Below, piece by piece: positions 1 to 64,000 of a DNA stretch of 64,000 nt. Below the pieces are notes generated by a model that did no database searches, had not been told where the DNA came from, and saw nothing but the letters and a program-made list of their open reading frames with translations. Made by a program: the position numbers and the translations under genes. The DNA is from Bradymonadia bacterium. Its GTDB lineage: Bacteria > Myxococcota_A > Bradymonadia > UBA7976 > UBA1532. Position 1 is the first letter of the stretch. Each line of letters opens with the position of its first letter. The stretch is taken from the NCBI GenBank assembly GCA_046290225.1, contig JBKAGE010000036.1, forward strand, positions 192,001 to 256,000, given 5' to 3'.

Positions 1-3000
1 GTGTGTCGGCGAGGGTGTTCACCACGACGCCAGCGGCGAAGGTGTCGCCGATGCGGGCCATACGAGGCAGGGCCGGCCGAGCCATGAGCGGAGCGCTCAC
101 CACCACCTTGCCTTCGCCCACGCCTCCTCGATCGTCTGCGGTGACCGCCAGGGCCATCAGCCTGAACGTGGTCAGGTTGTCGGGCAGCTGACCCTTCACG
201 ACCGCCTTGCCGTCGTCACCGGTCTGCACCGCACCTACGAAGAGCGGCGTCGTGGTGAACTTTCGGCGCACGTCGAGGGCATCCTGCCCGCCCCCACCGC
301 CGCCGCGGTTGCGGCCCTTCTCACCAAAGGCGAGCTGGGGCAGCAGGTGACTGAGGTTGGTGGACTGATAGACGCTCAGGCCCCGTCGGCGATACATCGA
401 CGCCACGGGATCAGGGGGTTGATACCCTGTGAGGGCCAGAACCCCCTCGTCCACGGCCCACACGGTCACCTCGCTGGCGACGCCGCGACCGTCCTTGTCT
501 TTGACGTGTACGTTCACCACCAGCGACTCACCGGGGCGCTTGGACTCGGCGTCGGGGCTCAGCTCTACCTGCAGACGTTTGTGCTCAGGGGACACCTTCA
601 GCTCGGCATAGCCCACCCGGAAGGCCGGTCGACCCGGATCACCATCTCCGCGACCTGGAGGCGCTACACGACCGCGGGTGAGCACGACGCCCACAAAGGC
701 GTTGGGGATCATGTCGGCGGTGACGGGGATCTCGACGGACTGAGCGTTGCCAGTGAGGGTCATGCGCTTGGACCACAAGAAGCCCTCGCGCTCTACAGTG
801 AGCCAGGCCTCGGCTTTCTGGAACGGGTTCTGGATCAAGATCCGGGCATTCTCTCCTGGGCTGTACTGGCTGCGGTCGAGAACCACCTCCACCTTGGCGT
901 CGTCGTCCCGCATCCATGGCGCCTCCCCCTCGCCGAGCACCCAGAGGGCGTCGGTGCTGCGGGTGAGCCGCCCCTGGGCATCTCTGGCCTCGACGACGAG
1001 GGTGTGGAAGCCCGGCGCCTCGGCCTGCACAGTGCACTTGCCAGGGGCCTCACCTGCTCCAGTGGTGTTCAGCGCGCACCGCGCCACCTCTTCAGGACGA
1101 CGCTCGCTCACGGTCTCGAAGGTGCCCAGGGCCGTCTTCTTCTTCACGGTGTGCCAGACCTGGCGCATCAACTTCACCTCGCCCCGGATGCCCGAGACGA
1201 GGGCGCCGCCGTCTTCGGTGCCTGGGGTGCCCACGGCGACAGCGTGCACGTCGAAAGGCGCGCCTGCCTGAGCAAACCCCTCGGGGCCCTTGAGGCCGAC
1301 CCACACTGCGGCGGGGTGCACCTGCATCGTGGATCGCCCTGCGAGGGTCTGACGATCGACGTCGGTCACCGCGGCCTCCACCGCGTAGGTCCGCACGCGA
1401 TCTTCAGGGGCCTCGCTGGCACCACCGTCGATCTTGAACGCCCCAGTGTCGTCAAGGGTCCACAGCCCCCCGGCGACGACCTCTCCGAGGCCCGAGGTGG
1501 CGGTGTCGTCCCACCATGCGTCCCGACGGCCGAAGGTGTACGCCTCGAGGTTGGCGCCATCCACCGGCTCTGGGGTGAAGTCGGTGTCATAGGCTTGCAC
1601 CGACCAGCGCACCGAAGCGCCGGACATGGCGCCGCCGAAGAGATAGCGCCCTTCGGCTGTGGCCTTCACCGAGGTGCCGGCGACGAGATTTCGCTGCTCT
1701 GGATGCACGTCGACGAGGAAGGCCGGCGGCCGGTACTCAGCCACTGTGGCCTGGGTCTGCCATGTGAGCTTGTCGTCAGCCTGATTGACCACGATCTGGT
1801 ACTGACCCAGAGCGCCGTCCTCGGGCACAGAGAATGTGGTGTGGAAGCTGCCTTGGGGTGAGGCGTCGAGGGTGGTGGTGGCCACCTCTTTGCCTCGTGG
1901 ATCCATCAGCTTCACGTCGAGCGTTCGGTTCTCTGGCGGGGAGAGCTGCCCCAAACGCCGCACGCGGAGCACCCCCTTCACGTAGATCGTCTCGCCGGGC
2001 CGGTAGATGCCCCGCTCGGTGAACAGCAGCCCCTCGGTCCGCGGCCCGTCGCTGGCCCACTCGGACTCCACACCAAGCCGCCACGGCGACAAGATGCCCC
2101 GTGTCGCAGTCGAGGCGAAGGCCACGTCTGTCTGTCCGTCGATCTCGGCCGTGACCTGAGCGGCGAAGAACGGAGGGCCGTAGTACGGGTAGCCCCACTT
2201 GTCCTTCTTGGGCAGGGTCATCTGGTACACCCCGGGGATCTTCGCCAACCCTGAGGCGTCTGTGCGGGCGGTGGCGTGCTGCTTGCCTTCACCGTCGACG
2301 ATGACCACCTCGGCGCCGGCCACGGGTGCCCCCGTGGACAGCCGCCACACCATCACCCGCCCAGCCACCGGGGCCACCTTCATGTGCACCCCCAGATCGG
2401 TGATTTGCACCAAAGTGCGGGCGGGGTATGCGTCCTTCTTGCCCTCGGGGGTCATCTCCACGATGGCGACGCGAGCCCCATCGGATCGACCCTCGAAGAG
2501 CGGCTCGAGGTCGAGCGGGCTACGCATCTGGCGGTTCGGTGCGCCCTCGAGGGGCAGGGAGAGCTTCTGCGCCTTCATGGGCAGCTTCTCTGACCAGGGG
2601 CCCTGCATGTAGGTGAGGGCCTGCTTCACCGACAAAGGCGCCCAGCTGACCGCGAGGCGGGCCACGTTCACGTGATTGACCGGCAGCGCCGCCCGCAGAC
2701 CCCGCTCGATGAGCCCCCGGCTGCCCACGCTGTAGATCTCCGAGGGTCGATCACCTGTGATGAAGGACGCCTCGAACAGGGTGCCCAGGCGCTGGCCGAA
2801 CTCGTCTTCGAGGTTGCCCTCGATCTTCATGCGGTACTCGGTCCGCGGGCTGAAGTTGCCGTAGAGGGTCCAATCGGAGACCGCCCCCTCGTGGGTGGGC
2901 CAGGCGATGTCCACTGGAGGCGTAATCTTGAGGGCCTTCTTCAAGGCCTCCCCGGTCACCGGGGTGCTGAACGTGAGCGTGATGGGGCCCTCCGGGCAGG

Positions 3001-4045
3001 TCCCGTGCCACTTCTTACAGCCCACCCAGCGCACCTTCAGCGGGCTGTAGGTGCTGAAGGGCCAGGCGGCGGAGGTCTCTGAAGGCAGGGTGCCGCTGTG
3101 GGCCCGTACCCCGCGCGGGATCACGAGCAGATATCGGGTGTTGAGCGCCAACGGTTGCTTCGGGGTGACCGTGACCACCGTGCGCCGATCGACCACCGGT
3201 ACCCCCGTGGGCCCCAGGACCGGCAGCCTCGGGCTCAATTTCTCGCCTCTCGCCTCCACGATCCGGCGCAAGTTCTCTTCCCACGACTCCGTCCGGACGA
3301 TCTGCGCGGGCACCTCTGCGCCTTCGCTGTCTCGGAACACGATCTTGCCGGCGAGATCTGCTTCGAGGGGCTTCTGGTTGAAGTGCACCTCGAAGCTCTC
3401 ATTTGCCCGGGCCCAGGGCAGGTCGCGCCAGGCGTTCACCGGGTTGCCACCGATGGCCTGTAGCCGTGGCGTCTCGAAGGTGAAGGTGTGGGGCGCCGAC
3501 AGCACCCCACCGTCGAGGGCGACGAGCGTGTCTGAGGTGGTGACGCTGAAGGTCGTGGCCCAGGGCACCGGGCCATCAGGTACGAACTCTACGGTGCTGC
3601 TGCCCACCCAACGCCATCGGCCCGGTACAGGGGGCGCGATGTGCGCAGGTGCAGGGCCGTCAGGTGCCCCGAGGGCGTGTACTGGCCGGTCGAAGGTGAT
3701 GGTGGGCCTCGGGTGATGCTTCACCGGGCCTCTGGGGCCGCTGACCACCACCGAGAGCGGCGCAGCATCGGGGTTCGGGGCGATGCGGGGCGCCCTCGGC
3801 GGGGGCGCGCTCTGGCCAGGGCTCGGTGCCCCAGGGGGAATCACCGGAACAGCCTGATGGGCCTCGACCTGTTCTGGGGGGGTCTGGACAGACCCGGACC
3901 GATGTGGTCCTTCTTTGGATGGGCGCGAAGGTTTGTCGTCACCACAGCCGATGAAGAACATGGCGTTGAGGACGACGATGATCCACGGCAGGGCCGACGC
4001 CGTACGCGCGTGATCTCGGGGAAGCATCCAGGGAAGAGAGAGCAT
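1..4045 (-). CDS. Alpha-2-macroglobulin family lipoprotein (runs off the left edge, 3' part missing)
   Basis: Not in the ORF track because it is open-ended. Manual translation: ATG at 4045 with GGAG upstream, lipobox ...NAMFFIG-C, Ig/MG segments, LFTERGIYRPGETIYVKG, VDEGVLALTGY, RRKFTTTPLF, LPDNLTTFRLMA and PALPRMARIGD, all typical of bacterial A2M. Both ends fall in the same frame. Confidence 0.92.
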   Translation of the reverse strand, partial: MLSLPWMLPRDHARTASALPWIIVVLNAMFFIGCGDDKPSRPSKEGPHRSGSVQTPPEQVEAHQAVPVIPPGAPSPGQSAPPPRAPRIAPNPDAAPLSVVVSGPRGPVKHHPRPTITFDRPVHALGAPDGPAPAHIAPPVPGRWRWVGSSTVEFVPDGPVPWATTFSVTTSDTLVALDGGVLSAPHTFTFETPRLQAIGGNPVNAWRDLPWARANESFEVHFNQKPLEADLAGKIVFRDSEGAEVPAQIVRTESWEENLRRIVEARGEKLSPRLPVLGPTGVPVVDRRTVVTVTPKQPLALNTRYLLVIPRGVRAHSGTLPSETSAAWPFSTYSPLKVRWVGCKKWHGTCPEGPITLTFSTPVTGEALKKALKITPPVDIAWPTHEGAVSDWTLYGNFSPRTEYRMKIEGNLEDEFGQRLGTLFEASFITGDRPSEIYSVGSRGLIERGLRAALPVNHVNVARLAVSWAPLSVKQALTYMQGPWSEKLPMKAQKLSLPLEGAPNRQMRSPLDLEPLFEGRSDGARVAIVEMTPEGKKDAYPARTLVQITDLGVHMKVAPVAGRVMVWRLSTGAPVAGAEVVIVDGEGKQHATARTDASGLAKIPGVYQMTLPKKDKWGYPYYGPPFFAAQVTAEIDGQTDVAFASTATRGILSPWRLGVESEWASDGPRTEGLLFTERGIYRPGETIYVKGVLRVRRLGQLSPPENRTLDVKLMDPRGKEVATTTLDASPQGSFHTTFSVPEDGALGQYQIVVNQADDKLTWQTQATVAEYRPPAFLVDVHPEQRNLVAGTSVKATAEGRYLFGGAMSGASVRWSVQAYDTDFTPEPVDGANLEAYTFGRRDAWWDDTATSGLGEVVAGGLWTLDDTGAFKIDGGASEAPEDRVRTYAVEAAVTDVDRQTLAGRSTMQVHPAAVWVGLKGPEGFAQAGAPFDVHAVAVGTPGTEDGGALVSGIRGEVKLMRQVWHTVKKKTALGTFETVSERRPEEVARCALNTTGAGEAPGKCTVQAEAPGFHTLVVEARDAQGRLTRSTDALWVLGEGEAPWMRDDDAKVEVVLDRSQYSPGENARILIQNPFQKAEAWLTVEREGFLWSKRMTLTGNAQSVEIPVTADMIPNAFVGVVLTRGRVAPPGRGDGDPGRPAFRVGYAELKVSPEHKRLQVELSPDAESKRPGESLVVNVHVKDKDGRGVASEVTVWAVDEGVLALTGYQPPDPVASMYRRRGLSVYQSTNLSHLLPQLAFGEKGRNRGGGGGGQDALDVRRKFTTTPLFVGAVQTGDDGKAVVKGQLPDNLTTFRLMALAVTADDRGGVGEGKVVVSAPLMARPALPRMARIGDTFAAGVVVNTLADT

Positions 4046-4158
4046 GGTCGGGCGCTCCAGAGCAGAACTTGCGGTCATCGTGTGCTCGCCCAGGGTCGGT
4101 GTCAATCGAAGGCACCACCATGCCACCTTCACCTCTGTGGGTTGTTGGGGAGTCTGAG

Positions 4159-6180
4159 TTGAACGAGATACCACCGGGTACCCGCCTTTCAGGTGTAGCC
4201 ATCACGGCCCTTCACGCCGAGAGTGACCGGGCGCGCCTCTACACTGGGGCCCAGCTCACCAGCGGTCGTTCGATCTGGCTGAAGCAGCGCAAGCACGATC
4301 CCGAGGGCGAGTGGCAGGCCCGAGGCGAGCGACTGACCTCTGTGGCCGCCACTCACCTGCCCCACGTCCTCGCCGTGGATGCTCACGAGACCTATGGCAG
4401 CTACTGGATCATGACTGGCATCGACGGTGAGCCGGTGACTCGGCAGCTCGACGCCTCTGTCTCCTTTGCCCCTGCTCGGGCGGCGCTCATCACGTTGCAG
4501 GTGTGTCAGGGCCTCGCGGCGCTCCACAGCGCGGGGCTGTGTCATGGTGATCTGTCCGCAGAGCACGTGCTCATCGCACGCGGTCGGCTCGGAGAGCGAG
4601 CGGGCCTCATCAGCGGTGACGGCAAGCAGTACAGACAAGAGGTGCCCACAGCAGAGCGGGCGATGTGGATGAGCCCCGAGCACGCCACCGATGCCCCCTT
4701 GGACGCCCGCTCCGACATCTACCAGGCGGGGCTGCTCCTCTTCACGCTGCTCAATGGCGCACCTCCGTTTCGGGGGCGGGATCCACTGGCCATCATCCAA
4801 CGCCACGCACACATGGTTCCGCCAGAGATCAAGAGCCTGCGACCCGATGTGCCTGCGCCCTTCTCCGAGATCCTGCATCTGTGCCTCGCCAAGGATCCCG
4901 ACGATCGTTACCCCCGAGTGGAGTCGCTCATTCGACGTCTGCGGCCCTTGAGCCGCACCCTCGTCGCCAGCCAGTCGCTGCAGAGCACGGGCCTCGAGCG
5001 CTCTGAAGGCATCATCGCGCTGCCTCGAGCCCCTCAACCGGACGAGGCGCCCACTGCCGATGTCGAAGCCTCCCCAGCGGTCGAAGCTGAGCTCACCGGC
5101 ACCTTCGACGAGCACATCTCCGATGTGGCAGACCCTTTCCGGAGCGAAGACACGACCACGTCCGATCTGCCCTTCGACCCCTCGCCTCTGCCGCGAAACT
5201 TGATCTTGGACAGCAACGACAACAACCCCACCGTGACGGTCACACCGCCCCCCCTGATGTTCTCGGTGACCTCTGCGGAAGACATCGAAGACCCCTTCGG
5301 CGGCGAGGTGCTCACCTCGGTCCCTGACGACTCGCTGCAGTCATCTACGGTGCAAGTGGCCCCTGTCCAGATCCCAGAGGCGCCCAAACCACCGAGCCTC
5401 GGCGACCGGTTCTCGGAGATCATGGCGCGCTACCTCGAACGCCTGCCGAAGATGAGCGACCAGAGCCGTGGTGACCTCATGCGCACGCCGACCCCCACAT
5501 CCATTCTGGGTACCAGCCATCTGTCCAACTTCGTGGAGCGTCTCGTACACTTGCTCGACGGTGATCTCACCGAAGATGGGGTGCCGGAAGATCTCCTGGT
5601 GATTCACGACGCTCTGGCACAACTGGAGACCGCCCACGATCGCGCCATGCTGCTCTGGCGGCGAGACTGGTCTCGGGCCACTCGTCTCCACGGTGCTTAC
5701 TCTGACGATTGCGAGCGCCTCGGCGCAGCCTTGCAGGCGCTGGAGACCGACATCGAGCGGGCCACCACCCGGCTCGACGCCCACGAGGGCGACATCCGAC
5801 ACCTCACCGAGGTGCTTCAAGGGTTCGAGGTCACGTTCATCGAGCGCTTCAGTGTGTGCAACGCCGCGGACTTCGACGCCGTGAGCCTCGCAGAGCTCGA
5901 CAAGGTGTATCTACAGCGCACCGAGGCCGCCGAAGATCTCGCCCGCCTCTCCAACGAGGCCAACCGGCTCAAGCGCAAACGCGCTGACTTGCTCCAGCAG
6001 CACGCCGAGCTGGAGCGCAGTCAGTCGGCCCTGTCCACCCACCGGTGGTCGGAGGTGGAAGATGCCTGCCTCAGCGCTGCTGAAGCAGCCCGGAAGGCGC
6101 AACAGGTCGGGGCGGCTCTAGAGCAACGCTGTATGCAGCTCGGCCTCGCCATCGCCCGCCACGCCCACAGCGAAGGTTGA
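4159..6180 (+). CDS. Ser/Thr kinase-like protein (probable pseudokinase) with acidic/Pro linker and C-terminal coiled coil
   Basis: Hanks-fold motifs WMSPEH, DARSDIYQAG, GAPPFRG, CLAKDPDDRY are present; catalytic loop reads HGDLSAEHV; no DFG. Start uncertain: TTG 4159 after GGGGAG, or ATG 4120. Confidence 0.8.
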   Translation: MNEIPPGTRLSGVAITALHAESDRARLYTGAQLTSGRSIWLKQRKHDPEGEWQARGERLTSVAATHLPHVLAVDAHETYGSYWIMTGIDGEPVTRQLDASVSFAPARAALITLQVCQGLAALHSAGLCHGDLSAEHVLIARGRLGERAGLISGDGKQYRQEVPTAERAMWMSPEHATDAPLDARSDIYQAGLLLFTLLNGAPPFRGRDPLAIIQRHAHMVPPEIKSLRPDVPAPFSEILHLCLAKDPDDRYPRVESLIRRLRPLSRTLVASQSLQSTGLERSEGIIALPRAPQPDEAPTADVEASPAVEAELTGTFDEHISDVADPFRSEDTTTSDLPFDPSPLPRNLILDSNDNNPTVTVTPPPLMFSVTSAEDIEDPFGGEVLTSVPDDSLQSSTVQVAPVQIPEAPKPPSLGDRFSEIMARYLERLPKMSDQSRGDLMRTPTPTSILGTSHLSNFVERLVHLLDGDLTEDGVPEDLLVIHDALAQLETAHDRAMLLWRRDWSRATRLHGAYSDDCERLGAALQALETDIERATTRLDAHEGDIRHLTEVLQGFEVTFIERFSVCNAADFDAVSLAELDKVYLQRTEAAEDLARLSNEANRLKRKRADLLQQHAELERSQSALSTHRWSEVEDACLSAAEAARKAQQVGAALEQRCMQLGLAIARHAHSEG

Positions 6181-6237
6181 AACCCTCGGGCCCCCTGCCT
6201 GCTCTTTCACCCCACAGCATTCGAATCAGGAGCACGC

Positions 6238-6864
6238 ATGTCTGACGCGCAGTCGGCCGATCGTTCAGAAGAGCAGCGTTTCAAAGACCCGAAGGTGACC
6301 ATCAACAAGGTCTACACCCGAACGGGTGACGCGGGTCAGACCCGCCTGGTGGGCGGTCAGCAGGTGGGGAAGGACGATCTGCGCATCGAGACCTACGGCA
6401 CCGTGGACGAGCTCAACGCCCATGTGGGGGCGGTCATCATCTCCTGCACCGCCGAGGGACTCGACGGTCTCGCCGCGGTCCTGCTCAAGGTGCAACACCA
6501 GCTCTTCAACCTGGGCTCTGTCCTGGCCACGCTGCCCGAAGATCTGCACCCCAAGCAGCCCCGCGTCACCCCTGCGGATATCGAGTGGCTCGAAGGCAGT
6601 ATCGACGCCTACAACGACGGCCTGCCCACCCTGCGCAGCTTCGTGCTCCCAGGGGGGCTCGAGGCCAATGTGCGCCTGCACGTGGCCCGCACGGTCTGCC
6701 GCCGGGCAGAGCGCCTCTCGGTGGCCCTCGCCCGCCAGAGCGAGGTTGATCCGGCAGCGGTGCGCTACCTCAACCGCCTGAGTGATGCATTCTTCGTGTG
6801 GAGCCGATGGGTGATGCACGAAAAAGGTGTGGACGAAGTGCTTTGGGACCCGAACCTGGGGTGA
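6238..6864 (+). CDS. ATP:cob(I)alamin adenosyltransferase, PduO type
   Basis: KVYTRTGDAGQT, YGTVDELNA, FVLPGG, HVARTVCRRAER, YLNRLSDAFF; AGGAG RBS. Confidence 0.95.
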   Translation: MSDAQSADRSEEQRFKDPKVTINKVYTRTGDAGQTRLVGGQQVGKDDLRIETYGTVDELNAHVGAVIISCTAEGLDGLAAVLLKVQHQLFNLGSVLATLPEDLHPKQPRVTPADIEWLEGSIDAYNDGLPTLRSFVLPGGLEANVRLHVARTVCRRAERLSVALARQSEVDPAAVRYLNRLSDAFFVWSRWVMHEKGVDEVLWDPNLG

Positions 6865-6902
6865 ACGCCGCGCTTCTGAGCGGGTGAGCGGACGACCGTG
6901 TG

Positions 6903-8363
6903 CTACAGCCGCTCCATCCACCCTTCCTGCAACCTGCAGTGCACCTCAAAGCCGAACTTGCGATAGCAGGCGATGGCCGAGGCGTTGTCCTCTGCCACGT
7001 TGAGGGCCACGTACCCCACCCGCTCGAAGATGGCCTGCAGCACCCTGGACACCGATTTCGTCGCCAACCCCTGCCCGCGCTTCCCGGCGTGGGTCACCAT
7101 GTTCCCCACCACGGCGATGTCCTGAGCATCACTGAGCACGTGGATGCCCGCCACGCTCACCAGCTCACCGGCCTGCTTGACCCCGAAGTACATACCCGTG
7201 TCGAGCTGCGCGGGCTCGAAGAAGTTGTCGGGGTAGTACCGATAGAGCTGCATGATGGCCGCGGTGTCGCGGTGGGTCAGCTTCTCGATGGTCTCGTTCG
7301 GCGCAGGCTCCGAGGGCTGAGGCCGCCAGTCGCTGCGTTGGAGCGACATGCGGAGCACGGGCTTGACCGTGATGGGCCGGTAATACTGCGCGAAGGCGTC
7401 GGTGTGGGTCAGCGGGTGGCTCGCGAAGATCTTGCGCGGCAGCAGAGTGCGGGCCCTGGCCAGCAGCGCCATCACATCATCAGGACTGCCCATGGGGAGA
7501 ATGGCGGGCATGCTCAAGCCGCTGTACCAGAGCAGAACCCCCGTGAGGCCTTCCTCTGGCGAGTCCACCCCGAACCAGCGCGTGTGCTCGATGAACGGGT
7601 CATCGAGATCGCCGAGCTGGTAGGCCGCCATCATCCGATCGCGGAGCAGAAACGCCCGCAGCGCCTGATGATCGGCGTCGGTGAGCTGCCTCACCCGATC
7701 GACCCGGTGACGCACCCCCGCTTCGAGCTCGTCGAGCTTGGGGGCCTCGTGGGCCACGGGGATCGGCAGAAGCTCGTGAATCGATACGTCGATCGACCCT
7801 TCAGGCTCTTCGATCTCCGCCTCGAGCGTCTGCTCGGCCTCTTCGCTCTCCATGGCCACCGGCGGTGGGAGCAACTCTCCCTTGGGCACCACCTTCACGG
7901 GCCGGCTCCGGGGGGCCTTCGTCTTGTTGATGAGCTGTACCCCGCCGATGATCATGCCTTTGTCGATGGCCTTGAGCATGTCGTACAGGGTGAGGGCCGC
8001 CACGGTCACCGCCGTGAGCGCCTCCATCTCCACCCCGGTGCGGTCCACCGTCTCCACGATGCTGCTGATCTCGATGGCCTGCTCGTCTCGGAGCGGGGTG
8101 AAGTTCACCTTCACCGAGGTCAGCGCCAGGTGATGGCACAGCGGGATCAGATCAGAGGTCTTCTTCGCCGCCATGATCCCGGAGATGCGGGCGGCGGCGA
8201 GGACATCCCCCTTGGGGGCGTCACCATCGAGCACTTTTTGCAGTGTGCCGTGAGAGAGGAACAGCCGACCTTGGGCTGTAGCTCTGCGGATTTGTCGTGG
8301 CTTGCCGCCCACATCGACCATGTGGGCAGCCCCTTGGGCATCGAGATGTGTCAGATCGCTCAT
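6903..8363 (-). CDS. moaC: MoaC (cyclic pyranopterin monophosphate synthase) fused to a C-terminal GNAT acetyltransferase
   Basis: N-terminal [46 protein letters not shown]; acidic linker; C-terminal [16 protein letters not shown]...[19 protein letters not shown] (GNAT motifs A/B). Confidence 0.9.
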
Positions 8364-10111
8364 GTATGGGCTTTACGGCGCCGGCGCCTCACAGTCAAGA
8401 GACCGAGGGCTGCCCACCACCACACGCCCTGTTGAGTCCCCGCAGCTGTGGTGCAGCCACCACCGCCTCCGCCGCCATCGGCCCGCACCACGCCATCAGG
8501 GCCCACACCGCCGTCTCCGCCACCTGGGCCCTCCGGGCTCTCGGGATCATCAGGCATCTCCAGCGGCGGTCGCTCCCCGACGCACTCATAGCCGATGGTG
8601 TCCTGGCGATCAGGGGCACACTGCCCAAAGGTGATGACCTCCAGACACCCCCAACCATCTGGGCAGCAATTCTCCGCGTCACAGTTCCGCGTGCAGTAAC
8701 CTGGATCGACCACCTCCCGGCCGGAGATGACATACTCGACACAGACCAGGCCATCACCACAGATGGGCACCTCCCACGGGCGCTCCGGGTTTACCCAACA
8801 CGCATCGCCCATCTGACGCTGGCCGGCGCTGGGGATCTTCTGACACGCCCGGCCGTTGGGCACGTCGACACAGCGGTAGTCCGCCGGGCACGTGCCCCCA
8901 GGGCAATCGTTGGTGCAATAGGGCACCGTCTGCCCCGCCTCGTTGGTGTTGAGCGGATCTGACAGGCAGAACAGGTCATCACCACAGAGCCCCCGCTCTT
9001 CGGTGCACGGCTCTCCGAAGCCCGGCAGGGGCTCGCCTCCGTTGGGGCCGTCGCCGCGGGCACACACGGTGCCACCGCTGCGCAAGCTGGCGCAGAAGAA
9101 CCCATCGGGGCACATGCCGCCGACACATGGCTGGGAGCAATAGAAGTTCTCACCGTCGTTGATACAGAACAGCCCCTGCTCGCAGCCTACGCCATCACCA
9201 CAGGGCTCGTTGAAACCCGCAGTGGGCGGCGCTGGTGGCTCACCCCGGGCGCACGCCCCCGAGCCGCCGGACAGCTGAGCGCAGTAATAACCGTCAGGAC
9301 ACGTGTCGCTGCCGGGGCTACAGCTCTCGGAGCAATACAGCGCCTGACCGTCGTTGACGCAGAACAGCCCACTGGCGCAAGCCTGGGCGCTGCAATCATC
9401 GCCGAACATCGCCGCGCCAGGGCCACCGCCACCTCCGCCGGGATCATCGGGGATGGGATCAGGGACCTCGCCGCCATTGGGGTAGAGGTCACACGCCCCC
9501 TGAATGTCGTCTGCGCCGAGGGTGCGACCGCTCACGTCGCCGGGCCCCGTGGACGGCCACATGGTGGATCCGGAGACGTTGGTGTGATCGAGGCCCAGGG
9601 CGTGGCCCACCTCGTGGGCGGTGACGCTGGCGATGTCGGTCCGCCGCTCACCGCGACTCGACGAGGCCAGGGCCCCCCAGCTGTGATTCACACCGTTGTA
9701 CTTGATGTCGGTGTCCTGCAGGCGCTCCTGGAAGTCGAAGATCGACGCGGTGATGGCCAGGGCGGCGGCTGAGTCATCCCAACCCGAGTTGCGCCAGCTC
9801 ACCACGTTCTCGCCATCAGCAGAGCCCCAGGCGGTGTTGTCGGTGCGCCCCTCGTAGCGCCACGCCATCTGGCTGCACTCGAGCTCAGTCCAGACATCGT
9901 AGCCTTGTTGAATCGCCGCCAGTGCTTCTGCATCGGAGACCTGATCGTCGAGGCTGCGGTTCACGGTGTAGCCCACGGGCAGATCGGACCGGGTCCAGGT
10001 GGCCCCTGTGGGGTTGTAGGCCGAGGCAGTGCCTCCCAAGGCCATGCTCCCCAAAGTCAGCATGCCCCCGAGGCCCAGCAGCTTCACGACGCGGTGCATA
10101 TGCGTGCTCAT
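8360..10111 (-). CDS. Matrixin (M10-like metzincin) metalloprotease with Cys-rich repeats and MYXO-CTERM tail
   Basis: Signal peptide; [11 protein letters not shown] zinc motif with Met-turn (STMWP); four Cys-rich modules; C-terminal GGGC..TM..RRRRRK. Confidence 0.9.
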
Positions 10112-10770
10112 CGGATCCTCCTGATGGCTTTCTGCTGGTCAGGGTCGATCCGCTGGACCCCAGGCTGCAGTACGCGGGGGCCGCTGCGGGCGAGAATGCC
10201 CTTGAGCGCGTCGAGCTTCAGGGCGTCACTCTGCTGAGGCACCCCGTCGAAGCGCAATACGTCGTGATGCCTTTGAGGCACTCGGTTGAGATCGCCTACA
10301 GACCGACGCGCAACAGGACCGTCGGCCCCTGGCTCGAGGGTGTAGAGGCCCTGGGCCATGCCCGTGACCACCCATCGGCCCCCGGGGGTCTGCTCCAAGA
10401 ACACCAGCACCTCTTGCTGATCTTTGAAGGCCGCTACGCCGGGCACATGCATCTCGCGACGCGCGGTGCCCGCCCCCACCACACCTCCAGGCTGATCGAG
10501 GGTGAAGACCGGCTCGGCCCACTGACCCTTGAGCACCTCGTCGACCTCGATGCGCACGGTGGTCCTGATCTGGCCCTTGCCGTCGGGCATCTTGGCATCG
10601 TGGGCAACGATCTCTGCCACGTTGCCGGTGATGATGAGCGCCGACCGCTGCACGAGATCGGCCAGCTCGAGTTCGAGCACGGTGGTGGCCTCGGCGGTGG
10701 GCGCGTGACCCACGGCAGCGGCCCCAAGCAGGGCAGCGCACAACGTCAACGCGCGTGGACGGTGGAGCAT
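10108..10770 (-). CDS. Exported protein translationally coupled to the matrixin gene
   Basis: Signal peptide ending AEA-TT; LADLVQRSALIITGNV...VDEVLKG...QPGG...EVLVFL pattern; its stop overlaps the matrixin start (ATGA). Confidence 0.75.
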   Translation of the reverse strand: MLHRPRALTLCAALLGAAAVGHAPTAEATTVLELELADLVQRSALIITGNVAEIVAHDAKMPDGKGQIRTTVRIEVDEVLKGQWAEPVFTLDQPGGVVGAGTARREMHVPGVAAFKDQQEVLVFLEQTPGGRWVVTGMAQGLYTLEPGADGPVARRSVGDLNRVPQRHHDVLRFDGVPQQSDALKLDALKGILARSGPRVLQPGVQRIDPDQQKAIRRIR

Positions 10771-10884
10771 GGTGAAGCCTCTCGATTGATGGGCCCGTTG
10801 AGGGATCTGCCTGTTGCTGAATTAGACTGTCGTTTGAGTTCTTAACTTCGAGCTGTCTGTAGGCACAAGTGGAGGCGTCAGAGT

Positions 10885-13800
10885 TTATGCCTCGGGGGGT
10901 AGTGTTTCGGGGGACGGTGTATCTTCTGGCAGTGGCTCGTCGAGGCGGGCCAGCTCCCCGGTGGCCTCGAGACGCTCGAAGAGCGCTCGGGCCTTCTCGC
11001 GGGCGTCTTCGGCCCTCTGTCGATCCCGACGGGACCACAGGCGCCATTGGGCGGCATAGACCTGGCCCAGCTCTACAGATGGCCCCAAGGGCCCCAGGTG
11101 GGCTTCGGCCTCTTTGATGTGCTCGATGGCGCTTGCGCCGTCACCTTGACGATCCCTGATCTCTGCAAGCGCCCTCAGAGCGGCCCCTGCCCTCGCGGCG
11201 TCGCCCTGAGCACGAGACAACTCCAAGGCAGCTTCAGCAGCTTCGACGGCGCCATCCAGCGTACCAGCGGCGAAACGCACGTCGGCGAGGATGCGCCATG
11301 CGTCGGGGAGCAGGTAACCAGGACCACGGCCCGACAAGCACAATTCGATGGCCTCGAGCAGGCGGGTTTCGGCCTCCTCGACCTCACCGAGTACGAGCAG
11401 GACCTCACTGAGGTTGGCGTATCCAACAGCGAGGCCTGCGTCGCCCGAGAGCGCCTTGATGCGGATCGACTCCAGCAAATAGTCCCGGGCCCGGGTGTAG
11501 TCTCCCTGGGTCCAGGCGAGGGTACCGAGGTTGTTGTAAGAGCGGGCGAGGCCCGGCCGATCCCCAAGGGCAGCCTTGAGCCTGAGGGCCCGCTGATGAT
11601 GAGCGGCGGCCTCCTGGTAACGCCCGTGCTCTTCAGCGAGGATCCCCAGATTGTTGTGGGTCTTGGCCTGCCACTGCTCCTCACCGGCGTCTTCGAACGC
11701 CACGAGGGCGCACCGGTATTGCTGATCTGCCAGGGCGGGATCACCCATAGCGTTGGCCACCACCCCGCGAACGTTGTGGACTGTCCCTGCGAGCCTCAAG
11801 ACCTCTCGTGCCATCCCCGGTGGGGTCGGCGTCGGCAAATGCCGCCGCACGTCGTGGAGCAGATCGAGCAGCATGAGGAGGGTCTCGGATGCCTCTGCGT
11901 ATCCACCCTGAAAATAGCTGCGCCACGCCTGGTCACGCTCGATGGCTGCACGGGCGAGCACCAGCTCCGGGGCGCCTTGTGGCCCGGCCTCCGCAACGCA
12001 GTCATGGGCTGTGGTGAGCAGCTCCGCCTTCCGAGCAGGGTCATCCTCCAACCACGCTCGACGCCGCCAGCGCTCCGCCCGCACGGCTGCAGGCGCTTTG
12101 GCATCACGGGCCAGGGCTGCGTCGAGGAGCCCCAGCGCCCGGCCCCGATCGCCCGCCCCCATGACCAGCTCGCTGAGCAGGACCTCCACCTCGGCGCGCT
12201 CGGCGACGGTCAAGGCCTCGGGGGCCGCATCATCCGCGGTGATGCAAGCCTCCAAGGCCCGCGTCGCCTCGCCCATGGCCCGAGCGTCCACGGCGAGATG
12301 CCCCGCCTTGGACCACGCCGCCGCAGCGCGGCCATGATCACCCGCGGCGTCAAAGTGCTGGCCAACACGGGGCCAGATGTCGGGGCCCTGGTGCTCGATC
12401 TCTTCTGACAGCCACAGCGCGGCGCGGCCATGCCAGGCTCTACGGCTCGCACCTGTGAGGCTGCTGTGGAGCACCTCTTGAATCAATCCGTGCTGGAACG
12501 CCCACGCAGTCATGCCAGGCTGGCTCGCTTCGAGCCTGGGCGTGATGAAGCGCTGGCGCTGGAGCTCGACGAGGGCCTCTCCGACTCCATGACCGAGCAG
12601 CCGCTCTACAGCCTCCTTCCAGAAAGTGCGCCCGAGGATGGAGGCTCCGCGGAGCACCTGCTGCTGGTCTGCTGGCAAACGATCGACCCGGGCGAGGATC
12701 ACCCCCTCCACGGTGAGAGGCAGCGCGGCGTCGTCACCCTGACGGTCCCGCTCCACGAAGGCCAGCTCGCGAATGAAGAGCGGGTTGCCTTCTGCCCGGG
12801 TGAGCAGCGCCGTCAGCGCCGGCCCCTCCAAGGGCAGAATCGTCCGGGCCACCGCTTCGGCGGCACGCCGTTCCAAGGGGCCGAGCTCTACGGTGACGTG
12901 GCCCGGACGCACCCGCTCGGGCCCTTGTCGCGCCATCCACTCTGGCCGCGCGGTGACCACCACCAGCACCTGAGACAACCCCAGACCCAACTCGTCGATG
13001 ACTGCCAGGCCTTCGGGGCCCATCCAGTGGGCATCTTCGATGACCACCATCACCGGCGTGCGTCGCGCCACCCCCTCGATGACTCGGCGAAAGGTCGCCG
13101 GCAGTACACCTGGGGCCGTGAGCTCACCGCCACCCACCTGGCCCACGCCGAGCACCGCGCTCAGCACCCCGAGTCGGTCCATGAGAGCGGGGCCACGCTC
13201 CATGGGCCGGTGGGCGAGCAGGGCATCGATGGATGCGATGCCACCTTCGATGGGGCTGTCCCCTTCAGCGTCCAGTCCGCGGAGCAAACGCCTCAGTGCA
13301 TGACGTTTCTCCTCTGCAGAGTCTGTAGGGCTGACCTCGGCGAGGGCACACAGCACCTCGGCGAGGGCGGTGAGATCAGAGCCCTCACCCAGGGTGGGGT
13401 TGTGACCCCGAGCCACCAGGCACCGATGGCCCACCCGTTCGATGAGAGCATCCACCAGGCGGGTCTTGCCCATGCCTGCAGGCCCGAGCACGGTGATGGC
13501 CCCCTGCCCTGCGCCCTCGAAGACACCCGTGGCCACCTCCACCATGTGGCCCAGCTCCACCGAGCGCCCGATGAGTGGTGCATCCACCGAGATGCGCGGC
13601 GCCTGCACAGCTGCGATCCGACCGACGCTGTGGAGGACATGCAGCCCCTCAGGCAGCGCCCAGACCTGGGCCTCGGCGTGCAGCAGGCCGGGCCCCGTGA
13701 TGACACCCTCGTGCTCGGTCACGGCCCCTGACTCCACCACCACAGTGGCCGTAGACCACGTCTTCGCAAAGCCTTCTGCGGCCTTCAGCGCCCTGCTGCT

Positions 13801-15051
13801 GTCGTTCTCGAAACTGATGGGCCAGCCGAAGAGTGCCCCGTCGACGACCCCGTGCTGAGGCAACGCGGTGCCCCCGAGACGATCGACCTGCTCGAGGAAC
13901 GTCCGTCTGAGAGCGCTGCGCCAGCGGGCCATCGGCTCTGCCTCGGTGAGATCAGAGGGGCTGCGATGCTTCACCATCACCACAGCGGCCCGCCGCACCC
14001 CGGGCGTCGGACCCTGTTGGGCAGTCTCTGCAACCTTGAAGTAGGCGTCGAGCGGGTGACCCAGCAGCCGATAGGCCGCCCATACGGGCCAACCCTCGCC
14101 ATGAGCCTTCACCCGCGCTTGCCGCAAGGCCTCGCCCACGGTCTCGCCGGTCCAGAGCGCTTCATAGAACCAACGTGCAAAGTCGGCCCCGGGCAGGTCG
14201 GGGAGATCGACCACCGTGCCGATCCAATGACGAATCCCAGTGCGCAAGAGCTCCGAGACGAGCCCGCCATCTTCGGAGCGACAGGCGTTGGCGAAGACCA
14301 GTGAGGGCGCGCCCTGACCCCCGAGAGGTTGCACATGGGCCTCGGTGAGGTGGCCGTCGCCGAACCGCCACCCTCCAGGCTGCGGATCGTGGTGCCCGGC
14401 GAAGTGCAGCAGATGATAACCGCGGAACACCCGCTGGGCGTCGGCGACGGCCATATGCCCGCCGCGCAGATCACATTGCACGCCCCCACGCTCGGCGCTC
14501 AAACGCATCAACGCCTCCCCCTCCACCCGAGCGGCAGGCAGGTCGCCGGCTGGATCGGCGATGACCAGCATGCGGTGGCCAGAGTGGGTACTCTGAGCAG
14601 GCTCCAGCCTCAGCTCGCCCCCCCGGAGCCGCGCACCGAGGGCGAAGCGCAGACCCAGTGGGGCGACCCCGTCGTGCAGGAGCGGCCAGGGCCAGGCGCT
14701 CAGTGTGTCATCAGTGACGAGGGTGAGGGCGGCGTGGTGCTGCCCCCATCGCCGGAGGGCTGACTTGACCTGTGGGGGCAACATCAAGTCGAAGAGAATG
14801 CGTCCGTGGGCCGTGAGGGCCTCGGGGATCTGCCGGCCTCGCGCCCCGCTCTGACGCATCCAGCGCTTGAGCGTGCGGCCGAGGGCGCGCCGTTCACCTT
14901 GCAAACGCTCTGTATCCACAGCGTGACGGCCCACCCAGACCCTGGGGCCATGACGCCCGTCTCTCTGGGTGGTGGAGAGCCGACACACAACGGTGTCGGC
15001 GCCTTCGAAGGCCACGTCGAGTTCGATATGCAGCGGACCGTCTCCCATCAC
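10885..15051 (-). CDS. CHAT (caspase-like) protease / degenerate class III cyclase-like / STAND AAA ATPase / TPR multidomain protein
   Basis: CHAT: WPWPLLHDG, IADPAGDLPAARVE, HFAGH (His), FANAC (Cys), GEALRQAR..WAAYRLLGHP. Cyclase-like: GALFGWPISFENDSSRALKAA. ATPase: LIGRSVEL, GPAGMGKTRL, VIEDAHW, EGNPLFIREL, FQHGLIQE. C-terminal TPRs (HNNLG, YNNLG). Confidence 0.9.
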   Translation of the reverse strand: MMGDGPLHIELDVAFEGADTVVCRLSTTQRDGRHGPRVWVGRHAVDTERLQGERRALGRTLKRWMRQSGARGRQIPEALTAHGRILFDLMLPPQVKSALRRWGQHHAALTLVTDDTLSAWPWPLLHDGVAPLGLRFALGARLRGGELRLEPAQSTHSGHRMLVIADPAGDLPAARVEGEALMRLSAERGGVQCDLRGGHMAVADAQRVFRGYHLLHFAGHHDPQPGGWRFGDGHLTEAHVQPLGGQGAPSLVFANACRSEDGGLVSELLRTGIRHWIGTVVDLPDLPGADFARWFYEALWTGETVGEALRQARVKAHGEGWPVWAAYRLLGHPLDAYFKVAETAQQGPTPGVRRAAVVMVKHRSPSDLTEAEPMARWRSALRRTFLEQVDRLGGTALPQHGVVDGALFGWPISFENDSSRALKAAEGFAKTWSTATVVVESGAVTEHEGVITGPGLLHAEAQVWALPEGLHVLHSVGRIAAVQAPRISVDAPLIGRSVELGHMVEVATGVFEGAGQGAITVLGPAGMGKTRLVDALIERVGHRCLVARGHNPTLGEGSDLTALAEVLCALAEVSPTDSAEEKRHALRRLLRGLDAEGDSPIEGGIASIDALLAHRPMERGPALMDRLGVLSAVLGVGQVGGGELTAPGVLPATFRRVIEGVARRTPVMVVIEDAHWMGPEGLAVIDELGLGLSQVLVVVTARPEWMARQGPERVRPGHVTVELGPLERRAAEAVARTILPLEGPALTALLTRAEGNPLFIRELAFVERDRQGDDAALPLTVEGVILARVDRLPADQQQVLRGASILGRTFWKEAVERLLGHGVGEALVELQRQRFITPRLEASQPGMTAWAFQHGLIQEVLHSSLTGASRRAWHGRAALWLSEEIEHQGPDIWPRVGQHFDAAGDHGRAAAAWSKAGHLAVDARAMGEATRALEACITADDAAPEALTVAERAEVEVLLSELVMGAGDRGRALGLLDAALARDAKAPAAVRAERWRRRAWLEDDPARKAELLTTAHDCVAEAGPQGAPELVLARAAIERDQAWRSYFQGGYAEASETLLMLLDLLHDVRRHLPTPTPPGMAREVLRLAGTVHNVRGVVANAMGDPALADQQYRCALVAFEDAGEEQWQAKTHNNLGILAEEHGRYQEAAAHHQRALRLKAALGDRPGLARSYNNLGTLAWTQGDYTRARDYLLESIRIKALSGDAGLAVGYANLSEVLLVLGEVEEAETRLLEAIELCLSGRGPGYLLPDAWRILADVRFAAGTLDGAVEAAEAALELSRAQGDAARAGAALRALAEIRDRQGDGASAIEHIKEAEAHLGPLGPSVELGQVYAAQWRLWSRRDRQRAEDAREKARALFERLEATGELARLDEPLPEDTPSPETLPPEA

Positions 15052-15116
15052 CGGCGTGTGTTACCACGGCCCTGGAGGCCGAGGCCAACGGATGTGGCAT
15101 CGATCTCGCGGAACCG

Positions 15117-15147
15117 GTGTAAGGTGTGCGCCGTGGGGCCGTCTGGT
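15117..15147 (+). promoter_or_regulatory. Putative ECF sigma promoter, copy 1 (GTGTAAGG-N15-CGTCTGGT)
   Basis: Same -35/-10-like boxes and spacing as 17930-17960; about 40 bp upstream of the ATG at 15187. Confidence 0.7.
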
Positions 15148-15186
15148 CCTGGCCTGACTTCAGTCGTCGCGAGGTACGAGAGTCAA

Positions 15187-16734
15187 ATGAGCAGGTGGCG
15201 CAAGTTCGAGGGCCGACCCCGAGGGGTGCTGGCGAGTGTACTGGTCCTGGTCCTGGTCCTGGGCTGTGGCATCACCCGCGAGCCCGAGGGCAACACAGGT
15301 GGTGCTGGTGGTGGCTTCGGCGGTGCAGGGGCTGAAGGCGGCGCCGGTGGCCAAGGCGGTGCCGGTGGCGAAGCTGGCTTCGGTGGTCAAGTGGGCGGTG
15401 CAGGTGGCGGCGGTGGCGCTGGCGGTGAGGCCGGCGGTGGCGGCGCGCCTGGTGGTGCCGGAGGCGGCATGGGTGGCGGTGGCGGCGCTGGCGGCTTCCC
15501 CGGTGGCATGGGCGGAGGCGGTGGCATCGTGCCGGACATCTGCTCTCAGTTGTGCCAGGGCGTGGTGCCGTGCCTTGTAGATGGAGATCCACCCATCTGC
15601 CCCGATTTGGACCTCGAAGATCCCGAGGGACGCATGCAAGCACAGGACGGCTGTGTCGCTGCCTGCGAGACACGGCCCGACCTTTTCGAGGACGCACCAG
15701 AGGTATCGTGTGAGGTCATCCTCGACCAGATGCTGCGCACGACGCCGGCATTCGGCGCGGTCTGTGGCCCGGACCTCTACACACCCTGCCCCGATGACGT
15801 ACCTCTCCTCGAAGGGGTCGTCGACGAGCACACCTTGTCGGTCGTCGACGACACCCTCGGGGGCACCACAACCCATTCCGGTACCTGTGGTGGTGTGGGG
15901 CCAGAGCTGATGTACCGGTTCGAGGCCCCTGTTCCAGGCCTCTGGGACTTCTTCCTCGAAACCGAAGCCCCGGAAAACGCACCCGATGCGGTCCTCCATC
16001 TGCGCTCGCTCTGCGATGTCCGTCCCACGGAGCTCGCTTGCAGCGCCGACACCCCAGATGGTCGCGCCGCGGTGCGCATGCGGCTCGAGGGCGATGCATC
16101 TGTCTTCGTGTTCGTCGACTCACTGACCCCCGAGGGCGGCCCCTTCACCCTCACCATCCGGCGCGTCGAGGAGATCCCTGAAGGCCAGCCCTGCGAAGTG
16201 GCCTCTGTGGAGCATGTCTGTGTCGAAGGGCTGCTGTGCCTGCCGTCGCTGATGGAAGATGGCTCTGTCTGCCGATTGCCCGCGCCCCCTCTCGTGGAGA
16301 TGGGGGAGGCCTTCTACAACACCGCGACTGGTGGCTTCGGCGCTCGGCTGACAGCCCACGCGGAAGCCCCTCTGACGGGGTATCGCTATACCCTCCTCGA
16401 TCCCGAGCAAGTGCCCATCGCCACTGAGAGCGGCCAGGGGCCTTTCGTCACTGAGGGCTTCCACATGGTGAGCCGTCCAGATCCCATGGGCCCCTACGCC
16501 CTCACGCTCCTGGAGACGTTGCCTGCGCAGCTCGAGGGACTGGCCACTGTGCGGCTGCAGCTCCTCGACACCTTTGGGGCTGAGGGCCTGGAGATCGATC
16601 TCCCCGTGCAGCCCTCCCTCGTCGCCGACTCTGGCGGTGCGTGTGATCCCGACGGGATCTTCACCCTCTGCCCTGAGGGTGAGCGATGTGCAGTCGAGGT
16701 CGAGCCCCCCACCTGCACACCCGTGGAGGAGTGA
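15187..16734 (+). CDS. Lipoprotein with Gly-rich linker, Cys-rich segments and a beta-sandwich (PPC-like) domain
   Basis: MSRWRK...VLVLVLVLG-C lipobox; poly-Gly tract; GTCGGVGPELMYRF..DAVLHLRSLC..ELAC module. The upstream ORF extension overlaps the CHAT gene and is discarded. Confidence 0.8.
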   Translation: MSRWRKFEGRPRGVLASVLVLVLVLGCGITREPEGNTGGAGGGFGGAGAEGGAGGQGGAGGEAGFGGQVGGAGGGGGAGGEAGGGGAPGGAGGGMGGGGGAGGFPGGMGGGGGIVPDICSQLCQGVVPCLVDGDPPICPDLDLEDPEGRMQAQDGCVAACETRPDLFEDAPEVSCEVILDQMLRTTPAFGAVCGPDLYTPCPDDVPLLEGVVDEHTLSVVDDTLGGTTTHSGTCGGVGPELMYRFEAPVPGLWDFFLETEAPENAPDAVLHLRSLCDVRPTELACSADTPDGRAAVRMRLEGDASVFVFVDSLTPEGGPFTLTIRRVEEIPEGQPCEVASVEHVCVEGLLCLPSLMEDGSVCRLPAPPLVEMGEAFYNTATGGFGARLTAHAEAPLTGYRYTLLDPEQVPIATESGQGPFVTEGFHMVSRPDPMGPYALTLLETLPAQLEGLATVRLQLLDTFGAEGLEIDLPVQPSLVADSGGACDPDGIFTLCPEGERCAVEVEPPTCTPVEE

Positions 16735-17267
16735 TGAGACGCCCCTTTCACGCATATCTACGCTGGCTGACATATGCCTCTGCGCTCACGCTGACTCTGG
16801 CCACGGTCGTGCCCGGGTGCGGCATCACTCGAGAGCCCGAGGGTCAGAGTGACGCCGACGGCGGCTTCGCTGGTGGTGGAGGCGCTGGCGGCGGTGCCGC
16901 AGGTGCTGGTGGTGGCGCTGCGGGTGCTGGCGGCGGCGTCGGAGGTGCTGGTGGGGGGATGCAGGGCCGAGACGCATTTATCCCTGAGATGGACGCGTTC
17001 ATCGCCCCTGATGCCCTGATTGGCGAAGACGCTGGACTGCCGGACGCAGATCTCCCTGATGGCGAATTTGCCGATGGGGGCTTCCTGGACGGCGATCTCC
17101 CTGATGGAGAGATCGAAGACGGCGGTCTCTTCGACGGTGATCTCCCCGACGAGGGCTGGCTCGACGGCGATTTGCCCGACGGTGATCTCGCAGACGGTGA
17201 GCTGAGCCTCGATGCAGATCTTGATTCCGACTCGGGCATCATGCTCGATGACGCTGAGGCCCCCTGA
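16734..17267 (+). CDS. Small lipoprotein with Gly/Ala linker and highly acidic DGDLP-type repeats
   Basis: TGATG coupling to the previous gene, GGAGGA RBS, lipobox VVPG-C; mature N-terminus CGITREPEG is identical to that of the previous gene. Confidence 0.75.
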   Translation: MRRPFHAYLRWLTYASALTLTLATVVPGCGITREPEGQSDADGGFAGGGGAGGGAAGAGGGAAGAGGGVGGAGGGMQGRDAFIPEMDAFIAPDALIGEDAGLPDADLPDGEFADGGFLDGDLPDGEIEDGGLFDGDLPDEGWLDGDLPDGDLADGELSLDADLDSDSGIMLDDAEAP

Positions 17268-17299
17268 TCGCTGGGGGCGCCACAGTCTGTCCGGAGATC

Positions 17300-17929
17300 A
17301 TGACTGCCCCCGACGATCACACCCTGCTCCTCCGCTGCATCGACGGCGACGGCGACGCCTGGCATCTGCTGGTGGGGCGCTTCACCCGCTATGTCTATCA
17401 CCTCATCCGTGCGACGGCGCATCGCTACAACGCGGCGCTCTCCGAGGCCGCTGTCGCTGACTTGCACAATGATTTGTTCCTGGCCCTGCTGGAGGACGAT
17501 CGGCGCCGCCTGAGAGCCTACGAGGGTAAGAACGGCTGCTCGGTCCGCAGCTGGATCCGCATCATCACGATCCGCCGCACCCTCGACCATCTGCGCCGTC
17601 AAAAGCCCACGTTGAGCCTCGACGCCCTCACAGATGACTCGGAGGACCGCGCCACCATGCCCGAGCCGGTCGATCCGGGGCCTGATCCTCTGGAACACCT
17701 CATCGAGCAGGGGGCTCAACGCCGACGAGAGGCCCTCGGGGACATCGCCTCGGCGTTGAGCGACGCTGATCGCTTGCTGCTGTCGCTCATCTACGAGCGT
17801 CAAATGCCGGCGCCACAGATCGCCGCCCTGCTCCGGGTGAAGGTGGGGGCGGTCTATACGCGAAAGAACCGCCTCATCGCCCGCCTGAGACGCCTCGCAG
17901 AGGCAGGAGGATGGCTCGATGAAGCTTGA
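17300..17929 (+). CDS. ECF-family RNA polymerase sigma factor
   Basis: Region 2 (DGDAWHLLVGRF, DLHNDLFLALL, LRAYEG..SVRSWIRII..TLDHLRR) and region 4 (LSDADRLLLSL..QIAALL..GAVYTRKNRL); GGAG RBS. Confidence 0.92.
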   Translation: MTAPDDHTLLLRCIDGDGDAWHLLVGRFTRYVYHLIRATAHRYNAALSEAAVADLHNDLFLALLEDDRRRLRAYEGKNGCSVRSWIRIITIRRTLDHLRRQKPTLSLDALTDDSEDRATMPEPVDPGPDPLEHLIEQGAQRRREALGDIASALSDADRLLLSLIYERQMPAPQIAALLRVKVGAVYTRKNRLIARLRRLAEAGGWLDEA

Positions 17930-17960
17930 GTGTAAGGCTTGTCTCTTTCTGACGTCCGGT
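17930..17960 (+). promoter_or_regulatory. Putative ECF sigma promoter, copy 2 (GTGTAAGG-N15-CGTCCGGT)
   Basis: Starts right after the sigma stop codon, about 40 bp upstream of the anti-sigma ATG; matches 15117-15147. Confidence 0.7.
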
Positions 17961-18001
17961 GCACCCAAGTCATCTGACACAGCTTCGGAAAGGAGAGGAT
18001 C

Positions 18002-18676
18002 ATGAGCCACCATCGTCTGTCCGACGAGATCCTGGCGCTCTATCTCGAGGGCCGCCTCGACGGCCCCGAGCTCGACGCGGTGCACCGTGCGCTCGCGGCG
18101 GATCCAGCTCTTCAAGAGGAGCTGCTCCTCCTCGCAGGTGTGGTCGACGTGGAGCCCTCTCTCGACTTCACCCCCTCTGAGGCCATGGTGGCTTCTTTGT
18201 CGAAGAGCGCCACCGATCTGTGGGCGAAGATGGTGCCTTCGACGACACAGGTGAAGTCCGACGCCCTGCTCTCGGTGGCGATCCGCTGGCTCGGGGACTG
18301 CCTAGCTCCTCTGGCGGAGGCGCTTCAGCCCCTGACGCTGCAGACGGCCATGGTCCGGGGTGCGGCTCAGCCTCAAGGGGCTGACGAGCTCCGGTATCAC
18401 GTGACGCTCGCTGATTTGCCTCTGGAGATCGATCTGGCCTCTGAGGGCCCTGGTCGAGCCTCTCTCTTCGTCCGCCCCCTCTCGCCTCCACCGACGGGTC
18501 TGATGATCCGCCTGGCCCTGGGCGGTGAGACCCGAGCGATGAGCCTGCTTTCGGCGGAGGGTGCGTCGATGGACTCGCTGATGCCCGGGGCGTATGAGCT
18601 TATTTTAGAGCAATCAAATCAACCTGTTGCACGCTTGGAGATGTGTTTGTTCGCAGAAGATGATTCGAATGCTTGA
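18002..18676 (+). CDS. Putative soluble anti-sigma factor (ASD-like N-terminus, C-terminal beta-rich domain)
   Basis: HRLSDEILALYLEGRLDGPELDAVHRAL resembles zf-HC2/ASD but lacks the CxxC; no TM helix; central MVRG motif; directly follows the ECF gene. Confidence 0.75.
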   Translation: MSHHRLSDEILALYLEGRLDGPELDAVHRALAADPALQEELLLLAGVVDVEPSLDFTPSEAMVASLSKSATDLWAKMVPSTTQVKSDALLSVAIRWLGDCLAPLAEALQPLTLQTAMVRGAAQPQGADELRYHVTLADLPLEIDLASEGPGRASLFVRPLSPPPTGLMIRLALGGETRAMSLLSAEGASMDSLMPGAYELILEQSNQPVARLEMCLFAEDDSNA

Positions 18677-18702
18677 CAGCCCCCCCAGTTGGGTGGCAAT
18701 TT
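18673..18702 (+). promoter_or_regulatory. Sigma70-type promoter for the tRNA
   Basis: Perfect TTGACA (18673-18678, overlapping the anti-sigma TGA), 18-bp spacer, weak -10 CAATTT. Confidence 0.55.
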
Positions 18703-18720
18703 CCCGCGCACCAACGAGAC

Positions 18721-18793
<73 letters not shown>

Positions 18794-18809
18794 CCGAAGC
18801 GCTTTCACG

Positions 18810-18850
18810 AACCCGCCAGGCTGCATGCCTCGGCGGGTTTTGTGTTTTCT
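18810..18850 (+). terminator. Intrinsic terminator after the tRNA
   Basis: AACCCGCC-AGGC / GCCT-C-GGCGGGTT stem followed by a T-rich tract. Confidence 0.75.
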
Positions 18851-18915
18851 GGGCCAAGAAGTGCCAAAGCATCCTGCGTGCGTTCTAGAACGCACGCAGG
18901 CGTGAAAACTCCAGC

Positions 18916-19401
18916 TCAGCCGACACTCAAGCGATGATCGAGCAGGGCATCGTCATCGAAGGTAGCCCAGAGACTGAACGTTCGCCCCGCGAGCAGGGCC
19001 GGCAACCAATACCGATCATCCGCCCACATCTCGTCATACGGCACCGCATCAACCGAGGTCCACAGCGGGATGGCCTCTTCAGTCTCAGTAGGCGCCCCCA
19101 CGCAATCCTCAGCCTTGAAGACCGTGCACTCGATGCGCAGCCCATCGACGAAATCAAAGTAGAGCTTGCCCGCCTCTTCGACCTGTGTGGGCTGGATGCC
19201 CAGCTCTTCTTGAGTCTCACGGAAGGCACATTCGAGGGGTGTCTCACCTGGATCGAGCTTGCCGCCGGGGCCGTTGATCTTCCCTGCCCCGAGACCGCGC
19301 TTCTTGCGGATCAACAACACTTGCCCGTCACGCAGCACGAACAACAGAGTGCAGCGTACAGTGGGATGCCATTGACTCCAGTCGATGTCGTCGACGTGCA
19401 C
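18916..19401 (-). CDS. Nudix hydrolase, MTH1/NUDT1-like 8-oxo-dGTPase
   Basis: KKRGLGAGKINGPGGKLDPGETPLECAFRETQEELG Nudix box; PYDEMWADDRYWLP. Confidence 0.92.
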   Translation of the reverse strand: MHVDDIDWSQWHPTVRCTLLFVLRDGQVLLIRKKRGLGAGKINGPGGKLDPGETPLECAFRETQEELGIQPTQVEEAGKLYFDFVDGLRIECTVFKAEDCVGAPTETEEAIPLWTSVDAVPYDEMWADDRYWLPALLAGRTFSLWATFDDDALLDHRLSVG

Positions 19402-19412
19402 CGCGCCCTCGC

Positions 19413-20690
19413 TCAGGTGTCGTCGATGCAGGCCTGGATCTCGGCCTCACATGCAGACTGATCCCCGTTGTTCTCCTGCACGCACACCGCGGCGTCGTTG
19501 TAGATCTGCTGCGCCTCGGGGGTGCCTGCCATGAAGCAGCCCTGCAAACAGGCCTGATCGTTCTGCCCGCAGCCGTTGAAGCAGTTCAACACCTCGCTGC
19601 AGCTGAGGTCCTCACCTGGAGGTGGGTTGTTCCCGCCGCCACCGCCATCGTTGAAGCATGCCTGAATCTCGTTCTGACAGGCCTCTTGATCACCGCCGTT
19701 GGCCTCGATGCACTCGGCGATGGTGTTGTAGAGCTGCTGCGCCTGGGGCGTGGCGCTCTGGAAGCAGTTTTGCAGACAGGCCTGATCGTTCTGCCCACAG
19801 CTCTGGAAACAGCCCAGCATCTCGTTGCAGCTCAAATCATCACCCGGCGGCGGGTTGCCTCCACCACCACCGTTGTCGCCAAAGCATGCCTGAATTTCGT
19901 TCTGACAGGCCTCCTGGTTGCCACCATTGGCTTCGATGCACTGTGCGATGGAGTTGTAGAGTTGCTGGGCCTGGGGCGTGGAGCGCTGGAAGCAGTCCTG
20001 CAGACAGGCCTGATCGTTCTGCCCGCAGCCCTGGAAGCAGGTGAGCATCTCGCTGCAGCTCAGATCATCTCCGGCAGGGGGCGGGTTGCCGCCACCACCA
20101 CCCACGCAGGCCTGAATCTCGGCCTGGCACGCAGCCTGATCACCGTTGTTGGCTTCGATGCACTGCACTGCGGTGATGTACTGGGACTGGGCCTGCTGAG
20201 AGCCCTGCTCCACACAATCCACCAGGCAAGCCTCGTCGTTCTGGCCACAGGCCTCCTGGCACTGCACCACCTCGAGGCAGCTCAGCTCACCCGGAGGGGG
20301 CGGCTCGCCACCGCCCTCACCGCCGACGCCACCGCCGCCGACAGGACCCATGCCGCCCTCACCGCCCTCACCACCAGCGCCGCCGCCAATGGGGCCCATA
20401 CCGCCACCGACAGGGGCACCAGCGCCGCCTCCAGCGCCACCGGCGGCCGCCTCGTCGAGGACACATGCACCAGAGGCCTCGTCACAGCTGAAGCCCGAAG
20501 CGCAGCCATCGACACAGTCCGTGGTGCAGTAGAGGCGATCCACCGCAGGATCGCGAATGCAGACCCCGCTGGCGCAATCGCTGGGGGTCTCGCAGGCATC
20601 ACCGGGCTGGCCCTCACCAGCGCTCTCTTCGCTGTCACAGCCCCACATCGCCGAGGCCAACAGGCACAACATCAACAGCCATCGACTCAT
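19413..20690 (-). CDS. Cys-rich repeat lipoprotein
   Basis: Lipobox AMWG-C; four tandem repeats LSC.E...C...CGQND.ACL..C...AQ..Y....C...N.G.Q.AC..EIQAC separated by Gly/Pro linkers. Confidence 0.8.
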   Translation of the reverse strand: MSRWLLMLCLLASAMWGCDSEESAGEGQPGDACETPSDCASGVCIRDPAVDRLYCTTDCVDGCASGFSCDEASGACVLDEAAAGGAGGGAGAPVGGGMGPIGGGAGGEGGEGGMGPVGGGGVGGEGGGEPPPPGELSCLEVVQCQEACGQNDEACLVDCVEQGSQQAQSQYITAVQCIEANNGDQAACQAEIQACVGGGGGNPPPAGDDLSCSEMLTCFQGCGQNDQACLQDCFQRSTPQAQQLYNSIAQCIEANGGNQEACQNEIQACFGDNGGGGGNPPPGDDLSCNEMLGCFQSCGQNDQACLQNCFQSATPQAQQLYNTIAECIEANGGDQEACQNEIQACFNDGGGGGNNPPPGEDLSCSEVLNCFNGCGQNDQACLQGCFMAGTPEAQQIYNDAAVCVQENNGDQSACEAEIQACIDDT

Positions 20691-20801
20691 GTCGCTCTCC
20701 TTGAATGTGCGTCACGCAGTGCGACGCAGGAGAGCATCGCCTGCGGGCTCGATTCAACTTCTGGATGTAAACAGGGAATTAAATCAACGCGGCGGGATGC
20801 A

Positions 20802-22025
20802 TCACTGGCACTTCGAGGCACACCCGAGAGACTTCCCCTGCCCCTTCACGGTGCCACACGTGTTGCCATCGCCAGTGAGGGGGCGGGCCAGCTGAGCATC
20901 CACAGTGTTTCCGCAGAGTTTCGTCTCCCGCACCGCGTGGGCCACGCAGGTCCCCTCGGTGTTGAAGTGGGACTGGGCCTCTGCGGCGCAGCGGGCGGCG
21001 AACTCGGCCATGGCCTCGGGCCCTTGAATCTGGGCGTCGCGGATCAGCTGCTTGCCCTCGCCGCGGCGCTTGAAGACCGAGTGACCAGGCAGACACGCAT
21101 AGTTGGGCACGCAGCCGGGCACTCCGATGGCGTCGTTCACCTCGGGGGCGCACTGCCGCAGGAACCCGTCGAACTTCTCCATGGCCTGGCGGTTCTCCGC
21201 CCCGGTTTTGCGCATCAGGATGTCGTAGCCCTGAGACTGGACCTCTGGCAGCCAGCCCTCGTGTACCTTGCAGCCTCCGCACCCCGAGCTGAAGAACAGC
21301 GTGGTGGCCTGCTTGACCTCAGCGAGCTCGGGACCACACACACACGGGTCGTACGGCCCCTGCTGTGCAGGATCTTTGCTGGCTCCCTTGGGGTTGCCCT
21401 GGAGCAGTCCGATCTTGTTGCCGGTGATCTCAGAGGCCACGATGACGGGGGTGGCCTCACACGCGGCAATCCCCACCTGAGCGCCGGTGACCTTCACTCG
21501 ACTCAACACCACGCCAGGGCTCCGCATGGTGGCCTTCGACGGGCAGGTCTTGTCCTTGGGCTGGCCCAGGGCCACACCCACGGCGCCGCCGGTGAAGCTC
21601 GAGCGCACCACCCGAAGGCTCTCGGCGCCATCGGCGACGATGCCTTGCTTCGTGCCCGTGGTGTGCACACCCAGCACCGTGGCCCCCGATCCCGTCACCC
21701 CGACCCCAACGGCGCCGCCCTTGATCTTCAGACGCCGCACGTGCGCCCGAGCGGCGGTGACCTGAACCCCCACCTCACCCGCTTCGAGGGTGAAGTCGCC
21801 GCCGTTGAACTCCGCAGTGTCGCCCGCCACAGTGACGCACACCGAGCTGGCGCTCTTGAGATCGGCGGTCAACTCCACCCGGGCCCCAGGCTGAGACAGC
21901 GCTTCAGTGCAGCTGTCGCAGCTGTCGCACTTCACTTTGCGGGCTGCGGAGGCGGAGGCGGGCAGAAACAAGAGCGCGGCGCCCAGGCAGAGTCCAGAGC
22001 GGAGGAAAACGGAGCGAAGGGTCAT
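20802..22025 (-). CDS. Exported protein with right-handed beta-helix-like repeats and a CxxC thioredoxin-like segment
   Basis: Signal peptide; V/G-rich repeats (GVQV, GVGV, GIVA, GNKIGL); TLFFSSGCGGCKVH motif. Confidence 0.7.
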   Translation of the reverse strand: MTLRSVFLRSGLCLGAALLFLPASASAARKVKCDSCDSCTEALSQPGARVELTADLKSASSVCVTVAGDTAEFNGGDFTLEAGEVGVQVTAARAHVRRLKIKGGAVGVGVTGSGATVLGVHTTGTKQGIVADGAESLRVVRSSFTGGAVGVALGQPKDKTCPSKATMRSPGVVLSRVKVTGAQVGIAACEATPVIVASEITGNKIGLLQGNPKGASKDPAQQGPYDPCVCGPELAEVKQATTLFFSSGCGGCKVHEGWLPEVQSQGYDILMRKTGAENRQAMEKFDGFLRQCAPEVNDAIGVPGCVPNYACLPGHSVFKRRGEGKQLIRDAQIQGPEAMAEFAARCAAEAQSHFNTEGTCVAHAVRETKLCGNTVDAQLARPLTGDGNTCGTVKGQGKSLGCASKCQ

Positions 22026-22716
22026 GATGGCCTCACCAAAAATCAGCAGACAGCGATCTGCTATCAGCGATCAGGGGTAAGAGGCAACCCAGGGCAATGG
22101 CACGTAGATGGGATGACGCGTCGATGGTGTGGACCATGATGTCTGTTGTTGTGGGGGTGTGGGGGCCGTGACGGGCCACCGGCGCGAGCCTCGACGGCCT
22201 GGGAAAAGGCCGTCTCCCCTCTCACCGGCGTCCCGCCCCGTCCTTCTCTCATCTCTGCCATGGTCTATCTCACCGCTGGGAGCCCACGTTGTGCAACATT
22301 GTTTCAACCGTTTCTGGGCAGGAACTTGGACTTTGCTGGATGGAGAACGGGCTGCAACGCCTCTGAGGCTGAGGTCCGTGGCTCGGGGGGTGGGGCAACG
22401 CTCGCTTCAACCTTCGGGGCCTTCGCGTCCTCGCTCTGCCCCACCCCCACACGTTGGAGGAGGGTTGGGAAGTGAGCGTGTACGAGGACTGTCTGCCTTA
22501 TGGGTAGTCTGCAATCGTAGCTCCGTTGTCCCTGGCGCTTGCGCCTGAGGGACCGATGAAAACGACGCTGCACAGGAGACGATTGTCCTGGATCAACTGT
22601 TGAGCTTTTTGACCCTCGAGCACCCTTGGGAGAACCTCCCACCTGAGGTGGCTCATCCATTGTTTTGAGTGCTGTGCTGGTGACCACATCAACGAGCGCG
22701 CCATCATGGAGCAGAC

Positions 22717-23757
22717 GTGAGCGAGCAGAAGTACAAGCTGCTGGTGTTGTGGTACCGCCTCACCGGTGCCTCCCAGGTGCAGGCGGAGTGGAAGGCGCGC
22801 CGCGCCCTCGATCAGGCTGAGCAGTCACGCGCCAACGCCGATGCTCAGGTGGCCCGCGTGGTCGACCGGCGGTTCAAGTGCCTCTGTGGTCAGCTGCTCA
22901 CTGCCGATCAGAAAGTCTGTCACGCCTGCGGTCGCAAGCAGCGTATGCCCCACTGGGCCCGAGGTGTCACCCGAGCCCTCGGGCTCGTGGTGCCTGATGT
23001 TGCACCGGCAACCATCTTCATCATGGCCATCATCGTGCTTGGCTATGGCATTCAGATCCGAGTGGGCGGCGGTGGGATATTCGATCCAGTCGCTGAGCAG
23101 AACCCCCTGACTAACTTCCATTTGGGGGCCTACCTCGGCCCTGAACGCTGGCGTCAGGTGAGACCCTTCATCATCGCCTTGAATTGGGACTCGCCGACCT
23201 TCCTCAACACATGGTGGCGAAGTATCTCCTATGCCTTCTTGCACGGCGACTTGATGCACATCGGCTTCAACAGCCTCGCCTTATTTCAGGTCGGCCCGCT
23301 CATCGAAGAGCGGTTCGGCGCCGCCCGAGTGCTCTTCGCCTGGGTGATCACGTCGATTGGGGCAGTCATGTTGCCCCCCCTCATCGGGATCGCGGCCGAC
23401 ACTGTCGTCATCGGCGCATCTGGAGCAGTCTTCGGGCTCATCGGCATGGCCATGTTGCAAGGTCACCGCGATGGCGACGCCCGTGGGCGAATGATCCGCG
23501 AGGTGATGATCCGCTGGACAGTGATCGCCACACTCTTCGGCGTATTGATGACAGAAAGTGGAGGCAGCAGGATCGCGCATTCAGCCCACTTTGGGGGCCT
23601 CGCCGTAGGCGCCACCCTCACGCTGCTTCTACCGCCCCCTGATGATCGCCCCGCCCGTCGCGCCCTGAGCCCGATACTCGGCACGGCCGGTATGGCGATC
23701 CTGGTCTTGGCGCTCTACCAGTTCTGGAACTTCTTTCAAAAAGTGATGGCGACCTGA
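22717..23757 (+). CDS. Rhomboid-family intramembrane serine protease with N-terminal Zn-ribbon-like segment
   Basis: [24 protein letters not shown] (Ser), AHFGGL (His); CLC...CHAC near the N-terminus. Confidence 0.93.
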
Positions 23758-24041
23758 TGGCACGACCCCAAGCGCTCTCTCCCGAGGCCCTCGAAACCGC
23801 TCTCGAAACCCTCTCCCACTGGCAGGTCGTCGACGGCAAGCTCCATCGCGAGCGCACCTTCGCCGACTTCAACGCCGCCTTTGCCTTCATGACCCGGGTG
23901 GCCATGCTCGCCGAAAAAATGAACCACCACCCGGAGTGGTTCAACGTCTACAACACGGTCAAGATCGACCTCGTCACCCACGATGCTGGCGGCATCACCG
24001 ATCTCGACATCCAAATGGCAAGCATCTCCGACACCTGGTAA
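23757..24041 (+). CDS. phhB: Pterin-4-alpha-carbinolamine dehydratase
   Basis: [36 protein letters not shown]. Confidence 0.95.
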
Positions 24042-24133
24042 CCCCCCTCAAAAGAAGGCCTCCCCACCCCCCATCGGCCGGCCCCTTCAAACCTATACCC
24101 CACGCCAGGCCGGCCCCGCGGAGGGGCGGAAGT

Positions 24134-24279
24134 CACGGGAGTGGTCGACTGCGTCGCGAGGTGTGGTGGCTGGGTGGTGATTCACCCGCAGGCGATGCCA
24201 AAGCATCGTCGAGGAGGGAAGCGCCGGCCAGACGCCGCAGATCGCGACGCAGGCGGCCGCTCACGGGGCTGAAGCCCCG
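24134..24279 (+). other. Long imperfect hairpin in a convergent intergenic region (candidate ncRNA or REP-like element)
   Basis: AGTGGTCG/CGGCCGCT, CTGCGTCGCGA/TCGCGACGCAG, further G-T-rich pairing, inner GGCGATGC-CAAA-GCATCGTC, then CGGGGC-TGAA-GCCCCG. Confidence 0.5.
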
Positions 24280-24291
24280 GAGCTCAGGAGC

Positions 24292-27200
24292 TCATCGAAT
24301 CAGCAAGTGGCTGCTGTGGTACCAGCTGTTGTTGCCGCCCATGCCTGAGCCCCAATAGTTCCCGTACATGTAGTTCGAGGTGCTGCTGCCCAGGTAGGCG
24401 TAGTTGCTCACGTGGAACAGGGCCAGGTAGTTGTTGTTCGAAGCGCGGGGGTACCAGTAGTAGTAGCCCGAAGCCGAGCTGCCACCCACATCCGTCCAGC
24501 CGCTGGCGAAGTTGAGCTTGTAGTAGAGGTTGTCGCCCGAGGTGAGATCCTGGTTCGTGCCGTAGTTGGGCATGATGTTGCGGTTCTTCACGCGGTGGAT
24601 CACCTTGCGACCCCAGTTGTCCCAGCCAGGGCTGAAGTTCCCCTGGTCGAGCACGATGCCGAACTCGATGGGCCACTCCACACCGGCGAGCACACGCCAG
24701 TCGGTCCAGGCGCCGTCACTGTTGGGCTGCGCCTCGTACTCCGGGCGGCCGATGAAGGCATCCTGTCGGGCCACCATGTAGAGCGCGTAGTCGCGGTTGG
24801 CGTGGCCCGCAGGGGCGAAGGCCTGGGCGCCGCGCTTGTAGTTGCCCACCACCGTCCAGCCGCCGCCGTCCGTGGTCATGTCGCAGTACACGTTGAAGGG
24901 ATCGATGCCGCCCTCACCATCGGGATCGATGCGGTACACGCCGTCGCCGATGTCACCCTCGTAGCGCAGGTTGACGTCGGTGGGGTTGCGGTAGTCGTTG
25001 CAGGTCGCGGCGTAGCCGTCGTTCTGGTAGGCGCGGTAGCCCGCCTCCATCAGGCGGATCTGACCGCACTCGTCGTCACCCATCGAGCCGCCGATGCCCG
25101 GATCGCCGTTGATGTCCATGCACACGCCGATGGTGACCCCACCACAGCCCACGGCCTGGCAGTCCCCCTCGCCGATGCGCACGTTCTCCCGGATGAAGGT
25201 GCTGTGACCCACAGTGGTGTCGGGGTAGATGACCACGCCATTCTCCACCGTCACGTCATCCTCGAACTCAGCCTCCTCGCGGATCAGCACATTGTCGCCC
25301 ACGGTGAGGTTGTGGCCGAAGGTGCTGCGGGGCCAGATGCGGCTGTTGGTGCCCACGGTGAGGTTGTCGCCGATGGTGACCTGCTCGTCGATGATGGTGT
25401 CGTTGCCCACAGTGGCGCTGGCGCCGATGGAGGTTCGGAACAGGATGGTGCAGCTCTCGCCGATGCTGCCATCCTCACCAAGGACCACGCCGTCGTAGAT
25501 ACCCGTGGTGGCGCCGACGCTGCAGCGAGCGCCCAGGTCGACGAAGATGCCCAGGCTCACGTCGTCGAAGAGCTCGCACTCGTTCCCGACGACACTCTGG
25601 TTCCCGACGAATACGTTGTCGTGCAGGGTGGCCGACTCGCCCACGTCGCCGCGGACCTCACAGCCCCCACCCAGAGTGGCGTTGCTGCCCACCGTGGCCC
25701 CAGAGGCCAGCTCCGCGCCGTCACCGAGGGAGACGCCGTCGCCCACCGTGGTGAAGTCGCTGATCACCACGTTCTCGCCAAGGGTCAAGTCGTTGCCGAT
25801 GGTGTTGTTCGGACCGATGCTGGAGCCGGCACCAGCGTTAAGGCTGTTGCCGACCTGCGTGTTCGAGCCCACCGAGGTCCCCGCAGCGAGGGTGGCGTCG
25901 TCACCGAAGTTCGAGCTGTTCCCCACCGTCACGCCGGCGGCGATGCTGGCGCGGTCACCGAAGATCGTGAGCTCGCCGATGCTCGCCCCGGCGCCGATGC
26001 TGCTGTCAGCACCCACCTCCACCTTGGTGGCCAGCTGGCAGCCGTCACCGAGGCTTGAGTTGGCGCCCACGGAGACCAGGATCCCCAGGGCACAGTTGGC
26101 GCCTACCGCGGTGTTGTCACCGATTTGGCTGTTGGTGCCCACAGAGGCACCGGCACCAACGCTCGCTCCAGCGCCCACGACGACGCCCTGGCTCACCGAG
26201 CCATAGACCGAAGCCCCGTCGCCGATGTGAGCATAGGGACCGATGACAGCGTTCTCCCCGATGAGCAGGCTGCTGCCCAGAACAGCGGTCTCTGCGATGT
26301 TCGCGCTGACGCTCACACAGGCGTCGCCGAAGCCATCACCGTTGTTGTCTGCCTGATCAGCGTTCGACACGTGGGGGCAGTTGTCGACGTCCTGGCAGAT
26401 GCCGTCGCCATCATCATCGTTGGTGGCGTCAAAGGCACATGCATCACAGGCGTCGCCAGCACCATCGCCATCACTGTCGGCCTGATCAGCGTTCGCCACG
26501 AGCGGGCAATTGTCGTCACTGCAGACGCCGTCGCCATCAACGTCGTCACACTTCGGCCGATCAGAGAGCGCAACCACATTGAAGGCACCATTCAAGGGGA
26601 CATAGGACAGGCTGTTACCCATCTCCCCATTGTTGTCGCCGCGATTGCTGGTGTCGCCGAGTCCCAACTGACCATAGTTGTTCCAACCCCAACACTTGAC
26701 ACCACCCTGGTCGAAAAGGGCGCACTGGCTATAGATGGCCATGTTGATCTCTTTGATGGTCAAGCCATCGCCGAGGGGCACCCTGTTCAGGTTGTTGCCC
26801 ATCTCCGCAGCGCTGCTGCCGAGGTTGGTGGTGTTGCCGGTACCAAGCTGACCTTGAGCGCCATAACCCCAGCACTTCAGGGTGCCGTCGGTGAGCTCGG
26901 CGCAGACATTGTAGACATCCACCCAGATGTTCTCAGCCAGCAGAGGATTCCCGCTACCATCGGTACCGAGATCCACATAGCTTTCATTGCTGGGGTTGGA
27001 GACGTTGCCACCAGCGCTGCGGCCCAGCTGCTCATAGCTGTTGTTGCCCCAGCACTTGACCCGCTGGTTGTCCAACAGCGCACAAACAGTACCCCACCCG
27101 ATGCCAACTTGGAGGGCGGTGCGGCCGGGGCCGAGATCGATGGCCGGCAGATTGTCACCCATCTCATTGGGGGCATCCCCCCGGTTTCCGCCACCACCGA

Positions 27201-27909
27201 GGCCGTTCTGGCCATAGTTGTCGACGCCCCAGCACTTCAACGCGCCGTTGTCCAAAATCGCGCAGCTGTTGTGATACCCGGCGGCGATGTCCACGGCTGT
27301 GCGACCGGCGCCGAGCTCAGCGTAGCCGAGGTTGTCACCCATCTCGCCGGCCTGATCACCCATGAAGCCGGAGTGGCCGAGGCCCGACTCCCCGTGGCTG
27401 TTGTAGCCCCAGCACTTCACCTTGCCGTTATCGAGGATCGCACATGTGTGATAGGTCCCGGCGTCGACATCCACCGCGTAGCGCCCAGTACCGAGCTGAA
27501 CCGCCGGAAGAGCGTCGCCCATCTCGTTGGCTTGGTCACCATAGTTCGCGGTGGTGCCCAGACCCGTCTGACCATATTGGCCATTGCCCCAGCACTTCAG
27601 CTGATCATTGTCGAGGATGGCGCAGCTATGGCTCCACCCGCTGTTGATCTGTTTGACTGAGCGACCAGTGCCGAAGTTGATGAACGGCAGGTTGTCACCC
27701 ACCTCACCACCACCATCGCCCAGGCTGGTTGTGGAACCCTGGCCGAGCTGACCGTGAGAGTTGTAGCCCCAGCACTTTGCCTGGCCGTTCTCGAAAAGCG
27801 CACAGTGATGATAATCATGCACCGCGAGGGCAGAAGAAGTGCCCAGCAGGGTCAGCACCCCTGCGGCGCCGAGCGCCTTCAGCAGTGAACGGTGAGAAAT
27901 CGTGGTCAC
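24292..27909 (-). CDS. Secreted RCC1-repeat / TSP3 / hexapeptide (LbH) / fibrinogen-like multidomain protein
   Basis: GTG start after GGAGG; signal peptide; about 7 KCWG.N..GQLG RCC1 repeats; DNCP..N.DQ.D TSP3 repeats; long [IVL]G-x4 hexapeptide run; [20 protein letters not shown] fibrinogen motif. Confidence 0.88.
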
Positions 27910-28015
27910 GGCAGCCTCCAGACACACACATCATATTGAGAGGTCAGCATGTGTAGGAGGCTACCGCATATAGAAAGAGAAAGACACACTCAGTGTGCCC
28001 CGATCTCATTTTGGG

Positions 28016-28531
28016 TTATGCCTCTGGCAGGTAGCCCCGCCAGGGCTCGGGCATGCCCGATCTCCAGCGGTGCGTGAACCAGAGCAGCTCTTGCAACGAT
28101 TGCGGGCGCTTGGGCGACCGCTTGAGGTACATGCCCGCCTCCTCGGGGGTCCGATCAGCCTTGAACTGGTTACACGGCCTGCAGGCGATGACCAGGTTGT
28201 CCCACGTGCCGCCGCCGCCCCTCGATCGAGGCATGACGTGATCCAAGGTGGCCTCTCTCACCGTGAGCTTCACGCCGCAGTACTGGCACCGACCACCGTC
28301 TCGTGCGTGCAGATTGCCCCTCGACAGCTTCACGCCGCGACGACTGCGGTGATGACGTACCTTGAAGCGAGCCACCGCGGGGGTCTCCATCACCAGCGAG
28401 GGTGAGGCCACAGTCTCCCCTGTGTAGGCTTCGAGGATCTCCACCTTGTCGAGGGCCCACAGGGTGATTGCACGGCGCCACGAGATGCGGGCCATGGGCT
28501 CATAGTTCGCAGAGAGAATCAGTGTCTCCAT
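28016..28531 (-). CDS. HNH endonuclease (McrA-like)
   Basis: RDGGRCQYCG, TLDHVMPRSRGG..WDNLVIACRPCNQFK; strong AGGAGGTGA RBS. Confidence 0.95.
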   Translation of the reverse strand: METLILSANYEPMARISWRRAITLWALDKVEILEAYTGETVASPSLVMETPAVARFKVRHHRSRRGVKLSRGNLHARDGGRCQYCGVKLTVREATLDHVMPRSRGGGGTWDNLVIACRPCNQFKADRTPEEAGMYLKRSPKRPQSLQELLWFTHRWRSGMPEPWRGYLPEA

Positions 28532-28722
28532 GAGATCACCTCCTCAGATCAGGCTCAAATGAGAGCCACGTGGTTGGGGGCAGCCGCACAGCACACAGGC
28601 CACGGCCGCAAGGGAACCAGAACTGAGAGGAGAAGCAGGCTGGTGGGGGGATCCGGAGACGCTGGCGACCGGACCCTTACCCTGGCCGGCCGCTTGCTCC
28701 GAAATCTATTCGAAGGCGTCCG

Positions 28723-28878
28723 TCAGGTGCGCCGCTGGGTATCAAGGCCCCGCTTGAGCAGCGTGGTCTCTTCGATGCGCCCCAACGTAAAGATCGCATT
28801 GGGGGCCACGACCTCGAGACACACCGGTGCTACGCCTGCGGGGCGAAGACTGATGGCATGCTTGAGGTGGGCATACAT
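28723..28878 (-). CDS. Possible 51-aa leader ORF upstream of the HNH gene
   Basis: ATG shortly after the predicted promoter, weak GAGG upstream; no recognisable motif. Confidence 0.3.
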   Translation of the reverse strand: MYAHLKHAISLRPAGVAPVCLEVVAPNAIFTLGRIEETTLLKRGLDTQRRT

Positions 28879-28917
28879 GGAAGATCGGCCTCGAATGTCA
28901 GAGGGAGTATTGCAGGC

Positions 28918-28947
28918 AGGGTAGGGAGTGCTTCCAGGCCGTGTCAA
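28918..28947 (-). promoter_or_regulatory. Sigma70-type promoter for the HNH transcript
   Basis: Minus strand TTGACA-N18-TACCCT; the -35 is flanked by an imperfect inverted repeat (CTTCCAGGCC...GGCCCTGGAGG). Confidence 0.55.
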
Positions 28948-28974
28948 GAAAGGCCCTGGAGGCAGGCGAAGTGA

Positions 28975-29994
28975 TTACTCTTTCTTCTCGGCGCACTCGG
29001 CGCGGGCGCCGTCGGCCTTGCAGCGCAGCTTGCGCAGCAGCTTGAGCATCTTCTTGTCGTACACCTTCTCCTGGTCGCGGAGCCGAATCCGGACTTCTTG
29101 GAACATGATGTCGTACTTGGCCTTGTCGGCGTCGGGGATGTCCACCCAGTGCTTGGCGTCGACGCCAGCGTCGGAGCGCTTCACCACCTTGAGGAACTTG
29201 TCGAAGTTCGCAGCGGCCCAGGCCCGGGACTTCTCACCGAAGCCTTCGGGCATGCTGCCGGGGCGCGTGACGAGCTGGAAGGTCAGCTGAGCCAGGGGGT
29301 AGCGGATGACACCGCCATTTTTGCCAATGCCCTTGTAGAGTTCGAGGGCCTTGTAGCCCAGCGAGGGCGAGTAGGCGGCCTGCACGCTGCCGTTGTTGAA
29401 CATGCCGCTGAAGGTGGCCAGCTCCGCGGGCACCATGGAGGCGCCCACGTGGCGCACCATCACCTGGGCGGCCTTGTCGAAGTCCAGGGCGGCGATGCGC
29501 TTGCCGGCGAGCTCGCCCACGGTGTCGATGTTGCGATCGTTCACGAAGAGGAACACCGCGCCGCCCGGGAAGACCCCGGCCACCTCATAGTCACCAGAGC
29601 GCATGAGCTTGCCGGCCTTGGGTGAGGCGAGGTTTTTGATGAGCTTCTTGAGCAGCGGGTACTCCGAGAGCGCCCCCATGGCCTCGATGGTGCCGGTGAA
29701 CTTGTTGAAGGCCCGCGTACGCGTACCGGTGAGCAGCGCCACGTCGCACTGGCTGGCCTTGAAGTCTTCCGCGGCGATCTTCTCGTCGGTGAAGGGCTTG
29801 AGGGTGAAGTCCACCCCCCATGCCACGGCGGCGGTCTTGTAATCCTTCATGAACTGGAAGCTGTCGCCGTTGGCGCCGCTCGGATCGTAGACGCACAGCG
29901 TCTTGGCCTCGCCGGCAAATGCAGAAGAAGCCGCCAGGGTGCCTACGAGGGCGGCGGTGGCCATGAGAGCGGCCCGGATGTTGGTCTTCGTCAT
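28975..29994 (-). CDS. TRAP/DctP-like solute-binding protein (AdeT-like family)
   Basis: Signal peptide; LCVYDPSGANGD, TDEKIAAEDFKASQCD, GAVFLFVNDR, FSGMFNNG, YKALELYKG, RCKADGARAEC. Start placed at MTKT after GGAG. Confidence 0.8.
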   Translation of the reverse strand: MTKTNIRAALMATAALVGTLAASSAFAGEAKTLCVYDPSGANGDSFQFMKDYKTAAVAWGVDFTLKPFTDEKIAAEDFKASQCDVALLTGTRTRAFNKFTGTIEAMGALSEYPLLKKLIKNLASPKAGKLMRSGDYEVAGVFPGGAVFLFVNDRNIDTVGELAGKRIAALDFDKAAQVMVRHVGASMVPAELATFSGMFNNGSVQAAYSPSLGYKALELYKGIGKNGGVIRYPLAQLTFQLVTRPGSMPEGFGEKSRAWAAANFDKFLKVVKRSDAGVDAKHWVDIPDADKAKYDIMFQEVRIRLRDQEKVYDKKMLKLLRKLRCKADGARAECAEKKE

Positions 29995-30035
29995 GTTCGT
30001 CGCTCCATCGCCGCGGTGGCGGCGGTTTCTGTCCA

Positions 30036-31055
30036 TCACTGCTCGGCGGCGTCTTCGTCTTCGAGATCGTCGAAGAGGCCATCGTCTGTCTCTGTCTCCC
30101 CTGCTTCGTCCCAGAAGGTGCCGAGGCCACCCACGGGGGTGCGGTGACCCTTGGCGGCGGTCCAGAGGCGATCAGAGGTGTGCTGCACCACCAGAGTGGC
30201 GTTGGCATCGAGAAGCTGCCATTTCGGATCGGGGGCGGTCTTCACGGCCTTCGCGTGGTCGACGATGGCCTTGCGCACCACGTCGGGCTTGCCTGCGCCC
30301 ACGGCGGCGAGGATCTGCACCGCCCGGGCAAGGCGCACGTTCTTGGCCTCGCCCTTCTCCACGGCTTTCTGGAGCGCGGCCCAGGGGTCAGCCCCTTCGG
30401 GGGCAGCTCCGGGCACGCTGGTCCAGACGGCGGCCTTGAGCGCCGAGGGCACGCCCCACCACGCATCATCGTTCAGGCACTCCGCTCTGCGGGCCACCTT
30501 TGGGGGGATGTCGAGGGGCACGCCGGCCTCACCACCCGTGGCCCGATCGTGGGTCACCGCCTGGGCGCCGGCCATGAGCCCGAGCAGGAACAGGCTCTTG
30601 TCGTTGTCCTCTTCGAACTCGGGGCACTTGTCTTCGCCGAAGGCCGCAACAGAGGCGTTCCATGCGCCGAGGTAGCGGATCGCCGCCACGCGGTGGTGGC
30701 GCTGCTCCTCGATGCGGGCGTCCTGGGCCTCGGGCACATTCTTCTGATGGATCGCCCTCAAGTGGCGCAGCTCGGCGGACCAGGCAGCGCCCTCGGCACA
30801 AATGCCTGCAGAGAGCCGGGTGATGATCGCTGCCCGGTGGGGGGTATCGGTGACCCTTTGGAACGACCGGAGGAACTGACCCATCGACACACCGGTCTCA
30901 CAGGCCTGATCGACGTCGGGCTCGCTCATGGCAAAGGGCACCATGTGCTCTGTGGTGTAGCCGATCATGGTGTCTCCAGTGAGAGCCTGGATGCTGCACC
31001 CCATGGAAGGGAGCAGGCAGGCAAGGCCGACGCCAAGGGCTCGGACGATCTTCAT
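30036..31055 (-). CDS. Helical lipoprotein, possibly a TatT-like partner of the solute-binding protein
   Basis: Lipobox SMG-C; all-alpha pattern; C..LNDDAWWGVP motif; co-oriented directly upstream of the SBP. Confidence 0.6.
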   Translation of the reverse strand: MKIVRALGVGLACLLPSMGCSIQALTGDTMIGYTTEHMVPFAMSEPDVDQACETGVSMGQFLRSFQRVTDTPHRAAIITRLSAGICAEGAAWSAELRHLRAIHQKNVPEAQDARIEEQRHHRVAAIRYLGAWNASVAAFGEDKCPEFEEDNDKSLFLLGLMAGAQAVTHDRATGGEAGVPLDIPPKVARRAECLNDDAWWGVPSALKAAVWTSVPGAAPEGADPWAALQKAVEKGEAKNVRLARAVQILAAVGAGKPDVVRKAIVDHAKAVKTAPDPKWQLLDANATLVVQHTSDRLWTAAKGHRTPVGGLGTFWDEAGETETDDGLFDDLEDEDAAEQ

Positions 31056-31138
31056 CGGGCGCTCCTGATATGTGGGAGAGCCCCCGTGGTTAGTCGTTTT
31101 TTCGGGGATCGTAAAGAGAGTTGGGCAGGGTCGGACCC

Positions 31139-32038
31139 TCAGGGCTGATGGCGGGGCGGGGTAAGGCCGAGGCCCTCGAGGGCGGCCTCGTCCCCTTCGC
31201 GGTTCAGACGCCAGTAGGGCATACGCTTCGATCCAGTGAGGGCAGCGGACTCACCATCACTGCACTGCCAGCGCACGATCCGGTGGGGATACGCCGCCTC
31301 GATGGCCGCTTCGCATGTACGCCCGGACACGGACCAGCGGGCGGTGTGCGTGGTGAACTTCCCCGCTGGCACCTCGACCTCAGTGGTCTCTTCGACAAAC
31401 TCGAGGGTGCCTGCTCTCACCTGGGCGGGTGTATGGAGGAACCGATCCTGGAGTGCTGAGGAGACGAACTGCGCAGCCTGTCGACCTGGGCGCATTTTCA
31501 GTGTGTCGAGCTGCCTCAAGACGATGAACAGTGCATCTTCAGCGATGGCGTTTCGCCCCAGATCCAGAGACCGCTGGCCCGACTCGCCGTCGAAGTAGCT
31601 GTTGATGCTCACCTTGGCGCCCGTCTCGTCGAAGCGGGTGTCCTGAAACATGTGACCGCACCACTCCTGGCTGGAGAACGAGATCTTGAGCGGGCTGAAG
31701 CTGCGCTGAGGATCGACGAAGACGCTGGTCATCACGCTGTAGTCGTAGACCCCTGTTTGGAACTTCCGCACGTGGTTGAGCTTGAGCACAGTGCGATGAT
31801 CGGGGTTCTGCGGATCATATCGATCCACTTTGACGCCTCGACGGGCAGAGAACGGCTCGGTGACATAGACGAGCACAGCCCTGCCGGGGCGGCTCTGACC
31901 ATACCTGGGCTGAGTGAGCGTATAACCGTTCAACTCCGCCTGGCCGTCGCTCCAGTGCTGCCAGAACGGGTTGCTCTGTGCCGTCGCTGCACCGCTGAAT
32001 AGGGTCAAGGCCACCAGCCATGACCATGAAATCTGCAT
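31139..32038 (-). CDS. Exported hypothetical protein
   Basis: Signal peptide; W.DGQAELNGY.L.QPRYG, VYVTEPF, VLKLN..RKF.TGVYDYS.MTS.F, SSQEWCGH motifs; GAGG RBS. Confidence 0.8.
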   Translation of the reverse strand: MQISWSWLVALTLFSGAATAQSNPFWQHWSDGQAELNGYTLTQPRYGQSRPGRAVLVYVTEPFSARRGVKVDRYDPQNPDHRTVLKLNHVRKFQTGVYDYSVMTSVFVDPQRSFSPLKISFSSQEWCGHMFQDTRFDETGAKVSINSYFDGESGQRSLDLGRNAIAEDALFIVLRQLDTLKMRPGRQAAQFVSSALQDRFLHTPAQVRAGTLEFVEETTEVEVPAGKFTTHTARWSVSGRTCEAAIEAAYPHRIVRWQCSDGESAALTGSKRMPYWRLNREGDEAALEGLGLTPPRHQP

Positions 32039-32185
32039 CGGACACCTCGTTGTGGTGATCGGACTCGACAGAGTTAAAGAAGCTCCGAGATGTTGGAAAG
32101 GTTCAACCTCGAGGTGGTCTCTGGCATCATACCGGGCCAGTTCTGGCCATCATGACATGGTCGTTGACGGAGACCGAGAGCACCT

Positions 32186-34099
32186 TTGGCCCACCAAGCC
32201 TGCTACCATTGCAATCTACTCTTCGATGTAGACCCTCAGACGTATGATCCCCGCTGCCTGCAGTGCGGCCAGCCTCTGGTCGCCTACGCTGCAGATGAAG
32301 CATCTGCTTCGTCCTGGGGCGCTGAAGACGAGGAAGACGAGCCCACTGCTCACTTCCAAAACCCTGGCGGCCAGTGGTTCGACGACAGCGCGCCGGCGCC
32401 AGATGCCGGCCAGAGCACGCGCCTCGTAGGGGTCCTCGATGTCCCCATCGCCGAAGATCCCGATCATGGCCAGACGTCTTCGCTGCAGGCGCCTCAGGAA
32501 GACCGCACCCGCATGCTGTCTCCGCTCACGGGGATACCGCCGGTGCCGAGCCCGGCCCCGACCCCGATGCCGGCGCCTGCACCTCAGGGCGGAGAAGAGC
32601 GCACTCGCATGCTCTCCCCCATCAACGACGGCATCCTGCCCGCGCCTCCGCCCCCAGCCCCCGCCGCGCCGCCAGAAGACGAGCGCACCAGCATGTTCTC
32701 GCCGATCCGTGACGGCTCGCTCGGCGCGATGCCCTCGAGGCCTCCAGAGCACGGCAGCTTCGACGACTCGGACGCCAGCACCCGCATGCTCAACCCCGTC
32801 GATCTGCACAGCGCCACAGTGCCGAGCGGTCACGGCACCGCAGCAGCGACCTCTCCAAGAACAGGCCCCACCTCTATGAGGCCGCCTGCGACGGCGCCGA
32901 TTCCCCGAGCGCCGACGGCGCCGCCGATGCCGCCCCGGGAGATCCCCGAACCGCCAGCCCCTGTGGCAGAAGCCGCACCTGCGACGCCTCGGCCCAAACC
33001 TCGCCCGAAGCCCAAGCCAAAACCCAAGCGCCCTGCAGCGCGCCCACGGCCGAAGCCCGAGGCGCCACCGCCAGAGGAAGCTCCAGCTCTCGAGAGCGAG
33101 CCCCTTGAGGCCGACGCCGATGGGGCCCCAGACGCTCTGGGCGACCTGGTGGCAGAGCAGACCCCTGTGCCCACACGGCTCGGCCCTCGTCGACCCCCCA
33201 AGAAGCGGCGCTCACCCCTCTTTGGCCTCATGGTGGTGGTGGTGGTCCTCGCCATGGTGGGCGCCGTCGTGGTGACGGTGATGCGCGACGACCCTTACGG
33301 CAAGGACAACCCGGCCAAGGAGCAGGTGCCCCTCGACCCTGCGATGCAGGTGGCTACGGCAGAAGTAGAAGACGCCCTGACCTCGGCCATCAAGACCGCA
33401 GGGATGTCGCTCGTCTCTTCTCGAGCCGCTGCTGATCTCGAGACCGGACCCTACCTGCTCGCCGGTGAGCAGTCCCTGGCGACGAGCTTTGGCATGATCC
33501 CCGGCCTGCCCTCGGCCAAGATCCCCCAGACCGTGGTGGATCAGGACCAGGATGGCCTCTGGGTCAAACCGGCACTCAACCCCCTCAAGGGTGCGGCCAC
33601 CGATCCCAGCCAGGCGACGCTGCTCATCGGGGTGGACCAGGCGCGTCAGGCGAGTCTGCTCAAGGCGCTGGCCTACACCGGTCACAAAGCGGGCTATAGC
33701 CGCCTGTCCCTCATGGTGCGCAAGGCAGATGGCTCCGACAAGCCAGGGCAGATTCCGTTTCAGGTGTTCATCAAGGGTCAGAAGCTGCCGACGGCGGGCA
33801 TCGCCCGAGTGAAGATCGACCGCCAGGGCATCGTGGCTCGGGTCTATGCCCGTGACGGCGAGCAGCTCAGCAAGGGCGACGGGCTCCTGCCCCGCCTCGC
33901 CGATCAAGACCGACGCCTCGATCTCGACGGCCTCGATGTTGCCATCGAGAAGCTCGTCGCCGAGCACTCGCAGGTACGCCACGCCATCATCAGCGTCGCC
34001 GACGAAACCCCCATCGCCGACGTGGTGGAGGTCTTCACTCGCTTGCGCTCCGGCTCCACCCGCGATCGGTTCACGGCCTTGATGATGATCGCCCGGTGA
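32186..34099 (+). CDS. Bitopic membrane protein: Zn ribbon, Pro-rich repeat tail, TM, tandem ExbD/TolR-like periplasmic domains
   Basis: CYHC..CLQC; repeated (D/E)RTRMLSP-like motifs; KKRR + TM; two domains ending IGVD...YTGHKAGYSRLSL and ISVADETPIADVVEVF. TTG start uncertain. Confidence 0.65.
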   Translation: MAHQACYHCNLLFDVDPQTYDPRCLQCGQPLVAYAADEASASSWGAEDEEDEPTAHFQNPGGQWFDDSAPAPDAGQSTRLVGVLDVPIAEDPDHGQTSSLQAPQEDRTRMLSPLTGIPPVPSPAPTPMPAPAPQGGEERTRMLSPINDGILPAPPPPAPAAPPEDERTSMFSPIRDGSLGAMPSRPPEHGSFDDSDASTRMLNPVDLHSATVPSGHGTAAATSPRTGPTSMRPPATAPIPRAPTAPPMPPREIPEPPAPVAEAAPATPRPKPRPKPKPKPKRPAARPRPKPEAPPPEEAPALESEPLEADADGAPDALGDLVAEQTPVPTRLGPRRPPKKRRSPLFGLMVVVVVLAMVGAVVVTVMRDDPYGKDNPAKEQVPLDPAMQVATAEVEDALTSAIKTAGMSLVSSRAAADLETGPYLLAGEQSLATSFGMIPGLPSAKIPQTVVDQDQDGLWVKPALNPLKGAATDPSQATLLIGVDQARQASLLKALAYTGHKAGYSRLSLMVRKADGSDKPGQIPFQVFIKGQKLPTAGIARVKIDRQGIVARVYARDGEQLSKGDGLLPRLADQDRRLDLDGLDVAIEKLVAEHSQVRHAIISVADETPIADVVEVFTRLRSGSTRDRFTALMMIAR

Positions 34100-34108
34100 G
34101 CTGACCTC

Positions 34109-35290
34109 ATGCATGTACAACAGCCTGCCCGAGTGCTTGGCCGCGTCGATCGGGGTCGACCGGGGCCTTCTTTTGTCATTCTCTGCGCCGTACATGGCAA
34201 CGAGCCTGGGGGCGTGGGCGCCGCCCGCAGAGTGATCCGTACGATCAAGGCCCATGGGATCCCCCTCTCGGGGCGAGTGCTCGCCCTTCTGGGGAACAGC
34301 GGTGCCTACGCTCGAGGGGTGCGGCAACAGCAACACGATCTCAATCGTGCGTGGACAGCGTCGGCGCTGCAGACGCTCTTCAACCAGGATCCAGCCCAGG
34401 ATGATCCAGAGCAGCGCGAGCAGAGGGCGCTGCTCGTAGCGCTGTCTCCCTTCATCGAACACCCCGAGCAGCCCACGATCTTCGTCGACCTGCACAGTAC
34501 CTCTGGTCCGGGGGCACCTTTCTCCGTCGGCGCCGACACACTGCGGAACCGCCGCCTGATCGACGCCCTGGGCCTGCCGGTCATGTTGGGACTGGAAGAG
34601 ATCATCGAGGGCACGCTGCTGGGTCTCCTCTCCGATCTGGGCCATGTCACAGTGGGGGTGGAAGGCGGACAACACGACGATCCCCGCACGGTGGACAACC
34701 TCGAGTCGGTGCTGTGGCAAGCCCTCGCAGCCACGGGGCAGATCAGACGCGTCGATATCCCCGAACGGCGCAAACACGTCGATCGGCTGAGAGCGGCCAC
34801 CGAAGGTCTCCCGCGGTACGTCGAGGTGCGCCATCGCCACGGCATCACACCGAGCGAGGCCTTTGCCATGCGGCCGGGCTTCACCAACTTTCAGCCAGTG
34901 ACTGTGGGCGACGTGCTCGGCGAAGACGCCAACGGGCCCGTCAAGGCGCCCTTCACGGGCCGTCTGCTCATGCCCCTCTATCAATCCACGGGCGACGACG
35001 GCTTCTTCATGGGGCGCGATGTGAGCATGCCCTGGCTCGTCACCTCAGAGGTGGCCCGGCGAGCGCGGATTGATCGTCTCCTGCACCTGCTTCCAGGCGT
35101 CGATCGACACCCCGACGAGCCCGACCAGCTTCTGGTCGAGTCCGACCGGGAGGATGATCCGCTGCTGCGCCTGTTCGGCTACCGTCGACAGCACCCCCAC
35201 CCCATGGGCACCCAGCTTTCTCGCAGACGACCTGATCACCTGCCCCCCATCGATCATCGTCATCATCATGCGTTCAAGGGTCAGCGCTGA
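34109..35290 (+). CDS. Succinylglutamate desuccinylase / aspartoacylase (M14-like) family protein
   Basis: VHGNEPGG, DLNRAW, VDLHSTS, VEGGQH, GFTNFQPV. Confidence 0.9.
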   Translation: MHVQQPARVLGRVDRGRPGPSFVILCAVHGNEPGGVGAARRVIRTIKAHGIPLSGRVLALLGNSGAYARGVRQQQHDLNRAWTASALQTLFNQDPAQDDPEQREQRALLVALSPFIEHPEQPTIFVDLHSTSGPGAPFSVGADTLRNRRLIDALGLPVMLGLEEIIEGTLLGLLSDLGHVTVGVEGGQHDDPRTVDNLESVLWQALAATGQIRRVDIPERRKHVDRLRAATEGLPRYVEVRHRHGITPSEAFAMRPGFTNFQPVTVGDVLGEDANGPVKAPFTGRLLMPLYQSTGDDGFFMGRDVSMPWLVTSEVARRARIDRLLHLLPGVDRHPDEPDQLLVESDREDDPLLRLFGYRRQHPHPMGTQLSRRRPDHLPPIDHRHHHAFKGQR

Positions 35291-36513
35291 GCCGAGGTGT
35301 CGATGTCGGCCTGCATCCACCTGGACCACTGATACTCCACTGGAGCCGCGCTGTCGGCGAGGCTGCGTCGAGGCGATCGGAGGCGTACCCGCATCCACCG
35401 CGTCTCTGGCTCCACCATCAGCTGATGCACCACCTCTGGCAGCGCCACCCTGGCACCCTGCAGCCACATCTGCTCTCGACCCCACGGCTGACCTGAGCGG
35501 TTGGCGCTCTTCAATGCACGATAGCGTCGGCACTGAGCGGGGGTGCCCACGCCTTGACGGTGGTGGTTGGTGGCCACCAGCGCCCCCTTCATCTCGGGAT
35601 CGTCGCTGGCCCCTCTACGTGACACACGCTGTGGGGTGATTTCGAAGACAGCGGCGGGATCGGCGTCAGGTCGCGCAGGCTCGATGGCGTGCACGATGTA
35701 GTGTCCGGCGTGGCGCGCCTCTTTGAGCATGCGCGCCAGAGTGTCCATCGTGGATCCACGGCGCTCCACGGCCGCCCTCAAGATCAGCCCCCCTGGTGTG
35801 AACCCCTCGCGGAATGCCTTCAGTGAAGTGTTGCGACCGGCCATGTTGAAGAACACGCCGAGACCCGAGGCGCCCAGACACGACAGACAGCCGAGGTAGC
35901 CCGCAAAGCCGATCGACACAAAAGGCTGTGATGCAGGATCGTCAGGGTGGTGCACAAAGATGATTTGATTGCGCAACAGCGCCGGATGATCGCTCCAGTC
36001 AAGCTGACGTACCAGTCTGCCTGCGCCACCGGTCGAGCGGCCACCCCAGGCGCTCATGGAGGAGCACCCCAAGCCCGAGAGCTCGGTGTAGGCGTTGAGC
36101 AGCAACAAATCTTCTGCGGTGAGCGCGCGGCCGAGAGCCTCCAGGTGAGCCCCACCCGCAGCCTTCAAGCCGTCGATGACACCTCGGGCTTCAGTGACGA
36201 TGGCCTCTGGCAAGCGCTGTCCTGCGGTAAAGGCCGCCAAAGCTCGGGCATAGCGCTGTGGGCCCACCTCGGCCACGGCATATTCACCGAGCAGGTCGAG
36301 GGTCTGGTGGCGGAGCAAAAACCCATGGGCATACCCCCGATCATAGGCACCTCCCCAAAGCTGGACCACAGTCTGACCCTCGACCTCACGGACGACGCCC
36401 CCGCTCTGATGACCAGGCCCGCTGTGCTCGCTCTGAGCGCCCCGGCTCTCGCCGAGCGCAGGCATGATCAGAGTCATGGCGCAGATCAGGCACAGGCTCC
36501 GCCCGAGAGACAT
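35281..36513 (-). CDS. C45-family Ntn-hydrolase (peptidase/acyltransferase)
   Basis: Signal peptide; GGAYDRGYAHG; G-CSS nucleophile; RQLDW; ATNH. Confidence 0.8.
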   Translation of the reverse strand: MSLGRSLCLICAMTLIMPALGESRGAQSEHSGPGHQSGGVVREVEGQTVVQLWGGAYDRGYAHGFLLRHQTLDLLGEYAVAEVGPQRYARALAAFTAGQRLPEAIVTEARGVIDGLKAAGGAHLEALGRALTAEDLLLLNAYTELSGLGCSSMSAWGGRSTGGAGRLVRQLDWSDHPALLRNQIIFVHHPDDPASQPFVSIGFAGYLGCLSCLGASGLGVFFNMAGRNTSLKAFREGFTPGGLILRAAVERRGSTMDTLARMLKEARHAGHYIVHAIEPARPDADPAAVFEITPQRVSRRGASDDPEMKGALVATNHHRQGVGTPAQCRRYRALKSANRSGQPWGREQMWLQGARVALPEVVHQLMVEPETRWMRVRLRSPRRSLADSAAPVEYQWSRWMQADIDTSAQR

Positions 36514-36567
36514 CGATCGACGCTGCTGCCTTGCTCGGCCTCTCGAACTGAGCCTAGAGTCTCGCTC

Positions 36568-37158
36568 ATGCATGATTCACAGCTCCTCTGGAAGCGCCTT
36601 CGGGCCTTCCCCGCCGAAGACTATCGGATCTTCAAGGTGGCGTCTCACGAGGCCGCTCACCCCACCACCGAGGTGGTCCGACGCTTCAACGTCATCACCT
36701 GCCCTGACTGGGTGAACGTCATCGCGCTCACCCCCGATGACCAGGTGGTGATGGTGCGCCAGCACCGCGCCGGCACAGACACCATCACCTTGGAGATCCC
36801 TGGGGGCATGCTCGATCCCGGTGAGAGCCCCCTCGACGGCGGGCGCAGGGAGTTGCTGGAGGAGACAGGCTATGTCGCCGACACCTGGATCCACATCGGC
36901 TCGGTGGAGCCCAACCCCGCCATTCAGGACAACACCTGTCACACCCTGCTGGCCCTCGACGCCCGTCTCGAGGGTCCCCAGCAACTCGATCCTGGGGAAG
37001 CCATCGAGATCTGCACGCATCCGCTCGATGCCGTCAGCGGGCTGATTCGAAGCGGCGAGATCTCTCACGCCCTCGTCGTGGCTGCGATGTTCCATCTGCT
37101 CGATGTGGCAGGCGGCTGGCGCCGTCCTGAAGAGGTGGCCATCCCCTCGACCGTCTGA
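36568..37158 (+). CDS. Nudix hydrolase (ADP-ribose pyrophosphatase-like)
   Basis: PDWVNVIA, QHRAG..LEIPGGMLDPGESP..RELLEETGY, PNPAIQDN. The upstream ORF extension is antisense to the C45 gene. Confidence 0.92.
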   Translation: MHDSQLLWKRLRAFPAEDYRIFKVASHEAAHPTTEVVRRFNVITCPDWVNVIALTPDDQVVMVRQHRAGTDTITLEIPGGMLDPGESPLDGGRRELLEETGYVADTWIHIGSVEPNPAIQDNTCHTLLALDARLEGPQQLDPGEAIEICTHPLDAVSGLIRSGEISHALVVAAMFHLLDVAGGWRRPEEVAIPSTV

Positions 37159-37322
37159 GTGGACGCCGCGTGGATGCGCGCACTAGGCTCAGTTTGGATT
37201 TGCGAGTTGGGCCCAGGGCAAGCCACCCGACGAGAGCCAAACCAGACGTAAGCGTGAGCTGGGCCTAGCATGTGAGCAAAATCGAGGGTATGCAGATGGC
37301 TGGAGCCATCGAGACGAGCGAC

Positions 37323-38177
37323 ATGTTTCAAACGCATCGCAGACACCTGCTGGTGACGACCGTATGCCTGGGGCTGGCCTCGAGTCACGCCCTGGCTCAA
37401 AACCCAGGGGGCAACGAACCCGCTGCGGCACCTTCGACCACGGCATCTGCACCAGGGGTGACGGGGGGCCCTGCTGAAGCCGCCCCGGAGACGGAGACCG
37501 TAGAGTCCCTCGCCCGGCAGGCCCGAGCCAGGTATGGCGAGGGGCGCTTCGGTGAGGCTGTGGGGCTCTACCTGCAGGCCTACAAGCTCGCACCGGCCTC
37601 GGCGCTGCTCTACAACGTCGCGCTCATCTACGACAAGAAGCTCAACGAGCCCGAGCTGGCCATTCAGTTCTATCGGCGCTACATCGCCGCCCCCGACGCA
37701 GATCCCAAGGTCGCTCAGCGCGCCACCATTCGAGTGCAGACCCTCAAGGCCCAAAAGGCAGCGCAGTCGCCCATCGTCACTGATCCCAATGTGGGCCTGA
37801 TCTCCGATCCAGGCCCTGTTGTGGGCGGCGAAGTCCCTCGAGCCCAGGAAAACAATCAAGCCCTCGCGGGCTGGGTCACCGCAGGGGCCGGCGCAGTGCT
37901 CGTCGTCGGTGGGGTCTTCTTCGGGCTGAGCGCTTCGGCCTCGGAGTCCGACTTCGACGCTGCGACCTCCCTGTCTCAAAAACAGAGCCTCCGAGACGAC
38001 GGCGAGCGCCAGGCCCTGGTCTCGGACGTACTCACGATCACGGGCCTCGCTGCGATCGGCGTGGGTCTCTGGCTGGCTTTGACCGCAGAAGAGCCCTCAC
38101 AACGAAAGGGTGTCAGCGTCGGGGTAGCCCCCACGGCAGAGGGTGGTTTCGGCTTCTGGCTCGGGGGTGACCTGTGA
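37323..38177 (+). CDS. Exported TPR protein with C-terminal hydrophobic segments
   Basis: Signal peptide ALA-Q; YGEGRFGEAV..AYKLAP..LYNVA TPR; Gly-rich hydrophobic helices. Start uncertain (37272-37323). Confidence 0.8.
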   Translation: MFQTHRRHLLVTTVCLGLASSHALAQNPGGNEPAAAPSTTASAPGVTGGPAEAAPETETVESLARQARARYGEGRFGEAVGLYLQAYKLAPASALLYNVALIYDKKLNEPELAIQFYRRYIAAPDADPKVAQRATIRVQTLKAQKAAQSPIVTDPNVGLISDPGPVVGGEVPRAQENNQALAGWVTAGAGAVLVVGGVFFGLSASASESDFDAATSLSQKQSLRDDGERQALVSDVLTITGLAAIGVGLWLALTAEEPSQRKGVSVGVAPTAEGGFGFWLGGDL

Positions 38178-39820
38178 GCGTTCGACGCACGATCTTCGGC
38201 GCCGCGACGTGCGGCGCCGTGCTCTATGGCTGCTCTCTCGCGGTGAGCTTCGATGACGAGTGCAGCGTCGATGGCGACTGTGCAGGCCGTGGCGCCGGCT
38301 TCGTCTGCAGCCAGAACCTCTGTGTTCTGCCCGGTGGCACCGGTGGGGCCGGCGGCAGCATCTCCGGAGTACTCACAGCACAATGCCCGCGGTTTCACGG
38401 GGTGCCCGACGAGGCCACCCTCACCAACGGCAACACCTTGATTCTCGGCACCCTGCTCCCCCTGACCGGCGCCCTCGAAGACTTTGGCCCGCCCATCGAG
38501 CAGGCCGTCTACCTCGCTGTAGACGAGATCAACCAGGTGGGCGGCGTCGCAGGGCGACCTCTCGCGGTGATCTCCTGCGACTCCGCCTCTGACGCCGAGG
38601 CTGCCCAGCCGAGCGCCGATCACCTCTTCACCACCTTGAAAGTGCCTGGCATCGTGGGCGCCGCCTCGAGCGCCGTCACCATCGGGGTGTTCAACAGCAC
38701 CGCGCGACGTGATTCCGGGGCGTTGATGATCAGCCCCGCCTCCACCTCGCCGGGCATCACCGATCTGCCCGACGAAGGGCTGCTCTGGCGTACCATCCCC
38801 TCAGACGCTGCTCAGGGCCTTGCCATCGGTGAGTTGTTGCTGTTTCAGGGGTACGAGCGGGTGGCGGTGGTGAACCGCGACGACTCGTATGGCAACGGGC
38901 TCCGCGACGCCATCATCGACAAGCTGAGGGCCGAGGGCTTCCCCACCGACGACGACACCCGATTCGCCAACTTCACCTATCGCGACGAGACCCAGGCCGA
39001 CGATCAGAGTCAGGCCCTCGTGGCCCTGGGCAACTTCGAGCCCGACATCATCGTCCTCGTGGCCTTCCCTGCGGACGGCACGCAGTTCCTCAATGACGCC
39101 GCCCTCCAAGGATTCAAGCGTTTCGTCCTCCCTGACGGGTTCCGCAGCGACGAGGCCTTGTCCAACGTGCAGGACGACGAGTTGTTGCGGCAAATCATCG
39201 GCACCAACCCCGCGAGCCCCAGCGGAGACACCTTCCAGAGCTTCCGCATCAGATACCGCAGCCGGTGGGGGGACGAGCCCGCAGCCTTCGATGCCCAGGC
39301 GTACGACGCCACGTACATGCTGGCATACGCCATCGCCGCCGTGGGCACCGATCAACCCCTCACAGGTGCCCGCATTGCCGCCGGCTTGCGGCGTTTGTCC
39401 GAGGGTGAGTCGGTGGAGTCGGGCAACGCCGACTTCAACCGGGGCCTGGGCCTGCTCGCCGAAGATGCCGAGGCCACCATCGACTATCTGGGCACCTCAG
39501 GCCCACTCGACATGAACGGCGAGACGGGTGAGGCGCCTGGCAGCATCGAGGGCTGGTTCTTCGATCTCGATCGTCGCCGTGTGGACACCCTCGGTGAGAT
39601 CCTGAGTGCCGAGGGTGAGTTCACCCCGCCGAGTCTCCCCAACGACATGCCCGACGAGATGCCGGATATGGGCGCACCAGATGCAGCCGTGGAGATGCCC
39701 GATATGGGCATGCCCGACATGATGCCGTCAGCGCCAGACATGGAGCCGCCTGAAGAGGTCGAGGATGCAGCTGTGGAGGTGCCCGACGCCGCCCCGGAGT
39801 CCCGTGACGCCATGCCCTGA
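38174..39820 (+). CDS. Branched-chain amino acid-type (periplasmic binding protein class I) lipoprotein
   Basis: Lipobox LYG-C; IGT-type LLPLTG, AVDEINQVGG, ISPASTSP, DDSYGNGL, AQAYDA, YLGTSGPLD; PDM-repeat tail; GTGA overlap with the previous gene. Confidence 0.88.
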   Translation: MSVRRTIFGAATCGAVLYGCSLAVSFDDECSVDGDCAGRGAGFVCSQNLCVLPGGTGGAGGSISGVLTAQCPRFHGVPDEATLTNGNTLILGTLLPLTGALEDFGPPIEQAVYLAVDEINQVGGVAGRPLAVISCDSASDAEAAQPSADHLFTTLKVPGIVGAASSAVTIGVFNSTARRDSGALMISPASTSPGITDLPDEGLLWRTIPSDAAQGLAIGELLLFQGYERVAVVNRDDSYGNGLRDAIIDKLRAEGFPTDDDTRFANFTYRDETQADDQSQALVALGNFEPDIIVLVAFPADGTQFLNDAALQGFKRFVLPDGFRSDEALSNVQDDELLRQIIGTNPASPSGDTFQSFRIRYRSRWGDEPAAFDAQAYDATYMLAYAIAAVGTDQPLTGARIAAGLRRLSEGESVESGNADFNRGLGLLAEDAEATIDYLGTSGPLDMNGETGEAPGSIEGWFFDLDRRRVDTLGEILSAEGEFTPPSLPNDMPDEMPDMGAPDAAVEMPDMGMPDMMPSAPDMEPPEEVEDAAVEVPDAAPESRDAMP

Positions 39821-39902
39821 GGGCACGCCTCGAAGATTCTTTTTGCCCCCGCCGGAACCAAACAGCCCCGGGCGACTCCTTTAGTGCAGGAGGCGTCCAC
39901 TG

Positions 39903-40577
39903 ATGACCCACCCCCCCAATCTGCAGCCCATCGACACCGACGACCTCCATCGGCTGCCGATATTCCCACTCCCGAATGTGGTGTTGTTTCCTGGGGCCGT
40001 CTTGCCCCTGCACGTCTTCGAACACCGTTATCGCGATTTGGTGAAGTACACCCTCGCTCACGGCCAGGTCATGGGGATTCCATTGCTCAGGCCCGGATAC
40101 ACCCCTGATGAGTACGAGGGCAGCCCCCCCGTCTTCGAGTTCATGGGTGCAGGCAGGGTGGTGGCCCACCAGCCCATGCCCGACGGGCGGTGCAATATCT
40201 TGATCCAGGGCATCGAGCGTATCCGTTTGCTCGAAGAGCTGAACACCGACTACAGCTTTCGCCTGCTCAGGGCGGCCCACGTGCCCGAAGTCGGTTCGAT
40301 CAGCCCTGCCCAGCTCGACACGCTGCGCTCGCTCACGCTGCGCCTCGCCCATCACCTGCCCCAGGCCCGTGACGCGCTCATGCGGCTCGTCTCCGAGACC
40401 CACAGCCCCGGGCTGCTCGTCGATCAGCTCGCCGCATATCTCGTGGGTGATCTCGAAGAACGGCAGCGCCTGCTGGAGACGCTCGATCCCGGTGTACGCA
40501 TCGAGCGCCTCAACACTCAGCTCGGCGCCTTGTACCTCGAGCTGTCAGAGCCTGATGGTGGGGGTCAGCTGAACTGA
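39903..40577 (+). CDS. LON peptidase substrate-binding domain protein
   Basis: LPIFPLPNVVLFPG..LPLHVFEHRY, PDGRCNILIQGIER, RQRLLE; no ATPase or protease domain. Confidence 0.92.
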   Translation: MTHPPNLQPIDTDDLHRLPIFPLPNVVLFPGAVLPLHVFEHRYRDLVKYTLAHGQVMGIPLLRPGYTPDEYEGSPPVFEFMGAGRVVAHQPMPDGRCNILIQGIERIRLLEELNTDYSFRLLRAAHVPEVGSISPAQLDTLRSLTLRLAHHLPQARDALMRLVSETHSPGLLVDQLAAYLVGDLEERQRLLETLDPGVRIERLNTQLGALYLELSEPDGGGQLN

Positions 40578-40592
40578 TGGTACACTGCCGTC

Positions 40593-40973
40593 ATGCGCGA
40601 CGCTTCTGATCACGGACTCGACCCCACCACCTGGGCCGTCTTGCGGGCACTCCGCGGTGGCGCCCGCATCTCTCGAAACAAACACTTTGCCCTCTTCGAA
40701 GATCCAAAGGTGCGGCGCGCCCTGAAGATCCATCGATACCTGCGCTCGGTGGTCCGCGACATCGAGCGGTTCCCAGACGCCGTCCAGGTCAAGGCGGTGG
40801 GGCACCCCGAGGGTGACAACTTCACATTGAGAATCGAGATCCCCAGCTTGAGGGGCAGGCGCACGGCCTATCTGAGCAGCACCGAGCTTCACCTGCTCGC
40901 GCAGGACGCCCCGGAGGTGGCTCAGTTGCTGGAGCGTTTGCTCACCGACGAGACCGGCGAAGCGGAGCCATAG
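40593..40973 (+). CDS. Hypothetical protein
   Basis: 126-aa ORF co-oriented with the LON-N gene; SRNKHFALF.DP and R.AYLS..E..LL motifs. Confidence 0.65.
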   Translation: MRDASDHGLDPTTWAVLRALRGGARISRNKHFALFEDPKVRRALKIHRYLRSVVRDIERFPDAVQVKAVGHPEGDNFTLRIEIPSLRGRRTAYLSSTELHLLAQDAPEVAQLLERLLTDETGEAEP

Positions 40974-42615
40974 CCACGAGCAGGAGCAGCCAGAAGGCGC
41001 TGTGCTTGGACCCCTGACCGGCGTTGCAGTTGCATCCTGAGGTCTCGGCGCTGGGATCATCCTGAGCCACGGGGGTGCCGTCGATGACAGGGGGCGGCGG
41101 GGTGCCGATGCCACCACCGGTGCCTGCCGAGCCGCCGACGGGCTCTGGCGTACCACCAGCACCTCCAGCACCCACTTCACCCTCCCATGCGCAGAAGCCA
41201 CCCCGACATACGAAGCCACGATCGCAGTCCCGGTTCACCACGCACTCGGTGAGGCACTCCTCGTTCACGCAGCTCTGGCCCGGAGAGCAGAACGGCTCGC
41301 ACAGCTTCGGGTGGCAGTAGCCATCCGCGGCGCAGGTGTAATGATCAGGACACTCGTTGAACCGACAGGGCTGCAGGCACTGACCCTCGTGGCCACAGAT
41401 CTCTTCTCCGACGCAGCTGGCCATCTCGTCCACGATGCCGTCGCAGTCGTTGTCCTCGCCATCGCAGATCTCCTCGCCTACGGGCAAGGCCGTACAACGG
41501 ATGTAGGCGCCTTCGACGCAGATTCGGCGGCCGATGTGGCATTCGATCTCACACACCTCGTCGGTGTTCTCGTCGATGCGGCCGTCCATGTCGTTGTCGA
41601 TGCCGTCGCAGATCTCTTCGAGGTTGGGATCGTCGGGCTCACAGTCTTCCTGGGTCATCCCGTCGACACAGGCGGCGGTGCCCGGGTTGCCCGAGGGGGT
41701 GGTGCAGGGCTCCTGGGCGTCTTCGTCGATGCGCATGTCGCAATCGTTGTCGCCGCCATCACAGCTCTCGGTGGGGATGTCGCCGCCGAAACATTCGCTG
41801 AGCACCCCGTCGACGCAGATTTGGCGCCCCTGACCGCAGGGGGTGTCGCAGGGCTGCTCGGGCAGATTCTCGTCCACAAGGCCGTCACAGTCGTTGTCAC
41901 GGGCGTCGCAGACCTCTTCGCTGGCGGCCTGAGCGATGTCTTCGAGCACATTGAACAGCTCGTCGCCGCCGTTGGCCTGGTAGTACTGGCCCGTACCACC
42001 CTGTTGAGCCATCTGGCTGAGCGAGTTGCGATCGACACCGTTGCCGAAGCCGATGACAAAGACGGGGTAGCCGGCCCCAAAGGCATTGCGGGCGGCGTCG
42101 ACGGGGCGGCCGTCACAGGTCTCCTTGCCGTCGGTGATGAGCACGATGAAGCTGCGGCGCCCATTGTCGGCGAGCAGATCGAAGTAGCCCCTGGCCTCGT
42201 CGACGGCGCGACCGATGGGGGTCTTGTTTCGCTCTTCAGGGGCGGTCTGACCCAACTGACCGATGATGTCCACGGCGTTTTGGGGTCGCACCGGCGAGCG
42301 CAGCGCGCCGTTGGCGGTGCTCACACTGCACTGGCCGCTGAAGGGAAACACCATGAGCCCGAATCGGATCTGGTCTTGAAAGGCCTGAGTGAGCCGGGTG
42401 GTGGCGTTCACCGCGTTGTCCCACTTCCGCGACTCGAGCATGCTCCCCGAGCGGTCGAGCACGATCATGACGTTGGGCTCCTCGCAGGCACCGGCACTCT
42501 GAGCGCTGGCCCCAGAGGAGGCGACCAGTACACCGGCGAAGGTCACGAGGCTCAGCAACAACCCGCCGAAGAGGCTCTTCTTCCAGCGGCGTGCAGCATG
42601 ATGGTCGATGTGCAT
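40942..42615 (-). CDS. vWA domain protein with Cys/Asp-rich (EICDG.DNDCDG) repeats and MYXO-CTERM
   Basis: MIDAS DRSGSM, TP, LITDG; several E.CDG.DND.DG..DE repeats; GCNC..TM..RRSRR tail. Confidence 0.9.
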   Translation of the reverse strand: MHIDHHAARRWKKSLFGGLLLSLVTFAGVLVASSGASAQSAGACEEPNVMIVLDRSGSMLESRKWDNAVNATTRLTQAFQDQIRFGLMVFPFSGQCSVSTANGALRSPVRPQNAVDIIGQLGQTAPEERNKTPIGRAVDEARGYFDLLADNGRRSFIVLITDGKETCDGRPVDAARNAFGAGYPVFVIGFGNGVDRNSLSQMAQQGGTGQYYQANGGDELFNVLEDIAQAASEEVCDARDNDCDGLVDENLPEQPCDTPCGQGRQICVDGVLSECFGGDIPTESCDGGDNDCDMRIDEDAQEPCTTPSGNPGTAACVDGMTQEDCEPDDPNLEEICDGIDNDMDGRIDENTDEVCEIECHIGRRICVEGAYIRCTALPVGEEICDGEDNDCDGIVDEMASCVGEEICGHEGQCLQPCRFNECPDHYTCAADGYCHPKLCEPFCSPGQSCVNEECLTECVVNRDCDRGFVCRGGFCAWEGEVGAGGAGGTPEPVGGSAGTGGGIGTPPPPVIDGTPVAQDDPSAETSGCNCNAGQGSKHSAFWLLLLVAMAPLRRSRR

Positions 42616-42825
42616 GAACGCTCCCTCTGCTGGGGAGTGTTCACCCCAGCGTCAGAGTCCTGTGAGACCTGTATGCCACAGGCACATCATCACAGCGAGG
42701 TGATGTGTGGCCTGTAGGCGATTGTGGGGAGTGTAGCATGCATGGGGCGGGCCGAAGCGAGCGGTGACAGACTCGAGCCTGCCACAGGGGCGCTTCAAGG
42801 TGGCTTTGACAGCCGGGGGCGAGGA

Positions 42826-45800
42826 TCAGGGGGCGGCGGGCACCTCGGTGCGATCTTGCAGATCCTCGTCGACCACAGCGCCATCACCGATCACGACCTG
42901 ACCATTGCGGTGGCCGATGTTGCGGGGGGTGTCGGGGGCCCCGCTGTTCCGGATGATGACGTTGGCCCCAATGGAGGCCTCTCGATACACGATCGTGTAA
43001 TCCTCGATGACCGTGTTGTCACCGATGGTGGTCCGGTTCCCGATGATGCAGTCCTGCCCGATGGTCACGTTGTTGCCCACGACGCCACGGGAGTACAGAC
43101 GGGTCCGGGCGCCGATGTTGGCGTTGTCACCGATCTGCGTGGAGTCATCCACCTGCACCTCGTCGGCGAGCACCGCGTCGTGGCCCACCGAGGCTCGGTA
43201 GTTGAGCACCACGTTGTTCGCCACCTGAGCGCGATCACCGATCGAGGCCCGTGAGCCCATGGTGAACCCGTTCCCGATGACACCGCCGGTGCCGATCGTG
43301 TCCAGGTGGCGCATGGTCAAGTCGTCACCAATGGTGGTGTTGTCGTTCACCGTCACCCGGCCACGCATGTTGGCCCGATCACCGATGGTGACGTTGTTGC
43401 CCACAGTCCCGCGGATGGTGCCGTTGGCGCCGAAGGTGACGTTGTCGCCCACGGTGGCCGAGTAGCCCACCTCGGTGCCAGCGCCCACGGTGACGTCGTT
43501 GCCGACCTCGACGTAGTCGCTGATGATGGCGCCCTCGCCGATGTTGGCGTTGTCACCCACATCGGAGTTTGCGTTCACCGTCACGTTGTCCGCCACCTGA
43601 GCGCCCTCACCCACCGAAGTGTTGGGCTGCAGCTCCACGTTGGCGCCGACGTCAGAGCCAGCACCCACCTCGACCCCGTTGCCGATGACAGTGCCCTCGT
43701 CGACGGTGCTGCCGTCACCCACGTTGGCGCCGATGCCTACGTTGACCGGGTTGTCACCGCCGGCGAGCTCCACGTCGTTGCCCACAACCACGTTCTCCTG
43801 GATGACCACGTTGTCTCCGATGTCGGCGTTGTCACCGACATCCGCGAGGGCGGCGATCTCCACGTTGTTGCCTACATCAGCGCCGGCGCCGATCTCCACG
43901 CCGTTTTCGATGTTCGCCCCATCTCCGATGGCAACGTCTTCTTCCACCTGAACGTTGTTGCCCAAGTCAGCGCCCTCGCCCACATCGACATTGTCGCCGA
44001 GCTGCACATTATCGCCGAGATCTGCGTTGTCGCCGAGGTTCACGTTGTCGCCCACGGCAGAGCCGTCACCGAGCTCGACGCCCTCGCCCACCTCGACGCC
44101 GACGCCGATGTCGTTGCCTTCGCCGAGATCAGCGTCGGGGTTGACGCAGACATCGCCGAAGCCGTCGCCGTTGTCGTCTACCTGACCGGGGTTGGCGTGA
44201 CGGGGGCAGTTGTCCACGTCACCACAGATGCCATCGTTGTCGATGTCATTGTCCGGATCAGCAGCGCAGAGGTCACAGGCATCACCCAGACCATCCGCAT
44301 CCTGGTCGTCCTGGCCGGGGTTCTGCGTATCGATGCAGTTGTCGGTGTCGTCGGCGACGCCGTCGTTGTCCGTGTCGGTCTCACAGGCGTCGCCGAGGCC
44401 GTCCCCATCGGTGTCGGCCTGATCGGCGTTGGCATCATCCGGGCAGTTGTCGGCGCAGTTGTAGACACCATCGTTGTCTGTGTCGGCCGTGCTCACAGTG
44501 AAGGCGTCAGACACGTCTTCCACCCGAGCGCCGCCGCCGTCGCGGGCCTCGAGGGTGACCCGGAACTCACCGTCGCCGATGTCCTCGGAGAGCACCTGCA
44601 TCACCTCGGACAATGCCGAGCCGTCGTCGGGGGTGTCGTAGTCCTGGCGGCCGATCTCCTGGCCACCGACGGAGGCGATGACGGTGACCACGTCACCCTC
44701 AGGATCGCTCACGTCGAAGGCGAGATCGATGGTGCCGCACACCGTGGAGCCACCGCTGGGTGCCGTGCTGGTGATGCTCGGGGGCGGCTCGTCGAGCACG
44801 CGGATGATGGCGTCGGCCGTAGACGAAGCACCGCTGCCATCGGTGACCCGCACGCGGACCACCTGAGACAGACCCGCAGCCCAGTTGGGGTTGGTGTAGC
44901 CCTCGATGACGGGCCCTTCGGCATCGTCGTACGCCCCGTCGCCGTCGAGATCCCACTGGTAGCTCACGATGCTGTCGCAGGGCGCGTTGGCGTCGAAGGA
45001 GTCCGTGGCATCGAGATCGATGGCGATGGGGTTCCCGTTGACGAAGGCCGTCTGGTACGCGTCACCGGCGTCGGCCACCGGGGCCACATTCTGCACGCTC
45101 AAGGTCACGGTCATCGTGGTCAGATCCGTCTGACCCGCCTCGTCGGTGACCTGGAGTGCCACCACATGATCACCTGGAGTGGTGTACTCGTTGCTGGCCT
45201 CGACGCCATTGGCCTCCGCCTGGAAGTTGCCGTCGTAGGAGAAGTCCCAGGCGTAGTTTGCAAGCCCACGACGGGGATCCGTGTGGAAGCTGCCTGCAGC
45301 ATCGAAGTTGAAGGGGGTACCACACCCGGCCACCTGCGTGTCGGCGCCAAAGACGGCCACCGGCTCGTTGTCGTACACCACCAACGAGGTGGTCACCACA
45401 GACTCCACCCCAAAGCCGTCGGTGACGGTGAGGGTGATGGTGTTGCCGGGCTGATGGGTGTTGGGGTTTGCCGGGCCCTGCAAGCCGTTGTTGGCCAGCT
45501 CGGCGGCGTTGAAGGTGGCCTCACCGTTGAAGCCAGCGCCGAAGGCGCCGATCTGTGCTCCGTTGAGGGCGACGGTGTAGCTGGCAATGGCATCCCCGCA
45601 GATCTCGTCGGGATCGCTGGAGGCCGAGGCGTTGATGGTGAGGGCCTCACCGGTGTTGAGCGTGTAGGGGCCATCGAGGGCCGGGCTCGGCGCGCGGTTG
45701 CCCGACGACACCTCCACCGCCACCTCGTGGGTGTCGGTGTTGCCCTGAGCGTCGGTCACCCGAAGCGTGGCCACGAAGTCACCGAACTGCGTGTAGGTGA

Positions 45801-48800
45801 AGTCCACCGTCTGGCCCTCGGCGTCGAAGCTGCCGTCGCTGTCGAAGTCCCACTGGTAGAGCACGATCTCGCGGTTGGGGTTGGTGTGGCTCGAGTTGCT
45901 GGCGTCGAAGGTCAGCTCCTCGCCACAGGCGGCCACGGCGGCGCTCACCTGGAAATCGGCCACGGGCACGATGTCGTACACGTTGAGGGTGCGCGTTCCA
46001 CTCGTGGTCAGACCTGAGGCGTCAGTGATGTAGACATCGATGGTGTATTCCCCTGCAGCGTCGACGTCGGTGTCGTTGGACATCTGGTCATAGGTGAAGG
46101 TCACCGTGTCCATCTCTCCCTCGTTCAGGGCGTCAAAGTCGCCTTCGTCGAGGAAGCCGTTGTTGTTGGCGTCACGCAGGGTGTTCGTGTAGTCCGGCTG
46201 CCCATCGCGGTCCAAATCCCACGCCACCTCGGTGATGAAGTCGAAGTAGGGCGCGTTGGCGTCACCCGACCGCGAAGCGCGAGTGGAGATGGTCAGATCG
46301 ACCACGCCGTCGAAGTCGATGCCGAAGGTGGTCGGCCCCTCGAGCACAGGTGCGTTCGGTGCCTGGCGGTAGAGGAAGTTGAGGGTGCCCACCACGTCGG
46401 CGGAGGCGCCTTCATCGTCGGTGACCGTCAAGCGCACCGGCACCTCGAAGGTGTCGCCGTCAGAGGCCCCCTCGAAGCGCTTGCTCAGCTCGACCTGAGC
46501 GCCGGTGGCATCTTCGTCGCCGTCATTGTCGAGGTCCCAGCTGTAAGTGACGTTGTTGCGGCCAGGGTTGTCGTGGCCGGAGCCAGAGGCGTCAACCGAG
46601 GCGACGCCTACACCGCTCATGCGCACCAGCGTGGGGTTCGCGGCGATCTCGAAGCTCGGGCGGGGGTTGTTCCCGTAGAGGGTCACCGTGGTGCCCACCG
46701 TGCTCGTGGCGCCGAACCCGTCAGTGACGGTGACCGAGATCGTGTTGTTGGGGGCGCCGCTCTCGGGGTCTGCAGGGAACGAGAGGCCGAAGCCCTGGAT
46801 CTGCGCCCAGGTCACCGCGAGGGTGGCGTCGTCCTGGGTCACGTCGACGGTGCCGTCGTTGTCGATGTCGAAGCCGTAGGTGGCGATGGCGTCGCCGCAG
46901 TCGGCGTCGGGATCAACCGAGGCGCTGGCGTCGAGGGTGATGCCCGCGCCCACAGTGCCGAAGATCGGACCCGCGAGAGCCGCCTCTGGGGGCCGGTTGC
47001 CGGCGTTGACCTGCACGTCCACGGTGTCGATGGAGGTGCGCCCAGCGTCGTCGGTCACCCGCAACGCCACGGTGTAGTCGCCGAAGCCGTCGAACTCGTG
47101 GTTCACCGTCTGACCGTTGGCCTGAGCCTCAAAGCTGCCCACCTGGTAGTCGAAGTCCCAGGCGTAAGCCACGATGTTGCGGTTGGGGTTCTGATGGCTC
47201 GAGCCCTCACCGGTAAACTCGATCGTCTGATCACAGCCCGCCTGGTTGGTGTTCGCCGCAGCGTCCGCGATGGGATCAATGCCGTACACGGTGATCACGG
47301 TGGTGTCGGTGTTGCTCAAGCCCAGGGCATCGTAGCCCCGGAGCGTCACAGTGTATTCACCGGGTGCATCCAACCCGAAGCCGGCGAGATCCTGCGCCGT
47401 GAGGGCCAGCGTGGCCTGCAGCGCGCCGTCAGCGTCGGGGTTGCCGTCGTTGTTGGTGTCGGCCCGCTCGAAGATCGAGTCGGCGGTGCCATCGTTGTCG
47501 ACGTCCCACTCGAATCGGGCGATGAAGTCGCCGAAGTCGTCCACATCAAGATCGTACGAGGCGGAAGCGTCGAGGGTGACCCCCTGCCCCAGATCGATGG
47601 CGTAGCCCGTCTCGGGATTGTCCGTGGGATCGGCGTCGATGACCGGAGGAGTCGGAGGCGGCTGGAAGGTCACCTGGAAGACCACGCTGGCGCTGTTGCC
47701 GGCATCGTCGGTCACCGTCAGACGTACGTCGCGATCCACGGGGTTGTTGGGCACCGGATCGAAGACCACGGCGAGATCAGCCTGAGCACCATTGGCGTCT
47801 TCAGTGCCGTTGTCATCGAGGTCCCAGCTGTAGCTGACGTTGCTCCGCACCGGGTTCTGGTGGCTCGACCCCGTGGCGTCGAGTCGGGTGGTGGCGGTGT
47901 TGTTGCCCACCTGGATCGGCGCCGGATCGGGCTGAGCATCGGCCACAGGCACCGGATCACCACCGTACACAGTGAGGGTGGTCTCGGCGGTGTTGCTGCG
48001 ACCCAAGGAGTCGGTCACCCGCAGGATGAGGGTGTTTGCAGGCAGCCCGGTGTTCGGATGCGCCGGGCCCTGAAGGCCCTGCAGATCATTTGCAGCCACG
48101 GTGGGGTTGGCGCCGTTGGCGATGACCTCTTCACCGTTGCCCAGATCCACGAGCCACTCGTACGTGACCACGCTGTCACCACAGGCGCTGTCGGGATCGC
48201 CCGAGCCCGAAGCGTCGAGCGTGAGATCGTCGCCCAGCTCCATCTCGTAGGGCCCATTGGTCTCGCCCACAGGGGGCAGGTTGCCCGCGCTCACCGCGAT
48301 GTCGATGGTGATCTCGTCGGTGCGACCGTCAGCGTCACTCACCCGCAGAGTGGCGGTGTAGTTGCCGAAGGCGGGGTAGGCGTGGGTAGCCACGGCAGTG
48401 TTGGCGTCGAAGGTGCCGTCGCTCTCGAAGTCCCAGGCGTAGGCGGTGATGTTCTTGTCGGGGTTCTCGTGGCTCGAAGCCCGGCCGTCGAAGCTGACAT
48501 CCTGATTGCAGCCCGCCACGTTCACGCTGGCAGAGCCTTCGGCGATGGGGTTGACCCCTCGCAGATCGAGGATGGCGCCATCGGTGCCCGTGAGGCCTAC
48601 GCCGTCGGTCACCCGCACGGTGACGGGGTAGTCACCGTCTGCGTTGATGCCCAGACCGGCGAGCTGCTGAGCGGTCACCACCTGGGTGTAAGGGCCGTCG
48701 TCATTGCCGTCGATGCGGCCATCACCGTTGGTGTCGGCGCGATCAGCGCTGAAGTCGAAGACGCCGTCGTTGTTCAGATCCCACTCCACCCGGGAGATGA

Positions 48801-51800
48801 AGTCGAAGAACGGCGCGCCCTCGTCGGCGTCGCTGCTGTTGGAGGCGTCGAGGGTGAAGCTCTGACCGATCTCCACCACATATGGGCCACCTGCGTTCGC
48901 CGTGGGGGCGTTCTGTGGCGCGTTGAAGCGGAAGTTCGCCACGATGTCGGTGGTGTCGGCGTTGCCGTTGGCGTCGGTGACCGTGAGACGCACCGTACGG
49001 GTGGCATCCCCGTTGGGGCGGGGGTTGAACACCACCTGCAGGCTCGCCTGCTCACCGTTGGCGTCGACGCTGCCGTCGCCGTCGAGATCCCAGGTCCAGG
49101 CCTGATTCTGCCCCTCGGGGCTCTCGTGACCCGAGGCCCTGGCGTCGAGGTTGATGGTGGCCAGGCCGTTCACCGCGATGCCTGCAGGATCAGGCGTGAT
49201 GACGCCTGCGGCCACGGGGCGTGTGCCGAAGATGGTCAGGGTGGCGCTGTCGGTGTGGCTGATCCCGAAGGCATCGGTCACCCGCACCGTCACCGTGTTG
49301 CTCGGCAGGCCCGTGTTCGGGTTCGCCGGACCCGCGAAGATGCTCGACACCTGGCCAGCGTTCAGGGCCAGGCTCGCGCCGTCGCCATCATCGAACTGGC
49401 CATCGCCGTCGAGATCCCAGGCGTAGGTCACGCTGTCGCCACACTGGGCGACATCGGCGTCGCTCGACCCCGCGGCGCTCAGAGTCACCCCATCGCCAGA
49501 GTCGAGCACGTAGGGCCCATTGGCCTCGGCCTGAGGCGGACGGTTGCCCTGGTTCACGTCGATGGTCTCGGTGGCGGTGTCGGTGTTGCCGTCCTCGTCG
49601 GTCACCACCAGGGTCACCCTGGCCTGACCGAAGCCGCCGAGGGTGAAGTTGGCGGTGCTGCCCTGGGCCTGAGCCGCCTGGACGAACTGACCATCGAGGC
49701 CCGCGAGCTCCAGCGTCCAGTCGTAGGACTGGATGCTGTTGAGGGGGCTGCGGTGACGAGAGCTGCGACCGTCGGCGTTGAGGGCGCCGTTGCAGCTGCC
49801 CTGGGCTACGTTGAGGCTGAAGGCCGCCTCCGGGCTGTTGTCGTAGATGGTCAGCGTGGCCGTGTCGGTCACCGAAGCGTTGTTCTCGTCGGTCCCTCGG
49901 ATCGTGATCGTGTGTGCGCCGACCCCCAGAGCAGAGAGCGTGTTCGCCGAGAGCAACGGCGTAGCGCCGCTGGCGTCGCCGAACTGTCCATTGCCCGTTA
50001 GATCCCAGGCAAAGGCCACCTCGTCGCCACAACCCACGTTGGGATCAGAGCCCGAGCCCTGAAGCGCCAGGGTCTCGCCGAGGTTCACTTCGTAGTCGGG
50101 GCCAGCGTTCACGCTGGGGCTGAGGTTCTGGCTCGCCTGCACGGTGATGACCACGGTGTCGGTGGCCAGCTGCCCTGCCGAGTCCTCTACCTGCAACGTG
50201 GCCGTGAACGAGCCAGAGTTCTGATAGGTGTAGTTGTACGTGGCGTTTCGATCAGCGGTGCTGAACTCGAAGGTGCCGTCCCCGTCGGCATCCCACCGAT
50301 AGGCGTCAATGGTGGCGTCGGTGTCCGGGTGGAACGAGTCCGCGTGACTGAAGGTCACCTGGCCAGCGCCGCCGCCAGAGCAGCCCTCGATGACTGTGTC
50401 GGGCGCCACCGCGGCCACCGCCTCTGGCTTCGGGGTAAAGAGGGTGGGCGTCAGCACCAGCACCCCCATCGTCGTAGCCAGCTCAAAGTCGAGGTGGTCG
50501 TGGCTGCTGTAGGGGCCCCACCCCTGCCAGCTGCCGTCGGCATTCTGGGTGCGCAGCAGCGAGACCGAGTCCTGGTGATACCAGTCGAGGCCGTTGAAGT
50601 CGGCGATCTCCGGCACTGTGGATCGGGCGCCCTTCTGGTTCGAGTATATGGCGTACATCTTCAGCTGGGCGCCGTTGCTGTTGTTGTAGTTGCCGTCGTG
50701 CCACTGGCGCGTGAAGTTGTTGCCGATCCAGTCGAAGGAGCGGTCGAAGATCTGGTGCGCTTCGCAGCGGGTGATGCTGGCGTAGGGCAGGTAGGGCTGC
50801 TCGTTGACGTTCACCCCGTTGGCGCCGTCACAGTTGAACTGGTTGGGATCGTTCCAACCCAGCAGACCACCGCCCACCAGCAGGCCACCGGTGAGGTTCT
50901 CCGGCGCGTAGGCGGCGTTCCAGCCCTTGGCGTTGCGGTAGGAGACCACGCCGCTGGCGAACTGGGAGTGACGCAGCTGGTTGGCGATACGACCCCGGGC
51001 GAAGTCGTTCACATAGACGCCGTAATCCTCCATGGCCCGGTAGCAGCTCTCGAGGCCGATGAGGCCCCACTGCACCGTCGAGCCATCAGCGTTGTTCGTG
51101 GTCGTGGAAGGATTGGGGGTGTAGTACCAGGCCCCCATACCGTTCACGTCCTGGGCACCATCCATCTGGGCCCAGACCAGCCAGTCCACCATCTGCTGAC
51201 CCACGAAGGGCCAGGTCTGGTTCTGGGCGACGCCCAGCTGCACCACGGTGTCGCCGAGGGGGGCAGTGGCCACCCCCATGCCGGCGATGGCCACGCCGTT
51301 GCCGTAGATGCGGTTGGTGGTGATGCCGTTGAAGTAGAGCCCCTGGCCATCATTGGTGCCGACCACGGCGGGGTTGCCGTCGTCGCCCTCGTCGTCGCCG
51401 CTGAGGCCGCCCTGATAGGCCGCGTTGCTCATGAACCAGTTGATCACGCGGATCGCATCCTCCGAGTACGGAGAGTTGTTCCACATCTGATCGTTCTGGA
51501 AGGTCTCGTCGGCGGTCATGGGGCCCACATAGGTCCCTGGAGGATAGGCCGCGATGTAACCGTTGAGCGTCAGCGCCCAGATGTAGGCCCCCGAAGAGGC
51601 GGCCTGATCCTGCCCGGCGTTGGAGTCGGGCCCCCGGACGCTGCCGGTGATGGTGTTGTTGCTCCCCGCCCGGTTCACCATCTGCTTGTGCATGAACCAC
51701 AAGCCGTTGTCGATGGCCCGACGGCGCATGATGCCGAGCTGGTTCTCCGTGGCGTTGTTGGCGTTGGAGAGCGTGGGCACGTCGGCGTAGATGAACACCG

Positions 51801-52176
51801 GGTACGAGCCGAAGGCGGTGTCACCGGCGTTGTCGGTGACCCGAATGTTGGCGATGATCAACGTGTTCTCGGCGACGTCGGGGTAGGTGTACGACGCCTC
51901 GAGCACGTAGGGATCGCTCGTGTTGTAGGTGTAGTCGTAGGTGCCGTCGCCCTGGTAGTCGAAGGACACGGTGTACGGCCCCGATCCTTCACGCACGATG
52001 GCCTTGAAGGTGGTGGCCGTCTGGTTCATGGCCGCGTGGGGCACGGTCAGATCGTTGGGGTTCTGGGGGACCGGCACCACAGTGAGCGCCGACGCGGTGC
52101 CCACAGCCGCCAGGGTGCTGAAACAGCCCAGGAGAGCGCCGAGCCAACGTCGGCGAAGATTTCGGTGACGATTCAT
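42826..52176 (-). CDS. Giant (~3100 aa) secreted protein: prenyltransferase-like alpha/alpha toroid, many PKD domains, TSP3 repeats, C-terminal hexapeptide (LbH) repeats
   Basis: ATG after GGAGG; signal peptide; QW-like motifs (WLVWAQMDG..GAWYY, LLRTQNADGSW); more than a dozen Y.WD.D.DG..V.L.VTD PKD modules; DNCP TSP3 repeats; long VG.N hexapeptide run. Confidence 0.88.
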   Translation of the reverse strand: MNRHRNLRRRWLGALLGCFSTLAAVGTASALTVVPVPQNPNDLTVPHAAMNQTATTFKAIVREGSGPYTVSFDYQGDGTYDYTYNTSDPYVLEASYTYPDVAENTLIIANIRVTDNAGDTAFGSYPVFIYADVPTLSNANNATENQLGIMRRRAIDNGLWFMHKQMVNRAGSNNTITGSVRGPDSNAGQDQAASSGAYIWALTLNGYIAAYPPGTYVGPMTADETFQNDQMWNNSPYSEDAIRVINWFMSNAAYQGGLSGDDEGDDGNPAVVGTNDGQGLYFNGITTNRIYGNGVAIAGMGVATAPLGDTVVQLGVAQNQTWPFVGQQMVDWLVWAQMDGAQDVNGMGAWYYTPNPSTTTNNADGSTVQWGLIGLESCYRAMEDYGVYVNDFARGRIANQLRHSQFASGVVSYRNAKGWNAAYAPENLTGGLLVGGGLLGWNDPNQFNCDGANGVNVNEQPYLPYASITRCEAHQIFDRSFDWIGNNFTRQWHDGNYNNSNGAQLKMYAIYSNQKGARSTVPEIADFNGLDWYHQDSVSLLRTQNADGSWQGWGPYSSHDHLDFELATTMGVLVLTPTLFTPKPEAVAAVAPDTVIEGCSGGGAGQVTFSHADSFHPDTDATIDAYRWDADGDGTFEFSTADRNATYNYTYQNSGSFTATLQVEDSAGQLATDTVVITVQASQNLSPSVNAGPDYEVNLGETLALQGSGSDPNVGCGDEVAFAWDLTGNGQFGDASGATPLLSANTLSALGVGAHTITIRGTDENNASVTDTATLTIYDNSPEAAFSLNVAQGSCNGALNADGRSSRHRSPLNSIQSYDWTLELAGLDGQFVQAAQAQGSTANFTLGGFGQARVTLVVTDEDGNTDTATETIDVNQGNRPPQAEANGPYVLDSGDGVTLSAAGSSDADVAQCGDSVTYAWDLDGDGQFDDGDGASLALNAGQVSSIFAGPANPNTGLPSNTVTVRVTDAFGISHTDSATLTIFGTRPVAAGVITPDPAGIAVNGLATINLDARASGHESPEGQNQAWTWDLDGDGSVDANGEQASLQVVFNPRPNGDATRTVRLTVTDANGNADTTDIVANFRFNAPQNAPTANAGGPYVVEIGQSFTLDASNSSDADEGAPFFDFISRVEWDLNNDGVFDFSADRADTNGDGRIDGNDDGPYTQVVTAQQLAGLGINADGDYPVTVRVTDGVGLTGTDGAILDLRGVNPIAEGSASVNVAGCNQDVSFDGRASSHENPDKNITAYAWDFESDGTFDANTAVATHAYPAFGNYTATLRVSDADGRTDEITIDIAVSAGNLPPVGETNGPYEMELGDDLTLDASGSGDPDSACGDSVVTYEWLVDLGNGEEVIANGANPTVAANDLQGLQGPAHPNTGLPANTLILRVTDSLGRSNTAETTLTVYGGDPVPVADAQPDPAPIQVGNNTATTRLDATGSSHQNPVRSNVSYSWDLDDNGTEDANGAQADLAVVFDPVPNNPVDRDVRLTVTDDAGNSASVVFQVTFQPPPTPPVIDADPTDNPETGYAIDLGQGVTLDASASYDLDVDDFGDFIARFEWDVDNDGTADSIFERADTNNDGNPDADGALQATLALTAQDLAGFGLDAPGEYTVTLRGYDALGLSNTDTTVITVYGIDPIADAAANTNQAGCDQTIEFTGEGSSHQNPNRNIVAYAWDFDYQVGSFEAQANGQTVNHEFDGFGDYTVALRVTDDAGRTSIDTVDVQVNAGNRPPEAALAGPIFGTVGAGITLDASASVDPDADCGDAIATYGFDIDNDGTVDVTQDDATLAVTWAQIQGFGLSFPADPESGAPNNTISVTVTDGFGATSTVGTTVTLYGNNPRPSFEIAANPTLVRMSGVGVASVDASGSGHDNPGRNNVTYSWDLDNDGDEDATGAQVELSKRFEGASDGDTFEVPVRLTVTDDEGASADVVGTLNFLYRQAPNAPVLEGPTTFGIDFDGVVDLTISTRASRSGDANAPYFDFITEVAWDLDRDGQPDYTNTLRDANNNGFLDEGDFDALNEGEMDTVTFTYDQMSNDTDVDAAGEYTIDVYITDASGLTTSGTRTLNVYDIVPVADFQVSAAVAACGEELTFDASNSSHTNPNREIVLYQWDFDSDGSFDAEGQTVDFTYTQFGDFVATLRVTDAQGNTDTHEVAVEVSSGNRAPSPALDGPYTLNTGEALTINASASSDPDEICGDAIASYTVALNGAQIGAFGAGFNGEATFNAAELANNGLQGPANPNTHQPGNTITLTVTDGFGVESVVTTSLVVYDNEPVAVFGADTQVAGCGTPFNFDAAGSFHTDPRRGLANYAWDFSYDGNFQAEANGVEASNEYTTPGDHVVALQVTDEAGQTDLTTMTVTLSVQNVAPVADAGDAYQTAFVNGNPIAIDLDATDSFDANAPCDSIVSYQWDLDGDGAYDDAEGPVIEGYTNPNWAAGLSQVVRVRVTDGSGASSTADAIIRVLDEPPPSITSTAPSGGSTVCGTIDLAFDVSDPEGDVVTVIASVGGQEIGRQDYDTPDDGSALSEVMQVLSEDIGDGEFRVTLEARDGGGARVEDVSDAFTVSTADTDNDGVYNCADNCPDDANADQADTDGDGLGDACETDTDNDGVADDTDNCIDTQNPGQDDQDADGLGDACDLCAADPDNDIDNDGICGDVDNCPRHANPGQVDDNGDGFGDVCVNPDADLGEGNDIGVGVEVGEGVELGDGSAVGDNVNLGDNADLGDNVQLGDNVDVGEGADLGNNVQVEEDVAIGDGANIENGVEIGAGADVGNNVEIAALADVGDNADIGDNVVIQENVVVGNDVELAGGDNPVNVGIGANVGDGSTVDEGTVIGNGVEVGAGSDVGANVELQPNTSVGEGAQVADNVTVNANSDVGDNANIGEGAIISDYVEVGNDVTVGAGTEVGYSATVGDNVTFGANGTIRGTVGNNVTIGDRANMRGRVTVNDNTTIGDDLTMRHLDTIGTGGVIGNGFTMGSRASIGDRAQVANNVVLNYRASVGHDAVLADEVQVDDSTQIGDNANIGARTRLYSRGVVGNNVTIGQDCIIGNRTTIGDNTVIEDYTIVYREASIGANVIIRNSGAPDTPRNIGHRNGQVVIGDGAVVDEDLQDRTEVPAAP

Positions 52177-52415
52177 CTCGACCACCTCCACATGTAAGCC
52201 CTAAATATCATTCTGCTTTAACCTGCTATAACGCACGTATTCCAATCATGCGGGAGCATACTCAACCGACCATGAATTGTGAATACAAAGGCGCCTCTCA
52301 ACATACATTGGAGACAATATCACCCAATAGAAACACTGACCCACTTTGAACCCACTCGATCGAGCGAAACAGCAACACGTGGCAGTGGTGAATCTGTAGA
52401 GGGGAAGGCGCCGCT

Positions 52416-53672
52416 TCAGCGGCCTTGGAAGACCGTTTCGTCGATCTCCAGGTTGAGGCGCTCGAATCGGTCGAAGAAGAACGGCACATCGCCCGAGGCG
52501 AGGAACCGACCTCTCACACGTCCTTCGCGATCCGAACCGGTCTCCTCGAAGCGGAAGATGTCTCGCAAGGTGATCAGGCCATCTTCGTCGAGGCCCATGA
52601 TTTCGCTGATCTGCGTCACGCGCCGGGTGCCATCGGAGAGCTGGGTCAGCTGAATGACCAGCTCGAGCCCCTGCACGATCTGATTGCGCACCACCATCGG
52701 CGGCACGCTGCGCCCTGCCAGGTGCACGAGGTTCTCGAGGCGCAACACCACCTCTTGCGGGCTCGCGGCGTGAATGACCGCCATCGACCCTCGGTGACCG
52801 CTGGTCAGCGCCTGCAGGTAGTCGAAGGCCTCGGGGCCTCTGATCTCCCCGAGGATGATGCGGTGGGGCCGCATGCGCAGGCTGTTGACGAAGAGATCTC
52901 TCAGGGTGACCTCGCCCTTGCCCTCGATGTTGGCGTTGCGGGTCTCCATACGCACCACGTGCTGCTGCCTGAGCCGCAGCTCGCAGTTGTCCTCGATGGT
53001 GATGATGCGCTCTCGCTCGTCGATGTAGGCGGAGAGCACCTCCATCAGGGTGGTCTTGCCAGCGCCGGTGGCCCCGGAGATGAGCATGTTGATGCCTGCC
53101 TGTACGCAGGCCCACAAGAACCGGGCCATGGCCACGTCGAGGGTGCCCACCTCCATCAGCTCTTCCAGGCCCGCCATGCTCTTGCCAGGCTTGCGCAGGG
53201 TGACGAAGGGGCCGCCCACGGCGATGGGGCTGTAGACCACGTTCACCCGAGTGCCGTCTTCGAGGTGCAGGTCGGCGCAAGGGCTCGACTCGTCTACGCG
53301 GCGGCCAGAGACCCGAGCCATGCGCTGCACCACCGATTTCAGGTGATGATCGTCGTCGAACCGGAGCTTGCTCTCTTCGAAGATGCCGTTGCGCTCCACA
53401 TAGATGACCTTGGGGCCGTTCACCATGATCTCGGTGACGCTGCCATCTTGGAGCAGGGCGCTCAGCGGGCCATACCCGATGAGATCATCGACGATCTCGT
53501 CGAGCATCCTCTCCCGCTCGTGGGCATCGAGGCGTACGCCGCGCACCCGCTTGAGGTAGCCCTCCAGCTCACGGCGCAACTCGGCGCGGTTGGACTTCTC
53601 CAGCCCTGCACCGCCGCCGCGATCCCGAAACAGGCGGTCTCTGATGGAGCGCTTCAGCTCGGCACGGTTCAT
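52416..53672 (-). CDS. CpaF/TadA-family secretion ATPase
   Basis: GYGPL..LL.D..VTEIMVNG, GATGAGKTT, TIEDNCEL, LRMRPHRIILGEIRG.EA, GHRGSM..HA; AGGAGG RBS before MNRAEL. Confidence 0.93.
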   Translation of the reverse strand: MNRAELKRSIRDRLFRDRGGGAGLEKSNRAELRRELEGYLKRVRGVRLDAHERERMLDEIVDDLIGYGPLSALLQDGSVTEIMVNGPKVIYVERNGIFEESKLRFDDDHHLKSVVQRMARVSGRRVDESSPCADLHLEDGTRVNVVYSPIAVGGPFVTLRKPGKSMAGLEELMEVGTLDVAMARFLWACVQAGINMLISGATGAGKTTLMEVLSAYIDERERIITIEDNCELRLRQQHVVRMETRNANIEGKGEVTLRDLFVNSLRMRPHRIILGEIRGPEAFDYLQALTSGHRGSMAVIHAASPQEVVLRLENLVHLAGRSVPPMVVRNQIVQGLELVIQLTQLSDGTRRVTQISEIMGLDEDGLITLRDIFRFEETGSDREGRVRGRFLASGDVPFFFDRFERLNLEIDETVFQGR

Positions 53673-53755
53673 CGATCCTCCTACGACTCTACCTCTGACG
53701 TTGACCCATGACCTTCGGTGGCGCAACCTCCTCCCTCGAACCCAGGAGTACCCCC

Positions 53756-54052
53756 ATGGACGATCAGACCCGAATCGAAATCGAAGCCGCAGCCTTTCGT
53801 CGTCTCGTAGCACATCTGCGCGGGCGCACCGACGTGCAGAACATCGACCTCATGAACCTCGCGGGCTTCTGCCGCAACTGCCTGAGCAAGTGGTATCAGG
53901 CCGAGGCCGCGGATCGCGGGGTGGAGATGACCAAGCCCGAGGCCCGGGAGACCGTTTACGGCATGCCCTACGACGAGTGGAAGACGAAGTATCAGACGGA
54001 GGCCACGCCAGAGCAAAAGGCGGCCTTCGAGGCGGGCCAGAGCAAGAGCTGA
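53756..54052 (+). CDS. DUF1244-family protein
   Basis: EAAAFRRLV.HL..RTDVQNIDLMNLAGFCRNCLSKWY, VYGMPYDEWK; AGGAG RBS. Confidence 0.9.
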   Translation: MDDQTRIEIEAAAFRRLVAHLRGRTDVQNIDLMNLAGFCRNCLSKWYQAEAADRGVEMTKPEARETVYGMPYDEWKTKYQTEATPEQKAAFEAGQSKS

Positions 54053-54057
54053 CTGCG

Positions 54058-54987
54058 CTATCGAGTTTGGGCCATCCATTCGATGGCTGTGGCCTCTGGC
54101 GGCTGATTGGGCGGATAGCCCACGTGCCCCCCCCATGGGCTCCACGACAACGTCAACAGCGGGTGCCCTCCCCCGTCGATGATCTCTCTCAGCGGCCCCG
54201 CGGGGATGAACGGATCGTGCTCTGCAGCGATGACCAGGGCGCGACGATCCAGCTGCTCGACCCGATGCGCCACTGAGCTCTTCACGTAGTAGTCGTGGGC
54301 GCTGTCGAAGCCAAAGCGCGGCGCCACGGTGAGGGTGTCCCACTCCAAGATGGTCTGCACTGATCGCATGCGGCTCGCCGGCGTGGGCACGGGATCTCGC
54401 CGGGCGATGGCGCCGTACATCTTCTTGAGGGCGTCGAGCATATAGCGCCGATAGATGGGCCACGAGACGGTGTCGAGGTGTTGCTGGGTGCGCTCAAGAT
54501 CGATGGGTGGGCAGATGCCCACCACGCCGAGCACCCGCGGGTCGAGATCTTCGGTGGCGGCCTTGAGGGCCAGGTGACCCCCGAGGGAGTAGCCCATGAT
54601 CCAGATGCGCTCGTCGCTCTGCAGCGACTCGACGATGGCGTGCACATCTTCGGTCAGGCCGGCGTGATAGAAATCGCCCCCCTTCAGATCAGCCCCCCTC
54701 AAGTTGATCCTCAACACGGAATAGCCCGCATCGAGCAGCTGCAGGAGCCCGCTCAACATATAGGCGCTGCCCACACCGCCACCGAGCCCGTGAATCAGGA
54801 TCACGAGATCGGACGCGTCAGCCTGCCGATGCAGGAGGCCGCTGAGCCGGACTGGCCCTCGGCCCTCGGGCTGAACAGTGAGGGACCACCGCTCTCCGCG
54901 AGGCACGGAGATGGGCCGGACCATGTGGCGCAACACCGGCGCCAGGGTCCACACATGGGCGGCGGCTCGATATGTGGGGATGTTCAT
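54058..54987 (-). CDS. Alpha/beta hydrolase (YheT-like)
   Basis: [31 protein letters not shown] overlap with the upstream gene. Confidence 0.9.
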
Positions 54988-57290
54988 GGCTTGTTCTGAC
55001 CTCGGGGGCTCCACTCCATGCGGGGGGTGTACCGCTCGATGGAGCAGTACTGCTTGGGCCAGGCCATGGGCCAGCCGAGCTCGTGGGCGGCGTGGCGGGT
55101 CCAGTACGGATCGAAGAGGTGTACCCGAGCGAGGGCGCACAGATCAGCCCGCCCAGCGGCGATGATGCTGTTGGCGTCGGCGTACGAAGAGATGTTGCCC
55201 ACGGTCATGGTGGCCATCTGGGCCTCGTGGCGTACCTGATCGCTGAAGGGGGTCTGGAACAATCGACCATATCGAGGACGTGCCTCGGTGCTGGTCTGAC
55301 CCGCAGAGACGTCGACGATGTCACAGCCGAGATCCTGGAGCGCCCCGGCGAGGGCCACGGCGTCCTCCGGGGTCCAGGCGCCATCGACCCAATCCGTGCC
55401 GGAGATGCGGGCTGACATAGGCTTGTGTTGGGGCCACACCGCCCGAATCGCCTCGAAGACCTCCAATGGGAAGCGCATACGATTCTCGAGGCTACCGCCA
55501 TAGGCATCGGTGCGCTGGTTGGAGAGCGGGGTGAGGAAGCTCGACAACAAATAGCCGTGGGCGAGGTGCAGCTCGATCATGTCGAAGCCGGCGGCCTCGG
55601 CCCGTTGAGCCGCAGAGACGAAGTCGTCCCGCACAGCGTCCATGTCTGCCCGGGTCATGGCCTTCGGTGTAGCGTTCGCCGGGCTCCAGGGGATCGCCGA
55701 GGGGGCCAGCAAGGGCCAGTTGCCTTCGGGGAGTGGGGCGTCCATGCCTTCCCACATGACCCGAGTGGACCCTTTGCGACCGGCGTGGGCCAGCTGCATG
55801 CACATGCGGGTCTCGCTGTTCTGGTGCACGAAGTCGACGATCCGGCCCCAGGCGGTCACGTGGGCGTCGCTGTACATGCCAGCGCAGCCAGGGGTGATGC
55901 GCCCCTCGGCGCTCACGTCGGTCATCTCGGTGATGATCAAGCCCGCCCCGCCGATGGCTCTGCTGCCCAGATGAACCAGGTGCCAGTCGTTGGGCATGCC
56001 GTCTTCGGCGGAGTACTGGCACATGGGCGAGACCACCACCCGGTTGGGCAGCACCATGTCCCGGAGCTTGAAGGGGGTGAGCAGCGGCGGCGGGCTCTGA
56101 CCTTCCGGGCTGCGATGCACCGGGACACCGCTCTGGGCCTCGGCCCGATCGGCATGCCACTGATCGACCCGGGCCACCATCTCAGGATCCCGCAGGCGTA
56201 GATTCTCGTGGGTGATGCGGAGGCTGCGGGTGAGCAGACTGAAGGCGAACTGAAGCGGCTCGAGGCGGCCGAAGTAGCGCTCGGTCTCCTCGAACCATTG
56301 CAGGCTTACCTGAGCCGCTCGCTGGGTGCTCTCCACCCCTGTCCGGCGCTCTTCTTCGTACATCTCCAGGGCCTCGGAGACCTGCCCGGGCCTGGCCTCA
56401 AGGGCGTCGACGAGGGCGATGGCGTCTTCCATGGCCAGCTTGGTGCCCGAGCCGATGCTGAAGTGAGCGGTGTGGGCAGCGTCGCCGAGCAGCACCACGT
56501 TCTCGTGGTGCCATCTGGCGTTGCTCACCGTGGGGAACTGCCGCCAGATGGACCGGTTGGCGAGCAACGGGTGGCCTTCGAGCTCTTCAGCGAACAGCTC
56601 GGCGCAGTAGGCCGCCGTGGTGTCTTCGTCAGCCTCGTGCAGGCCTGCAGCCCGCCACGTCTCCTCCGTGGCCTCGACGATGAAGGTGCTCAGCCCCTGA
56701 TCATATTGGTAGGCGTGCACCCGCCACAGGCCATGCGCGTTCTCCTTGAAGTAGAACGTGAAAGCGGAGAACGGCCGGGTGGTGCCCAGCCACACGAATC
56801 GATTGGGCCGCCAGTCCAGAGTGGGCTGAAAGTGCTCCGCCAGGGCGCCGCGGATACCGCTGTTCACCCCATCGCAGGCGACGATCAGGTCAGCATCGGC
56901 GAAGGCTCGGTGGTCTTCCACGGGGTGTTCGAAGATCAGCTCCACCCCCAAAGTGGCTGCCCGCTCGTACAGGATGTCGAGCAGGGTCTGACGCGCCAGG
57001 CCGCTGAAGCCATGGCCGGTGGAGACCTCGACCTCACCCTGGTAGTGAATGTGGATGTCGTCCCAGTGGGCAAAGGCCGCCGTGATGGCGCCATACGTCA
57101 CCGGATCTGCCTCGGCGAGGTTGCCCAGGGTCTCGTCGGAGAACACCACCCCGAACCCGAAGGTGTCGTCGGCGCGGTTGCGCTCGTAGATCCGCACACG
57201 GTGCTCGGGGCGCTTTTGTTTGAGCAAGATGCCGAGGTAGACCCCAGCAGGGCCACCGCCAATACAGACCACGTCGAGGGGGGCGCTCAA
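54984..57290 (-). CDS. Bifunctional salicylyl-CoA 5-hydroxylase / anthraniloyl-CoA monooxygenase-type FAD monooxygenase + OYE oxidoreductase
   Basis: [41 protein letters not shown] part [29 protein letters not shown] start after GGAGG. Confidence 0.92.
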
Positions 57291-57449
57291 TCTCTGACCT
57301 CCGAGTGCGTTCACCGCGAGACACATTCTGCTGCCCACAGCACCACGTCAAGGCGACCAGACACATCGACGTGCGATTGGCCTGGACGCCCTCGCCCTTC
57401 GTCATTTATTGAGGCTGTCATCGCTCACCCTGATGAGGACATCTATAAT

Positions 57450-59525
57450 ATGGGCCGTTTCACCCGCCTCTCCCTCTCTGCAGCTTTTGCCACCCTCGCC
57501 CTCGGAGGCACCGCCTCTGCCGAGGAGGGTATGTGGCCCTACAACATGGCCCCCGTGGACCAGATCAAGGCTGGCCACGGCTTCGAGCTCACCGATCAGT
57601 TCCTCGATCGGGCCATGAAGGCTTCGGTGCGCTTCAACAATGGCGGCTCGGGGAGCTTTGTCTCCGCTGATGGCCTGGTGATGACCAACCACCATGTAGG
57701 GGCCGACTGCATCCAGAAGCTCTCTCAGGGGGAGCGGGACGTCATGGCCGACGGCTACCTCGCCAAGGATGCCGCTGGCGCCCTCAAGTGCCCCGATCTC
57801 GAGCTGAACCAGCTGCAGTCCATCGCCGACGTCACCGAGGTGCTCAGCGCCATCGACGATGTAAAGGCCCGGAAGGCGCGCATGTCGGCTCTGGAGAAAG
57901 CCTGCGCCGACGAGACCGGCCTGCGCTGCGACGTGGTCACCCTCTACGCCGGGGGCGCCTACCACCTGTACCGCTACCGCAAGTACACCGACGTACGCCT
58001 GGTATTCGCCCCCGAGTTCAAGGCCGCCTTCTTCGGTGGTGATCCCGACAACTTCACGTTTCCCCGCACCTGCCTCGACGTGGCTTTCTTCCGGGTCTTC
58101 GACAAGGACGCCCCGATCAAGAGCCCCGATCACCTGCCCTTCTCCAAGGACGGCGCCGCCGAGGGCGATCTGGTCTTCGTCTCGGGCAACCCCGGCTCCA
58201 CGGGCCGCTTCGACACCCCGGCGAAGCTGACCCACTTGCAAAGCCTCGCCTACCCCTTCGTGCTCGAGCAGCTCAAGCACCGGGCGGCGACCTTCAAGGC
58301 CTTCATGGACAAAGGCCCGGAGCAGCACCGCGCTGGTCGTGACGCTTACTTCGGCATCATGAACGCCATCAAGGCCATCACCGGCTACCTCGGCGGCCTC
58401 AACGATCCCGCCCTCATCGCCGAGGTGCGCAAGCGCCACGATGCCGTGAAGGCACAGCTCAAGGCCATGCCCGAAGAGAAGCTCTCCGCAGCGGAGCGTA
58501 CGCGCCTGCTCGAGGCCTGGGGGGCCCTGGCGAAGGCCTACACGGCCTACGGGGAGTTCTACAAGATCCACGCCGTCACTGAAGGCTGGCTGGCCCCTCG
58601 CAGCTCGGTGCTTCGCGTGGCCCGTACGCTTCTGCGCCTCAACGACGAGCTCGAGAAGCCCTCTGGAGCGCGCCTGCGGGAGTTCCGGGACAGCAACCTC
58701 GAGAGCGTGGAGCTGCGCCTCTTCAGCCCCGCCCCCATCGACGACGGCTTCGAGACTGTACAGATCGCCCTGGGCCTGCAGGCCATGGTCGACGTGCTCG
58801 GTGCAGATCACGCTGCGGTGAAGGCCGCCCTCGACGGCATGACCCCTCAAGCCCGGGCCGAGGCCGTGGTCAAGGGCACCGCCATCAAGTCAGTGGATGC
58901 CCGCAAGCAGATGCTCGCCGACGGCGCCGAGAAGCTCGCCGCGGCAAAGGATCCGGCCATCGAGCTGGTCCGGGCCTATGACGCCCTGGCCCGGGAGCTG
59001 CGCAGCCGCCACGAGCAGGAGGTCGAGGCCGTGGAGCGCAAGTTCGCCGGCCGCATCGCCGAGGCCTGGGCCCTTGCATACGGCCAGGGCGTGTACCCCG
59101 ACGCCACCTTCACCCTGCGCCTCAACCACGGCGTCATCAAAGGCTACTCTCACGCCGATCAGACCTTCCCCTGGCACACCACCATGGCCGACGTCTTCGC
59201 CAAGAGTGAAAAGTACGGGAACGCTGATCCGTACACCGTGAGCGACCGCTGGCTCGCCGCCAAGGGCAAGCTCGATCCGAAGGTGCCCTTCAACATCGTG
59301 AGCACCAACGACATCATCGGCGGCAACTCGGGCAGCCCCATGTTCGACACCAAGGGTCAGGTTGTCGGGCTGATCTTCGACGGCAACCTGCAGCAGCTGC
59401 CCAACCGGTTCCTCTATCGGGACACCGCCGCCCGCTCGATCAGCGTCGACGTGCGGGCCATCACCCACGCCCTGGACGTAGTGTACGGCGCCGAGGGCCT
59501 GCTCAAAGAGCTCGGGGTCAAGTGA
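57450..59525 (+). CDS. S46-family dipeptidyl peptidase
   Basis: Signal peptide then EEGMW, GSGSFVS..TNHHV, FFGGDPDNF.FPR, YPDATFTLRL, DIIGGNSGSP, GL.FDGN. Confidence 0.95.
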   Translation: MGRFTRLSLSAAFATLALGGTASAEEGMWPYNMAPVDQIKAGHGFELTDQFLDRAMKASVRFNNGGSGSFVSADGLVMTNHHVGADCIQKLSQGERDVMADGYLAKDAAGALKCPDLELNQLQSIADVTEVLSAIDDVKARKARMSALEKACADETGLRCDVVTLYAGGAYHLYRYRKYTDVRLVFAPEFKAAFFGGDPDNFTFPRTCLDVAFFRVFDKDAPIKSPDHLPFSKDGAAEGDLVFVSGNPGSTGRFDTPAKLTHLQSLAYPFVLEQLKHRAATFKAFMDKGPEQHRAGRDAYFGIMNAIKAITGYLGGLNDPALIAEVRKRHDAVKAQLKAMPEEKLSAAERTRLLEAWGALAKAYTAYGEFYKIHAVTEGWLAPRSSVLRVARTLLRLNDELEKPSGARLREFRDSNLESVELRLFSPAPIDDGFETVQIALGLQAMVDVLGADHAAVKAALDGMTPQARAEAVVKGTAIKSVDARKQMLADGAEKLAAAKDPAIELVRAYDALARELRSRHEQEVEAVERKFAGRIAEAWALAYGQGVYPDATFTLRLNHGVIKGYSHADQTFPWHTTMADVFAKSEKYGNADPYTVSDRWLAAKGKLDPKVPFNIVSTNDIIGGNSGSPMFDTKGQVVGLIFDGNLQQLPNRFLYRDTAARSISVDVRAITHALDVVYGAEGLLKELGVK

Positions 59526-59577
59526 GAGCTACTGCTGGCGCCCGGTCTCAGGGCGCCCAAGCTCGAGATGTCCAGCC

Positions 59578-60171
59578 TCAGGCTGTCTGACGGGTGATGG
59601 CCTCTACCGGGGGTCGATTCACCTCGGCGCCGTACTTCGGCACCCCCATCCAAATGAAGCCCACCACCCCTTCGGTCTCCAGATCGATGCCCACCGCTTC
59701 GATCACCTCTGGCAAACGCGTGAGGCTGCCCGTGGACCACTTGGTGCCGTAGCCCGCAGCGTGCGCCACGAGGGTGAAGTTCTGAATCGCGCAGGCCACC
59801 GAGGCGTAGTCCTCCTGGGCTCGATGCGGATCAGGTGACAACACCTGCGTCACCACCACCAGCGCACCGGGGTTCACCACCTTCTCTTCGATGAGCGTTC
59901 GCCGCGGCTCGGCGAGCGTGCCACCGCTCTTCTGGGCGGCCTTCTCCAGGGCCACCTCGGCGATGTGCTTACGGGCCTCGGGGCCCACAACAGTGAAGCG
60001 CCAGGGCCATGTGTGCTTGTGGTTCGGCGCGGCGTTCGCTGCCTGGATCGCCTGACTCAAAACATCAGGGTGCACGGCCCCTGCAGCGTACTTGTGGGCG
60101 GTGCGGCGCCCAGTGATCAGATCGAGGGCCGCTCTGGCCCCCTCGAGATCAGCATTCAGTGCCTCTGACAT
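59578..60171 (-). CDS. Nitroreductase family protein
   Basis: RRTAHKY, APNHKHTWPWRF, CAIQNF.L.A...G.GTKWST; GGAG RBS. Confidence 0.9.
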   Translation of the reverse strand: MSEALNADLEGARAALDLITGRRTAHKYAAGAVHPDVLSQAIQAANAAPNHKHTWPWRFTVVGPEARKHIAEVALEKAAQKSGGTLAEPRRTLIEEKVVNPGALVVVTQVLSPDPHRAQEDYASVACAIQNFTLVAHAAGYGTKWSTGSLTRLPEVIEAVGIDLETEGVVGFIWMGVPKYGAEVNRPPVEAITRQTA

Positions 60172-60384
60172 AGTGCTCCGTCGTGGGTTCGAGCCACATG
60201 TTGGTTCTTGTCCGGGAGGATGCTGCCGACGCCTCGGGCGTTGCGTCAACTTCGACACCTGCATCGAGATCCACTCACGGTCACCGTTCGATCTGCCCTT
60301 CAGCTCCCCCTGCCCCAAAGCTCCCCCCCAAACCCCTGAAACCAATCAACAAGTCGTCTTTCTCCACAAAAATCACCTCCCGAT

Positions 60385-60412
60385 TTGACCTGAACAAACA
60401 TTCAGTTATCAT
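60385..60412 (+). promoter_or_regulatory. Sigma70 promoter (TTGACC-N16-TATCAT) containing a Myxococcus-type LexA box (60389-60405)
   Basis: Reverse complement CTGAATGTTTGTTCAGG matches the M. xanthus LexA consensus CTRHAMRYBYGTTCAGS (recalled from memory) at 16 of 17 positions. Confidence 0.75.
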
Positions 60413-60528
60413 ACCCCACATTGGCTCGCTGGATGGCTGGCGGGTCACGGTCAAAGAGAACGACCGAGCTCTCAATCCCGGGTGATCTTCACATCAATCA
60501 CCCCGGCCCTTGCCCAGGAGGAATCCTC

Positions 60529-61527
60529 ATGGCTTTCAAGAAGATGGTTCAATCCAAATACCCACCTCGGCTGTGGTCCCTGGTGGGTTACCCCGGCTCT
60601 GGCAAGTCCACCTTCGCCGCTCAACTGCAGGGGCCCATGGTGGTGGTCGATGCTGATCACCGCTTCCAAGAGGTGCTCGGTACAACAGAAGGCGATGTCT
60701 TCTCGCTGAGCGATACCCCCTCCGACAACGTGAACCCCGATCGCATCTCCACGTTGCTCAACCAGAACATGCCCGGCGCTGGGGTGAAGACCATCGTGGT
60801 CGATTCGCTCACCGCCATCATCACCCCCATCGTGGTGCAGGCCATGCTCGACCACGACAAGGGTCGCGCCCGCAACCTGTCGGCGGCCTTCAAGACCAAG
60901 GCCCTGGCCATGCGTCAGCTGCAAGACGCCGTCACCCGTTGGGGCTGCGACGTCCTCTGGATCTATCACCTGCAGGACGCCCGCGATGCCAAGGCCAACG
61001 AGATCACCCGGGCCACGGTGAGCCAGACCGAGCTCGCCCGTCTCACCCGCAGCATCAACTGCCAGCTTGAGATCGTCGAGAACGACCAGGGGCAGCGGGG
61101 CATCAAGATCAACTGGTGCCGTCGGGGTCGCTCCGGCATGGTCATCTGGGACGAGACCGGTGGCTTCGTGGGCATGCCCGAGAAGATCGAGGCCGCCATG
61201 TACGATGGCCTGAGCCGGGAGGAGCAAGAGAGCATCGAGCGTGAGACGCCGGTGCACTTCCCCAACCCCGAGACCGCCATCGCATGGGGCTTCGAGCAAG
61301 GCGCCTTCGAGGCGCTGCAGCACGCCCGCAACGCCTACGAGAAGGTGAAGCGCGAGCGCAGCCCCCGCAACGCTCGGGAGATGGCCAGCATGTGGGTTGA
61401 GTACGTGCAGGAGGCCCTGGTGCGCAAAGCCGCCGCCGAAGAGGGCCAGGTGATCAGCGAGCCTGAGGAAGAGCAGCACATGAACGGTCATGCCTCCGCC
61501 GATATGGGCGAGGCGCTGCCCTTCTGA
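60529..61527 (+). CDS. RecA-fold AAA ATPase (AAA_24 / phage Sak4-like)
   Basis: GYPGSGKST Walker A, VVVDAD, TIVVDSLT Walker B, IYH motif; AGGAGG RBS; acidic tail ending LPF. Confidence 0.75.
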   Translation: MAFKKMVQSKYPPRLWSLVGYPGSGKSTFAAQLQGPMVVVDADHRFQEVLGTTEGDVFSLSDTPSDNVNPDRISTLLNQNMPGAGVKTIVVDSLTAIITPIVVQAMLDHDKGRARNLSAAFKTKALAMRQLQDAVTRWGCDVLWIYHLQDARDAKANEITRATVSQTELARLTRSINCQLEIVENDQGQRGIKINWCRRGRSGMVIWDETGGFVGMPEKIEAAMYDGLSREEQESIERETPVHFPNPETAIAWGFEQGAFEALQHARNAYEKVKRERSPRNAREMASMWVEYVQEALVRKAAAEEGQVISEPEEEQHMNGHASADMGEALPF

Positions 61528-61650
61528 TCGTGCGCTGACGTACACAACAGACAGACGCATCACACGAGAGATTTCAAAGGCAGTCGGTGAGCCCCGCCCG
61601 TCGTGACACACGGCGGGGTCACTTCAACCCCGCGCTCCATTCTCCGTGAT

Positions 61651-61700
61651 AGAGCTGCCTGTGAGAGATCTGCCTGTGTGAGAGCTGCCTGTGTGAGAGA
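61651..61700. repeat. 15-bp tandem repeat, about 3.3 copies
   Basis: AGAGCTGCCTGTGAG / AGATCTGCCTGTGTG / AGAGCTGCCTGTGTG / AGAGA. Confidence 0.85.
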
Positions 61701-61740
61701 TTCTAGAATGAGCGGGAAAATAACCTCCCCACTCAAACAC

Positions 61741-61780
61741 AAACGGCCACCTTCCTTGCCCGGAGGTGGCCGTTTTCGCT
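61741..61780. terminator. Probable bidirectional intrinsic terminator
   Basis: AAACGGCCACCTTC / GGAGGTGGCCGTTT stem between convergent genes, with A- and T-rich flanks. Confidence 0.75.
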
Positions 61781-61868
61781 TTCAGGCGGATATGTGTGGG
61801 TCCAACCCAGCGGTCGTCACAGCGAGCCCCTGAACCCGCCCTTTCCCCAACCCCTGCCCTGAACTCTC

Positions 61869-62384
61869 TTACTCATCGAACCCGTCGTCCATCGGCGGCA
61901 TCTCGGGCTGAGCCTCACCCCAGGGGCCACCACGACGATGCCCCCGATGCTGCTTACGCAGCGCCTGGGCCTGCGCCCGCTGCTCAGCGGTGAGGATGGA
62001 CGCGATCTCCAAGCGCGTCTCGATGCGGGCGCGGGCCTTCTCCCCCTTGAGCGCGTGCATCTTCTCGAACTGAGCCAGGATGGCCCCTCGATCCAGAGTC
62101 TCGGCCTTCCAGAGGGCCTTCATCTCTTTGCGAGCAGCCTTCATCACCGCTCGGGTCTCTTGATGACGGGCCCTGGCCTCCTCTCGAACCGCCTCGATCT
62201 GAGACGCTTGCTCTTCAGTGAGGTCCAACGCCTCTACGAGCTTTTCGATGGGAGCCTTCATCATCATGCCCCCATGCCCCCGACCATGGTGACCCGGGCG
62301 GGCCTGGGCAGTGGAGAGACTGAGGCAGGCCCCGAGGGCGATGGCCATCAATGCGAAGCGGGCGGTGAAGTTCTTGCGAGCCAT
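61869..62384 (-). CDS. Spy/CpxP-family periplasmic chaperone
   Basis: Signal peptide, His/Gly/Met-rich N-terminus, LDLTEEQ and ILTAEQR (LTxxQ) motifs; AGGAG RBS. Confidence 0.92.
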   Translation of the reverse strand: MARKNFTARFALMAIALGACLSLSTAQARPGHHGRGHGGMMMKAPIEKLVEALDLTEEQASQIEAVREEARARHQETRAVMKAARKEMKALWKAETLDRGAILAQFEKMHALKGEKARARIETRLEIASILTAEQRAQAQALRKQHRGHRRGGPWGEAQPEMPPMDDGFDE

Positions 62385-62458
62385 GACGTATCTCCTGTGC
62401 AGGCAGATGGTGTTGTATCTGCGGTCGAGCCTCTCAACCGCTCATGGCAATTCCGTAG

Positions 62459-62575
62459 AGCAGCCCCCGTGCCAGGTCACCCGCACTAATCATTTCAACA
62501 CATTATGGTTCCCCTGATCATCGAGGATGCATGTTCTGCATCTGCAGAGCTTCCACTGGGGTGCAGAATCTGCAC
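62459..62575 (-). promoter_or_regulatory. Sigma54 promoter with IHF-like site and two palindromic enhancer-like sites
   Basis: Minus strand TGGCAC-N5-CTGCT (62474-62459); TTTCAACACATTA IHF-like site; GATGCATGTTCTGCATC (62526-62542) and GTGCAGAATCTGCAC (62561-62575). Confidence 0.75.
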
Positions 62576-62634
62576 ATCGGTGCATGGAGACATGGCATCT
62601 GTGCACGCTGCAGTTCCGTGATACATCCCAGTAC

Positions 62635-63978
62635 ATGCGCCCCCACTCTCCCCATCAACGGACCCGCACCGCCTTCACGCTGCTCACCGTCGTGGTGGCG
62701 CTCATGGGTGCCGCGCTCATCATTTTGGGGTTCTGGTCCTGGCAGCAAAGCCAGAGTGATGCCCTCGCCGCCTTCAAGGCCCGCATGTTGGAGCGCGGTC
62801 ACTCCATCAACCGAAGCCTCAGGCGTACAGAAAGTGATCTCGGCACGCACTTGCGAGAGCAGCTCACCGACTACGAAGAGACCTCGAGCTACATTCGACT
62901 CGTGCGCCTGGACGGTGAAGTCCTGGCCTCTACCCTCGAAGATGAATCGGGTCAGCAGCACGACATGTCATGGGTCCCTGCCGCTCGGCGGCGCCCCAGG
63001 CCACGGATGCGCCCGTACTATCAGCAGGTCCAGCGCCAGGGTGAAGAGATCATGGAGGTGTGGCTCAGGGCCCGACCCGGCCGTCGCGGCGCGCTGAACC
63101 CCCAATGGCCACCTGGACCAGTGCTTTTGTGTGTCGGCGTGCCCCTCGCTGAGGGCCTGGACGGCCTCACCGCGGCCCGCGCTCAGCTCTATCTGTCCAT
63201 CGCTGTGGCCGTGTTGTTGCTGTTGGTGGCCCTCCTCGCGCTGTTCCAGAGCCGGAAGGCGGCAGCTTTGGAGGTCGACCTCGAGCGGAGGCGACGCCTC
63301 GCTGGCCTGGGCGAGCTCGCCGCCGTACTCGCCCACGAGATCAGAACACCCCTCGCGGGGATGAAGGGCTATGCCCAGCTGTTGTTGGAGCGCACTGAAG
63401 ACGCCTCGGAGCGTGTGCGAGGGCCTGCAGGCAAGGTGCTCCGCGAGAGCGAGCGACTCGGCCGCCTCGTGGACGATCTGCTCGATTATGCTCGACCCAG
63501 CCAGCTCACGCTCGAACCCATCGACGCCACAGCAGTGGTGGAAGAGGCCATCGAGGGCCTGGTCCCCACTGCCCGTGAGCGCCAGGTGAAGCTGCTCGTC
63601 GACGCCACGGGGCCAGAGATGCTGCACGGTGACGCCGACCGGCTGCATCAGGCGATCAGCAACCTCGCGGTGAATGCCGTTCAGCTCTCGCCCGAAGGTG
63701 AAACCGTTGTGGCCCGACTTGGGGGTGATCGCAGTCGCGTCACCATCGAGATCCTCGACCGTGGCCCTGGGATCCCGCTCGAAGCGCGGGCGCAGATCTT
63801 CGAGCCCTTCGTCACCGGCAGGGCCAAAGGCACTGGTCTGGGCCTCGCCATCGTACGCCGCATCGCCGACGAGCACAGCGGCATGGTGGCCATCAACGAC
63901 CGGCCTGACGGCGGCTCGGTCTTCATCTTGACTCTGCCCCGAAAACCGATCAGCGATCAGGGCGGTGATCCCCACTGA
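62635..63978 (+). CDS. Membrane sensor histidine kinase (NtrB/ZraS-like)
   Basis: Two TM helices; LAHEIRTPL H-box, NLAVNA, DRGPGI, FEPF, GTGLGL. Confidence 0.95.
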   Translation: MRPHSPHQRTRTAFTLLTVVVALMGAALIILGFWSWQQSQSDALAAFKARMLERGHSINRSLRRTESDLGTHLREQLTDYEETSSYIRLVRLDGEVLASTLEDESGQQHDMSWVPAARRRPRPRMRPYYQQVQRQGEEIMEVWLRARPGRRGALNPQWPPGPVLLCVGVPLAEGLDGLTAARAQLYLSIAVAVLLLLVALLALFQSRKAAALEVDLERRRRLAGLGELAAVLAHEIRTPLAGMKGYAQLLLERTEDASERVRGPAGKVLRESERLGRLVDDLLDYARPSQLTLEPIDATAVVEEAIEGLVPTARERQVKLLVDATGPEMLHGDADRLHQAISNLAVNAVQLSPEGETVVARLGGDRSRVTIEILDRGPGIPLEARAQIFEPFVTGRAKGTGLGLAIVRRIADEHSGMVAINDRPDGGSVFILTLPRKPISDQGGDPH

Positions 63979-63990
63979 CTCAGGAGAACC

Positions 63991-64000
63991 ATGGCGCACC
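63991..64000 (+). CDS. Start of the next gene (probably the cognate response regulator), truncated by the window edge
   Basis: AGGAG RBS then ATGGCGCAC. Identity is inferred only from context. Confidence 0.35.

Follow-up and report, generated by a model that had tools for sequence, protein, structure and literature searches.

The locus lies in a 64,000-nucleotide stretch of DNA from a Bradymonadia bacterium (the window) and comprises a gene for a CHAT protease fused to a STAND ATPase and TPRs (P0001) and, on the opposite strand, an operon of two lipoproteins and an ECF sigma factor (P0004), followed by the gene of an anti-sigma-like protein without TM segment (P0005; best 19-residue hydropathy 1.27). 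This arrangement had been outlined in a preliminary description, and all five ORFs were found at its coordinates, with both lipoboxes present and the sigma factor above its family cut-off (Table 1). The degenerate cyclase-like domain, the two promoters and the invariant Arg119 of the anti-sigma had been missed there.

Table 1. Features of the locus in window coordinates
Feature	Position	Strand	Remarks
P0001, CHAT - cyclase-like (presumed dead) - STAND - TPR protein	10885..15051	-	1388 aa; cytoplasmic
N-terminal alpha/beta (pseudo-caspase-like) and active CHAT domain	14032..15051	-	AF2 pLDDT 91.6, pTM 0.92
Catalytic dyad	H220 14392-14394; C257 14281-14283	-	profile alignment to SAVED-CHAT
Degenerate class III nucleotide-cyclase-like domain	13582..14016	-	aa about 346-490; weak profile match
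STAND NTPase (AAA_16)	12352..13578	-	Pfam; GNP motif present
Walker A GPAGMGKT	13462-13485	-	from residue 523
Walker B-like VVIEDAHW	13024-13047	-	from residue 669
TPR region, NNLG-type repeats	10888..12351	-	TPR_12 and TPR_MalT matches; putative peptide/protein sensor
Predicted ECF promoter P1, TGTAAG-N16-CGTCTGGT	15117..15147	+	about 70 nt before lipoprotein 1
Lipoprotein 1	15187..16734	+	515 aa; lipobox Cys27
Lipoprotein 2	16734..17267	+	177 aa; lipobox Cys29
ECF sigma P0004	17300..17929	+	209 aa; TIGR02937 59.2 vs cut-off 42.9 bits
Predicted internal ECF promoter P2	17930..17960	+	before anti-sigma gene; putative negative feedback
Soluble anti-sigma-like P0005	18002..18676	+	224 aa; helical class I ASD-like part, disordered linker 113-124, Ig-like beta-sandwich 129-216
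Arg119-Gly120, predicted CHAT cut site	18356..18361	+	only invariant column in alignments
tRNA-Phe(GAA), flanking	18721..18795	+	not conserved beside module in relatives looked at

The start of lipoprotein 1 was placed at ATG 15187 instead of the ORF finder's GTG 14806 because the promoter and the lipobox fit the former. Both mature lipoproteins begin with CGITREPE, followed in lipoprotein 1 by a Gly-rich linker and a Cys-rich body with paralogues elsewhere in the genome, and in lipoprotein 2 by Gly-rich and acidic repeats. The flanking tRNA-Phe gene was ruled out as an integration site, the GC content being flat and the neighbours conserved. The reported lack of cas genes in the window was borne out: PADLOC, run on the 37 other ORFs, matched a kinase, a NUDIX protein and an HNH protein (stand-alone, 171 aa, matching about 60 aa of the Cas9 model), and neither the window nor the genome contained a CRISPR-like array by a crude repeat test.

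The protease-sensor protein and the sigma/anti-sigma pair

The fusion described for P0001 was confirmed by Pfam matches to CHAT (residues 82-331, E 2e-20), AAA_16 (492-693, E 2e-13) and TPR_12 (1091-1159), with no clear TM segment (best hydropathy 1.78), and 29 homologues formed one clade in the tree (support 0.998). Searching the PDB with the single CHAT region by phmmer gave no useful match, whereas a profile did, the best being SAVED-CHAT of Haliangium (8tl0, E 9e-12). The profile alignment identified H220, the second His of HFAGH (from residue 216), and C257 of FANAC (from residue 253) as the catalytic pair, in agreement with the intact dyad first noted; in 8tl0, 47 residues separate the aligned His from the aligned Cys, the same distance as between H375 and C422, the residues mutated in that protein (10.1101/2023.06.23.546230). 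Among 55 CHAT sequences, C257 is invariant and H220 is present in at least 90%. Separase (5fc2, E 4e-13) and Csx29 (8eey) were the best fold matches of the AF2 model (range E 4e-13 to 1e-10), and, as modelled, the N-terminal part of P0001 belongs to the CHAT/separase-like clan CD proteases, with a predicted pseudo-caspase followed by the active domain that carries the His-Cys dyad.

The next domain, in which the Asp of the KFMGDG-type motif is replaced, is presumed to be a catalytically inactive cyclase; its profile (A4) matched the adenylate cyclases 6fht (E 0.0015) and 2w01 (E 0.0031), a match regarded as weak because a NUDIX hydrolase scored slightly better (E 0.0008). P0001 is a STAND protein by its P-loop, its Walker A and B motifs, the GxP motif of the helical domain (GNPLF, from residue 755) and its C-terminal repeats, and the Gly, Gly and Lys of Walker A are invariant in 39 sequences. 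Pfam at E<=0.1 revealed neither NB-ARC nor NACHT, the NTPase matches being AAA_16 and AAA_22 only, and the name 'NLR' given at first does not fit an AAA_16 STAND domain placed behind a presumably dead cyclase-like domain. STAND proteins of the SWACOS type, as Leipe reportedly described them in 2004, carry an adenylyl cyclase or kinase domain ahead of the STAND domain. The NTPase of P0001 is possibly SWACOS-like, a comparison in which its cyclase-like domain is only a weak match (E 0.002-0.003) and one relative is a CHAT-AAA_16-kinase protein. The TPR region is not hypervariable, because its identity to relatives (33-47%) is similar to that of the STAND domain.

P0004 has sigma regions 2 and 4 only, as an ECF sigma factor does, and an orthologue or paralogue occurs in 21 of the 31 genomes of the order; a second sigma clade (L108-L112), with neither anti-sigma nor CHAT nearby, was left out. 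The model of P0005 begins with three helices. P0005 itself has no Pfam match at E 0.1; its homologues match anti-sigma models, some of them RsrA/ChrR-type, with zf-HC2 found in 32 of 60 at a loose cut-off and in 11 of 26 at E<=0.05. CxxC is kept in 46 of the 60 homologues and lost in the window copy, and the sigma gene is directly upstream of the anti-sigma gene at all 18 relative loci fetched. The P0005 family is, by its N-terminal helical ASD and its gene position directly after the sigma gene, a class I (zf-HC2) anti-sigma family, predicted from these features to bind and inhibit the sigma factor. Foldseek gave no match to the P0005 model at E<=0.001, only generic Ig/Fn3 folds appearing, and the ESM Atlas returned, as leads only, unnamed clusters of 200-250 aa at 0.94 (Spirochaetota, Planctomycetota, Chloroflexota, Thermodesulfobacteriota), DUF1822 not being among them. 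A phylum-wide search with the anti-sigma profile (287 of 401 positive) was set aside because most positives were generic zf-HC2 N-termini, and 13 of 20 weak profile matches fetched proved to be unrelated anti-sigmas.

Conservation of the module and its promoters

CHAT-STAND homologues, which the proposed link led one to expect beside the ECF/anti-sigma pair, adjoin it at 14 of 20 relative loci; two loci are cut by contig ends, and at four the CHAT gene lies elsewhere in the same genome. Copy numbers match in two genomes with three paralogous loci. Among 31 genomes, which are related and not independent, several loci being near-duplicates, 16 carry both anti-sigma and CHAT, 12 neither and three only one; these three are 70-89% complete and have the locus at a contig end. 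In metagenomes scanned with the CHAT alignment as query, the anti-sigma adjoins 32 of 44 loci of this CHAT clade vs 0 of 35 loci of other CHAT proteins, and CHAT is adjacent for six of seven distant full-length anti-sigma matches. Other lineages have this sigma and anti-sigma together with CHAT proteins of the same clade that carry membrane sensors, the constant protease module being joined to DUF4384, CHASE2, TPR-CsgG, Sel1, AAA_16-kinase or cyclase-STAND-TPR sensors. The module is mostly single-copy with housekeeping neighbours, such as, over 28 loci with duplicate records counted, a matrixin-like gene (11), MoaC-GNAT (6) and cobalamin adenosyltransferase (6). Conservation of the co-encoded lipoproteins is confined to about eight residues that follow the lipidated Cys (C-x-F/W/I-T-x-E-P-E/D). 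STAND-type loci have this motif in 24 of 37 cases and the loci used for comparison, of membrane-sensor or other non-STAND types, in 0 of 28; in two genomes the sigma has moved away, and the motif has remained beside the CHAT gene.

A predicted ECF-type promoter, YGTAAG-N15/16-CGTCNRGT, precedes both the lipoprotein operon and the anti-sigma gene and is conserved in relatives, while the CHAT gene has none of its own. The strict pattern, derived from these two sites, matched twice in the window and never in each of 100 shuffles; without the final NRGT it showed no spacing preference in the genome, the strict form alone being informative. There were 93 matches in the 21 sigma-positive genomes vs five in the 10 sigma-negative ones (23 vs 10 for a reversed-pattern control). 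An RBS and start codon followed 40-95 nt downstream at 43 of 57 motif sites vs 387 of 3000 random positions, and 38 of the 43 genes looked exported, by a crude hydropathy/lipobox rule, vs 1237 of 3062 gene-like starts in their own genome. Genome-wide, the motif precedes mostly exported proteins and lipoproteins (DUF2330, for which the papers listed gave no functional account, DUF3160, vWA) and not genes of defence. Two genomes (81% and 87% complete) carry it with only a paralogous sigma that has no anti-sigma or CHAT beside it, so that more than one sigma may recognise the motif. Thus, the earlier proposal that the sigma induces the lipoproteins gained a conserved promoter before their operon; the motif and its targets were read from sequence, and P0004 is their presumed sigma factor.

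A predicted cut in the anti-sigma and the switch it would serve

Arg119 is the sole invariant column in the anti-sigma alignments (26 and 60 sequences). It is present in all 58 non-redundant homologues, gathered with a profile that includes the Arg column, and is followed by Gly in 41, Ser in 10, Asp in three and Ala in two. The pattern hydrophobic-hydrophobic-R-[GSA] occurs in the linker segment of 49 of the 58, vs a shuffle mean of 5.5 and maximum of 12, and in 28 of 58 in another real anti-sigma segment, downstream of the linker and overlapping it in many rows. In the predicted structure Arg119 sits in a low-confidence loop. Whichever sensor type the CHAT of this clade carries, the Arg-small-residue linker is retained; one example is a Leptospira record, whose trio has Arg-Ser in the linker and was not among the sequences defining the motif.

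An invariant Arg before a small residue, in a variable, gapped and disordered linker, looks like a scissile bond and matches the mapped HetF site, and Arg119-Gly120 is therefore the predicted cut site. The proposal that CHAT acts on the anti-sigma thus acquired a candidate site, cleavage itself remaining predicted, together with weak support from the suggested complex prediction: CHAT with anti-sigma residues 78-224 scored 0.60 vs 0.00 for the best control, the runs agreeing in at least 81% of contacts with a partner pLDDT of at least 78 and no interface given. The score mark was reached by 116 of 157 solved pairs and two of 215 mismatched pairs, but just 18 of these solved pairs, along with both mismatched ones, did so with scores of 0.60 or below; the score may also be due to likeness to solved Csx29/Csx30 or separase/substrate complexes. 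It fits binding as well as cutting, and CHAT might instead cut itself or another substrate, the anti-sigma being a docking partner or inhibitor with Arg119 as an interface residue and the sigma being freed by partner switching. Autopeptidase activation has been proposed for EACC2-caspase proteins (PMC8195603, in the passages cited), and membrane-type CHATs of the clade carry, by eye, their own Arg-Gly/Ser motifs in the post-protease linker; against this stand the scissile-bond-like character of Arg119 and the STAND-type CHAT consensus, which has no conserved Arg-Gly linker of its own, and such a scheme appears improbable.

The locus is probably a conserved switch in which a caspase-like protease with an NLR-like ATPase sensor cuts a sigma-factor inhibitor at an invariant Arg, turning on secreted proteins and lipoproteins. 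At rest, the soluble anti-sigma would hold the ECF sigma through its N-terminal ASD, as its family suggests, and its linker/Ig-like half would be the part recognised by CHAT, as the complex prediction weakly indicates. By analogy with STAND biology, a ligand on the TPRs, probably a peptide or protein, would switch the STAND domain on and thereby activate the fused separase-like CHAT, which would cleave the anti-sigma after Arg119. A second step would be needed because this cut leaves the sigma-binding ASD intact: the ASD fragment with its unstructured tail may be degraded or let go of the sigma. The freed sigma would transcribe a small regulon of exported proteins and lipoproteins from YGTAAG-N15/16-CGTCNRGT promoters, as well as its own operon and more anti-sigma, resetting the switch. 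The core of this relay, from STAND-TPR gating through the Arg119 cut to release of the sigma, is considered fairly likely. A more speculative extension, rather unlikely as it stands, is that the module watches over lipoprotein export by its own cell in the manner of an inflammasome: the N-terminal lipoprotein peptide, from an unexported precursor or a re-imported fragment, would be the TPR ligand; if true, a self-peptide signal would be turned into transcription by a STAND-gated caspase-like protease via one Arg cut in an anti-sigma.

The switch is neither CRISPR nor an obvious phage defence, and its role is inferred to lie in remodelling the envelope or the cell surface and not in cell death or defence against phages. 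Alternatively, the TPRs might detect a protein of a phage or parasite and the relay from CHAT to sigma trigger defence or suicide of the cell, as in the conflict-system view taken by Kaur et al. 2021 (PMC8195603) and in that of Avs/Craspase; phage sensing is common among STAND-TPR proteins that bear N-terminal effectors (10.64898/2026.01.04.697583), and other CHAT-sigma circuits control defence (DdvA/DdvS, PMC11506125; Csx29, PMC10028731). However, a Pfam scan of 55 genes lying 40-95 nt downstream of the motif detected no defence family, the module is mostly single-copy with its housekeeping neighbours kept, the TPRs vary no more than the STAND domain and PADLOC gave only a generic TPR match for P0001, all of which makes this reading doubtful. 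A phage assay, as first suggested, is a less likely read-out of the envelope switch, because its predicted output is exported proteins, not defence. It is very improbable that the genes are neighbours without a direct functional link, the anti-sigma being under zinc or redox control like RsrA/ChrR, as the ASD models of some members and the four unlinked loci of 20 might suggest, since the trio is retained through changes of lineage, orientation and sensor, the anti-sigma occurs only with this CHAT clade (32/44 vs 0/35) and the window copy keeps Arg119 though its zinc ligands are lost.

To our knowledge, the substrates of most CHAT proteases in bacteria have not been identified, and fusions of STAND and caspase domains are commonly interpreted as switches for cell death or defence. 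The module offers a named putative substrate, a cut site predicted to one residue, a consensus promoter suited to a reporter and a regulon predicted to lie outside defence; therefore, the whole relay is testable with four genes in E. coli. If the proteolytic reading is true, a STAND protein would be shown to control transcription through proteolysis.

Comparison with known systems

The claim of CRISPR independence stands as to the absence of cas genes and is not in itself new, because the closest precedents, HetF/PatU3 and EACC2-caspase with ECF and DUF1822, are already CRISPR-independent. Neighbourhoods of EACC2-caspase, ECF sigma and DUF1822, some with STAND fusions, were predicted by Kaur et al. 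2021 (PMC8195603). As here, an N-terminal alpha+beta domain and caspase stay constant while the C-terminal sensor varies (CHASE2+TM, kinase or STAND, with EACC2+CASPASE+STAND+TPRs in one row), the genes of an ECF sigma and of a small partner lie alongside, and the system is a prediction only; the rows consulted are cyanobacterial except for one gammaproteobacterium. The alpha+beta N-terminal domain of the P0001 model resembles EACC2 by description only. The partner there is DUF1822 (annotated TRADD-N+TPR) and here zf-HC2 plus Ig-like, and the passages cited propose autoproteolysis and name no anti-sigma, cut site, promoter or regulon. DUF1822 (PF08852) had no match in the genome at E<=5 and was not among the 25 families listed, of 32 matched by the 60 anti-sigma homologues, to which it may be remotely homologous; no EACC2-caspase/DUF1822 pair was found among seven regions of cyanobacterial plasmids.

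HetF of Anabaena PCC 7120 cuts PatU3 after R117, before S118 (PMC9457339). In both systems a CHAT protein faces a regulator-sequestering protein with Arg followed by a small residue, the cleavage being predicted here, and the HetF/PatU3/HetZ output is developmental, non-defence (PMC9457339, PMC7377430). Unlike P0001, HetF is a CHAT-TM-TPR protein at the divisome without STAND, and in the cited passages of the HetF/PatU3 paper HetZ is not termed a sigma factor; 20 of 55 CHAT members score against the HetF model without reaching its cut-off (best E 3.5e-8).

In the Csx29/Csx30/CASP-sigma system (PMC10028731, 10.1101/2022.08.17.504292), a separase-like CHAT cuts a soluble two-part anti-sigma in its linker, the C-terminal part of Csx30 docking on the protease and the N-terminal part binding the ECF sigma, with the same puzzle of a cut that leaves the sigma-binding part intact (PMC10028731). 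Csx29, however, is activated by Cas7-11 and target RNA, has the order TPR-CHAT and lacks STAND, and P0004 falls below the CASP-sigma cut-off (23 vs 100 bits). SAVED-CHAT shares an oligomerisation-activated CHAT and a sigma gene in the locus, but is activated by cA3 via SAVED and cuts PCaspase, not an anti-sigma (10.1101/2023.06.23.546230). No cas genes, Csx30/Csx31 or SAVED of type III-E CASP or type III-B SAVED-CHAT systems were found in the locus. DdvA/DdvS of Myxococcus xanthus likewise combines a Myxococcota ECF, a zinc ASD (without CxxC in the window copy) and CHAT, with a known promoter-level output (PMC11506125); in DdvA, a putatively active, periplasmic CHAT forms one chain with the anti-sigma and controls CBASS/CRISPR, whereas here separate genes without TM replace the single ASD-TM-TPR-CHAT chain. 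As every sensor type comes with this linker, HetF/PatU3, so far the one mapped case, would extend to a widespread protease/anti-sigma/ECF family with swappable sensors, and the system is now testable at one residue and one promoter.

Gene content and linkage of the module

The five genes of the preliminary description, coding for the CHAT protein, two lipoproteins, an ECF sigma and an anti-sigma-like protein, were recovered as described by ORF, Pfam and TIGRFAM checks. They lie on contig C36 of an 8.6 Mb genome (99% complete), and the closest titled records were Myxococcales and Bradymonadia MAGs. The CHAT protein P0001 comprises four parts: the CHAT region, a cyclase-like domain (residues ~346–490) overlooked in the preliminary description and, C-terminal to the latter, an AAA_16 STAND domain followed by TPRs. 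Residues 1–340 were modeled as a confident fold (pLDDT 91.6) with separase and Csx29 as fold matches, and alignment to SAVED-CHAT placed the expected His/Cys dyad at H220/C257. Two adenylate cyclases were weak matches to the profile of the cyclase-like domain (E 0.0015 and 0.0031), a NUDIX chain scored better (E 0.0008), and the domain has the Asp of the KFMGDG-type motif replaced; clear Guanylate_cyc domains are present in other members of the same CHAT clade. The anti-sigma P0005 was indeed soluble, and neither cas genes, already noted as absent, nor CRISPR-like arrays were found in the window.

Features and their coordinates (in the window unless a fetched locus is named)
Feature	Coordinates	Strand	Remarks
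Hypothetical gene and matrixin-like secreted protease gene	8360-10770	minus	3′ of the CHAT gene, same strand
P0001, CHAT protein	10885-15051	minus	1388 aa
Lipoprotein 1	15187-16734		
Lipoprotein 2	16734-17267		
P0004, ECF sigma	17300-17929		directly upstream of P0005
P0005, anti-sigma	18002-18676	plus	helices, then disordered linker (residues 113-124), then beta-sandwich
Large secreted protein, RCC1 repeats	24295-27927		
Large secreted protein, PKD repeats	42829-52191		
CHAT-AAA_16-protein kinase fusion	L154:4076-9311		another family
Array of short lipoprotein ORFs	L169:4300-7000		at least five ORFs
Sigma, anti-sigma and CHAT in a row	L248:2987-5900		Leptospira interrogans record

The feature is real and conserved. 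Among 31 genomes of the order (presence cut-offs of E≤1e-20 for the CHAT-cyclase part and E≤1e-22 for the sigma), 17 carried the anti-sigma, 18 the CHAT-cyclase part and 21 the sigma, the last by a paralogue only in two genomes; anti-sigma and CHAT were both present in 16 and both absent from 12, and in the three genomes with one alone the locus lay at a contig end. The proposal that CHAT genes neighbor such ECF/anti-sigma pairs was borne out, since the CHAT gene was divergent and adjacent at 14 of 20 relative anti-sigma loci; two others ended at a contig edge and four had the CHAT elsewhere in the genome. Two genomes carried three loci and three CHATs apiece; when the two paralogous locus pairs were compared, CHAT, sigma and anti-sigma each had their nearest neighbor at the corresponding locus in the sister genome. 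Pairwise identities of the three proteins were correlated (0.62–0.68, 42 trios), which is expected among kin and is not proof. In the window's own genome, only P0001 among 11 CHAT matches sits with this pair, and strong window-type anti-sigma matches in a sample of 401 phylum genomes came from its own family and one contig of another.

The hypothetical and matrixin-like genes are conserved neighbors of the module, remaining with the sigma/anti-sigma pair in two genomes whose CHAT has relocated (L034, L035) and with the CHAT at L107. In five genomes (L108–L112), an ECF sigma paralogue extended at its N-terminus has a conserved neighborhood, which includes neither anti-sigma nor CHAT. Both large secreted proteins of the window carry a long hexapeptide (LbH) repeat region.

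A candidate cut site in the anti-sigma

Arg119 was the sole invariant column in alignments of 26 and 60 anti-sigma homologues, and it was kept in 58/58 homologues below 80% identity (66 before thinning), exceeding the zinc Cys (44/58). The Arg119 count is biased by the inclusion of this column in the homologue-collecting profile. Small hydrophobic residues precede it, and the following residue was G in 41, S in 10, D in 3, A in 2, and N and R in one each (n=58). Within a linker window positioned relative to the first Ig strand, R[GSAND] matched 58/58 sequences versus a mean of 22.7 (maximum 33) in shuffles, and hydrophobic-hydrophobic-R-[GSA] matched 49/58 versus 5.5 (maximum 12); other real anti-sigma windows gave 3–12 matches, except one with 28 that overlapped the linker in many rows. 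The Leptospira anti-sigma, found via its CHAT, presents M-R-S-A at this position. The CHAT protease HetF is reported to cleave PatU3 between R117 and S118, a cleavage blocked by R117 changes (PMC9457339), and separases are reported to cleave after Arg (PMC11506125).

The suggested complex prediction, performed with CHAT and anti-sigma residues 78–224, supported the pairing weakly: the score surpassed the best control (0.60 vs 0.00), runs agreed in at least 81% of contacts and partner pLDDT was at least 78; the prediction returned no interface. In the benchmark, only 18/157 solved complexes passed the mark with scores of ≤0.60, as did both passing mismatches (2/215). The score may reflect the predictor's memory of solved CHAT-substrate complexes.

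Promoter motif, predicted regulon and lipoproteins

The motif GTGTAAG-N16-CGTC occurred at two window sites, 5′ of lipoprotein 1 and 5′ of the anti-sigma gene, and in none of 100 shuffles, the pattern having been derived from those two sites. Both positions are conserved in most relatives; the motif was absent at four extra paralogous loci of two genomes (G011 and G012) and from the CHAT strand upstream of the CHAT gene, and three membrane-sensor loci presented, by eye, related TGAGA/TCAGG-N-CGTC sites 5′ of the anti-sigma. The strict pattern (YGTAAG-N15/16-CGTCNRGT) had 93 matches in the 21 sigma-positive genomes, at least one in each, around two dozen being the module's own sites. The 10 sigma-negative genomes had 5 matches, and 3 of those came from a fragmented genome that is congeneric with positive ones; the reversed-pattern control gave 23 and 10, respectively.

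The 58 regions examined around strict matches (~16 were skipped) contained 60 sites, of which 57 remained after 3 close to a contig end were set aside. Of these 57, 43 were followed at 40–95 nt by a ribosome-binding site and start, versus 387/3000 random positions. By a crude rule, 38 of these 43 genes look exported and 32 carry a lipobox-like motif, versus 1237 and 579, respectively, among 3062 gene-like starts from the window's genome. Pfam assigned DUF2330 to 10 of 55 downstream genes (8 genomes), vWA to 5, DUF3160 to 3 and beta-propellers to several; many had no family. An AAA_16 protein and two kinases were located >120 nt from the motif. The five strict sites of the own genome were the module's two, a DUF2330-like gene (contig C56), a lipoprotein (contig C70) and one without a clear gene, and a weight matrix added two lipoprotein-like or exported genes. 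Small Cys-motif proteins (65–77 aa) downstream of the motif in three genomes (L085, L091, L094) are among the few non-exported candidates.

Apart from the lipobox and the mature N-terminus CGITREPE, lipoproteins 1 and 2 have nothing in common. A relaxed form of this N-terminus, derived from STAND-type loci, was found at 24/37 of these, three further ones having variants, and at 0/28 loci used for comparison, which had membrane sensors or were otherwise non-STAND; the remainder of the protein varies from ~125 to 650 aa. The own genome contains the relaxed motif four times, three after a lipobox, and in split modules the lipoprotein gene accompanied the CHAT in two genomes and the sigma in one. 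The boldest reading, which we consider rather unlikely, is that this N-terminus would be the TPR ligand of a STAND-gated monitor of lipoprotein export. The lipoproteins arrayed at L169 have a common mature N-terminus, C-T/A-AFRDHSPG, and are divergent from a CHAT-STAND gene.

The wider CHAT clade, proposed mechanism and known systems

The family is wider than the window type, with swappable sensors on CHAT. Among the best 80 of 90 confirmed CHAT loci of a metagenome scan, which include several near-duplicates and of which 79 passed the profile, this anti-sigma was nearby in 32/44 clade loci (both partners in 28) versus 0/35 others; with at least 2.5 kb upstream (n=33), these numbers were 26 and 23. 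The 24 proteins scanned included cyclase-CHAT-TPR-CsgG, CHAT-DUF4384, CHAT-CHASE2, CHAT-Sel1, CHAT-TPR and CHAT-AAA_16-kinase architectures, with TM segments judged by eye. In a FastTree phylogeny of 64 CHAT domains (midpoint root, deep nodes weak), 29 cyclase-STAND-TPR proteins formed one clade (0.998), two other STAND fusions were its sister (0.95) and a third was placed elsewhere. The Leptospira anti-sigma matched the profile with E 2e-9; this trio adjoins dnaE, and the record is therefore probably chromosomal DNA filed as plasmid.

At L174–L190, sigma/anti-sigma operons encode cyclase-CHAT-TPR-CsgG proteins that match Guanylate_cyc strongly, which might connect cyclic nucleotides with the clade protease. 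At L154, the kinase fusion and a sigma-like gene with an Arg-Ser anti-sigma are divergently oriented. One or two more exported TPR-CHAT genes come after the membrane-sensor trios of five loci (L007, L008, L153, L187, L189); L/T-R-G-I/L-G-G motifs in the DUF4384-like domain and TPR-CHAT of L007 and L008 are possibly further cut sites.

In their families, anti-sigma domains, of which the N-terminal helical part of P0005 is a putative member, sequester sigma, and STAND proteins are activated by ligands. A ligand would engage the STAND-TPR part, CHAT would cut the anti-sigma at Arg119 and the sigma would be released. Because such a cut leaves the anti-sigma domain whole, the model has to assume that the fragment is degraded. 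The domains, catalytic residues, linkage, invariant Arg and promoter motif with its targets were established by sequence or model, and the module is probably a proteolytic sigma switch. HetF is reported to keep PatU3 low in vivo (PMC9457339), and the same gap, an anti-sigma domain intact after the cut, is discussed for Csx30 (PMC10028731).

In the literature covered, with most subscription journals outside its scope, no description was found of a CHAT gated by STAND and paired with an anti-sigma of the zf-HC2/Ig kind, of the anti-sigma Arg site or of the module promoter; the gate made of a dead cyclase and a STAND domain, the Arg predicted to be scissile, the promoter and the regulon of exported proteins all appear new. 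Neither the preprint reclassifying ECF sigmas (10.1101/2019.12.11.873521) nor a STAND survey of 2026 (10.64898/2026.01.04.697583) uses the term 'CHAT' in its main text, though the supplements of both may list the group. Passages of PMC7159879 and PMC13236601 contained only mentions of SWACOS. The nearest published description is that of Kaur et al. 2021 (PMC8195603), who predicted a protein group in which the EACC2-caspase module stays constant and the sensors, STAND included, vary, encoded with ECF sigma and DUF1822; the present module may belong to this group, and DUF1822 was not matched here. The three-part logic of protease, anti-sigma and sigma has precedent.
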